From assembly GCA_051362555.1 (NCBI GenBank), contig CM120645.1, positions 13,516,001-13,580,000 of the forward strand: a DNA stretch of 64,000 nucleotides. The letters are read 5' to 3'. The position numbers and the translations under genes are program-made. Every line of letters starts with the position of its first letter. The stretch's first letter is position 1. Origin of the DNA: Lingula anatina. Taxonomy: Eukaryota > Animalia > Brachiopoda. The notes below the pieces were generated by a model. It was not told the origin of the DNA. It worked only from the letters and a program-made list of their open reading frames with translations, and made no database searches. Below, piece by piece: positions 1-64,000 of this stretch.

Positions 1-721
1 TAAGTCCAATGTGTGACAAACAGCTAGATCGCAAAGTACAACATAAGTGCCCTGTAAACATAATAAATCAAATCTTTTTTTACCAAGTTTATGCATTGAT
101 AGTTATTATTTTTCTTTTTGCTGTAAACCTGTCAATTTTCTGTCCATTCAAGCATTTATCACTTCATTTAGAGTTTTTCTAGGTGAAAATATTCATGCCG
201 CCCAACATTCACCCTTATCTCCTCTTTTTTAACAAAATCAGCGTGTATTCCGATGTCCACCGTTATAACCCACTGGAATAAAAAAAGGCAAACTAAAGGT
301 AAAGATCACATTTTTTACTTCGTCTTTCCAACTAATGACTAATCACTGTTCAGTTAAGGAAAATGTTTTTGTAGGAAACCGTTACCTGCTGCACACGCTT
401 GCGGTCTGTGTTGACTTAGTTGTTATTTCCCAGGCTAATTCTACGGTGATATGGTTTCAGTTTATTTGTTTTTCGCTTATTCAAAGTGCAGATTCACCGT
501 TGACTGGAAGCGAGGTGTGTTCGTGAGAGATTTCGATATAAATGTTATACACGCGCGCACTTACACTCGTCGATTTTCGATGATGTTGGTAAAGACCCTA
601 TGCAGATCTCAAATAGTTTACTTTTAAAATTGTGAGAGAATTTAGTTTAAACACATGCAAAAACACGCGTATATATGCGTGCATATATGCAAATTGACAA
701 AGAGAAACGGAAAGAAAAAGA

Positions 722-758
<37 letters not shown>

Positions 759-2535
759 GGGTGGGAGCACAAACACAATCAATTGACCGGGGGATATACA
801 GAAGTTCAGGCGACCTCATACTTGTATTATTTGCTTTCTTGAGCATTCGACAGTCTCTTATTTCATTCTTGCCCACGGTAGGCATTTGAGAGGGTTCAAT
901 TTCCATCTTTTACGCTGTACCAAATTTGTTAAGAATCTGACTTAGACATGCGTTTTTACCTCAGGGCATAACAGCAACTGCTCCTTGCCCGATTTTGAGA
1001 TAGTTCATTGACGATAATTTCTTTTTTAGTAAATCCCTGTGTTAAAAATAGACACAAAGCTGAATTAAGTCTTAAGTTTAAGAGAAAAATGTGTTCTGTT
1101 TCATTATAGTACTTGTGCACTAACATACATGTACACGTTCATTTACATGGTGTAATTAATATCTTCCGAATTGGGTCTATTTTCGCTGAAGTCTATAACA
1201 TTCTGCAAAAATAGACCCAATTGCCTCATTTAAGAAAGTAGTATTATTCAATTGGATTCAAAGAATTGAATTAATTTTAGTTTTAAGGCCAAGTCCACTT
1301 TCATCTATAGTTATTTAATAAAACTCGCTCGTGACTGAGAAGTCCTGAAACGAGCATAAATGTCTCAATGTAGTGAAAATTCATCCAAAGAAAAAGAAAA
1401 AAAAAAGAGAAAAAAAAGAAAACGGTAATGAATAAATTGATATCAACTGAATATAGACATTTAGTTTCTGGTGTTACTTTCTACAATTCTAGAATATTCA
1501 GTGTTTGATGTTATTTTCAACAATTGCATTCCATCCACGTTGGCTTTGATGAATATTGCCTCACTTATTTTTACATCGTATTGACCCAATCGGGTCTAAT
1601 TTGCGGAACATGAATTTCGTTTACGCATTACATAAACACTCGGACCAATGACTGCCGCTGTTCAGGTCGTACGTATAAAATACTGGCATATCGCATGTTC
1701 GGTCACTGAAACTTAGTACACCACTATTGGTAATAGATATTGAAAAAAGTTATATACGTAAGATGCAATAAATACAAATTAATTAAATCATAAGTATTGA
1801 TGCTCAAGGGACAACATACCGCAAGATGACGATCGATATTACAGACAAACGAACTTACATGGAATGCAGCTATGTCAGTGCATTTTTCGTATAGGTTATG
1901 ACTCTTTATAAAGAAAGCTGTGTTGTGCGATTGCATGATGCACGAGCACTTAATAAATTACCGAGTAAAAAAATGCATCCGTAGGTGTTCGAGCTTGGCC
2001 AGTGGAGGGCGAAGACCTTAAGAACTATTCCTATCGATGTTACTTATTACGTGATGCTGTGTCAGTAACAGACTCTACCAGACCCTCTGGGACCTTTTGC
2101 ATTCTCACGCACTCTTTCCCTTTGTTAGAAACCCCGAGTAAGCTTGTAATTTTTACAAGCGAGCTGGTTTTGTCCGTACGGTTCCAAGATAAACAGACAC
2201 GATCTTCAGTGTTCTAACCCAAGTCTTTAAAATCGTGTAGGATTCTAAATAGATAAAGATCCCATGCTGGCGAAAGTTCTTTTCAATGGAAAAAGAAACA
2301 GATGTAAAATATTTGGTCGTTACTGTTTCACATACATCATTACAAGAGAGTACATTACGTTATCTCTATCCAGGCACCATGACTTTAAAACAGAATTAGA
2401 TAATTTTCCACGAATAAACAATGATTGTATTTTCAAACTCCCATTAAGATTTTTTTCTATTTTAAGCCCATCGTCAATTTCGTTCACGTTTCCCAAATCA
2501 TAGCCTGTGCTTTTCGATAAAATGTAAGGCTTGAA

Positions 2536-2705
2536 CCGGTGTGGCGTGACAGAGAGTCCCCCATGAAAGAGAGTTCACTTCCCATTCATTTGTACTGGTA
2601 AGCCTCGCCTTCGATTTTGACCCACTTAGGTCAGGCTAACCCTAACCATTATAACTAAATGGAGGGTGGACTTTCTCTTACACGGACCCTCAGGTTCGTT
2701 ACCAG
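2536..2705. repeat. Dispersed copy of the CCGG/TGT MITE family
   Basis: Shares GGTAAGCCTCGCC...GACCCACT...TAACCCTAACCATTATAACTAAATG...TTACACGGAC with 49464-49622 and 53277-53410. Confidence 0.7.
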
Positions 2706-4667
2706 AAATGTAATCTTTCAAGCCACGTGGCACACCTACTTCAGAGTATTACTATCTTATATTTCTCTGTCTTCATTATTTCCCCTAACGCATTTCCCGA
2801 TATAAATTTTTGCCACGCTTTGATTGACTATTTAATAGAATATTTATTGACCGGCTTGATGGCTTATTTCTTTTTATCCTTAAATGAATATGAGAGAATT
2901 GAAAACAGTCGAAAAGAAAAACACATTTCGGCGGGAATATTACTGTTAGAAGGAGCTACTATAGAACATTTGGGCTCGATAGCTACCCATTTATTTTCAA
3001 TTCCGAAATATCAGATACATTGAGTTCCTATGGAAAAGCACCCTGCACCAGGACGACAGGAGGCCGACGGACGACGATTATTTCACAAGACATCAACAGA
3101 TATTTTTTTCTGCAGCTGTCACCACCCAACTGGTCTGGTAAAGAGTACTTGAACTATTGACATCCACAACAATGACAGTTAAGTGTTCTACTCCCTTCGG
3201 CAGCCATGTCCAATTAATTTCGACCGAAAGCACTTACGTACACATGTCACATACCTCCTGATATATGTAAAGACTTTAAATAAAACACTATGCTTACCAA
3301 GAATTAAAAAAAAGAAAGAATTACAAAGACAAAGACAACAATACCATGTCACTTCCTGATAAATGAAGCAAGTTTTATACTTCGAAGGAATATCGAATCC
3401 CTTACAGTGATAAATGAAATGATAAAGCAAGAATGAAACAGCCTCTACAAGTGGTGCCCAGCATTTTGTATATATTAATACCTCGGATCGTTCTCTGTGC
3501 TAGCTAGTATATACAGTTATACATGTACTTCCTGTGCCTAGTATCTATAAGTATTTGGGACACAACCACTTAATAAAACACAGAGGGATGAGTCTTGCCG
3601 CTCTTTGTCCACTTGAACATCAAAGGCACTACAGATAACGTGCTTTGCTAAAAACCTAAGAGCTCTCATTGTGTCTTATATTGTTCTCTTTGTACTCTTA
3701 TGTCAAGTTATCCAAAAGATTTATTTGTGTATAAAAGACAAAAAGAATCAAATGTATTTTTTGCCTCCCATAAATCATCCATGATAGCTATGGTTACTTT
3801 ATTTTATTTTTCTTTCTTTCTTTCTTTGCATGTCTGTTTATTTAATTATTTATAGGGAGAGCACTAGGCAAATGTTATATTTCCACAACAATTGCAATGA
3901 ACACATCACGCGCCTCTATCGCAATTCTATCGCCCTTTATCTATGTCTGATTGCTCGAGCTCTGTGCAATTTAATATTTAAGTTCAATTAAGTACGATAT
4001 GATCCATGTTGACTGAAATCTGAATTCCCTGGTTAATACGAATCACCGGAGTAAGTGCTTAGAAAAGATGTTTATAGAAATATCAATATTTCGAGCGATT
4101 TGTGGCCCTAATGCTAACCCGTACCCAATAATTGAATTTAGTTGTCACATTGCGTGAGCTGGATTGTATTCATGAGGCATTAGGGTATTTATTTTATCGA
4201 CTGAATTCTCTGAATGAGGACGCTTACAATGTTTGCTTTCAAAGATTATGCACATATTGTTTTCGATCTTGTTATGATGTAAAATGTACAGCCTTTTCAT
4301 TCATCCGTTTTATGTACGTTATCTATTGTGTAAAACAACATGTCACTGGAGAAACCAACTGGATCAAAACCAATCGAAACCAATGTGGAATCCCCCCTCA
4401 TTTAATCAGAATTTGTGCCTTGCTACGTATTATCTTGAAATTTTATCACCGCGCTAAGCCTACAGTAGCGTGAAGCTGTGTGCGTGCGGGCGTGCGGATA
4501 TGAAACTCATCGTCATCCTGCTTCATATATTTGTACCATCATTCTCAATACGTCACTGATTAAAATAAAATCCCTTCTTCTTTTATAATTATTCAATACA
4601 GTATACTAATTAATTAACTAAAATTAATTTCTAAACAATTAGTTTTGATCATTTTGATCATTATAAA

Positions 4668-6453
4668 CTACGTGGACTCTGAGAGGGGAGTTTTTAGAGT
4701 CCGTATTTTTAATTCTCTGAAGCAGTGTAAGGGAAGAGACCTGACGTTATCGTCTGCCGCTCTCCACAAATTCTGCTTCTCATGGAAATACTCCAGACAT
4801 CCAACCACCGCATCACGCTGAGCGCAAATGTCGTCTGCTGTAGTTTCAACGCTCAGGAGGGCGTCTCGCTGAAACTCGATTCTCTCATCGTCAATGGTCA
4901 CCCAAACTGGAATCGCTGCTACTTTAATTTTATCCTCGTCCAGCAATTTATAATCCGAGACCAAATCCTCGTCTCTCATTGGTTGATCGTCTGACGTTGA
5001 TAACTGAAGATGGTGAAGAGGACATCGGGTCTTTTCGTGAAGTGTCTGTCGAAATTGACCGACGGTCATAGTCAAGTGGCAATTGATGATTTCGTCACGA
5101 CCACTGGGGAAAATAACATGGATTTTCTTATTGTGGGATATGTGGACTTTGCGTACCAAACACAGAGGTGTATTTTCCTCGTGTTCCTCGTGCTGGGGCC
5201 TTTCTTTCAAATCCTCTGTCGAAACGAACTCTTTAACGATAAAGTGCGTGGTGTTGAGAATGGCCCTGGGTTCAATACGCCGCATTATTTCTTTTAAATC
5301 TTTCACGGTGCCAGTTGGATCGCATTCTTGATGTATCAAACCTATGTCCGTCAACAAATCAACTATTACCGGTTTCACATATAACTTATCCGTATTGCAG
5401 TTGAAAATAAACCTCGTGTCATCCAAGCATTCAGCATCGCCCGCATTCAGGAGCAACTCCAAATACTTTACAGGAATGTTCTTCCTCTTGCTGATGTTTT
5501 CTCTGAGGTCTTTTATCCGGTCACAGGGATAAACTTTGCAAGACATGATTTTTCCACCGGGAAATTCAACACTTACGGTGATTAGTTCTTCTATAATGAA
5601 GACACCTTGAGCGTGGGTGTGGATTTCGTCCTGTGCTATTTCGTCTGCATTTACCCAAGTGTCATTAGCTGGCACATGCACAGTCATAGAATCCTGGTCG
5701 CATTTTTGTGGGGAAGTAAAATATCGTCTTCGCGCTCGGCGTATATCAAGAGCTTGCTTATCTGGATCAACAGTATTCTGAATGCTTTCAAATAAATGGG
5801 TAACGGTAGATAAAGGGCTGCATTTCCAAATTTCTTCTTGAAATTTACCCTCCCGTGAAAACACTTTAGCTGTGGTCGTTATCGGCATAAGTTTTAGACG
5901 AGTGTCGCTTTTGATTCCACAGGTCTCAAATGTAGAATCGGACTCTAATATATCTCCTCCATTGTCTGGCTTCTCGAACTTCACATGTTCCTGGTTTATA
6001 CGCAAGGAAGAAGCCACTATTTCCGCGGCCGATCCCACCGTATCGTGTTGAGGTGAAACGTATAGCTCACAGGTTCTGTCTGGAGTAGCATCGATGGTCA
6101 ATTTTATCAGTTTTTGCAGGGTGATTTTCGCGGTTTTGGCTCGTCTGCGAGACAATGCGATATCGACATGTTCATCGTTTCCCAGTTCGTCGTGATGGTA
6201 GAGGAGTCTCATTTTCTCTACCTCTAAAGTTTCCGAGCCACTGAGCTCGGTCTTGATGTCGGCAATCTTCATGTGAGGTAGTATATCTATTCTGTTCGCA
6301 CATTCTTCGTCTCTGTCAATAACCATTACCTAAAATAAATTACAAACAATTAATGAATGTACGGGCGACTTAAGAAATCCACGAAAAATCGAATAAAAAT
6401 GGGTAAAAAGGTGATGAATATCAAATTTTGCCACACTCCTTTCAACAGCGTAA

Positions 6454-6511
<58 letters not shown>

Positions 6512-6756
6512 ACATGGAATTATACTGGTAATAAATAAATAAATACATAAATAAATAAATAAAAACAGATAAGAAAAGAAAGCTTTTCAAATCATACCTG
6601 TCTTCCAGAAGTGAGCCTGCGCAAAAACGTGTACCCACGTTTCCTGCAGCAGCAGCAGACGATGATCAGTGTCGCCACGACACCGGTGATGACAGCCCCG
6701 CTAACTGAGACACCGATGACCAAACCCACGTTGGTGTTTCCGGTACTGTCCGTCAT
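4668..6756 (-). CDS. Single-pass membrane protein with ~6-7 tandem ubiquitin-like (beta-grasp) domains; join(6756..6598, 6329..4668)
   Basis: Exon 1 reads MTDSTGNTNVGLVIGVSVSGAVITGVVATLIIVCCCCRKRGYTFLRRLTSGRQ (TM helix, CCCC, basic stop-transfer) and ends CAG|GTATGA. A phase-0 acceptor TTTTAG|GTA at 6329 joins the 552-aa ORF, which has repeated Ubl-like patterns (e.g. ITVSVEFPGGKIMSCKVYPCDRIKDLRENISKRKNIP; IHVIFPSGRDEIINCHLTMTVGQFRQTLHEKT). Confidence 0.8.
6457..6513. repeat. (CT)n(CA)n compound microsatellite in intron
   Basis: Read directly; similar runs at 722-758, 7877-7910, 38499-38548 and 49978-50016. Confidence 0.9.
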
Positions 6757-7874
6757 ATTTCCTTTCCTCACAATCTGAATTACAAAGAAATGTAGAACAG
6801 CATGAATGCGCGTGCGTCAAATCACAGATATTGGTATAAAGCATACATGTACATCCGCGCTGGCGTGTACTCCTTTAGTTCGTTCCCGTCCACAATTATC
6901 AGTGCTCAGGTATACGGTCTATTCAACGATGTCTCACCTGGGAGGAATTTGACGTCATGTAGAATAGTCATAGCTATACTGAGGATCATCCTGTTTACTG
7001 CCCGAAGTCCTCTGTTAATTCCAATGGGATACTCATACTAGCCGGTCGATTGTGAATTGTTTCATTCGTATAATTATTTAAGTTAAGTTCAGTTTGATAT
7101 GAAGAATGCTAGCAGTAAAATGCAGGAAAAACAGCGTGTTTAAACCCATACATACAATGTTGGTACAAGTGAAAGCACGTCAATTCGAGACAGAAAACAA
7201 TTGTTTAGATTGGTTATTGTTTTGTTTGCAGTGCTATGGGTTCTGGGGCGTAGAATCTCAATGATTCCTATTTCAAAAGCTCGATCTTGATTATTAAAAC
7301 ACCAAACTGAAACCCTTGTATTTACATGTATTACCTAAGCATAGGTATGAAAATACATCCAGGTACGTGTGTTATATACAGTAGCATAATACAAAGGAAG
7401 TGCCAAGCACAAGTGTCTGTAATTGATATATAACACATGTTTGTTAATGTGCCTAATGATCGGGAAGTTGATGAAAATAACAGCCGTTCTCCTACCGAAT
7501 AAACAGTGTTGCTCATATACACTCATGACCTTACCATTTACCTGAGAGATATGCACAACATGCTTGTTTTTGCAATATGACTAGATAAAGCTGACACGAA
7601 ATAATGATAAAAGATACCAGAATGATGTCAGCGCCGTGGCTATATTTTTCATCAAATATTAAATGCTGACAAATTAATAATAATAATAATAATAATAATG
7701 TACCTGGGCATCGGTCGAAATGTTGAATCCTAAAATTCCCTCCTCATCAATTAAATGAACATTTTTTTTCAAATGTATATTTCTATGATATTTATTTGCA
7801 CTGTAGAATAATACGTTCAAGGACAGACATGCTTATATTAGTGCACGCACGTACAGACATAGGCCTACAAGTGC

Positions 7875-7913
<39 letters not shown>

Positions 7914-9091
7914 TACACGTACCTTCAGCCTTCCTCTGATATTATTCTGCTGACACAATCTTCTTAAACAACTTGTACCTCGAAACTGAAATTCGATTAC
8001 ATGTATTGAATTGCACACCAAAATATCCCACAGTATAAACAACACGGACTGTACACAGCAACTCAACACTTTGTTCTATAACTGTACTATAATAATCCAA
8101 AGATATGATCGTTGTAAGGCACGGCTAAGTACTTGTTTAATCGATAACTGGGTATGTTTACCTAAATTGGTCGATTCCGATACCTCGCCAGTACACTCTC
8201 CCTCCTCTCTGCTTTTGTTTTGCGACATCTGGCTACTGTTGGAAATTCGGGATCGATAAAGTAAGCCTATTCCGTCAACTTTGAGTGCTATGATAGCTTT
8301 ATAACGGCTCGTATTTGCTCAAAAATCACTAAACAATTAGAAAGAGAATTTTCGATGTGCATTTCAGTATTTTTTCACCCACAGGAGCCTTTTATGTCAA
8401 TATGCCGGTATTTCAACCGATGCACCGACGCCATTTTGCCACCGCCATCTAGTGCGTGCGCTATGACGTGTCGTTATAACAGCGTAACATTCACGCTATC
8501 ATTACGTCACGTCACACTTCTCAACACGACTGTTTTATTTTATTAGCATTAAGATCCAGCTTGCTTTGTGTTTTTTTTCTTTTTTCCCCTATTAAAAATT
8601 GAAGTAAACATGAAATGGAGAAGCATGGAGGCTCATGCAAGGGCGGATGATGAGTCTTGTAAAAGGTTAATTTGCCAATTACATGCATACATATTGCACG
8701 TTCAATTTTGTTTCACTTTCATCTCAATTTATTCCCTAAAATATGGTTCAAAATCGGTTCAGACATTGAAAAGCACTATTTTATTAATATGATCAGAGGT
8801 TCAATAAAGAAATGAGTTAGGTAAAAATTCAAATCAAAGAGATTAAAAATGTAAATAGGCCTGGTATTTACATTGACAACTTTGATTTTGGGCTTGAAAA
8901 TTTATCAGTTGGTGTCAATTCTCATCTCTCATTTCTGAGTAACCTATATTTGATTACGGCAGAGTACATCTCAAGTAACCAGTTTTAGTTTACAAGTCCA
9001 AAACGGTAATTGTGTTAGGTGAGATAAGCATGTGATCGTCGAAATCGAAGCACAATGAATCAATTATAGACAACAGGATAGACCAATGAGC

Positions 9092-9147
9092 TAATTAATT
9101 AATTAATTAATTAATTAATTAATTAATTAATTAATTAATTAATTAAT
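9092..9147. repeat. (TAAT)n microsatellite
   Basis: About 14 perfect units. Confidence 0.95.
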
Positions 9148-9789
9148 GATAAAACACATGTTCGCGAGCTTAAAAGTGTGAGTTCAAAACTTTACGATTT
9201 CCCAAGTTTCTTACAGAGTTATGGTGAGTGTCAGGAAAGAAGAAACTAAAGGTTGGAAAGTCGGAAATTACAACCGTGTTTCCCAGGAAAATTTGTGAAT
9301 TAGACGTTTTTCGGGGAAATATTCCTACAATGTGCATCATGAGTGGATGGTGAGAGAGAAACGGTCGAAAGTGCAGTAAGTTGTGTATCTCAAGACCAAA
9401 TACCGGGTTACCAATTTATTTAAGGACACATTTTAATCACGTATTTCATATCGTCATTATCATATTATACCCCTGTAGTCATTTTTTCCTTACTGCAATG
9501 AATAGGAAAAAAATAAAAAATTAATACATGGAATAGATAGAAAAAAAACTTATGATAAACCACCGAAGACATGAACTTAAGCATGGAATCATAAGCTAAT
9601 CAACAGCACTGCTTTCCGTTTAACTTATCACTTGTACCCCGGTATTAGTTCTTTGAAAGAGCCAACTGAATATCAATACATGCGCTTCAAATGTACTAAA
9701 ACATATATTTAACGGAAGAGAGAAAAAAACAGCTTGTTCACTTCGTCCATCAAAACAAGTTCTAGCCATCCGCACTGCTTTTAGCGGTC

Positions 9790-11430
9790 CTATAAGATGT
9801 GCATTTCTTCCCGTGTTGTACATTCCTTGTTTTCACCCTTCTCTTTAATAATATCTACAAAATATTTTCGCATTATATCATATTCATCAAATATAGCTCC
9901 AATATGAAAATAATTATCTCGTATCTCTAATATCGGAGCACAATTGGGGTAGAGCTTACAAGACACGCTATCATGGCATAGTGCATGGGAGCTAACATTC
10001 GGCCACACTTCTCTATTTAGCAGAGCCGTATCTTCATCAAAACCGTCGCCGTATCCTACCATCATTTCCGACCATGATTTATAGAGGTACTTTTTCAGTG
10101 CTTTCGGCTTTGCACCAAACATCCCACCTAAAATGGTTCTATCAGCGTGTGACGGATGGTCTCTTATAACGTGAAAGGGCGCGTCACTTTTCAACCAACT
10201 CTCTACCAGATTAACCTCTCGCTGTGACAGGCGACTATCAGCATCGCGTACTATGTAAGCGGATAAGGAAAGATCGTCCCCCGGTAAAAACCTCAAGAGC
10301 ATCGGGGCAATGTGTGACATGTTTTTTGGAGTTATGACATCAGCACCAAGTCTGCCCAGGTGGTTTATTGTATCGTAACCTGGTCGTGTGTATTTACTCC
10401 ACTGGCCAACGGTGTAAAACCTTACTGTCCAACTTGGATAAAATATGCGCGCTAACTGAGCGTTCCTGATAGCACCATACGTATAACGAAGGCTGTCTCC
10501 ATATAAACTAAACGATATCACCATCTTAGGATCTCTTTTTACATTTGCATTATCTATCCACTTTTTAATAAGCTCCTGACTTTTAGCCACTGCCTTTTGT
10601 GTTCCAATCTCTCCCATGATGCGCGGCACCGGTAGAGGGCAGTTCGGGTGGTTACATGCAACAATTGACTCGCTAATTGGTACGGATTTTGATCCATAAA
10701 TCTCCTTAACCCACCATGCTCCAAGATGTCTGACATCGAATAAATACAGCATTCCAAATATATCAAAATGATTCCTGTGAATGAAAGGATAAGGATGTGT
10801 TTCGTTCTTGTCGTCGGCTGGAAAAACAACTCCAACGTTGGGTGGGTCTAGGTGGGATAATGCATTGATGTACTTGTCAGTCCATCCCATCCTTTTATAT
10901 TCAGCATAGGGGTTCATTACATGATAATAATCCTCATTTTTCATAAACGCCAGCCTTGAAATGTCTAACATGGCCACCGTTTTATCTTTACCAGCAGTCA
11001 AATCAGTGAACAAAAGTGACACGTTGAATGAAAGCGGACAGTATTCCCAAACTGTTCCCTGAAAGGCCATCTTGAATAAAGATTTATTCCATTCTGGCAT
11101 TTGCTCTCCTTTGATGACCCCCAAATAGAAGGTGTACACGTAATTGTCTGTGGCCGTTTTACAGAAACTTTTGAGGAAGCTGTCAAAAAACAGAGAACTG
11201 CTACGTGCCATTTCTTGGGTCTTGTTTTGAGTTGCTTCAATGAACTCATCAAAGCTGATGACCGTTACAATTGCAACCGATGGGTAAGCTGGTCCTTTCT
11301 TGTTGTTCTGCGTGCTTGGCTTCTTAAACATGTCCAGTTGTCCATACTTTAGCAGAATGACTGCACCGCTGACAATCCACAGTACCATCGCAAGAACAAC
11401 GGGCCTAGGACGACGTGCTCTTCCAACCAT
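9790..11430 (-). CDS. Type II membrane (Golgi-type) glycosyltransferase-like protein, two domains, single coding exon
   Basis: Long ORF with likely start MVGRARRPRP at 11430, immediately after a CAG acceptor, then a TM helix (VVLAMVLWIVSGAVILL). The C-terminal domain has VISFSLYG...YTYGAIRNAQLARIFYPSW...RFLP...IVRDADSRL...FHVIRDHPSH..ILGGMFG with a DxD motif. Confidence 0.8.
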   Translation of the reverse strand: MVGRARRPRPVVLAMVLWIVSGAVILLKYGQLDMFKKPSTQNNKKGPAYPSVAIVTVISFDEFIEATQNKTQEMARSSSLFFDSFLKSFCKTATDNYVYTFYLGVIKGEQMPEWNKSLFKMAFQGTVWEYCPLSFNVSLLFTDLTAGKDKTVAMLDISRLAFMKNEDYYHVMNPYAEYKRMGWTDKYINALSHLDPPNVGVVFPADDKNETHPYPFIHRNHFDIFGMLYLFDVRHLGAWWVKEIYGSKSVPISESIVACNHPNCPLPVPRIMGEIGTQKAVAKSQELIKKWIDNANVKRDPKMVISFSLYGDSLRYTYGAIRNAQLARIFYPSWTVRFYTVGQWSKYTRPGYDTINHLGRLGADVITPKNMSHIAPMLLRFLPGDDLSLSAYIVRDADSRLSQREVNLVESWLKSDAPFHVIRDHPSHADRTILGGMFGAKPKALKKYLYKSWSEMMVGYGDGFDEDTALLNREVWPNVSSHALCHDSVSCKLYPNCAPILEIRDNYFHIGAIFDEYDIMRKYFVDIIKEKGENKECTTREEMHIL

Positions 11431-13153
11431 CCTGTATTTGATTTTTGTCAAATTCCCAACAAAATCTAAAAATGAATAGATGTAGATGACAAAGATGTAA
11501 ATCAACAGAAATTATATATAGAAATTCACCGCAAGCGATGTGTTCTCCAAAGGTGTTCCCGTTTCGTCGTCGAACCAACAATATATATATATATATGGAT
11601 TCTGTCTCACAAATCTGCCCTTAGTCAAAATTCTAGTTGAAGCTTTCCAAGATAAAATCAACAACTGGGATATTCATATTAGGATGTCCGCTTGAAAACA
11701 AGCCCCTTTTCTAGCTCAGTCTGCTTGTGTGCGACGTCTATACCCAATTGCAATTGAATTTTCACTAAAACTACTAATTAAGGTACAATATGCCCATCAA
11801 AGATACAAATTCCACTTCCACAAGACGTAACTGAGTGCATTATCTGCAAACTAATAGGTAACATGTTATGAACTGAATGTAAAAGACAGAGAATGGTGCA
11901 TTTGAGTGATACAAGTAGCGCACTGTTCAGAAAAAAAGACTGAAAGGTGCAAACAAAAGATATAAATAAAATTATATAACACCCATGTTATATAATTCAA
12001 TACCCATGACGTGGAGGGAAAAGCTGAACATTGATTTTCCAATTGAAAAGTGGTAGTTAGTTCATGCTTTGCCCTTTCCGGAAAAAAATGATCATTAACT
12101 ACTGACATTGCAATTTAGAATTTTACATTGAATGTATTTCACGAATTCGATGCCTTTTAAATATAATATGTTAGAGCATGAGCGATGACCCTGTTATGAC
12201 CCTAAAGAAACTTATTGCATATTTTCTGGGATTGCACACATGTCCAGGCTATTTGGCCTTGTTTCATTCAGAACCTAAGTACACAGTACTCTGTTAAATT
12301 AGAACATTAATCTTGCCCGTTTATTTGGAATCTTGGACGACAGCCCTCTCTTAGGTATTAATCTACTACTTTTTCATATAAAGAAATAATTCACTCTATG
12401 TGGACAGAATAAAACTAACCTCTCTGGAATACCGGCAAAAAGTATTTGGAAAAGCAAAAGAAAATAGATTTTTAGTGTTTATACCTCCTGGGTCCTCAAA
12501 AAGCAGTTTCATTAAGAGAAAAGGGAAAGTATAGAACAATTGTCGTAGCCAAGGCCTACTAAAATTATTTTATTGAAAAATTATACATGTATTTTAATCA
12601 ACATTTGTAAGACCTTTTTTCAGTGTGTGAATGTCGTGTGGAACGTGTCTTAGTTGTCTCTCATTGTGTTTAAATGCCCTGTATTATTTTTTCTGTGAAA
12701 AAAAAAAAAATATATATATATATAAATACACGGGTAGCTTAGGTTTAATGTAAAAACAGTTGCTCAATATGGTTGTCACCGCCAATATTGTTGTTATAAG
12801 TGTCAGCTTTCCTTGAGTTGACAGTTCAGGGGCAGATCAAGGATTTTTTGAAGGGAGGATACGAAGCCGACCCTCCCCCACCCCACCCCCCTTGGCGTGT
12901 GGTTCAGGTTAATGTGCAATCATTCTAATCAACGGATCACTAACGGTATATATTGGTAATGATTTGCATTAAAAAATTATACAAAATAGCAAAATTAAAC
13001 ACAACCAGATAAAACTAAACATATACATGTATCTAATGTGTCAAGTACCAGTGCACCATGTAATGTGTCGATGACACCCTGATTAATAATAAGAATAAGA
13101 ATAGCCCTACGCTTTGTTATTTTCACAGTTTTTCCTTAAAGATAAGAATAGTC

Positions 13154-14315
13154 CTAATCAGCTTTGACTTTCTTAATCGTGATTAAGTGTGTAACATTTG
13201 ACAACCGCCACATTCCATCCTCTTCTTGGGAAATGCCATACTTGCTGCCCTCTCTCTGGACGAAGTCCATGCAAAATGACAACACACTATGGTCAAATTT
13301 GGACGCGGCATCTGCCCAACCATGGAAGTAGGTTGATAGGACCAATGCTCCGATCTCTGCCAGCGATGGTACCAAGAAATCACTCCTCGCCTCCTCGTGC
13401 CTTATCGAAGCTTTAAAGGTTGGAAATGATTCGTTCAGAATATGAGCAATTTCCCCTTGAAGCAGTAAAGAACTTCTAGCATCCGCTACCTTCGTTAGGT
13501 TAATGGCTTCATTAGGAAAACAAATCTTAAAACAGTGCACGGAGGTGTTTGTAATGAAAGCGTTTTTCCCGTTATCCATCTCTATTAATATCATACCTCC
13601 GGGCTTGAGGATGGAATACAGGGCAAATACAGCTCGCCTGATGTCTTCATTCGGATTAGCGGAATGATCAAACCACTTTGTGAGATGATAGATAGAATGT
13701 ATAGCAAGTACCCTGTCCTGTAGTTCTTTAGGATACGCGCCAATGGACATCAGATCTTTCACAGACTTCCCGAAGTAATCCTGGAACCGTCCAGAGTACG
13801 CCACATCCAGAGTAGCATTATCCAAGTTCTCAATGCATTTCTTGTATTTCTGCAGGGACTCTTCATTGGGTTCTTCCACGCTGACAATGGCATCCTTGTT
13901 GAGGTCTCTAAGCCTTTTACAAATGGCTGACATGGGGGTTCCTGTACCTCCCCCAAAATCCATTAGTCGGACCGGTGAAGAAAGTTCTGTAAGCTTTAGA
14001 CTGTTCATCCGAATGGTTTCGATGTTGTGTGAATCTCTTTTCCTGCTTTCTTCAACTCTGAGAAAAAAAGGCAATTGAGTTGAAATGCTTGCCGGATAAA
14101 AAGTTGTCCAAAATGAAAACGGAATTCTGAGCAAATGAACTTCTAGGTTACATGAATTGACTAATTTTAATTAAAATCATGCAGACTCACCCTTTGTTGA
14201 CGATATCTACACATTTGTGATAAGCTTCAGAGACTGTTAAGGTGCTGAACTCTTCTTCCAATCTAAACCGCATCTCCTTTTCTCCTAGCTCTCTCGCCTG
14301 GTATCTGGCTGCCAT
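13154..14315 (-). CDS. Class I SAM-dependent methyltransferase (histamine N-methyltransferase-like); join(14315..14191, 14057..13154)
   Basis: Exon 1 MAARYQARELGEKEMRFRLEEEF...VNK ends GG|GTGAG (phase 2) and matches acceptor CAG|A at 14057. Motifs: LMDFGGGTG (I), VSVEEPN (II), DRVLAIHSIYH, LKPGGMILI. Confidence 0.8.
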
Positions 14316-14661
14316 AGAAAATAATATGTATTTTGTAGGATAACACCTCAAAAACCAGCCTAGTGAAAGAATTTAAAATACTTGATGAAACTTAAGAATT
14401 AAAGCAACGTGAGATGCCCGTTTAGAAGCATAAGCTTATGGTTTAACCAAGCCAATACTTGATTATATAACACTGTCTTCTGTGACATATATTTTCTAAA
14501 GACCTTGTTTCATTAAATGTAGGCCTACATTTCCATGCGTATAAATGTTTTTTTACGTAATCTGCATTAGAAAACATTATATAACATGTTGTGCGGGTAA
14601 TGTAACATACTGTATAATGAGGGTTATGAGTTTTAAGATTCATAACAAGGGAGAGTACAGT

Positions 14662-17282
14662 CATCATCATCATCATCATCATCATTTAGAGCCTATAGTG
14701 TTCCACTGTTGGACAAAGGCCTCAGCATGCTTTTTCCATTGTTTCCTATCCTGAGCCTCATATTTCCAGTTTGGCCAAGGTTTCTTCTTCCAAGACTTCC
14801 AGTAGTCATCTAATTCATCCCTCCATCGTTTGACCGGCCTTCCTCTTTTTCTTTGTCCATACCTTGGGGTCCATTCTGTAAGCCTGATTGTCCACCTATT
14901 GTCCTTCATTCTTTTGACATGTCCTGCCCACCTCCATTTCATTTCTTTAACTGTGAGCAGTACGTCCTTAACTTTGGTCTGTTCACGTAACCATACATTC
15001 GTTTTCCGCTCTCTTGGATTGATGTTCAACATAATTCTTTCCATCTTTCTCTGAGCTACTTGAAGCTTGTGTTCCATGGAGGCATTCAGTGCCCAGGTCT
15101 CTGAACCATAGGTGATTGCCGGCAGCACACAAGCATTGAACACTTTCTTTTTCAGGCAGGTAGGAAGGTTGCTCTTGAAGATGTCATTGTGTTTCCCATA
15201 TGCTGCCCATCATGCTTTTATCCTTCGTTGGATTTCTTTCTCCAGTGTTCGATCACTAAGGCTGAACCGTTGCCCAAGGTATATATACTCTTCTACTGCT
15301 TCTATCTCTTTGGTGTTGACCTTCACTGTGCAAGGGGTGGTTAGTGGTCCAAACATCACCTTTGTCTTGCTGGTGTTCATCTTTAGCCCACTTTTTGCGC
15401 TTTCATCTGCTAACGCCTGTAGCATTTTTTCGAGGTCTTTTGCATCATCTGCTACTATTATGATGTCGTCTGCAAACCTAAGGTGATTGAGCCTGGTACC
15501 GTCTATGTTTATGCCCTTGTCCTGCCAGTCTAGATCCCTGAATATACGTTCCAATGCTGCTGTGAACAGTTTAGGAGAGATTGTATCTCCGTGGCGTACA
15601 CCTTTCTTGATCCTGATCTTATTGGTGGTCTTGTGTAGTTTGACTGTTACAGAGCTATCGGTGTATATGTCTCTGAGGACGTCTACGTATCCATCTTCGA
15701 TCCCTAGATCTTGCAGGGATGCCAGTATATACTGGGTTTCTACTGAGTCGAAGGCTTTTTCATAATCAAGAAATGCTACACATAGTGGAATGTTATACTC
15801 GAGACATTTCGCTTTGAGCTGGTTGACAGTCTGCATATGATCAGTAGTGGTGTACTGGCCTCTGAAACCTGCTTGTTCCTTTGGCTGCGCTTCATCTAGT
15901 TGTCTTGTTAGCCTTTCGTTCAATATCTTGGTGTAAATCTTGTACAAATTAGAAAGTAGGCAGATGGGTCTGTAATTCTTGATGTCTTTCCTATTGCCCT
16001 TTTTGAACATTATGATCATGTTGGCGTTCTTCCATGCTACAGGAATTTCCTTCAGATGTAAGCACTTTGTGAAGAGCCTGGCTTATTCCTGAGATAGGAT
16101 ATCTCCTCCTGCTTTTACCATTTCTGCTTTGATGTTGTCATTTCCTGCAGCCTTTCCGTACTTCATTTTCTTGACTGCTGACTGTACTTCCCAAGCTGTT
16201 ATGTCTGGTAGATCGCATGCCTTTGTTGAGATTTCTATTCCCTTGTTGCTGTCATACAACTCTCCATAGAATTCTTCTACTCGTTCTAATATCTGGTCTT
16301 GTGTGGTGAGCTCATTTTCATCTTTGTCTAGAAGAGTCAGCATTCTATCCTGCCCTAGTTGAAAGGATCTCTTTGCTCTTTTCATGCTCTTTCCATTTTC
16401 GATGATCTCTGCTATCTTCTTCATGTTCTGCTTCCTGATGTCTTCCCTTGCCTTCTTCTTGATGGTCTTATCCAGTTCTGCATATTCGATGTTGTTTCTG
16501 ATGTCCCTGTTGTTGTTTACCTCCGTTTTCTTCATCATCCGTCTTTTCTTCACGAGAATCCTCGTTTCTGTTGAGAGCTTTGAGTCCTTCATTTTACTGG
16601 CCGGTGCGACTTCTGATGCACATTCTAGGATGGTGGTCGTTATTCTATCGTTCATTTCATCTACTCCATCTTCACCTTCTAGCTCTAGTACACTGAATCT
16701 GTTCTTTAGGAGGATTTGGAACTCGTCTTTCTTTATGACCAGTTGCTCAATACTAGGTCTCTTTGATGGATTTGACAGGCATTTCTGTCTGTTCTTCCTG
16801 ACATTGATCCTAATCACTCCCATTACTGCTCTGTGGTCACTGCCCGCATCCAGTCTGTTTAGCACTTTCACATCCGTGAAGATGTTCGGTCTGTTTGTCA
16901 TGATGTAATCAATTTCGTTTCTTGTACATCCATCTGGGCTTTGCCATGTCCATCTTCTTGATATCTTCTTCTTGTAGACGGTATTCATGATCTTCATGTT
17001 ATTTGCTGTCGCCCATTCAATCAGTAAGTCTCCTCTATCATTCCTCTCTCCGCTGCCAAATTTCCCTGTGGCACGCTCTTGTTCGTCTGACTTTATCCCG
17101 ATCTTGGCGTTGAAATCACCCATGACTATGTGGTAGTGGCAGTCTGTTGTCAACTGACGTTGTACTTCTTCATAAAGTTGTTCTACTTCTTCATCTGGTC
17201 TGCTTGATGTTGGTGCATATACCTGAATGAGTTTCATTGAGAATCTCTGATTCACTTTGAGCTTGACTGTAGCCAGTAACGC
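14662..17282 (-). mobile_element. 5'-truncated RTE-clade non-LTR retrotransposon (APE endonuclease + reverse transcriptase), inactivated
   Basis: Three ORF pieces in one frame separated by two nonsense codons (at ~16083 and ~15210). APE motifs QVYAPTS, MGDFNAKIG, EIDYIM, SDHR; RT motifs YRPICLL, DYEKAFDSV, GVRHGD, LRFADD; RTE-type C-terminus (KWRWAGHV...RGRPVKRWRD). 3' tail (TGA)n at 14661-14685. Candidate 8-bp TSD AGTACAGT at 14654-14661 and 17283-17290. Confidence 0.92.
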
Positions 17283-17509
17283 AGTACAGTAACGCATTCA
17301 AATTACCACTACCAGTTTCTTACGCAAAACAAATAAAACCCACATGTCTAACAAAAGGTGCAACCTAACCTAATTTTGGAAAAATTATTCTAATGAAATT
17401 AGGTTTTGAATAGAAAATAATGTGGCAAATATTTACAATAAACGACCACCAGGAAAACAAATCCCAAAATGGCACAGAGTGTCTCACCACCAGAAGTCTC
17501 AAATTAGTC

Positions 17510-18005
17510 ACAAGGACTCTTCATGATGTTCTCCCCCGCTGACTATGGCATCTTTGTTGAGAGCGTGAGGCTTTTCACAAATGACTGACATGGGGGTTAC
17601 TGTACCTCCCCCAAAATCCATAATTCGGGCTGGTGAAGAAAGTTCTGTTGAATTCAACCTGTTCATAGGAAAAGTAGGGAGAACCTCTTTTCATGCCCTC
17701 TTCCACTCTGAAATGTTGGAGGATTAATAGGTTGAATGGCTAGTATAATAAAAAAAGATAAAAGGATAACCAAATACAATAAGGATTTATATTAACAAAT
17801 GGACTGTTATATTAATAGATGAATTGATTTAATTATTAATGTTGTATTATAGATGAACTGATGTAATTGTGTACATTCACCCTTTGTCAAGGATAATTAA
17901 ACACCTGTGATAAGCTTCAGAGACAGATAAGGAGCTAAAATCCCCTTCTAACCTACGCCGCATCTCCTGTTTATATTGTTCTTTTCTCTGGTAGCTGGCT
18001 GCCAT
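17510..18005 (-). pseudogene. Truncated, frameshifted paralog of the SAM methyltransferase
   Basis: Exon 1 at 18005..17881 (MAASYQRKEQYKQEMRRRLEGDFSSLSVSEAYH...) has the same phase-2 donor. Exon 2 from 17707 has an 8-nt deletion relative to the intact copy, then MDFGGGTVTPMS, and similarity ends at a stop near 17510. Confidence 0.85.
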
Positions 18006-21000
18006 CGGAAATGATTTATCTTGTAAATTTTCAAAAAAAGATGTCTCAAGACGAAGTGTGGACTTTTTGTTGAAATTGTTTCCGTGATTACAAGCTGAAT
18101 CCGACGAGTGCAGTGCTTAAGCAAAAGGGCAATGTCAGATGACCGCTAAAAGGTCTATTCTAAGGTCACCCCAGTCAATTTTGAAAACATATAAATCTCT
18201 CACCGTGACTGTCTGTTCCATTATTCTACTTTGTATAATATACATTTACATGTATTGCATGCCTAAAAAGTTTTATGGTACGTGATCTGCATTGTAATTT
18301 ATACAGTGAAGTATTTACATTACTTGAGATGGACATATATGTTTATAACCTCAATGTCCTCCAAAGCCTTAGACGTCTCAATTTACAATAAAATATCCCA
18401 AAAGGAATTCCATAACACAAAATTAGCCAGTTCTAAATTTTTACATGTTCTTGTGTGCTTTTTCTTCCTTTCCATAAATATACAGTTTCTTTACTATAAA
18501 AAGGTCTAAAGCTCGTTTTAACTGTAAACTGGAATTTATATTTGAAAAAGTAAGCTGGTCCGTTTTTATCGATTCATTTAAAGGGACAAAAAATAGGATT
18601 AAAAACGCCTTTTTAGTGCATGGATTGCTTCTTTTTTAACTTATCTGAGAACAATTGCTATGGGTAAAGCATAAAATGGCAGGTAAATGGCCTTAATCAA
18701 TATCGAAAAAAAGAATCATATTCACCGTCCACTTTCGAACCCCGGGCGTCAGCCATCTTGACACAGTTTGAAATAACGCGGCTTCTCGACTCAGATACGA
18801 GATGTAAACAATGCAGACAGCATGTCGTTTCGAAGGTGAGCGTGGACGTGAAGGAGAAGAGGAATTGCTCACCGAATCTTTGCAGGTAAGCGAGTTATAT
18901 TTACCAAAAGTACTTTAAAATGGGAAGATGGCAGTGGAAATCAAAATGTCTGGCAGAGGAAGTTAAAAAGCGTAGATAACTGCTAATAATTATCGTTTCC
19001 TCGGGTAACGCAGCCAAATCACTCGCACTGGGTACTGGGTACGTACTACTAGTTATATGAAGCGAGATAGTGCACTTTACCCCTGAGGTGTATAGTTCTG
19101 TAAAGCAGGAGGAATACCCTTTTCTGCTCAATGTGGTCATCTACCAGTACTTACAGACTAACCTCACACCATATTCTCGCAGGGGAATCCCATGAGATAT
19201 ACAATGTAACTCGAGTACTAGTGGGGTTAGAGGGTGTTCTTTGTACGGCACGTAACTACGTTAGCTTATTTGTAAATTTAATAATATTGTCAATGAATAT
19301 GATTATAAGGAATGATTTTTTAGCCTTTCAGAGGAGGAATTGGGTGATACACCCCTTCAAGCACGAGTGAAGAGATCAGGTATGTTAATAATTTTAGCAG
19401 TATAACATGGGCGGATCCAGGATTATTTGAAAGGGGGGGGGGGTCCGCGGATGCAAAGCCGACCCCCCCCCCCCCCCCCTAGTTGGCGTGGGGTCCTGGG
19501 CCTGCTTAAAACTTTGGTATTTTAGAGGGTGAACAGTGCCATTTGGTACGGTTTAGCACTTTACTGTAGTAAATTAGCTAGTCAAAATTCTAATTCCAAG
19601 TGGGGAATATTAGTGTGATTTTTTTACATCAGTTCTTTGAAACCATGTGTGATTATGTTATTTCTTCTTGTGGCCTTTATGATTTAATGCAGCTGCAGAT
19701 ATTTAAATTTAATTTTTTTTTTTTTTTGCCATAATCAGACTTGCTTCTTTATAATAAGCTGGTTATCATGTAGTGATCATGCCCTCTAATTTGTTGATTT
19801 TTGTTAAAGTAGATGCTGTTATGATAATATCAATACATTTTTTTCTTTATAACCATTTTATGTAATTTTACTATTACAGTGCCTCAAGTTATGTCTGGAA
19901 AACTCATACCAGGAAGCACTCCAATCTTACAATACTGCATCACTTCAATGTCGGTGTGACAAGTTGTGTAAAAGACTGCTACAAAAAATTTGCAGCGATG
20001 ACCACATGATCCACCACCTTTTACCAAAACCGAGTGAACAGTTTTATATTATAATGCCCATGTACATGTATTTAAAGTGACAAGACTGAGATCAGCGAGA
20101 GCCTCAAGGCCTTTATTTTCTGTGCATTGTCAACTCTTCAATAATTTTATAATTTTGTCAAATACATCCAAAGATTCAATTCTAATGCAATACTTGAAAA
20201 CTTTTTTAGAATATATTTTAATGTCGAACATGTTTTTCTAAGAACTAGCCCTTTAGTAAATTAACATGTACTATCCAACTGTTATTATTAATTAACATAC
20301 TGTTATGTACAAAGCATAAGCTGCAGTATCAATGAAGCATTAACTGGGTAGAGATTATGAATGAAATAAAAGTTTAAATATTGAAACATCTTTTATTTAT
20401 ATTTGGCAAAAATACAAGAATAAACAAAGTTTGCTACATAAGTTTGGAATTTGGCCAAATCATCTTTATTATTACCTGTCACATGTAATGAATAAGACAT
20501 ACACAGATTCTGTAAGCTAGAATGCATAATTATTTTCATACTCATTAATGCCATCTTCATAAATAATCCTTCTATTCAAGCATTCACAAACTTTCACAGT
20601 GTGCAGTACACATTATAGTATGATAACATTTTTGAGAGAGACTTATTAATAGCCAGGCTATCATGTTAAGAGTCTGATGTACATGCAGACCCATGAGGAT
20701 TGCAGATCAACAAATTATCCCCCTCTCTGTCAGTGTATTGACTCATGTGAGCTGTCTCCATGCAAAGGGATGTGTCATAAGAAAGGACCAACCCAACTTA
20801 CACAAACATAAATTGTTTCATCAGTAAGATATTCACACATACTTTCCCAAGATGTGCAGGGAATAAATAGAAAGGTATAAATATTTCTTTTAAAAATACA
20901 GGCATAGCTTCCCTGCATGAATTCTAAATAATGGCTGAGTGGAGAATTGAATACAGGCACAAGTGTTCACTCAAACCATTTTTGTAGGTCTTAAAAGAAA

Positions 21001-21324
21001 TGACATGCAGTCATTTGCCAAATACAGAATTTTATGCTGTAACAAAGTCACAAAACTGCAACTGGTGATCTTACAAAATCTAACAACACACTGGTTTAAA
21101 ATCAAGTTGAAATCACAATATGCCACCAGTACCATATTCCATAATACATTTGATGTCATTTAGATTTAAGAAGTAAATGCTGGACCAAAATGGTTTATTC
21201 TCAATATCAGGCATATGACTTAGGTTTGGGAGGAAAGACCACCTTGATTTCCAATCTGTCTGCATTATAGCATACATGTAAGTGCTAGATGGTTTGAAGT
21301 CAGCAGATTATGCTTTGTCACATT

Positions 21325-23460
21325 GGCAAGATGAGTTCACTGAATATATCCTGTAAGCAGCACTCGAAAGTCAGGAAAAGTCTCTCACTATCCAACTCGT
21401 CCCTGCTTTGGACCCTCAAGAAAAGTTCATCTTTTTTTGGTGGAGAGCCATGGAGTTCCTCTTCCATGTAAAAAAACTCTTCTTCAGGACATCATACTGG
21501 CAGTTGCTCATAACCTTTAGGTCTAAAAAAGCAAATCAAAATAATAATAATAATAATTTATTAAGATTGCAACCCAGTGGGTTGAAGTTGTACATAGTGT
21601 TAAGAAAATTATAATGAAAATAAAGTGAATATTTGCTTGAATAAAACTGAGTTAAAAGACTGCTAATTGAACTTTAAAATTATTGTACTTAGGATAAAAG
21701 ACAACATACAATGTAATACTATTGGAAATTTAAAAGTGCATACGGAATAAAAGAGCATCAGAATCTGTCGGTCTTAAATTGTGGCACTTTGTTACTATTG
21801 TTTGATCTTAAAAGACGATTGGATTGATCAATAAAGATGTGATTCAGTTTGTCAGAGGATTCAGTTATTTTGTAAAAGAAAGTTTTGCACAAATCTCTTC
21901 GTTTATCTAAAGTACACATATGCCAGGTTCAGGGTTTCATCATATTATAGGTCAGGGAAAATAATCTTCAAAGCACGAGTTTGGTCAGTCTCTTAGAGTT
22001 TGCATTGCTCTATAGTTAGTCCTGGATGCCACACAGGGCAGGCATATTCTAGAATTGAGTGCACAATACTTTGGTAAAGCTTAGCTCGTTTCAGTTGACG
22101 GAGGAAATAGAGTCTTGCATTATGCTTACATTATGTGTCGCCAATTTGGAAAAAAAATTGATAAAAGAGAAATCATGCACCTATATGCCTAATATATGAG
22201 GAGGGAATATCAACTTATTAAAATTCTGCTTACTCTAAAGACATGTTTTAGTCCCATGTTGGATCATCAGGATTCTTTAATTCCCTCTTCTTCAGCATCT
22301 TCCTCCTCTTCCATCTGCACTTCTTCCAGTTCAGGCATACCATAGGAAAAAGTTACCTTGATACTGCAACCAAAAAAAAAAAAAAAAAGCAACAGTACAT
22401 AAAATAAGATAATCGAGTTTGAGAAAATTATGTAAAAACATAACTGAAATAAGTATAAAACTCAACTGAAATAAGTATAAATGCCATTTTTCTCAATATG
22501 ATCACCTTAAATTATCTAGACTGTCATCTTCAACTGCACTAGTATTAACTACAACTTAATTTTGAAGTTTCTTGATCACTTCATATTGGTTTAATCTCCG
22601 AAATACTGGTTGGAAGTTAAAATTGTATGATCTAAATTATTACTCTGGACTATTTAATACATTAGAGAGATGTACCAAACATAAACATGCAATATCCCCT
22701 TTCTGATTTATTTATTTTTAATGTAAAAAGGAGACAAATTGTCTTTAAAATATAAAATCAAAATACTACTATTTATTTTCACTTATAGTTGACATGCCAT
22801 TTAACATTGGGTTAAACTTAGATACAATAACAGCTTCTGCACATTCATTTTGGGATATAGATGCCTAAAGAAATAGCATCTTTGTCATATGTCTTAATTA
22901 CTGTGGTATGCCTAGATGTTAGAGGCACAAGAAATGTGCCCTCGGTAAGTCAAAACTTCGCCCTGGTCATTGTAATGTATATGTAATGAGACTAGTATCT
23001 CCCACCATGTCCGTTTTTATTTAAACTTTCTTTGCTCTATAAACTAACCCAAACCCTGTCAGATTCGACATATGAGCAACACTTGCAATTTCTGTCATCG
23101 ATACCACTCATATTAGTTACAATTTCATGGCATATTTTGACAGACGAGCCTGACAATCGTTAAGATATACAACGAACACACGTAAATAAACATAAATCTC
23201 TGTGCTTAATAAATATTTTCACTGGTGTCTTATCTCAAAGATTATTGTAAATGGTACTCACAAATCCAGTAAATACTTCGCGGCCAGGCCATTCTTCGTA
23301 TCCATGGCCACCCAAGCAGGTTTTCATCTGCCTTCTTCCTCGCCGGTGTTTATTGTTTGCCTGTCGTACATTTGCTGATACACTGTTTTACGCATGTTTT
23401 TTGTAAAGGCTGTTTCTTTTTTCTTTTTGTTATCTGTCTTCGCTTCTTCGAAGGACTCCC
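21325..23460 (-). pseudogene. Decayed multi-exon Kolobok-type transposase N-terminal region (repeated at ~26526..28660)
   Basis: Exon ending 23262 (TT|GTGAG): RKTVYQQMYDRQTINTGEEEGR*KPAWVAMDTKNGLAAKYLLD. Acidic exon ~22365..22234 (EEVQMEEEEDAEEE.../PDDPTWD, frameshifted). Exon from ~21522 contains ELDSERLFLTFECCLQDIF. These resemble, from memory, the NIG..F.RW...A..LLD, DPT and KFIVFESCL..LF motifs of Kolobok transposases. Confidence 0.55.
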
Positions 23461-23538
23461 AGCATAACTGAGCCTCCTGTTTCACGTTGTCCTTTCCCGG
23501 CAGCTTGAACTGGTTTTAACTAGGTCGCAATACGAGAA

Positions 23539-23557
23539 TCTCGCGAGATCCGGAAGT
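23539..23557 (-). promoter_or_regulatory. TCTCGCGAGA palindrome plus CCGGAAGT (ETS) motif upstream of the transposase remnant (also 28739-28757)
   Basis: Exact matches to two common metazoan proximal-promoter motifs, adjacent to each other, between the TIR and the first transposase exon. Confidence 0.45.
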
Positions 23558-23776
23558 CTAGAGAGCTCAATTATGAAAATGGAGGTGGTTGTTGGTAAAC
23601 CTCCGCTTAAGCGGAGGTTTTCTTTTTATTGTATTTTCCAAAAATGTTACAGAGCGATGGCGAGTGCCGGGAATGATAGATTAAAGGTTGGTAAATCGCG
23701 GAAAAGTAGTGTTAACCTCGGGATAAATCAGGATAAATCAATTTTGGCGCGAAAATCCTCTTTTGTGTCCTTTTAA

Positions 23777-26700
23777 AGGGACAAAAAATAGGATTAAAAA
23801 CGCCTTTTTAGTGCATGGATTGCTTCTTTTTTAACTTATCTGAGAACAATTGCTATGGGTAAAGCATAAAATGGCAGGTAAATGGCCTTAATCAATATCG
23901 AAAAAAAGAATCATATTCACCGTCCACTTTCGAACCCCGGGCGTCAGCCATCTTGACACAGTTTGAAATAACGCGGCTTCTCGACTCAGATACGAGATGT
24001 AAACAATGCAGACAGCATGTCGTTTCGAAGGTGAGCGTGGACGTGAAGGAGAAGAGGAATTGCTCACCGAATCTTTGCAGGTAAGCGAGTTATATTTACC
24101 AAAAGTACTTTAAAATGGGAAGATGGCAGTGGAAATCAAAATGTCTGGCAGAGGAAGTTAAAAAGCGTAGATAACTGCTAATAATTATCGTTTCCTCGGG
24201 TAACGCAGCCAAATCACTCGCACTGGGTACTGGGTACGTACTACTAGTTATATGAAGCGAGATAGTGCACTTTACCCCTGAGGTGTATAGTTCTGTAAAG
24301 CAGGAGGAATACCCTTTTCTGCTCAATGTGGTCATCTACCAGTACTTACAGACTAACCTCACACCATATTCTCGCAGGGGAATCCCATGAGATATACAAT
24401 GTAACTCGAGTACTAGTGGGGTTAGAGGGTGTTCTTTGTACGGCACGTAACTACGTTAGCTTATTTGTAAATTTAATAATATTGTCAATGAATATGATTA
24501 TAAGGAATGATTTTTTAGCCTTTCAGAGGAGGAATTGGGTGATACACCCCTTCAAGCACGAGTGAAGAGATCAGGTATGTTAATAATTTTAGCAGTATAA
24601 CATGGGCGGATCCAGGATTATTTGAAAGGGGGGGGGGGGGGTCCGCGGATGCAAAGCCGACCCCCCCCCCCCCCCCCCCCTAGTTGGCGTGGGGTCCTGG
24701 GCCTGCTTAAAACTTTGGTATTTTAGAGGGTGAACAGTGCCATTTGGTACGGTTTAGCACTTTACTGTAGTAAATTAGCTAGTCAAAATTCTAATTCCAA
24801 GTGGGGAATATTAGTGTGATTTTTTTACATCAGTTCTTTGAAACCATGTGTGATTATGTTATTTCTTCTTGTGGCCTTTATGATTTAATGCAGCTGCAGA
24901 TATTTAAATTTAATTTTTTTTTTTTTTTGCCATAATCAGACTTGCTTCTTTATAATAAGCTGGTTATCATGTAGTGATCATGCCCTCTAATTTGTTGATT
25001 TTTGTTAAAGTAGATGCTGTTATGATAATATCAATACATTTTTTTCTTTATAACCATTTTATGTAATTTTACTATTACAGTGCCTCAAGTTATGTCTGGA
25101 AAACTCATACCAGGAAGCACTCCAATCTTACAATACTGCATCACTTCAATGTCGGTGTGACAAGTTGTGTAAAAGACTGCTACAAAAAATTTGCAGCGAT
25201 GACCACATGATCCACCACCTTTTACCAAAACCGAGTGAACAGTTTTATATTATAATGCCCATGTACATGTATTTAAAGTGACAAGACTGAGATCAGCGAG
25301 AGCCTCAAGGCCTTTATTTTCTGTGCATTGTCAACTCTTCAATAATTTTATAATTTTGTCAAATACATCCAAAGATTCAATTCTAATGCAATACTTGAAA
25401 ACTTTTTTAGAATATATTTTAATGTCGAACATGTTTTTCTAAGAACTAGCCCTTTAGTAAATTAACATGTACTATCCAACTGTTATTATTAATTAACATA
25501 CTGTTATGTACAAAGCATAAGCTGCAGTATCAATGAAGCATTAACTGGGTAGAGATTATGAATGAAATAAAAGTTTAAATATTGAAACATCTTTTATTTA
25601 TATTTGGCAAAAATACAAGAATAAACAAAGTTTGCTACATAAGTTTGGAATTTGGCCAAATCATCTTTATTATTACCTGTCACATGTAATGAATAAGACA
25701 TACACAGATTCTGTAAGCTAGAATGCATAATTATTTTCATACTCATTAATGCCATCTTCATAAATAATCCTTCTATTCAAGCATTCACAAACTTTCACAG
25801 TGTGCAGTACACATTATAGTATGATAACATTTTTGAGAGAGACTTATTAATAGCCAGGCTATCATGTTAAGAGTCTGATGTACATGCAGACCCATGAGGA
25901 TTGCAGATCAACAAATTATCCCCCTCTCTGTCAGTGTATTGACTCATGTGAGCTGTCTCCATGCAAAGGGATGTGTCATAAGAAAGGACCAACCCAACTT
26001 ACACAAACATAAATTGTTTCATCAGTAAGATATTCACACATACTTTCCCAAGATGTGCAGGGAATAAATAGAAAGGTATAAATATTTCTTTTAAAAATAC
26101 AGGCATAGCTTCCCTGCATGAATTCTAAATAATGGCTGAGTGGAGAATTGAATACAGGCACAAGTGTTCACTCAAACCATTTTTGTAGGTCTTAAAAGAA
26201 ATGACATGCAGTCATTTGCCAAATACAGAATTTTATGCTGTAACAAAGTCACAAAACTGCAACTGGTGATCTTACAAAATCTAACAACACACTGGTTTAA
26301 AATCAAGTTGAAATCACAATATGCCACCAGTACCATATTCCATAATACATTTGATGTCATTTAGATTTAAGAAGTAAATGCTGGACCAAAATGGTTTATT
26401 CTCAATATCAGGCATATGACTTAGGTTTGGGAGGAAAGACCACCTTGATTTCCAATCTGTCTGCATTATAGCATACATGTAAGTGCTAGATGGTTTGAAG
26501 TCAGCAGATTATGCTTTGTCACATTGGCAAGATGAGTTCACTGAATATATCCTGTAAGCAGCACTCGAAAGTCAGGAAAAGTCTCTCACTATCCAACTCG
26601 TCCCTGCTTTGGACCCTCAAGAAAAGTTCATCTTTTTTTGGTGGAGAGCCATGGAGTTCCTCTTCCATGTAAAAAAACTCTTCTTCAGGACATCATACTG

Positions 26701-28972
26701 GCAGTTGCTCATAACCTTTAGGTCTAAAAAAGCAAATCAAAATAATAATAATAATAATTTATTAAGATTGCAACCCAGTGGGTTGAAGTTGTACATAGTG
26801 TTAAGAAAATTATAATGAAAATAAAGTGAATATTTGCTTGAATAAAACTGAGTTAAAAGACTGCTAATTGAACTTTAAAATTATTGTACTTAGGATAAAA
26901 GACAACATACAATGTAATACTATTGGAAATTTAAAAGTGCATACGGAATAAAAGAGCATCAGAATCTGTCGGTCTTAAATTGTGGCACTTTGTTACTATT
27001 GTTTGATCTTAAAAGACGATTGGATTGATCAATAAAGATGTGATTCAGTTTGTCAGAGGATTCAGTTATTTTGTAAAAGAAAGTTTTGCACAAATCTCTT
27101 CGTTTATCTAAAGTACACATATGCCAGGTTCAGGGTTTCATCATATTATAGGTCAGGGAAAATAATCTTCAAAGCACGAGTTTGGTCAGTCTCTTAGAGT
27201 TTGCATTGCTCTATAGTTAGTCCTGGATGCCACACAGGGCAGGCATATTCTAGAATTGAGTGCACAATACTTTGGTAAAGCTTAGCTCGTTTCAGTTGAC
27301 GGAGGAAATAGAGTCTTGCATTATGCTTACATTATGTGTCGCCAATTTGGAAAAAAAATTGATAAAAGAGAAATCATGCACCTATATGCCTAATATATGA
27401 GGAGGGAATATCAACTTATTAAAATTCTGCTTACTCTAAAGACATGTTTTAGTCCCATGTTGGATCATCAGGATTCTTTAATTCCCTCTTCTTCAGCATC
27501 TTCCTCCTCTTCCATCTGCACTTCTTCCAGTTCAGGCATACCATAGGAAAAAGTTACCTTGATACTGCAACCAAAAAAAAAAAAAAAAGCAACAGTACAT
27601 AAAATAAGATAATCGAGTTTGAGAAAATTATGTAAAAACATAACTGAAATAAGTATAAAACTCAACTGAAATAAGTATAAATGCCATTTTTCTCAATATG
27701 ATCACCTTAAATTATCTAGACTGTCATCTTCAACTGCACTAGTATTAACTACAACTTAATTTTGAAGTTTCTTGATCACTTCATATTGGTTTAATCTCCG
27801 AAATACTGGTTGGAAGTTAAAATTGTATGATCTAAATTATTACTCTGGACTATTTAATACATTAGAGAGATGTACCAAACATAAACATGCAATATCCCCT
27901 TTCTGATTTATTTATTTTTAATGTAAAAAGGAGACAAATTGTCTTTAAAATATAAAATCAAAATACTACTATTTATTTTCACTTATAGTTGACATGCCAT
28001 TTAACATTGGGTTAAACTTAGATACAATAACAGCTTCTGCACATTCATTTTGGGATATAGATGCCTAAAGAAATAGCATCTTTGTCATATGTCTTAATTA
28101 CTGTGGTATGCCTAGATGTTAGAGGCACAAGAAATGTGCCCTCGGTAAGTCAAAACTTCGCCCTGGTCATTGTAATGTATATGTAATGAGACTAGTATCT
28201 CCCACCATGTCCGTTTTTATTTAAACTTTCTTTGCTCTATAAACTAACCCAAACCCTGTCAGATTCGACATATGAGCAACACTTGCAATTTCTGTCATCG
28301 ATACCACTCATATTAGTTACAATTTCATGGCATATTTTGACAGACGAGCCTGACAATCGTTAAGATATACAACGAACACACGTAAATAAACATAAATCTC
28401 TGTGCTTAATAAATATTTTCACTGGTGTCTTATCTCAAAGATTATTGTAAATGGTACTCACAAATCCAGTAAATACTTCGCGGCCAGGCCATTCTTCGTA
28501 TCCATGGCCACCCAAGCAGGTTTTCATCTGCCTTCTTCCTCGCCGGTGTTTATTGTTTGCCTGTCGTACATTTGCTGATACACTGTTTTACGCATGTTTT
28601 TTGTAAAGGCTGTTTCTTTTTTCTTTTTGTTATCTGTCTTCGCTTCTTCGAAGGACTCCCAGCATAACTGAGCCTCCTGTTTCACGTTGTCCTTTCCCGG
28701 CAGCTTGAACTGGTTTTAACTAGGTCGCAATACGAGAATCTCGCGAGATCCGGAAGTCTAGAGAGCTCAATTATGAAAATGGAGGTGGTTGTTGGTAAAC
28801 CTCCGCTTAAGCGGAGGTTTTCTTTTTATTGTATTTTCCAAAAATGTTACAGAGCGATGGCGAGTGCCGGGAATGATAGATTAAAGGTTGGTAAATCGCG
28901 GAAAAGTAGTGTTAACCTCGGGATAAATCAGGATAAATCAATTTTGGCGCGAAAATCCTCTTTTGTGTCCTT
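23777..28972. mobile_element. Kolobok-like DNA transposon, copy 2 (tandem, near-identical to copy 1)
   Basis: Direct repeat of 18582..23772. Visible differences are only homopolymer lengths (G11/G14, C17/C20, A17/A16; net +5 bp). Followed by TTAA at 28973-28976. Confidence 0.8.
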
Positions 28973-29490
28973 TTAAGCTTCACTACAATAAGCACTATGA
29001 AAATATGTTAAATACGTTTACATTATTTGTTTTCACAAAAAGTCATTACACACTGTATCCCAAGTATGAGGTGGTGTCACACTATCCCAAAATTGACATC
29101 AGATGGTCGTGCGAGTAATCTGAATTACGCCCTTAGATAGCTCCGAACAGTCACCAATCAAAGCAATTACTAGGTCTACTTCAGTACTCTGTAAAGGTGT
29201 CCATGACTATTTATGGGGAGTAATTCCAATATCTGTAAAATATATGTAATGTGTAACAGATGTAATGTTGAGAACGGTAAACGCAGAGAATGACGCTTCT
29301 TGTGATGCCAGTAGGACACAAAATAATTGTATAAAGAGTCTAAACAACTACATGTATGCGTGCGTTCACAATGTCGTCCACATTGTCGTACTGGGTAGTT
29401 ATGTTATAAACGCACTCTATTACCAAATTAGAAGCAAATTAATGTAAAATATTTGCAATCCCAATATATATGTTCTTATTGTATCCTTAA

Positions 29491-29947
29491 AGGGATAACA
29501 GCGGTTCACTTTGGCCAAAAAATGAAATTTCCTGGGGTAAACAACAACTTTCTAAAAATATTTGTAGCGCCCTTTGTTCCAATACGTGTGTTTGTGTGTG
29601 TGTTCTCCTTGTATCCTAAAAGGGATAACAACTGTTCATTTTTGTCAAAAATGAACTTTCCTGGGGCTAACAACAATTTTCCCATTTTTGTCAATGGTTA
29701 GTGAATCTATTTCTACATTAAAATTTAGTTCCTGTTTCTTTATCTAGAAAACTTGCTTTTTGTAATAATCTCTTAAGAAATCAATACAGACTATAGACAT
29801 CTATGGAGGTGACATGATCGGATGGCTAGCACAGATTTTACAATAATTGCTTTAACTGCCATTTTTGGTGGTGAAATAGAATATATTGTAGTATCCTTGA
29901 GTTGTTTATAATGTTTTTTATTGTTTCATTCTAGAGTTGTTATCCCT
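29491..29947. mobile_element. TTAA-flanked MITE (Kolobok-type) with duplicated 5' end
   Basis: TTAA-AGGGATAACA... at 29487 and ...GTTGTTATCCCT-TTAA at 29936-29951. A second copy of the 5' terminus begins at 29621. Confidence 0.65.
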
Positions 29948-30746
29948 TTAAGGTTACTTTTACATCTCCAAAAATCAATTTACAAAGTTTTAAACGGTCA
30001 TAATAACATACACCATAATTACGAACATTATTGATCTTCCATGAATTTTTACAAATGAAATATATTTCTAAACTGAATGTATTGTTTTGGATTGATCAAC
30101 ATTCCGTTAAAAGCTAACCTAATTATCCTCCTCCTACTCTGCACCCATACAGCATGAACGTAGATAAATGAATAACGATACCCTTTTTTGAATGCTTTAA
30201 GACGTACCTAACTCTTTACTTGGCGATGTCTCGGTCTGTCTCTACCCTTCGATCTTACATTAAAATCACTGTTTTCTTTCAAATTTGAATAGGTGCCTTG
30301 TTTTGTAAAATCAGCAGGCTGTTTTAAAAGGTCACTGCCCTGGCTTCACAAGTCTAAATGTTAAACTATTGGAAGATGACCTTGAATAATTTGTTATTAC
30401 ACAGCTCACGCACTCACATGCCATTTAAAGTAGCTTAAAGTCTAGGTTAATGTCAGGTAATGTTTGGTTAAGTCCCCTTTACACTGGACGTTGTTCTTTG
30501 TACGTCCCTACTAAGATCAAGAAATGTGGTCAGGACTCCCAATGGGTGTGAGCTCCGAATATAAGCTCCCATGCACTTTGCCATGATAGCGTGTCTTGTA
30601 AGCTCTACCCCAAAGCAATCAAATCAAATTGCTTGCCTCCCCTGTGCGTCCCCTATGCAACCCACGGAGGCCATTTCGATGTTTGAGCGACCATCAGTTC
30701 TAAAATAAGGACATCTCCAGAAAACAAAACGAGTAATTAGGAATAA

Positions 30747-31824
30747 GGCCACACTTTTTTATTTTTATGGATGACATCCTCTGGGGACCCCAAAATCGGT
30801 GAGAGCGGGCGAAAAAAAAAAACAGTAAAAAAAAAAAAAAACTGCTTAAGAAAAGTTATGTTTTCAGTACACAGCTGGAAACACTAATTTACCACAGAAA
30901 CACGTATCAAACTAACAACATGTCTTTATCCATGCTCTCAAAATATTAAAGCATTGTGAATAGGGCCTACTTCGTAGAAAGGTAAAAAGTCATGAATATA
31001 TATATATGCTGCATATTACCAAATCTATTTAAGGTTATTTCATGCATTCTGTTGGTATAGCAATCAATAAAACAAATATCAAATAAACAGCGTGTCTTTA
31101 TTTGTACTCTCAGAAAATTTAAGCATTGTGAACACTTCACAGAATTGTTAAAAAATGAAGCAAAGATAGGCCTATGCTTCCTACTACCAAATCTAAAAAA
31201 GGTAATTTCGGTCGATGCCATTTTGTCTACTTCGACTCACACGTAGCAGCCAACTATTGGGTGGCCTGTCCGACCTTCAGTCCACCAAATACCACGACGC
31301 TCTTGTCGACCCTTTTTTCGCTACAAAAAAAAAACTGGTAAGCCTATGTGCTGCTTTGGTCAGAGTGTCACTGAAATTTTCCGGGCAATGATCGCTGGCT
31401 GCGGCCAGCCTTTCGTATAATTGTAAAAAGGTGATATCTCCATGTCCAATATCAATGGCAAACCAATCCAAAACGCCGCCCCCCGTTCTCTTTATGACTT
31501 TAATTGTCGTGTATTTTGAAATTAATGCTAGAGATGAATTTGACGGCAAAGCGGCCATATTTCCACGTGGTGATAATACGCATGCGCAGAAAGCTCATTT
31601 TCCGCACTCGGAACTACTCGGATGTCTCCGCAGTCGACAATGACAGCATGGAGCTTGCGGAATTAGCCGAGGATTGCCGATTGCATTTTCCGGCAAATTC
31701 AATAACGACGTTTGCGACAACCGACTTCCTTGGGTTTTTTTTTTTTTTTTTTTTTTTTTTTGGAGAACGGATGAAAATCGGTGCGCGCGCAGGATGTCAT
31801 CCATAAAATTAAAAAAGTGTGGCC
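30747..31824. mobile_element. Non-autonomous TIR DNA transposon with TAA target duplication (PIF/Harbinger-like)
   Basis: ~34-bp TIRs GGCCACACTTTTTTATTTTTATGGATGACATCCT / AGGATGTCATCCATAAAATTAAAAAAGTGTGGCC, with TAA on both sides. Confidence 0.8.
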
Positions 31825-34112
31825 TAAACTTCCTTTTCAAACTACAGTTATGCAAGGTCTGAATGGATTGATAATAAGCTAGATGATCATTGTTGTCCTT
31901 TTGAAAGGGATGGAAAGGCGCCCTAGACGAGGAGGGCTGACTGACACAACAGAAAGTTTTTAACCATTTAAAAATCCGTTTTCAACAGATGCATTTTGCA
32001 AACACTCCGCCAAGAACTGTATCTTGAAAAAAAAAAAAAGAGACAAAATATTCGTTTTGTATTTACCTCCAAAGATAGGTCAGTTCAAAAATTTTAGAAA
32101 ACATATTGATTGGAGGCTGCTACGAGCCCACTAGTATTTGTTACCCTGAGATGTCCTGTCTCTGGTGAAAAATACACTAGAAAGGCCCCGTTTGGGAGTA
32201 AAAATTATAATATTTTAAGTCCTACCACTGGCCGATCATTGTGAATTCATTCTGCAACCAAAGCAATACTTGTGCCTCATTTCTACGACCGGAGCAATGT
32301 GTCTGGTGAAATACGAAGGTCGTTAACCTCACTCAATGGGCCACTTTTTCGTAAGTCGCCAGTAAAAGAGCGGAAAGGTCCTTATTCTAAACTTTTTGTC
32401 CTTGCCGCACAACGTGTTCCCTCTGTACCAAAAGAAAGGCTTCTGTGATTGTAATAAGGCTAATTTCACCCTGGCCTTTTTGAATGGGATGTGTCGTCTG
32501 CTCAGCAGTGCTAACTACTGGTGCTCTCCTAGCGTTCCTTTGCTTAATTTATATAATGGTAACAGTCAAGGTCACAAGAGGATGCGTCAATTTGACTACT
32601 CTTATTACCTTGCCATTTCATGGCATTAATAGAAAAAACAGTCCAAGTGTTCAAATCGTGGCATAATAGCAAGGAATATGAAGTTAACGGACCCAAAAGT
32701 AATTACTTTGGGGATTTTAGAATTCTTAAAACTTGCAATATTTTACACTCGCAAAAATTGAAAATCATGTTCATTTCCTAACGTATTTTCCGATCAGACC
32801 TAAAAGATTATAATGTGGACCGAGCAATTTGAGTTCTGAGCGTTGCAGTCAAAGTTGAAGGAAACAGTGCATTTCATTTTTCCCGATGGGCGGAAAAAAA
32901 ACCCCAATAACTCCGACATTGTGAGGGGTTAGTTGGGATTATGCATGGACGTAAGTTTAAGTCCACCCTGTAATTTTATACTCAGCACAGGGGTTCAATA
33001 TACGATAATAATCGTCATTCTTCATAAACAGTAACCGTTTTATTTACATCATATTTATTTCATAGTTTCGAAGACAATTATATATATGTTGATAGGTTTA
33101 AATCGTTAAACCGGTGAGAGAGACATTGGGGACACTGGTCAAATAAAGATTAAGGCAACATGAGGTATTTATATTTATTAGAAAAAAAAAACGTTTTTGA
33201 TTATCCTCATAATACCGTGGTAAACACACTTTATATCCAGGTTACGAGATGATAACAACGTACGAATACTGATTATTTTCCTGCAGACTCATTTGACTTA
33301 ATTTGCCTTAATTAATTTAATTTAGCCACTGAAAATAAGAGTGTCATTTTTTCAGCTAGGGTATCTGTTTTATAATATGATATGTCCATAAAAAGTGTCT
33401 AGATATTTTAATAATATGATAAGATAAAGACATAAAACAACATTTTCCCTAATACTGTAGATTTAAAAACATAGCACCCAACCCAATCCGTATCAATACA
33501 AGAGTTTTCAAGAAATAAAACAGGCTCTAACAACCTCCTGACTGCTGCTTTACAAATGGAAAAAAATAATCTTATCTAAAACAAATAAAATCCCATTCAA
33601 AAGTCAGGGCTGTCGGCCATATGGAAGAAAAGTTTATATTGCAATAATCCCAACTCACTTGGTTGGTGTATTTTTCAGCGCAGTCGGTCTCGCTTTAATC
33701 TCCCACGCGGAATCAATGTGTTGCTCAACAGTTTCCGTCTTCTACTGTCAATATGGCATCACAATAAAAATTGATAAAAGTGATCTTAGTCCATAAAAGA
33801 AGCGCAACTGACTTGCGCGTTTACGTCATTTCATTTAAAGTTAGACGCACTTACGACGATCCTTATTACCCGGAAATAGCCCCCATCTTCCAGGGCAATT
33901 GTGCAATTGTGTGTAATGGAAAAAGCATGTTGGCCGAACGCCTTACAAGGCACCAGGCCTTGGATGCTTGAATATCACTGCAATTAATAAAATTAAATAA
34001 CATACAAATCTCGGAAAGTTTATCACCACCAAAAATGACAATTGCGGGCTAACCGCAAACTTTCAATAACTGTGAACAAGACGTAGTGTGTAAACTGAGG
34101 CAGTTGAAAGCC

Positions 34113-37100
34113 TCACGAGCTATACACAGACTCTAACCGCAGATCGTCGATATCTTCATGACAGGCAGGAGTCAACGTAAAGAACAGTACAGTGGCAATC
34201 ACGGTGACGATCACGTAAGTACCAAAGACCAGTCTGTCAATGACGTAAGCGATCAGTTGCCATTGGGTCTTGGAGCACTCGTCTTCCTTTTGCTTCTGCC
34301 CGTCTTCATCGCCGCCCTGAAGCGTGCGCAGTATGTCCTTTAGCAGTTGTGTGCTCTTTAAGAGGTTTTCGTGATCATTGGAATCGTCCTCGGGAAGGCT
34401 AAGATCGCTTCTTTCCTGAGTATTGTGGCCGTTCAACCCGTTTTCGCTTTTCTTTTGATACTTCACCGCAGTCACGTTGGCTCCTCGTTCCCAACTATGA
34501 TGGTGGTCCTAAAATGACCAACGTTTGCCATGTTAACGGGATGCACAATACGTTTGCCCCCGATGAAGGGATTTCGCTTGCTAAGGACATCTCATATGTT
34601 TTATGTTATTATAAGGAAAATTAGGTCATACGTGTTTTATGAAGAAAAAAAAAGACCAAACCAAGAGCCACATTTTAAAAAGAACCATAAAGTATATCTT
34701 AAAGAATTTTTATACATGTAGTTGACGTTCTATTTTGAGTAAAACAATAAAAGCTGTTTTTATTAGCCCTTTAATTTCATGTCTCAACTATATGGTTTCA
34801 TATCGTTTGGTTTTAAAATATGTTATTATTATTATTGTTGTTTTTTCTATGTAAACTGTCGCGATTAAATATAGCTTGGGCTTTAAATGATAATTTATGT
34901 TAATGTTTTTAACGCTTTGCAGCCCTTAAATATAAATCCCACTTTTCTGACAGTTGTCATCCACTTCTGCAAGTGGCAATGTGGACAGTAAGTCCATGCA
35001 TTCCAAAAACTAAAACAATTCACCTCCGGTTCCTTTCCTCGAAGCGCCTCCTTTACCGTCTTTTTCTTTCCAATAACGGTGGCAACAAATCCTAAAAACA
35101 CCTTCTGCATCCAGTAGGGCACGCTCTGGCCACGCTCACCCCTGAAGTGGATGTTGGTGACCATGATACTAGTGATGGTTGAGATACAGAGCAACACCAG
35201 CACCGTCACGAGGTAAACACCTAAATAAATAAATAAAAGTATGGATGCAATTATTTAAATTAAAAAGCAATTAAAATGAATGAAGAAAGTAGAAATGTAT
35301 GAATGAAAAGTGCTACAGCCAGACAAACAACGAAAAAAATCTTGGAAAAGTGGACACTGCATGCCTATAGCGCAGTTATTTTCATGGTGGGAGCGTTGAG
35401 GAAAAAAACTAAATGTGTTACACGGAGATGGAGACCACAAGCATGGAGAATCATAGATAAATTGCAGCTTCCAACTGACACAGACTAATTATAAGATATG
35501 TATAGGGTTAAAATGAACGGTCTTACTCAAAACGGGGACCACCTCAGACTGCGTAGGTGTCAAATCGGAGACCAGCTGCAGGAACACCATCAGAGCCAAG
35601 ACGGCCGTCACACCAAAGGACACTTTCTCCCCAGACTCCACCGGTAGATAGAAACTTATGGCGGCCATGGCAAGAACCACGATACACGGCAGTACAAGGT
35701 TGAAGATATAGAACAGGGGTTTTCGGCAAACAATCAGATAAAAGGTCACATCTGGGTAGGGCTCTGGGCAGCAGCTGTAGTACTTCACGGTCCTCATGAC
35801 GGGTACCTTGGCAAGACGCCATTCCCCGTTGGTCACAAAGGATTTCATGTCACCCATTTCGGACATGTTCCGCAGGTCTAACTGGTACCCGTTGAAGTGC
35901 CAAGAGCCGAATTTGATGGGGCATCTTTGTGTGTCGTAAGGGAAGTAGTTAATATCCATCAAACAGCTGCTTTTTAGGATGATAGGAGTTCGCCAGGAGA
36001 CCAAGCCTTCGCTGGTGACGGTGGCAGTGTAGGCTGATAGGTCTCGTTCTTCTTCGCGGACGCTGGAGCCAGTTCAAATGAAAGATTTGAAAGTGCAGTT
36101 CTTGTGCTGCCAATGTGAAGACAAATATCTAAAGCCCCCTTTACACTGGGCGGCGTCCTTTCTGCGTTCCGACATACGGCTCCGTTTAAGAGTAAAAAAA
36201 AACTTATTAATTACGAGACTCGGGATTTATTCTGCGACCACAGCGATGCCACTTTCATGGTAGCACAAAGGACGCAGAAAGAACGCCGGCCAGTGTAAAG
36301 AGGGTTTAAGCTACTTCACTGAAGTGTCGAACGAAAGGTGATGCAATCCGAGCTGCTAAATATTTTAAATTGCACCTACGTAAAAAATTGCATTTCTATT
36401 GACAAAAAATAATAGAGGTAAATCTTTACTAATCTTTTATTAATGTACCTATTTTGTGTACATGCTGCATCACTAAGGAATACTATTACCATTCTAGAGT
36501 GACATCTCTACGTGTTAATTCATGCATGTATATAAACACACTGAAACAACACATGGTATATACTTCAGTATATACCCACTTACTCGTTATGAATGGTAAC
36601 GTCGGGTTTCCATATTGACGAAATAGAAACCTCGAAGGAAGAGATGTTATGGTAGTCAGTTGGGTTCCATGTAAGAATCTCATCCACCCATTGCTAAAAA
36701 AATGAAATATCATTCCATGTGAATCTAATGTCTCAAATGTTGGATCCACTTACTCGTTATAAATGGTAATGTCTGGTTTCCATATTGACGCAATTGACGC
36801 CTCAAAGGAAGAGATGTTATTGTACTCAAGTGGGTTCCATGTAAGGATCTCGTCTACCCATTGCTAAAATATGAAATATTGTTTGATTGAAAACAAATGT
36901 GTCGAAACATCCTAAAAGTCATTTTCACATATCGAAGAAAAGCTAGTATGAAAGCATATTTTAACAGTCCAATGGAAGCAAGGGAAAAGGAAAAAGTGGA
37001 CAAAAGTTAATATGTAATTAACATTTGTATACATCGATGCATATTTCACTCCCATACCTGTCTTAACCAGAGACTGAGGAACAAAATTTGTTCTGCTGCA

Positions 37101-38495
37101 TTCTGAAATAAAAAGCATAATATAATTAATATACATAAACAAAAGGTCATGCCACAATTTTTTTAATTCTTGACGTTTGCAGACAACTACACCTCATTAG
37201 TTTGGAGACACTGAAAACTCAACGACAGAGGGTAAAACCGAGACACGTTACATTTATCAGGGTTCTCTGAACCGCAGCCTTCTCCCATTAAAATTAAACA
37301 GAATTTATAATTTGTACAAATTTCTAGCTAACTGAAATGCTGGGGACGCAGAAACTGTGTCTTTTTATTAGTTCGCTTTATTAGATTGGCCACAATGCTT
37401 GACCCGTTACTACAGTGTAAATAATTTTGGATAGACGTGCGTCAAAGGAAAGAAAACCTCAAACACTATTTTGCCATGCATACCAAGTCGGATCCAGAAG
37501 GAACGCAAAGGGTAAACACTTCCGATCTGGTAATATCGGGGTGGAGAGGGGGATATGAGGTTTAAAAATACTTGTGTACGCGTACTATATGTTTGGTAGA
37601 TCAGTCAGTAAATCAGTCAGTTAGAAAACAGCACAAATCAAACCCCACCCATCCAAACCCCTAATTATATACTCACCAGTTCTATGAGTTGGTTAATACT
37701 AATATCGATGCTGACATTGACTGGCGTGTCCATGTCCTTCACTGGCCTGTTACTGCTGTCGTAGGTCTTGAACAACTCACTCTTTAAGTTGATCAGCGTC
37801 CCATACGAGCCTGTGCCATTGCTTATACCTACGTTGGAAACGATTAGAAAACATGAATGTCATTTACAACCTATATGGGAAATGAGTTCCCGTCATATGT
37901 AGAGTTATTCCTCGTACATGTATCATGCCTGCTTATTTTCATGCACGTTGTATGCGTGCCCGGTTGTGCATTCATGTTGTATGCGTGCCCGGTTGTGTTT
38001 GTTTCCCTGTGCGTGCATGCATGTGTCTGGATGAATTCGTTCAATATACTAAGTAAAAGGTAAAATACAAACCATTGTATCGATGCAATTTAATGTACCT
38101 GCACGTGTGTATTTGTGCTTTGGAGATGTAAGGTCATTGTGTTTTTCACACACAGCCCTACACGTACATGTATATTTAAGTACTACATGTAGTAAGGGCT
38201 AAATCTGTAAATAAACTATGACTCTAAATGAATGTAAATTCAAATAGACCGGGGTGTTTGTGATAATAATATGACAGCAATTTGTGTTTGCAGCAGGATA
38301 TACTCAATTAGAAACAATTCTGATTGTGTAATTGCAACTTTATCGGAAATTTCAATGTATAATTTACATCTTTCGTTTATTTCTCTTTGAATCATATCTC
38401 ACAAACGTGATTTGTATTAGTGTACATGTGAGTGTGCGTTTTTGCATGCGAGTTTAACTATGCGTGCATATATGTGTGTGCACGCTTATACCTAA

Positions 38496-38548
<53 letters not shown>

Positions 38549-41505
38549 GTTTACACAAGTCGAGTGTGTGTGTACTTCTGTGTGTGTGTGTGTATGCACC
38601 AGCTCGTTCGAGCGTGTCCCTCTACTTCTTTGTGCGTGAGTGAGTTTGTCATGTTGGGGCACGGCACCATTGTGGGTTTATGTCACTGGCGCTACAGCGG
38701 TAGACGAAGGAACTTTGTTGGCATTAAAACACAAGAAAGCAACACTGAAAACTGCATTTGCTCGGTTGAAGGTGCGAATAAGAGCAATTTGGTCCGACGG
38801 GATATTGCTGTTATATCATATCGCCAGCCCCTCTGACAAGCTGCCGAAAATCCAATTGCATTATTAGGTGAATCATCGGGCAATTGCTTTAATAACACTA
38901 AAAAGGCAAAGTTTTTACATTTTCATTTCCCCAAGTGTTGATTTCCGCTGTGATCAGACACTGTATTAATCAATGGTATCGAGATAAATGATAATTTTGC
39001 TATCACAATTGCATCACTCTGAAGATAATTATTTTAGAAACACGAAAAACGTTTCAAGTTTTCCGATTGTGGCGGCTGGCAGTTGCTTTTTCATTGCGCA
39101 CTATTACGAGGGAAATGCCGTTAATTTCCATTTGTTTTTATTGTAATGCTCACGTACGTACCGACTTTTTGGCATTAATTAAATGTATGTCTTCAGTTTT
39201 GTCTATACAGGAACAATCCTATTTCATCATAAAACAAGGTGGAAAATTTCATCAAACAATCTTGAACATAAGGTTTGGTTACCCTCTACCAGGGTGACTG
39301 ATAGATTTTTACGGATATTCACAGATATGTCTCTAGCTAGATAGATTGTCATTTTTAACTGAAGTCAAAATATCCGTAAAAATCTATCAGTCGCCCTGGT
39401 AGAGGGTAAGGTTTGGTAGCCTGTGTGTGTGTGCGTGTGGGAGCACGCGCGAGTCTGTAAATGTTGTTTATCTTTGTGCATGTGAATTCGTGAATGTTTA
39501 AGCGCATGTCATCACGTGTGATTGCACGCATCTGCTTCTTTGTGCACTATATTCTACATTCATTGGATGAGACCTACATGTATGCTACATGTATGCACAC
39601 TCTAAATGAGATCGTACATATATCCATTTCGTTAATTTCCTCGTGTTTACTGGAACTTAACGAGTATTGACATAACATCCGTGTTGTTTAGACAGCCTAC
39701 CAGCATTCCAGGTGCTTTTCCTTAATTTTTCTGTGCATCGTGCCTTTAACTAAATCTAACATATAAACAGCTGCCATCATATTGTTACATATGGAAGCTG
39801 AGCAAATTGTTTTGTCGCTTGATTTCCCATCTGAATGTGTGAAATAGTATAGCAAAACATTATCTAAACAAAAAACCCTCCTCGACTGCATCAATATGCG
39901 TACATGTAACTGGACTTCTGCTGTGCACTTAAAACTTAGCGGTAAACATAAGTGTACAAAACGATGTCCTCATTTACAATTTTTTTATATAAAATGCGTC
40001 TCATTGTGTGTAGTGATGTCGATAAATGGTGCTGATACTACCTACAGTAGGTCGCAGTACACTGTGCACCAGGTCACGTCGGGTCAGGAGAATGTTGCTA
40101 TGGTGACAAATGATGGTCTGAGTGCATGCACTCTGTACCAGAGGCCAGCTGGGTTAGGAAGTCTTTATTTTTATTTACAAAAATTCCCGCGGAACAGCAC
40201 AGAAATGTGTTCAGATTAACCAGAAAAAAATAATTGAATGTCTAGTTTAAAAAATTCTCGCCGTGAGACTGATACAGGGAAGCATTCCTTCAGAGCTAAA
40301 CACCCCTCTTCACCCCCACGGACATTTACCCCCACACCCACCCACCCACCCCTGACCCCCACCTCCGGGGACCACCTTCCCCTAGTTCAAATCCCCTCCA
40401 CACATGGTATAAATCAGCCAATTTTTTAGGCTTATCTTCATGTTTAGCCCCTTAACTTGACAGAACATGGTAGGTCATAACAGGGACGAAGAGCAGAGGA
40501 TAAATGCATGGTTGCAGTTTCTTTTTTCATGTTTATCCACACGTGAAATGTCTTGGTTGCTTTTACGTAAGGGAATACAATGTTTTATAAAACGCAATGT
40601 AACTTTTTATTAACATGTTAAGACACACGACTCCCTTCCTGTTGTTCAGGAACAAAAAGCAAGAAAAAAAGAATGCCTTTCGAAAAAACTAGATAATACG
40701 AATTATGGAATTCGATATGCTACGACGGGAAATTATAAATGATCCGTAGGATATTACTGATAGCAGGTTCAGCTATTAATTTATCTTAGCTAAACCTACA
40801 GGTAGTTGGGATAGAGCGTGAATAGTTTTATATTGGTAACTTAATAGTATTGCTATTATAAAAGGAATAATTTAGCTGTTCATCATTTCAGTGTGTACAG
40901 TACGTGTACATCTCACTTGAGAACTAAAAGCACCCGCATTAATAAATCACCTAATTAAATGTGCTAGGCCCTATAACTCACACGCGATGTCTGTTTTAAA
41001 TGCATGGTCATTGCATAGTGTTGCTAGGGCACTAATAACACCTTACTCTTCAAATGGAGATCATTTAATGAGATATCCTCGTTTCTTAACTCAAAATAAG
41101 AACAAAGTGTAAAGAAATAATTCCATATGACACTAAGGCACGTTTTGTATAGTACATCCTGATTCAAACTTTTGTGAAAAATTGTCCCCGATTTTCCTGT
41201 TTTGGCATCCATTCTTCAGTCACATTCGCGTGGAAGACCATAACATAATGTAAGACACACACGTACATACATATACTAGTATGTAGTTTTACGTCTGTTA
41301 TGACAGCACGTGCTAAGTATATACAAAAAATGCAAAAGGCATACAGATTCTCCTCACAGATATGTAGAGAAAAATGTAGTAATTAACAATGAGCTCGAGT
41401 TAAAAAATAATCAGTGATTCTCTACTTACCAGCAGATACGTACGTCGTCAGGGCAAGCAGCGTCGTCACCGCTATAAAAACGGAGCAAAATAACCTAAAA
41501 TCCAT
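34113..41505 (-). CDS. Nicotinic acetylcholine receptor alpha subunit (alpha9/alpha10-like), gene 1; exons 41505..41430, 37828..37677, 37102..37058, [36863..36754 or 36693..36584], 36062..35527, 35220..35024, 34508..34113
   Basis: All junctions are GT-AG and phase-compatible. Signal peptide MDFRLFCSVFIAVTTLLALTTYVSA; loop D SLWLRQ; loop A WKPD; Cys-loop CLMDINYFPYDTQRC; loop B FGSW; loop C YYSCCPEPY (vicinal Cys marks an alpha subunit); M2 SGEKVSFGVT; M4 QWQLIAYVIDRL. Confidence 0.92.
36133..36305. mobile_element. Harbinger/Tourist-like MITE in nAChR intron
   Basis: Imperfect TIRs AGCCCCCTTTACACTGGGCGGCGTCCTTTCTGCGT / ACGCAGAAAGAACGCCGGCCAGTGTAAAGAGGGTT, with TAA flanks. A related terminus is at ~30471. 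Confidence 0.6.
36584..36693 (-). CDS. nAChR gene 1 alternative exon 4b (loop A, His form)
   Basis: 110 nt, TTAG|...|GTAAGT; QWVDEILTWNPTDYHNISSFEVSISSIWKPDVTIHN. Confidence 0.75.
36754..36863 (-). CDS. nAChR gene 1 alternative exon 4a (loop A, Tyr form)
   Basis: 110 nt, TTAG|...|GTAAGT; QWVDEILTWNPLEYNNISSFEASIASIWKPDITIYN. Confidence 0.85.
39280..39408. mobile_element. 129-bp MITE with ~41-bp TIRs and 9-bp TSD (Mutator-like)
   Basis: TACCCTCTACCAGGGTGACTGATAGATTTTTACGGATATT / AATATCCGTAAAAATCTATCAGTCGCCCTGGTAGAGGGTA; direct repeat AGGTTTGGT at 39271-39279 and 39409-39417. Confidence 0.8.
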
Positions 41506-44096
41506 TCGTCACGGCCGGCTGAACTATTTTATGCGCTGATTTCATCAACACCTCCAGAATATCCCTAATGTCGTCTTTAGCAGCTACACCTGGGTGTGAT
41601 TATTTTAAATATAGTGTCAAGTTATCAATGACGTCCGCACTGTGCAGTGTATGTGTGGTTGTTCACAATCTACAGAGGTAAGGATATGCGTTCTTGACAC
41701 GGGCATGCGCAGTTCATCACCCGGAGAGGATGCCGCAGTTGATGAACACTGAAATCGCGTAGCCGGTAAATACTGCAATTATCTCTTTAGGTTCCTCTGC
41801 ATCGCCGCTTTTTGTCAATTCCCAATCGCTCACGCTGTCCGTCTTTACAATCCAGTAAAACGTGAGATCCGTTCGGATAGAGATAAACTTGCCCGGGGTA
41901 AGCTATAAATAGTACTAGGAGCCTAAGTGCGTGCACCAACTGTTTGTTAGTCTAAACCCCAAACATTTAGAGATCTCAGGTCGGCATCGAACCCCAGGTA
42001 TTACTGAATCATCGGTGAAATAAAACGGCAGACTAGCCACGTCATTCTGGACCAAATTGGGCTGTATCAGCTCCGCGTCTGACCACACAAACACGAGCGT
42101 TCTTGTTCATGATATTTCTAAACCTAATTTGTCCCGTTCTAGTGCTAGTGTCGATAGTAAAGAGAACTTATGACACAAATTACTGGGTTAATGATATAAG
42201 AATGGCGGGGAGAATGCGCTATTATTGCGCCATAATGCGCACATTTGACAACTCGGGCGAGACGTTTTGAATACTAGTTACTTTAAACTCATTCTGGGTT
42301 AGTTTATGCCACATATTGTAACAGAAGCTGAGTTTCAACTGTAAAGCGGGTCTTCGATTCAAAGAGCGGTAATACTTGTACAATGTACTCTCGTTTTTGT
42401 CGTATGTTGACGCGAGTAATTACAATTTATATAAACATCCTCAGCGTGCTTGTGGTACATTGTAATTTGTATACAGGAAAAATCAACATTTGTTTTTTGA
42501 ACGTTTGGGGGATATTAAGGGGGTTAACAATACATTTTAAGCAAAATAATGTTTTTCCCCGTTTCATTTGTGTGTGTGTGTTTGTGTGCGTGTGAGAGAC
42601 AATGTGTGTGAGAGAGGGGGGATCAATACTTAATACTAATGTTATTATCACTGTTCATTTTCTTCAATTCAATATTACCTTAAAGTCACATTCTGCCCTC
42701 TCTCTCTCTCTCTCTCTCTCACCTACATCATTTTCATTTATTCTGTGGAGTAACCTTTCGGTTCATGTAACCCATTAGCAAGGAAAACAAGATCACGGAA
42801 CTTCCGTGTAGTCTGTGCTGATTGAAATAAAAAAATAATATCATAAAAAAGTTAATATTTTATAATATTTGGTTTTGTTTACGAAGCATGAATATAAATA
42901 ATGGTATTCTTTTATCGATCTTCTTCTATGCTATATATAACTAATTGTGATGAGCACCTGTTTGGAAATTGGGATAGTTTTAATTCTGTTAAAGCGTTTT
43001 ATTATTTATTGTATTTAATCACGAAGAAGAAGTTACCAGTATTTACTTATCAGAACGATTATTATTGATGTATCATGCAATTTGCTATATGTAGGTCATA
43101 TCGTAGGCCTATACGTTAATATATTATTAAAAAAACGATAACTCTTAGGTCATAGATGCAGGTAAAATTTAAAAAAAATTGAAGTAAAAAAGGCTATGCC
43201 TAATTGCTTATGAAAAAAGTAGTGTGCATAAAAATGAGTAATAGAATAACTCTCAGCATTCACTGATTCAAGTGTAACAGGAAAGGAAGTCCGCGAGGAA
43301 CCGTAGTCCGCTTACATTTCTTTGTACAGGTGGCATTCGTCCAATACATGTATACTATCCCCAACACTCCCAACTAGCCCCAACTTGTACTAATCATATG
43401 GAGCCCGGACCTCCATTCCTGTTACACCGGACTAAAAGGAAGATGTCATATTTCCTTGACAAAATGTATTCCTTCTATAATTATTGAATATATTATTTAA
43501 TCTAACACGCGAATATTGGTGCAGGTGTGAAGTTGTAGGGGTGGCTTTCCAGTCTTCCCTTTCCAAAACTAAATGACGGACCAGCCCCTATTACGCTCTT
43601 AAGATAATTAAAAAAAGTTACCATACTTGTGGAAAGCCACATGGTCAGTAAAATGAGATGTGTTTATAATGCTTGAATAACTTACAAATCTTGTGAATAC
43701 GTATATGTAGCTCATCATTATTCTGAGCCCTGGATGTGATATGTGGTGTGTTATCCATGAAAAAAGATAAGTAATCCTTTATCATTTTCTCCCTGCATTT
43801 TGACTGAAAACATTCCCCTATTCTACTATGTCTATGGCTTCTCCCTTAGGGCTTTCTGTCATACCAAACTTGACTAAAACACAATATAATGTGCCGTAGC
43901 ACATGTCTGCTAAAGAGCCAAAAACCTTGAAATGATTTTGAAATCGATAAGCTATAATACATCTAAAATCAAGCATAACTGTAATGAGTTCGAAAAATTA
44001 AACAATCATAATGGAAAAATAAAAAAATAGATGTTTAATGAATTAAAAGGATTAAAAGTTATAAGTACCTTAAAAAGGCCGTTTCTGAATACACAG

Positions 44097-44098
<2 letters not shown>

Positions 44099-44166
<68 letters not shown>
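44099..44166. repeat. (AT)n microsatellite
   Basis: Perfect dinucleotide run. Confidence 0.95.
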
Positions 44167-44169
<3 letters not shown>

Positions 44170-44322
44170 CGTCAGAATTATATCATTATTCCCAAGTATT
44201 TTATACCAATATTCAGTACAACTATCCTTCGTCAAACTATTTACACACACACACCTAATACTGGTAAAATAATTCCTATGAACACCTCAGATACGCAAAG
44301 TACGGAAATAGGTTCGTATAGA

Positions 44323-47300
44323 TTACTGCGTACTGTATCTGGTTCGCTGAAGTTGATCATCACACGGGGGAGTGTTAGCGAAGAACCAGATAGTCGCCAC
44401 GGTAGATAATATGAGGAAAGTATACAACACCAGTCTATCTATGACCACGGCTACCATCTCCCATTCCGTTTTCAATCGCTCTGCGGCCTTCTTTTCACGC
44501 CCGGTGCAATCCTCGCCCTTTAGGTTGCTTAAAATCTGGCGAAGCACACGCGTGGTGGCAGCGGAATTGGCGGTGGGATTTCCGCTTCCGCCATGAAGGC
44601 TCATTTCGTCTTGTGAGCTGTAAGGGTTGCTGTCGCTGAAGTGGGTTGGATATCGTGGTTTTTCACTGTCTCGGATGCTGTAGATGCTGCCGTTCGCTAT
44701 ACTGTCATATATGTCGCCGTTTGATGAAAGCCGTGGTCGTCCATTTCGACTTTCGCTCTGAAATTACAAGTGATATATATTATCTATATGACTATGGTAG
44801 TTAATAATATTAAGTCATTCTACAAATATAAACCTTTCAAGAAGTTTCGAGATGTAATTTTATGGTAAAGATTAACTTTTATGTATTTGTTTATTATTTT
44901 ATTATTATTTTTTTTTGGGGGGGGGGGACTCTCTAAAGATACAAAACAGCTGAAAAAACTAGAGGTGCAGATTGTTGATAAAGACAAATAAAGTAAGCAT
45001 GGCAAATAATGGAGGAGAAATATGAACTTTAAAGAAAGTATAAGAAGCAGAATCATACATGTATAGGCTCTAATTTGAAAACGTTCTCTGCATCTTCATC
45101 AAGCGCCGTTTTGATTGCTTTCCTCTTGCAGACGATTGTGCCTAAAAACCCCAAGACCAGCTTCCTCATCCAGTTGGGCATCTCGTGACCTCGTTCTCCG
45201 CTGAAGTGAATGTTGGACACCACGATGCTGCTCATGGTGGATATACACAGTAATAGTAGGACAATGCCCAGGTACATACCTGCAACGGCGGAAAAATATA
45301 CGGAAAACTGTGTGAAATTATATGGACTTTTTCCTTTTTTCTTCGTAAAATACGGATTCTTTGAAAATAAGAGTTTTCACTTTGAAAATATCAATATGAA
45401 TTTTTTCAGTTATTTTTTCGATGTAAAAATACTTATAAAGGTATAATTAATGGATTTGATTTTCTGTGTGCACTTGGAAGTATAACGAACTTCTCAGGAC
45501 AAAGAAATAACTAGGTTTCGACTTAAGTATAGATATGCGTGTGGGCAAATATTACCTCGTGCAAGTTATTTTTTTCTTAATGCTAAAAAATGGAATAATA
45601 CATAAATAAATTACTGGTACAATTTATTCATATCTTTAAGGGTCACCGGCAAAAATTCTTAAACTGACTGACTAGCTACATGAATTGTGGAATTATTCTC
45701 CTTAAAGACATCTAGGATTTGACATCTCAACTTACTTAATACTGGAACCACTTCAGACTGAGTAGGCGTTAAATCCGAAACCAGCTGCAAGAATACCATC
45801 ATGGCCAACACAGCAGTCACACCAAACGACACTTTCTCTCCGGACTCCACCGGTAGGTAGAAACTCACAGCCGTCATGGACAAAACCACAATACAAGGCA
45901 AGATCAGATTGTACAGATAATACAGAGGTTTACGACACATGATCAGATAAAATGTGACGTCAGGGTAAGGTTCCGGGCAGCACCCGTAGACAGTGGAAGT
46001 TCGTATGGCGGGAGCAGCCATTAATTGCCACTCTCCATTTGGAACAAACGACGTCTGGTCTCCCGTCGCGCTCTTGTTCCGCAGATCCAGCTGGTAACCA
46101 TGGAAATGCCAGGAACCAAATTTTACTGGGCAGGCTTGTTTGTCGTATGGGAAGTAGTTGATGTCCATAAGACAGCTGCTCTTCAGGATGAGTGGATACC
46201 CCCACGTGACCTTGCCGTCGCTGTGGACCGTGGCGGGAAATCCGCTGACATCTCTCTCCTCCTCTCGTACACTGCAGTATAGAGGATGATTTGAATTCAA
46301 AGAATGCATTAACAGATTGGATGAATAATAAAATGAATAAATAGATAAATAAATAAATGGATAAAAAGTAAAATGCTGAATGTTTATTTCAAATAGTAAT
46401 TATTGATTACACGATGTATTTCACTATGTAGGCTACTTGCATGCCATCACAAACACACACACACACACACACACACACATAATGGAATAATGCCCCCTCC
46501 AAATCTAATAATGCAATTCTAATGAAAAGTCAATTTAATATTTTATAAAGCACTTATATGTATTTCTCACTATACGTGTGTACTACCTTGTTTTCCATTT
46601 GTGTAATTCACGTAATATTAAAAACAGGCTTATATTTAACCACCTTCAATTACTTCTTCATATGATTTGAACTGTATCGAATACAAGTTTGTATTGAAAC
46701 GTTACATATTAGTCTACGATATTTCATCATAAATGAGGTTACCTGCAGCATGTGTATGCGCCATTACAATTTTTTATCGTTATTTGATTACATCATGAAT
46801 CAATTAAAGGTGAAAGATTAGTTTTTTCTTCTCTATTTTTTTCTGTGCATATTTATGTTTATGTGTGTTTGGGCATGCGTATATGCGCGTATATGCGTAT
46901 ATGTGCTCGCCTGCATGTGTGTGAATGTAAACGTGTGTGTTTATATGTGTTTGTGATTGGGTGCGTGTTGTGAGTTAGTACGTGTGTGCGCATGTGTAGG
47001 GCCTACTTGCGCCTGCGTGCATGTTGAATGTTTAATCACACATACTCATTATATATAGTAGTGTCCGGATTCCATATGCTATCAATGGCGACATCGAAAC
47101 TAGTGATGTTGGCGTGCTCGGACACATTCCATGTGAGAATTTCATCTTTCCATTCCTGAGAATAAAGTTGAAAGATTATTAAGGCTCAGTGGTGTTCAGC
47201 TGAATTTTCGAAAATTTTGGACAGACTTCATAATGAGAGACACTAGAAGACCTACATCGCTTCAATGGATACGATCGCGGACATACAGACTTGACATTTA

Positions 47301-49975
47301 ATATGGAATATTTCAGTTTCGAAGGTATACCTAGGTAAAAATACGTTCTTTTTTTCAAAAACATCTTATCTCATATAAGATTTGTGAATGTAAAAGTGTG
47401 CAGTCAGGTGTGTCACTACCAATTAACTGACTTTCATGCCTATTGCACTGCTACATTATGTAATTTGCAGTGATTTAATTGGGTAGTGTTCCTTTGGGCT
47501 GATCAAAGCTTGGCTTAGGCAAAGCTTGGTTTTGTCAAAAAAGTATCCATATTTCGACAACTACTGCATAGAAGAATTTGAAATTTTGCATGCAAGCGGT
47601 CAGTTTTGCAGTGCGTAAAATGAGTCAAGTAGTGCATTACAAAGTTGTTAATCTAAGGCAGAATGGCGCGAAAAAGACAAACATAACCAGACAGATCATA
47701 GCGCCAAACGGAACGGTCCCCACAGTTTTATAGAGTAATGCCCAGACTGATGTACCTACACAGAGGTCACCCCCAATGTGTCAAAATTTTACCTACAGGG
47801 TACAGGACCCACTGTCTATCGGGATACGCTGCTGCAACTAAACAAAAAACATTTAGTCCGTTCAGAACGAGGGGTAAATTGCCACTAAAATGCGTTTTTC
47901 AAAGCCCTTAGCGAACACCAAACTGGTTTTAGCAGGTAAGAACACCAAATGACCTCCGAGGTACCCACTGTATACAGCAAAACATCGTCAACTGTTTCTC
48001 TCATGAATTGGGGGCCATGAACGATTCTGGGTAGAACACTGAAACTGCGTGACTTTCTTTATTGAGGTCAGATTTCACCTGTACCGCCCAATTAGTCAAA
48101 ACAGAGTTTACAGATATCCAGAAGAGGCCTACGACGAAGCATATGCCGGGTCTAAAGTGACAAGGGTGATTGACAGCGTCAATATTTGGAGTAGATTCCA
48201 CATTGGTGCCAAAACACCAATGGTAGTCATCGACGAAAACCTGAACCAGATCAAATAAAGGAATAATCTCGGAACCACTTGACTATCATTTGATAGGGGG
48301 CACCTTAGGAACAAGTCTAAGTTGCACGATGAGGTTGATGGTTCACACAGAGCACTTTTAATAGCAGATAACTTACAGAACCAAGGGAATGAGCAGCTAC
48401 CCTGGTCATCAAAATCGCCACATTTGAACCACATAGACAATATTTCGGTAGACCATTATTCACCAATCAACTGCCTACATGTCCTACAACAAAACTGGAC
48501 CAGATTGGACAATTTTAGACCGATGCCTGGAATGCTATTCCAGATTGAACTCTAAAAACCTACCCCCAAGAAATGCCTTGCCGCTTGAGAGCGCTGGCAA
48601 CAGCCACGAAGAGGCCAGGCGTAACAACGAGCATTACTGTGACTAGCAACTGACATGAGGGTCTTTTGTGGAGCGTATTACCCTTTTACAGACGATAATT
48701 TGGAAAATATGGAGATCCAAAATATCTCTTTTAATGGGGGTCGTATGACATAGAATAGGCAATGTGTTTTTGTTTGCTTCTCTGGCGAATTCCATTAATG
48801 AACTGATGTCACAATGACATCAAAGAGATAATTTAAAGTTATTAAAACACGATATTAATCCTTATTTTCATTTATCAGTCAGCAAAATAGGAAAAAACTG
48901 ATGAAAAATTATTTCGAAAAAAATATTCCATATTAAATGTCAAGTCTGTATAACAGTGACAATTCATTGATATTTCAGAAACACTGAACCTGTGGCTCAT
49001 TAACCCTTATTTGACATAGCCATGTCTGATAACCAACATATAAATTATTCTTTTAGCTTTAATTATTTAAAAACATATCAGTACTGAAAACACTGTCGCA
49101 GACATTTAATTTATCTCCTAAATCACTTCACAGTGTACTTTTAAAAGCTGCTGGCTTGAGCAACTTCGAGTGGAAATAACAATAACATTGAAATATATTC
49201 AACAGAAATGAACTGATTAATTCAAATTAATGGTCAATATAAAAGGTCTTTGATACCATGGATCCACCGGCATTTTACCTAATAATAAGGTTCAACCCTG
49301 ATACATGTAATACTACAAGAACAAAAAATAAATACCGGTGTGACAGGAATGGCAGTATGCTGGGAACCGGATAGTCTGTGTCCCATTACTTTGTACAGGG
49401 GGCATTCGTCCCCTATACTAACGACTTACCCGAATAACCCGGTACTAATCATATGGGACCCGGTGTAACGTGCTAGAGAGCCCCTCATGATGGAGATTCC
49501 GCTTCCATTTTATTTGTGAGGTAAGCCTCGCCTTAGAATTTGACCCACTACATTACACCAAGTTAACCCTAACCATTATAACTAAATGAAGGTCAGTTAC
49601 ACGGACTCTCAGTTTTGTAACACCGGGACTTCCATTCCCAGGACTACCATTCCTGTCACACCGGCAATGACTCCAATTACCTGTCTCACCCACAGACTGA
49701 CGAACAGCGTCTGCTCTGCTGCGTTCTGAAACAACAATTAAAATGCTTTAAAAAGGTCCAGAGGGTTCGTACGACATTCCATGAAATTTTCTTATATTCA
49801 TTATGTGTTGCACGCAATAAGGCTTTCAAAATTATGTTCTCAGTTTAAACCAATGTAAGTGACTGAAGATACGTGAAATTGTAATCCGTAATTTAAGGAC
49901 TATAATATATGTAAATAGCAGGGGTATATCTTCTCTTCTGTATTGTGAAATGCAATTGGATTATAACGAAATCGT

Positions 49976-50019
<44 letters not shown>

Positions 50020-53000
50020 AGATCCTTACCAATTCAATAACTTGGTTAACACTTATATCTATTTTCACAGTAACTGTGTGGTTCGGATTTACAACCGGCC
50101 TGTTGTCTGCGTCATATTCAGAGAGGAGATTTTTCTTAAGGTTGACCAAAGTTGTATAAGTAAACGAGTGTGCCGAAACTGAGATGACTGAAAAATAAAA
50201 AATATAAATGTTAAAAAAACAGTCATGCGTGGGTGCTAACGAGGCAACCGATGGGAACAATTCTTTTAGTGTAATATAAAGTGTATATAGACAGAGGTAG
50301 GGGTTGGTATTAGAGGGCTAGTGGATGGGACGTGGGCGAATGAAGTGTCTCGGTCTTGAGCCTGTTTTGGTACAATCCATTATCCATTACTTATGACATA
50401 GGTTTTATTACTCTACGCTTTCTCGTCTTGGCCTCCTTTTTTTAAAGTCCCAAAAATGTATATATGACCTTATTCAAATAGACACATCGTACTAGTTAGG
50501 TCGATCCAACTCTGAGGGGCATACATCCCCAACCATTGCAATCAGCTTAATTATCTGGGTAATTAACTTTATACTAGCTGCACGAGGAGGTGTGTCATTC
50601 TTAAAGCTGATCGCACTTAGTGAGAACCCCCGCAGAGTAAGACCGACCCAAATGGTTCGATGTGTCTACCTGAAAGCTTCCTATAACTGCGAGAACTATT
50701 GAGTCTTTTTGTATGTTATGTGATGATCAGGTGAGAAAGAGTGTGAATAGCAATAAGAAATGAACCCGCTTTACTCTAAATATATAGACTCGTAATTGTT
50801 AATGCAATTAAGAAGTAGCCCCCTACCCCATCTCGCCCTTTCCCCATTACCAACACTGCAAAAAATAATGTATTGTTATTTTTCAAAGAGCTATAACAAT
50901 TAACTCTATTGTAACCTAATGCGATGATAGCAACTCATTGATTTCCGCAACATAAAAGCGAAAATGACCCAATGTTTCGCCCACGAAAATTGATTTTGGT
51001 AAAATTGCTTCCTAGAGTTGATAAAAAAATAAGAGTCAATAACTTCTGACTGTACAGAAATTAACCTCACTTTCCCACATACATCATAATTTGTTTTGAT
51101 GAAGTTCTGTAGATTACGAGGTTCCGTTGGTTTATTATCTATGGTTATTCCTTCAGAGAGGCTATTGACCGAACTGTGCTGTAGGTCTGCCCCTGCGAAA
51201 ATTTGTCTCATTTAACGCTCACTTACGGTTCTCAATCTGTCATAGAACATAATGTTTTCTCTTTTAATGGAAAATGTACTTAATCTGTTCTAGGACATTC
51301 TGAAGGACTTCCCCAAAACAGTTCTGGAACTGTTACATTCAATATCAGAACAACATTAGAACTGTAAAAAAAAAAAAATACACCAAATGTTCTAAAAGAG
51401 ATTGAGAACCGTAAGTGAACGTTAAATAAGACACATTTTTAGCAGGGGTGCTGCCTTTAATACATAAACTACAAAGGCAAAAATGGACTTTTCAAGATAT
51501 TGTTTTTACAATTGGCTATGAAATGGACCTCTTTCAGTGACTCAAAGCACATATCATACTGGGCAATCCATCCAGTTGCAAAACAGAAACTGTAACTGTT
51601 GTTAAGAGGAGGGGGTACAAAACTTAATTGCCACACTTAAAATTCACATTTTCAAACCGTGTTTGTTCTTGAAAGAAATGAGCATCCAATATTTTCAATT
51701 AAAATATTCCACGTATCTCGGCAATGATGTCTCTACCAGAGGTGGGTGTGCTTTCCCTAGTAAAATTTTAATTTTAGAATAAATATTTGAGGGCAGTGCA
51801 GTCTACAATCTGAATTCTTTGATTTGAATATTTAATAAAAAAAAAAGAAATGCCATTTATTTATTTTACACTTACTGCTTTAATTGGATATTAAAAATAA
51901 ATTTCCGGTTATACGTGTAATGACGGCGATTGCCAAACCCATAATAACACGTTTACAGCCGCATACATCGACAAATTGCAACACTCAAAAGATATTATAT
52001 TTACCATGCCAATACAAAAGAATAAGTACATTAGCTGTGAAGTCAACTTTACTGCCGACTTTCGTTCTCCCATGAACCGAAAACGAGTCACATGATGTTG
52101 ACCTAATTTTACCATGACGTTGCTAACTTTTTCCTTAATTGCAAATAATGGAATTTCTATGTTTCTTTAATGTAATGTTTATCAGCCTGCTATGTGAATA
52201 CATTTTCCTCTTGTGTCGTCTGACATGTACAGATCTGAAGAAGCCAGCCTTCCTAATTTGGCAGAGAGATTGCACAGGCACCGTTAACACGTGCTTTGTC
52301 GCCGAAAGTAGGTTACGCGCGTCGCCTACAGCGAAATGTTAATTTCTGCATACAGCATGATTTTAAAGCCAATTGAAATATTTTAGTGGGATTTATGGCC
52401 AAAATAAAAACAGTCCAACAATAAAAAAGCAGTCCAGTTGGCAAATTGGCGACACAGATTGCTTTAAAGTGTGAAAATAAGTTGGAAACGTCGACAAAAC
52501 CGTAGGAACTGCTAGCCCTGTCTGGCTAGCGGGCTACCGAAAATGTTGAGCTATGGGCAAAGATTTTTTCTCATATATTACACAACGGATGCTCAGATCT
52601 AGTGAACAGCTGAAATATGCCATAAGCCATTTGGAATTTCTGATTGTATACACCGCAGAGGCGTGGTTTTAGTGGCTTGCCTTATGATGCAATTTAACCT
52701 TAGACCCCATTCCCAGATATTAGATCGATCCAACTAAATCGACCTAACTCCCTGGTGGTTCACGCAAAATAGCTGTCAGACGAAAGTTAATTACCCCCTT
52801 TCAGCTTAGTAGTAGTCGGGACGGACATTTAAGCCGGATAATCTGACAGTAATCTAGTGAGACTCCCCACGGGGATAAATCGATCTAAAATCTATGGGAA
52901 TGCGCCCTTTGTCACATACCAATTGAACATGTCATTTAACCAGCATGGTATACTTGTAGACTGGATGAGTGATTATGACTTGAATAAACACGAGACGACC

Positions 53001-54329
53001 CATATTGGCCAGTTAATTAATGCTGCTCCGGAACTGCCACCGACTTGAAAGTGGCGGATACAGGATTATTTAAAGGGGGGGGGGGGGGGGGGGGGGCGCG
53101 GATGCAAAGCCGAGCCTAACCGCCTACCCTTGGTGTGGGGTTAGGGGGCGGGGAAAATTTTTGGTATTTTAGAGGACGAACAGTTTCATTTGGTACGGTT
53201 TAGAACTATGATTCAATTAGTCAAAATTCTAATTTCAAGAGGGGACCACTGGTGTGTTTTTTTTTCAGAAATCGTAGAGAGTTCGCTTCCCACTCATTTG
53301 TACGAGTAAGCCTCGCCCTAGATTTTAACCCACTTAGGTCAGGCTAACCCTAACCATTATAACTATATGGAGGGCGGACTTACACGGACCCTCAGTTTCT
53401 TTACGCCGGAACCACAATAGTAGGTTTTTTTTTGTCATAAAATGCGATTGAAATTTGCGGCTTGATTGATGGAACACTAAGAACTTTATTTAGATGATTA
53501 TAACTGTTTTCAGTACATTTAACACAGGTGAGATAAAGTGTCTCTCAGAGGTCATTAACATTACCTGAATTACCCCACAACCAGGTTGAACCATATAGTA
53601 CAATATGAATATATACAATCCTTTTTTCTAGTTTGTTACTAATATTCATACGCAGAATTTTGTTCTTTAATACACAAAACCGTACCGAGTGGTAAATTCA
53701 GCACATATTTCCATATCCAAGTAATTTATCAAAAATTGCAAAATATCTACTCAAAACAGTTGGTGCACCTGTTTACTCTCCAGTGCGGTTATCAAGCCGT
53801 TATACTACAATATGTATGCAGGGCACAACCTCATTGCCCTCGCAGTTTAATAATACCTAAATAAAAACCCCGTGCAAATAAATGACTTTAAGATTTAGAT
53901 CTGTAAAGTAGCAAAAAAAAAAAAAAAATGAAATTTTACCATTTTGCACTTTGTTAATGCTAATTGGCGGACTATGACGTGTTGGAAGGGGTCGGTGCGT
54001 GTCCGTGCGTATCTGTGCGCTCATGTGCACATTCACACGTGTTTATGTACTGCAAAGAGCGTCATAAAGACAAGTGAAAAACAATACACAGGCAAACGTC
54101 AACGACGAACCCAGTGCTCTACAAAGGCGTTTTACCGTCCCTACATCCACAAAACACCAGATAACGCAGGTAATTTAATGATGCCTTCATCGTTAAGAAT
54201 GCTCAAATAATGCCATGTTTTAATATTAAAATAGTCAACGCAACAACTGTAAAACTTACCCGAATAAACATCTATAGTAACCACCAACAGGCAAAGGTTC
54301 CATGACAAACTGCCTAGTCTTGCATTCAT
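44323..54329 (-). CDS. Nicotinic acetylcholine receptor alpha subunit (alpha9/alpha10-like), gene 2; exons 54329..54260, 50187..50030, 49725..49681, 47155..47046, 46271..45736, 45279..45059, 44757..44323
   Basis: Phase-compatible GT-AG junctions. Signal MNARLGSLSWNLCLLVVTIDVYS; YDADNRPV; SLWVRQ; WNPD..YN; Cys-loop CLMDINYFPYDKQAC; VYGCCPEPY; GEK; EWEMVAVVIDRL. Confidence 0.92.
47620..48620 (+). mobile_element. Highly decayed Tc1/mariner transposase relic in intron 3 of nAChR gene 2
   Basis: FFIEVRF...RVYR...SVNIW (cf. FSDESRF...RVWR...SVMVW) and HDEVDGSHRA...LPWSSKSPHLNHIDNI (cf. QDNARPH...WP..SPDLNPIE). Boundaries approximate. Confidence 0.75.
49339..49660. mobile_element. CCGG-flanked TGT...ACA MITE (Ginger1-like) with a second such MITE nested at 49464..49622
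   Basis: CCGG-TGTGACAGGAATGG...CCATTCCTGTCACA-CCGG; inner CCGG-TGTAAC...GTAACA-CCGG. An uninterrupted relative of the outer element is at ~43273-43430, and relatives of the inner one at ~2540-2705 and ~53277-53410. Confidence 0.75.
51190..51448. mobile_element. MITE with ~50-bp TIRs, CCC termini, 2-bp TG flanks (EnSpm/CACTA-like)
   Basis: CCCCTGCGAAAATTTGTCTCATTTAACGCTCACTTACGGTTCTCAATCT / AGATTGAGAACCGTAAGTGAACGTTAAATAAGACACATTTTTAGCAGGGG. Confidence 0.7.
53051..53265 (+). repeat. Dispersed GGCGGATCCAGGA-(G)n repeat family (hAT-MITE-like end); other copies at ~12826, ~19410, ~24604, ~56661
   Basis: Shared GGCGGAT(C/A)CAGGATTATTT.AA(G)n..CGCGGATGCAAAGCCGA and downstream TTTGGTATTTTAGAGG...TTTGGTACGGTTTAG. 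Confidence 0.65.
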
Positions 54330-54789
54330 TGCAGCGCCTGTAATATACAAAACAAAGAGCTCGTAATCTCAAATCGATCAATTGTGATGCTTCGCTAGCT
54401 ATCAACCTGCACTGGTTGCTGGCTTAATGAAAAATGAATTGCTAGCTTCTCGACATTTTCCTGCCTGGAGTGACTTGTTTTTATTCTGTCCCTAGGCGCA
54501 CTGATACCGCGCAGAATGACTGTTGTTCTGCTCGGAGGAGTCACTACCCCTGCCACATCAGCCAAGACAAACCCATCCCTCACTACCTGCGAGGACCAGT
54601 TTGAAAAATGAGATTCATTTTCCAACGCCCATCATCCGCAAGGATATGAATTGTGGAACTCACTTATATCATGCAACTGTTTTGTTTTGGTCGCTGTGTC
54701 ACCAACTGAACTGGTATACGAGGTGTGAGAGTCGCCAGGGCGGTTGCGAGGGGTGGTGTTGGTCGGTGGTCGCCTAGGGCTGGGGGGGG

Positions 54790-55060
<271 letters not shown>

Positions 55061-55580
55061 GCGCGCCAGCATAGTGTTTTGTTGTTTTGTTTGAAGAGAA
55101 CTACTGAATAATTCCCCCATTTTTAATCTCTTAGGTCAAAAAGGGGCGTATACAGTATATTGGAGCCCCCTTACGTATGAAAAAAATAGAAAAAAAGAGC
55201 GTTTATATTGCTGCCTTATGCTTATACTAAAGAACGTCAAAAACCGTCAACTACAGTTATTTATTCTAAATTCTCACACAGATATGTGATATGTGTCATT
55301 AAAAAAAAAATTAGGTGACAGCATCATCCATATGTGCCCCCTCCCCTACAGTAAATATCAGGCCCCATCACTAGCTGTGTTGTAAACACTGACATGGATC
55401 TTCCCAACTCAAAACCACAGGAATGAATAACTTCACGTTTACTATCTCAGTTATTTTGATGGACCCAAAGTAAAAAAGAAGTTATTCTATTTTTCATAAA
55501 GAACAATTCATAAAGGAACCTGCAGTGTGCAGATGTCCCTACATGGGTTCTTCTTATATTACTGATGTCTGCATGTTATC

Positions 55581-55748
<168 letters not shown>

Positions 55749-57993
55749 AAGGGTATGCTAGATAGGTTAAATAGCCAATAATGCTATTGAAATGAGTTAG
55801 TTAGCCATGCGTGTTGTGTCCCATTAAAACATAATCTTATATATAAACGCCGTGCTAGGTGTGGTTAGGACAAGATTTCAATTGCCTGTACCAAATGTTA
55901 GAGAGGGGAAGTTCTCGCGTGACATGAAGAAATAATATGTACTTAAATATGGGGGCAATATATCAAAGGGTTAATGACTTATTTTTAAAAGTCGCAGTAT
56001 CTACAGAAGTGAAGTAGGCGGAATTTAGGTATCAGATGGTGCTTGTCGGTACATTATTTGATCGAGCTCTATATAGCATATGTCATAAATAAAGTGTATA
56101 ACAAATAAAGCCATCGGGGTTTAAGCGTGCACGTTTCTTTTCACTTAATAATTTAATATATATCAAACAGAGCTGAAATTAAACCGTATATATCACTTTC
56201 TAGGCCGGCATGTACTTAATAGTGATGAAAAACAATTTGGAGAACTAGAGGCTGTCGGGCGGTTCGCAGTATTTAATATGGATACAGCTAAATAGCATGT
56301 TTTTAAATATAGGCATGTGCATATAAATATAGAACAAAATTCACCGAAAGCAAATAAACTGAAAATAATAAAACAGAGTAAAATAATTAGATAAATAAGT
56401 GTAAGCAGAACACAAATTGAAATGTCATGTAAAATAAGTAAGCCTAAATACACGTATACAGAATACTGTACAGTAGGTAGACGGTACTTTTTCAGAACAT
56501 TTTTCAAATGATTCTATGTTAGGTAGGCCTATATTTATACACAAGCTGTTGAAATTCGCTATTATTGTTCTTGTTATTGTATGCTGCAATGACACATGAA
56601 ATACACGAAAAGTATGAGTCAGAGTTCAGTCAAATTTTAACTCAGATGATAACACATATTCAGGGGCGGATCTAGGATTATTTGAAGAGGCGGGGTCCAG
56701 GAATGCGAACAGCAGTAAAATAAAACTACCCAAAACAACAGCCAACATTATAACTAGTTTGATTTCAGAGTTATCCTTGACTGGCTGGGAATGCATCTGT
56801 TGTGTTAGTTGTTCTACCTTGTGTTGCACCATCTCAACTGGCGCAATGTCTGAAGTCCAGACCCAAAACGCTCAGCTGTCACCTTGGCTGTTTGTTGAAT
56901 CTCGAAACCACCCAAAACAATCTTTATTTTTGCATACTAGTCTAGTCTACCAAAATAAAAAAAGTTCAAAATCAGTTAAATATTTCTTATCGACTTTATT
57001 AAAAATCCCTATAGTCCGCCATACAAACGTTATAATAAGGGCAACTTGTGAAACAAATATACCCTTCACGCGCCTTAAAAGTTCAAAATGAAATAGAGAC
57101 AGGCGTTAAATCATACTTAAACTCACTCTACATACACTAAACGCCATAGGCTCCATTCATCGTTTGTAAGTCCCTCTTGGACAGAGGTGGAAACCCCAGG
57201 ACAAACGCTAACGAAGTGATCGTCTCACAGATATTATGCCATTCCTCGGTTTGAATGGGACGCATGGAGCGGGCATTTTGATATGGAACCGTGCCATGCG
57301 TGTCATGAGTGCCAAGAATGACTGAAAACGCCCGACATCTTGTTGCACACTTAATTCAAGTATAACATTATTCCTGGGATTACACATCTCACTGAACTTC
57401 GACTTTCGATTATCTGGGCATTTTTTGTCTTTTTCATGATTAAATGTGAGTGATTCGTATTTTTTAATGGTAGGCCCCTATCATTATTTGCAATATGCTT
57501 TATGTTTAGTTGTTTTCTTACAATATGACGCCCCAATATATATCGCACTCACAAACAAAATTTTCAAGTTTTGTTCCCTTTGAATGGCATTGGAGATTCT
57601 TAGTAATTCTGACATGTTTTATGAGTGTTTTTAGTCAGAGTTTCCCTTAAAAAAATGCTCGGTAAATATCCCGATTCTGACACCATGTGTTTAAGTGATA
57701 CTGACACAAGGCTCCATGTGCTTGCCGAACTATTTTATTATAACATCGAAGTGTCTTTGTTGCCTCTTTGCTGGGGCTACATGATTATGTACTAGTATAT
57801 GGGCAAAATAAAGTAGTCCTATTCACATTCATTCTGCGCGGTATCAGTTCGCCTAGGGGCAAATAAAAACAAGTCACACCCGACCGGGGAGTGTCGAGAA
57901 GCTAGCAATTTATTCTTCATTACGCCAACAACCAGTGCAGGTTGACAGGGAGGCATCACAGATCACGAGTTCTTAGTTTTGTATTATACAGGA

Positions 57994-60900
57994 ATGGCAA
58001 TGAATGCAGGACTAAGCGGATTGTCATGGAAACTCTGCCTGTTGATGGTTACCATAGATATGAATTCGGGTAAGTATAAGATTTGATGTGTTCAATATTA
58101 GCATTATATTCTTTGAGTATTGCTAACGATGAAGGCATCATTAAATCAAATAGTTCGTAATATTAAATATTTTTATAATTTTTGTGACCTGTTGTCTAAA
58201 ATTATGCCACCAATTTGTCGTCCACAGTATTATTTATAGATTGCCTACTTTGCTCATTTCGTTTCGTAACACTGTATGGATGGACCTTTCACGTCGTTTG
58301 AAATCCCAGAATGCGGTGTTCCCTTTCTGGAAGATTTATTCTGGACTTTTTTCTTATTTTCGCCATAAATTCCAATAAAATAGTTCAATTGATTTTTTTA
58401 AAACCAGCATTACACTGTGGGTGACCGACTTAAATTGTGGTATAAAGCGCGTGTTAACGAGGCCTGTACATTCTTACTGCCAAATTATGACGGCTGACTT
58501 CTTCAGACCTGTCCGACAAAGCAAGAGGAAAATGCCTTCTTCTACATGTAGCAGGCTGATATATCTTACATTAAAGATTTGTAGATATTCCATTATCTAT
58601 AATTATGGAAAAAGTAAGCAACGTCCTAGTAAAATTAGGTCAACATCAAGTGACTAGAATTCGGTTTATTTGTATATGAAAGTCGGCAGTAAATTTGACG
58701 TCACAATTATACGACTCATTCTTTTGTATGACATAAATGCATTTTTAACAAAAAGACGAATATATCTCATGAATCTTATATTATTGCTACCCGGTATATA
58801 GTGTTGTTGTTGTCTGCTTTTCCCGCGGTTTTAAGTAGGTCACCAGTGACTATGCAATGTCAGAGAGGGCTCCGTCAGTTAAAATCTCTTAAGAGATTTT
58901 AACAAAAAACCGTTCGTTTAGGAAAAAAAAAACCCTGGATTAACTTTGAATGCAGGAATGGGGTCGTTGACCATTGGTAAGTACGGGAAAATTGCCGTTT
59001 TTTCCCGGAAAATCCAATTTTTGGCCAAAACGAAGAGTTATTATGATTTTAAACAGATTAATAGAAGTTGCCGTTACCACTGACCTCTTTTTCCTTTTTC
59101 TTTTTCACATAATATTTAAATAAGAAAAAAACTCAGATGGTGGACTCCACTGCCCATAAATTTTTATTCTAAAACTGATTTTAGGAGACGCGCCTCCACC
59201 TTTCGTAAAGACATCACTGCCGAGAAACGTGAACTATCTTAATTGAAAGTATTCGGCGCCCTAAACATTAAAAACAAGCACGGTTTAAAATGGTTTCTAA
59301 GTGTGGCAATTAATTTTTATAACCCCCTACAATAAACAGTTACAATTTCTGTTTTTTTCCACTGCATGGATTGCCCAGTATGCCATGTGCTTTGAGTCAC
59401 TGAAATGGGTCGTTATCATAGCCATTGTAATATACGCACATTTTTGTAAAAAAAAAAAAAAAAAAAAGATCCCCTTCCCATACCTAGATCGATCTTGCAG
59501 GCTCGGCCCATCTCCGAGGGGTTTCTCGCTAAATTACATTCGACTTAAGCGGCTCTGATGTCTGCCACGCCTACTGAAGCTGTTAAGGTGTAGTTAACTA
59601 TCGTTTAGCAGCTTCAGTGAGCGTGCCAGACATCTAAGCCACTTAAACTGAAAGCAATTTAGCGAGAATCCCCTAGGAGATGGGTCGATCCTGCTAGATC
59701 GATCTAGGTATAGAAATGGGGTCTTTGTGGTTTATGAATTGAGGACAGTAGTCCCACAGCTAAGCTGAGGGATAATATGATCTGCTGGTAAAGAGGCTAT
59801 CTGAAGGAATTGTTATAGATAATTAACAAACGGAGCTTTGTTATATGTACAGAACCTCATCCAAACAAATTGCCATGTACCTGACAAAGTGGGGTTAATT
59901 TCTATACAGTCAAAAGCAATTTAATCTATTTTTTATCAACTCTATGAAGCAATTGTATCAAAATCAATTTTCGCATTCGAAATGTTTTGACATTTTCGTT
60001 ATTATTTTGGTGGAAATCAATGAGTCGCTATCATCGAATTAGGTTACAACTGAGTTAATTGTTATAGCTTTCTGAAAAATAACAAAACATGTTTTGCAGT
60101 GGTGGTAATAGGAAGAGGTTAAAGTGGAGTAGGGGGCTAACTCTTACGAGTCTATGTTTTAAGAGTAAATCGGATCCATTAATTATTTCTATTCACCCGC
60201 ATTCTCACCTGATCATCACAACAGAACATACAAAAACACGCAATTAAACAATTATTGGATTTTAAAAAATGAGGTATTGACGAGAAAGTTTACAGTAATA
60301 TAATCTCTGTCATAATAGATATCTTGTACCAAAATAGGCTCTAAGACCGAGGCACTTCATTCGGCCACTCATCCACTCGTCCTCTTACACCAACTCCTAC
60401 CTCTGTCTATATACATTATATTTCACTAAGGGAATTGTTTGAAACAAATAACACCATCGGTTGCCTTTTTAACACTCATTGTTTATTTTTTTTTTTTGAA
60501 AAATCCATTTAATTTGTGATTTTTCAGTCTTCTCAGTTTCGGCACACTCGCTTACTTATAGAACTTTGGTCAAGCTTAAAGAAAAGCTCCTCTCTGAATA
60601 TGACGCAGACAACAGGCCCGTTGTAAATCCGAATCACACAATTACTGTGAAGATAGATATAAGTATTAACCAAGTTATTGAATTGGTAAGGATCATATCC
60701 TCTCTCTGTCTCTTTCTCGCTCTCTCTTTAAACCCTATTGTTTTTTCATATACTTTAGAAGATATTCGCCTACTATTCATATATTTATCATTTTTGATTT
60801 TAAGGAAGTACGCAAACATTAGAATTAGTATTTCACTATCTTAAGTCATTTACATTTGCAATGATTAAATTGAGAATAAAATAGATTTGCCATTTTAAAG

Positions 60901-63900
60901 CCTTGTTGCCCCTGCGGCATAGGCTACACAAAATATAAGAATGTTGCACGAGATGTTGTAAGAAGCTTTTGTGATGTGTTTTAAGAGTTTAATTGTTCTC
61001 TCAGAACGCTGCAGAGCAGACACTATTCGCAAGTCTATGGGTGAGACAGGTATGTTTGTGTTGTCATTGCCAGTATTTATTATTTTATTCAGTTCATTTA
61101 TCTTAGCTATTGTTATTGCTGTTTCCCTCGACGTTGCTCAAGCCAACAACTTTTAAAAAATACTGAAGTATTTAAGCAGATGAATTGAATGTCTAGTGCA
61201 GTTATTTCAGAACTGAAATGCAAAAGAAAATAATCAAAACCAAATGAACATTTTATATCTTGGATATCATACATGTACGGGACCATGTCAAATAAGGGTT
61301 CATGAGCCACATGCATCTGATATATCAATTAATTTTCACTTTTAAACGTAAGCCATTGCATATTTTATAGCACTGCATATCGTACTGTGTCTCCCTTTTT
61401 GAAGTCTGTTTTAAATTTCCGAAAATTCAGCTGAACAGCACTGAACCGTAATTGATAAAATTTTCGATTTTATTCTCAGGAATGGAAAGACGAAATTCTT
61501 ACATGGAATGTGTCCGAGCACGCCAACATCACAAGTTTCGACGTCGCCATTGACAGCATATGGAAACCGGACATTACTATATACAATGAGTATGTGTGTT
61601 TAAATATTTAACACACACGCACACGTGCGCACACAAGCACATACACACCAACTCATGTAAACGCAAACAGACACAAACACATAGACACACACGTTTACAC
61701 TCACACACGGGCAGGCAAGTCCATGCAGACATGCGCACTCACACATAAGCATAGATATAAATGTACACAGGAAAAAAAGAAAAAAAAAACGTATCTTTCA
61801 CATAAAAGTGATCTATGCTGTTAAACGACATTAATTTTTTTATATACTGAAACCATCCAATTTTCTTCTGGCGTGCGATATAGCATGGCTTTGCATACTA
61901 TACGTCAGTAGACTAGACTAGACTAGACATCAAATGTTCTGCACAGTGTTGCCTACTTGTTTGAAAAAGTTGAAAAGGCGTATAGACATGCTGGCATGCT
62001 GAATGATGAAATGTCATAGAACAATATGTATTCGATACAGTACATGAAGTTGGTTGAAAACAATCAAGTTTTTAATATTACATGAATCATACAAAAGGAA
62101 AATAAGGTAATACGCATGGTAAGTGGGGAAAACACTGGATCTTTACTCGATCACTATCATTCAGCGTACGAGATCAGGTTGCAATAAAAGCTATAAATAC
62201 AATATATAAAATATTAATTTACCTTTTCATTTGCAGTGCATTATTTTGGGAGGACATTTCGTGCAATGTACGTTGGAGAATAGAAAAATGTCCTCCCAAA
62301 ATTATGCATTGCAATTCAAATGAAAAGGTAAATTAATATTTCATGTATTGTATTTATAGCTTTTATTGCAACAGAGTAAAATACATAGTGACGCACCCCC
62401 GTTGAGGGCCTTGCGGTCACTATATATCTTCAGCAAACGGGACCAGAGTAAAATCAAAATCAATAATAACTATTTGATATACACGTTCAACATTTAAAAA
62501 AAAAATTTATCCATTTATTTATTTATTTATTATTATTATTATTTTATATTGTAATTAACGGATGCTTTGATGTTAAACCATCCTCTTTATTGCAGTGTAC
62601 GAGATGAGGGGAGACATGAAGGCGGATTTCCCGCCGCCGTCCACAGTAACGGCAAGGTCACGTGGGACTTTCCACTCATCCTGAAGAGCAGCTGTCTTAT
62701 GGACATCAACTACTTCCCATACGACAAACAAGCCTGCCCAATCAAGTTTGGTTCCTGGCATTTCCATGGTCACCAGTTGGATCTGCAGAACAAAAGCGCG
62801 GCGGGAGACCAGACGTCATTTGTTCCAAACGGAGAGTGGCAATTAATGGCTGCTCCCGCCATACGAACATCCACTGTCTACGGCTGCTGCCCAGAACCTT
62901 ACAATGACGTCACGTTTTATCTGATCATGTGTCGTAAACCTTTGTATTATATGTACAATCTGATATTGCCTTGTATTGTGGTTTTGTCCATGACGGCTGT
63001 GAGTTTCTACCTACCGGTGGAGTCCGGAGAGAAAGTGTCGTTTGGTGTGACTGCCGTGTTGGCCATGATGGTATTCCTACAGCTGGTCTCGGATTTAACG
63101 CCTACTCAGTCTGATGTGGTACCAGTTTTAAGTAAGTTGAGAGATGCCTTTAAATAGAATACAATTCCCCAATAGCTAGCCAGTCAGTTTAAGAACTTTG
63201 AATATAACCTAGTAACCTTAAGATGATATGGAATACTTATACCAGTAATTTATTTTCTGTTTTTTTAAATTAAGAAAAATGATCTTTAAGTAATATTCAC
63301 CCACATATAAAATCCATCATCAATTTTCTTTGTAATTTGAAGTTGAAAATAAAGCTGAAAAATATTCACATTTTCCAAATAAAAATTCTTATTGCCAAAG
63401 AATGGATATTTCACGAAAATATAGAAGAAAAAGTCCACATATAATTCCAAACAGTATTTCATTTATTTTCCACCATTGTACTGCAGGTATGTACCTGGGC
63501 ATTGTTCTACTATTACTGTGTTTCTCCACCATGAGCAGCATCGTGGTGTCCAACATTCATTTAAGCGGAGAACAGGGTCACGAGATGCCAAACTGGATGA
63601 GGAAGCTGGTCTTGGGGTTTTTAGGCACCATCGCCTGCAAGAGGAAAGCAATCAAAACGGCGCTTGATGAAGATGCGGAGAATTCTATCAAACTAGAGCC
63701 TGTGCGTGTATGAGTGTACTTCTTATACTTTCTTCAATGTTCGTATTTTTCTCTTCCAGTATTCGCCATGCTTACTTAGTTCTGCCCCTCTACTTTCTTC
63801 AGTTGTTTTCTATCATCAACTATTTGGATCTGTATTAAAATAATAATAATAATATAACAAAGTTAATCTTAGCCATTAAAATACATGGGAGCTCATTAAA

Positions 63901-64000
63901 ACTTTACTTTAGTACAACGTCTTGATCATAGCCAATAAGGTAAGCAATTTTACTTCTAATTTCAGAGCGAAAATCGAAATGGACGACTGCGGCTTTCATC
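57994..64000 (+). CDS. Nicotinic acetylcholine receptor alpha subunit (alpha9/alpha10-like), gene 3, 3'-incomplete; exons 57994(or 58000)..58069, 60528..60685, 61005..61049, 61480..61589, 62596..63131, 63487..63707, 63966..>64000
   Basis: Exon lengths match gene 2 (70/158/45/110/536/221 nt). Cys-loop, VYGCCPEPY, GEK, M1-M3 present. The last exon runs off the window. Confidence 0.92.
59466..59725. repeat. ~255-bp foldback (near-complete palindrome) element in intron 1 of gene 3
   Basis: Arms TACCTAGATCGATCT.GCAGG...CTGAAGCTG.TAA and TTAGCAGCTTCAG...CCTGCTAGATCGATCTAGGTA are centred on TAGTTAACTA (59591-59600). Confidence 0.8.
62178..62372. repeat. Inverted repeat with ~80-bp arms in intron 4 of gene 3
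   Basis: GTTGCAATAAAAGCTATAAATACAATA...TTTTGGGAGGACATTT / AAATGTCCTCCCAAAA...TATTGTATTTATAGCTTTTATTGCAAC. Confidence 0.85.

Follow-up and report, generated by a model that had tools for sequence, protein, structure and literature searches.

Among the nicotinic acetylcholine receptors (nAChRs) of insects, tandem duplicated alternative exons are known from alpha4 (exon 4/4'), alpha6 (3a/3b and 8a/8b/8c) and Bombyx alpha8 (an exon 7 pair), the last pair being 86% identical and called recent (PMC2045683). The regions reported to be changed by these insect exons are loops D and E, the Cys-loop or TM2-TM3 (PMC2045683, PMC2064938). Exons 3 and 6 of insect RDL and exon 3 of GluCl are likewise duplicated alternative exons of the extracellular domain in Cys-loop channels, and for RDL a change of GABA affinity through splicing has been reported (PMC2064938). 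For human genes, PMC5740500 gives as criteria of exclusivity a distance of less than 50 nt between donor and branch point or an exon length not divisible by three. Furthermore, nAChR genes are described as tandemly expanded in lophotrochozoans (PMC6896357).

The stretch analyzed here, referred to as the window, comprises 64,000 nt of the genome of the brachiopod Lingula anatina and carries on its minus strand a gene which, judged by its sequence, is an alpha9-like, alpha-type nAChR subunit. Exon 5 of this gene shows 100% identity over 178 aa to the Lingula anatina protein XP_013380777.1, and the next eight matches to this exon are Lingula paralogs. In the encoded protein both PF02931 and PF02932 score above the cut-off, the predicted subunit contains the Cys-loop as well as the vicinal Cys pair C225-C226 of loop C, and its best match among solved structures is human alpha7 (E 2e-81). 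The gene model consists of seven exons and yields 503 residues with either exon 4a or exon 4b. The first coding exon (41430..41505, 76 nt), which encodes the signal peptide, was placed by tblastn to XP_013380777.1, by an exon 1-2 junction in 7 reads of RNA run X1 and by the gene model, exon 2 (152 nt, 37677..37828) by RNA junctions, tblastn and the gene model, and exon 3 (45 nt, 37058..37102), which bears loop D with W88, by its joints to 4a and 4b and a residue check. The alternatives 4a (110 nt, 36754..36863) and 4b (110 nt, 36584..36693) were delimited by RNA joints and loose read ends and are separated by an intron of 60 nt (36694..36753). They are followed by exon 5 (536 nt, 35527..36062), which contains the Cys-loop, loops B and C and the first transmembrane helices and was defined by protein identity and the model, and by exons 6 (197 nt, 35024..35220) and 7 (396 nt up to the stop codon, 34113..34508), both defined by RNA reads and the gene model. 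A putative microexon between exons 6 and 7, proposed from an RNA joint with 4 letters in between, was rejected because its ends are not splice sites and because it coincides with the site where the RefSeq model P0033 has Ser for His374.

The exon pair is already present in the automatic RefSeq annotation, where it is modelled as isoform X1 (XP_013380777.1, with 4a) and isoform X2 (XP_013380778.1, with 4b). These isoforms are of equal length, belong to one gene and differ at six residues, Tyr126 being found in both; the RefSeq cluster further includes the partial model P0033 (341 residues). Two more alpha9-like paralogs, which are divergently oriented, were located at 44326-50191 (minus) and 60527-64000 (plus) and match the RefSeq models P0003/P0036 and P0037/P0005, forming a three-gene cluster together with the gene studied. 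Elsewhere on the minus strand the window contains a non-LTR retroelement (14685-17297) with endonuclease and reverse transcriptase domains in three open stretches, and three long single open frames (4671-6329, 9793-11511 and 13157-14170). One of these frames has ubiquitin-like matches, one has only a sub-threshold match to DUF5871, and another codes for 572 residues, among them a hydrophobic segment at the N-terminus, and lacks a Pfam match. Short intronic inverted-repeat-like elements at 36130-36310 and at about 39290-39410 attracted numerous reads of either strand that match only in part and are therefore likely dispersed repeats.

The initial annotation had described 4a and 4b as two open exons of 110 nt which lie 60 nt from each other, show no indels and are bordered by TTAG at the acceptor and GTAAGT at the donor, and the minus-strand sequence agrees with this description in every point. 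The two are adjacent, homologous and equal in length and phase, and each possesses its own splice sites. In the window sequence 15 of the 110 nt distinguish them, and 13 codons out of 36 are affected, 6 by synonymous and 7 by non-synonymous changes; their termini read WKPDITIYN for 4a and WKPDVTIHN for 4b, as previously noted. When a profile built from the exon-4 copies was run against the entire window, it returned exactly four copies and no fifth (E ~1e-31; next match E=1), which corroborates the earlier statement that each of the paralogs 2 and 3 has a single copy. The frameshift predicted for joint inclusion also holds: in the gene model the use of both exons leads to a stop at codon 194 and the skipping of both to a stop at codon 129, preceding the last junction by 644 and 619 nt, respectively.

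Nine RNA runs are available for the species, seven of which (X1-X4 and X7-X9, 6-30% of each) were analyzed and two of which (X5, X6) were left out; useful depth was reached only in RNA runs X1-X3, which belong to one study, while X4, X7, X8 and X9 contributed only few reads. All four junctions expected for single use of the two exons, namely 3-4a, 3-4b, 4a-5 and 4b-5, were found. In a first alignment of RNA run X1 the 4a-5, 4b-5 and 3-4a joints were covered by 38, 10 and 25 reads, respectively, and the 3-4b joint fell below the listing threshold. A second alignment of RNA runs X1, X2 and X3 gave 25, 12 and 13 reads for 3-4a and 2, 3 and 2 reads for 3-4b, and loose ends carrying the exon-5 consensus were counted 29, 27 and 23 times for 4a and 9, 10 and 10 times for 4b. 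Over these three runs the totals amount to 50 reads for 3-4a, 7 for 3-4b, 79 for 4a-5 and 29 for 4b-5. RNA run X7 contributed one further read of the 4b-5 joint, and the three aligned reads of RNA run X9 contained no joint. Conversely, no 4a-4b joint occurred among the joints listed in seven RNA runs, where listing starts at 3 reads per run and rarer 4a-4b products are possible below it; no 3-5 joint skipping both exons occurred among the joints listed in four runs, and in the middle of the 60-nt intron (bin 36722-36749) the read depth was 0 in 4/4 RNA runs. The mutually exclusive use of 4a and 4b is hence borne out by the junction reads together with RefSeq isoforms X1 and X2.

Exon 4a is the major alternative, 4b accounting for 12-27% of the spliced reads. 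On the exon-5 side the share of 4b was 24%, 27% and 30% in RNA runs X1, X2 and X3 (pooled 29/108, 27%), and on the exon-3 side it was lower (7/57, 12%; p 0.05, or p 0.09 with three loose-end reads added), a gap which may be due to the near-identical 5' ends of 4a and 4b. Within 4a the reads carry a variant at 36830 (L103I; 7/32, 9/19 and 11/25 in RNA runs X1-X3), hitting residue 103, which is also among the 4a/4b differences, and a synonymous variant at 36810 (5/28 reads of RNA run X3).

The likely origin of exclusivity is the short intron. Invertebrates such as Drosophila routinely splice introns of about 60 nt. A motif scan of the intron gave three adenosines resembling branch points as candidates, at distances of 34, 44 and 51 nt from the donor of 4a; with either of the first two, less than 50 nt would remain between this donor and the likely branch point, and since this distance would be so short, direct joining of 4a to 4b is likely blocked. 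As a back-up to the short intron, a double or skipped product would be frameshifted, would meet an early stop and would likely be decayed. Decay would hide double inclusion equally well, and the poly(A) reads consequently fit either a splicing block or decay; the steric role which the initial annotation had suggested for the intron is plausible. A helix of 12 bp that would connect intron 3 (36966-36955) with 36873-36862 is not claimed, as it was selected post hoc and reached by 90 of 2000 shuffles; the complementarity of the intron-3 segment extends over the 4a acceptor and over only 8 bp of the 4b acceptor. By prediction, the Lingula pair would show both of the properties given for human mutually exclusive exons (PMC5740500), although the 50-nt limit was set on human introns and may not hold in Lingula.

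Regarding the protein, residue 126 aligns without gap to Tyr115 of the human alpha7 precursor, which is Y93 once the 22-residue signal is removed; the assignment of this residue to the loop-A position Y93 was hence correct. The aromatic box (W88, Y126, W182, Y223 and Y230) is complete in RefSeq isoforms X1 and X2, and only the 4b of the window departs from it, by His126. C225, C226 and four N-glycosylation sequons are likewise the same in both RefSeq forms, and a glycosylation difference between the 4a and 4b forms was rejected. Six differences are common to the window and the RefSeq forms (L103T, E104D, N106H, A113V, A116S and I123V); they map to alpha7 positions 70, 71, 73, 80, 83 and 90 and sit in the apical loop, the following strand and, with one Ile/Val exchange, loop A. 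Residues 103, 104 and 106 (positions 70, 71 and 73) fall inside the loop equivalent to alpha1 67-76, that is, the apical loop which corresponds to the main immunogenic region of the muscle receptor, and in muscle alpha1 this loop is described to pack on the N-terminal helix (PMC5404922).

The two exons appear to be old. Their comparison gave dS 0.42 and dN 0.09-0.10, and the dN/dS of 0.21-0.24 (Fisher p 0.007-0.013) sustains the earlier proposal that both are maintained and fits purifying selection on 4a and 4b alike. The two are 15 nt apart from each other and each is 37-39 nt away from the paralog exons; in a tree of 14 rows and 36 residues they pair with a support of 92/95, which is below the mark of the tool for strong support. 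The duplication probably concerns this gene alone and would postdate its split from the paralogs. Among proteins of similar length the exon region matched only five Lingula RefSeq models and no non-Lingula orthologue, and among shorter proteins it matched nothing. The short predicted proteins P0115 (Logan), P0067 (ENA), P0052 (Tegillarca granosa) and P0146 were flagged for an exon-4-like segment, and P0115 (with nearly identical copies), P0067 and P0052 contain two such copies in tandem; these may be mis-joined tandem exon copies, hinting at duplication of this exon in the receptors of other animals, or artefacts of assembly or prediction.

The reads of RNA run X1 do not stem from a gene copy identical to that of the window. 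RNA run X1 shows at least 39 fixed differences in exons 5-7 (1129 nt), its 3' half (34113-36062) departs from the window by about 3.5% or more and matches P0033 (XP_013380779.1), and 10 of the 11 residue changes of this run are shared with the latter. Exons 3, 4a and 4b, in contrast, contain one fixed difference in 265 nt (p 0.003). RNA run X1 may therefore report either a close paralog or a divergent haplotype, the alleles then being deeply diverged and recombining, and RNA runs X2 and X3 of the same study probably report the same divergent type. In RNA runs X7 and X8 some P0033-like sites are present and others absent.

A functional difference between the two forms can be considered. With about even chances of being right, we suggest that acetylcholine binding is the same in both forms and that a modest difference in their folding, assembly or surface contacts arises through the apical loop, which holds three of the six fixed changes and would be the proposed site of such a modest tuning. 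The alternative that survives best is that the 4a and 4b forms are equivalent and 4b is a redundant copy, kept because it is still spliced into about one quarter of the transcripts; splicing itself is accepted therein, and the His allele of the minor copy would do mild harm and be tolerated. Such equivalence agrees with the conservative nature of four of the six fixed changes (E/D, A/V, A/S and I/V), with the similar share of 4b in RNA runs X1-X3 (heterogeneity p 0.82, one study), which gives no sign of regulation, and with the consideration that any exon entering a pentamer would face purifying selection. A dS of about 0.42, however, means that both copies are long-lasting, and the scarcity of fixed differences in exons 3, 4a and 4b relative to exons 5-7 argues that 4a and 4b are under no weaker constraint than the rest of the gene. 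We regard equivalence as a possible explanation, though a somewhat doubtful one.

The histidine codon of 4b (36589..36591) was the basis of the central claim of the initial annotation, according to which splicing switches the agonist pocket from Tyr to His. This claim failed: at 36591 all 31 covering reads give a Tyr codon (9/9, 10/10, 11/11 and 1/1 in 4/4 RNA runs), and RefSeq isoform X2 (P0032) has Tyr126. These reads come from individuals other than that of the window, and for His among 4b reads they set an upper 95% bound of 9%, derived from only 4 samples. Since the downstream exons of RefSeq isoform X2 are of the window type, both downstream types agree on Tyr in 4b. All residues of the aromatic box are thus common to both forms in the reads and in RefSeq, and a switch of the agonist pocket is not supported. 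His126 results from a single-base difference and was present in the window alone and in none of the reads or reference proteins of this gene; furthermore, window and RefSeq disagree at residues 4, 6, 7, 22, 394 and 404, and the window consequently represents another haplotype. A private allele or a consensus error is the likely origin of His126, and with good confidence we conclude that the duplicate 110-nt exons are used singly, that reads and references keep the loop-A Tyr, and that the His of the window falls into one of these two classes. For Lingula a heterozygosity of 1.6% is reported (PMC4595640), and a difference between duplicate exons in the assembly of one heterozygous animal should be checked against other individuals.

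It is very improbable that the His codon is a selected allele segregating in some Lingula populations. If it were, its carriers would gain an altered agonist pocket in the minor isoform only, whenever 4b is chosen, and such a splice-gated polymorphism would allow a new ligand or pH response to be tried with the major form intact.

Still less probable is that the alternative splicing is only apparent and reflects a pair of near-identical genes, of which one uses a 4a-like and the other a 4b-like exon. The close model P0033 does lie on the same scaffold as RefSeq isoforms X1 and X2, and the reads of RNA run X1 do resemble it. Nevertheless, 4a and 4b stand in tandem within one gene of the window, and RefSeq assigns both exons to isoforms of one gene. 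The exon-5 differences of RNA run X1 are moreover fixed (e.g. 113/113 reads at 35856), and where reads of 4a and of 4b run on into exon 5 their loose ends carry an identical consensus, which indicates that 4a and 4b join one type of exon 5.

There is next to no likelihood that splicing toggles Tyr and His at loop A throughout the species and thereby alters affinity, ligand or pH sensitivity. The 4b of the window does encode His, and a natural His occurs at the loop-A position in 9 of 143 motif matches among 133 proteins, including an alpha9-like protein of Amphiura, though this set is biased, having been found with the His-bearing exon as query and containing some unrelated repeat proteins without the motif. 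In an earlier set of 43 proteins, however, 38 showed the loop-A motif, with Tyr in 37 of them and His in none, and with His in 0/31 reads and 0/1 RefSeq 4b models the switch is refuted as a fixed feature. Complete C-to-U editing of a genomic His codon into Tyr, suggested by C in the window versus U in every read (transcript strand), is hardly credible and also unnecessary, because RefSeq models are translated from a genome assembly and isoform X2 has Tyr, so that a Tyr codon exists in a genome, and because the reads represent other haplotypes, which are set apart by numerous fixed differences of every type.

Judged by the titles and abstract openings of the papers listed, there was no literature on the splicing or isoforms of this gene, although MetazExp may contain the event, and the main text of PMC6896357 contains neither 'anatina' nor 'splicing'. 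The closest known entry is the RefSeq pair XP_013380777.1/XP_013380778.1, which represents the same gene and the same exons and is distinguished from the window by Tyr126 in 4b and by the six other residues listed above. The exon pair is real and used, and it is an exon duplication of a known sort, located on an exon other than those of insects. The work adds a lophotrochozoan nicotinic receptor to the read-validated cases of mutually exclusive splicing, which is of modest significance, and it provides a natural six-residue pair for testing the role of the apical loop outside myasthenia antibody binding.

In comparison with the known systems, the precedent of insect alpha4 and alpha6 invoked by the initial annotation stands as far as alternative duplicated exons are concerned and does not extend to the region affected, which in those genes is loop E/Cys-loop, loop D or TM2 (PMC2064938, PMC2045683). 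RDL and GluCl differ in being anion channels, changed near loops D and F. At 95 of 110 identical nt (86%) the Lingula pair equals the identity given for the Bombyx alpha8 pair. Unlike the insect exons, the Lingula exon encodes the apical loop, the next strand and loop A, it belongs to a brachiopod alpha9-like subunit, and its duplication is an independent one.
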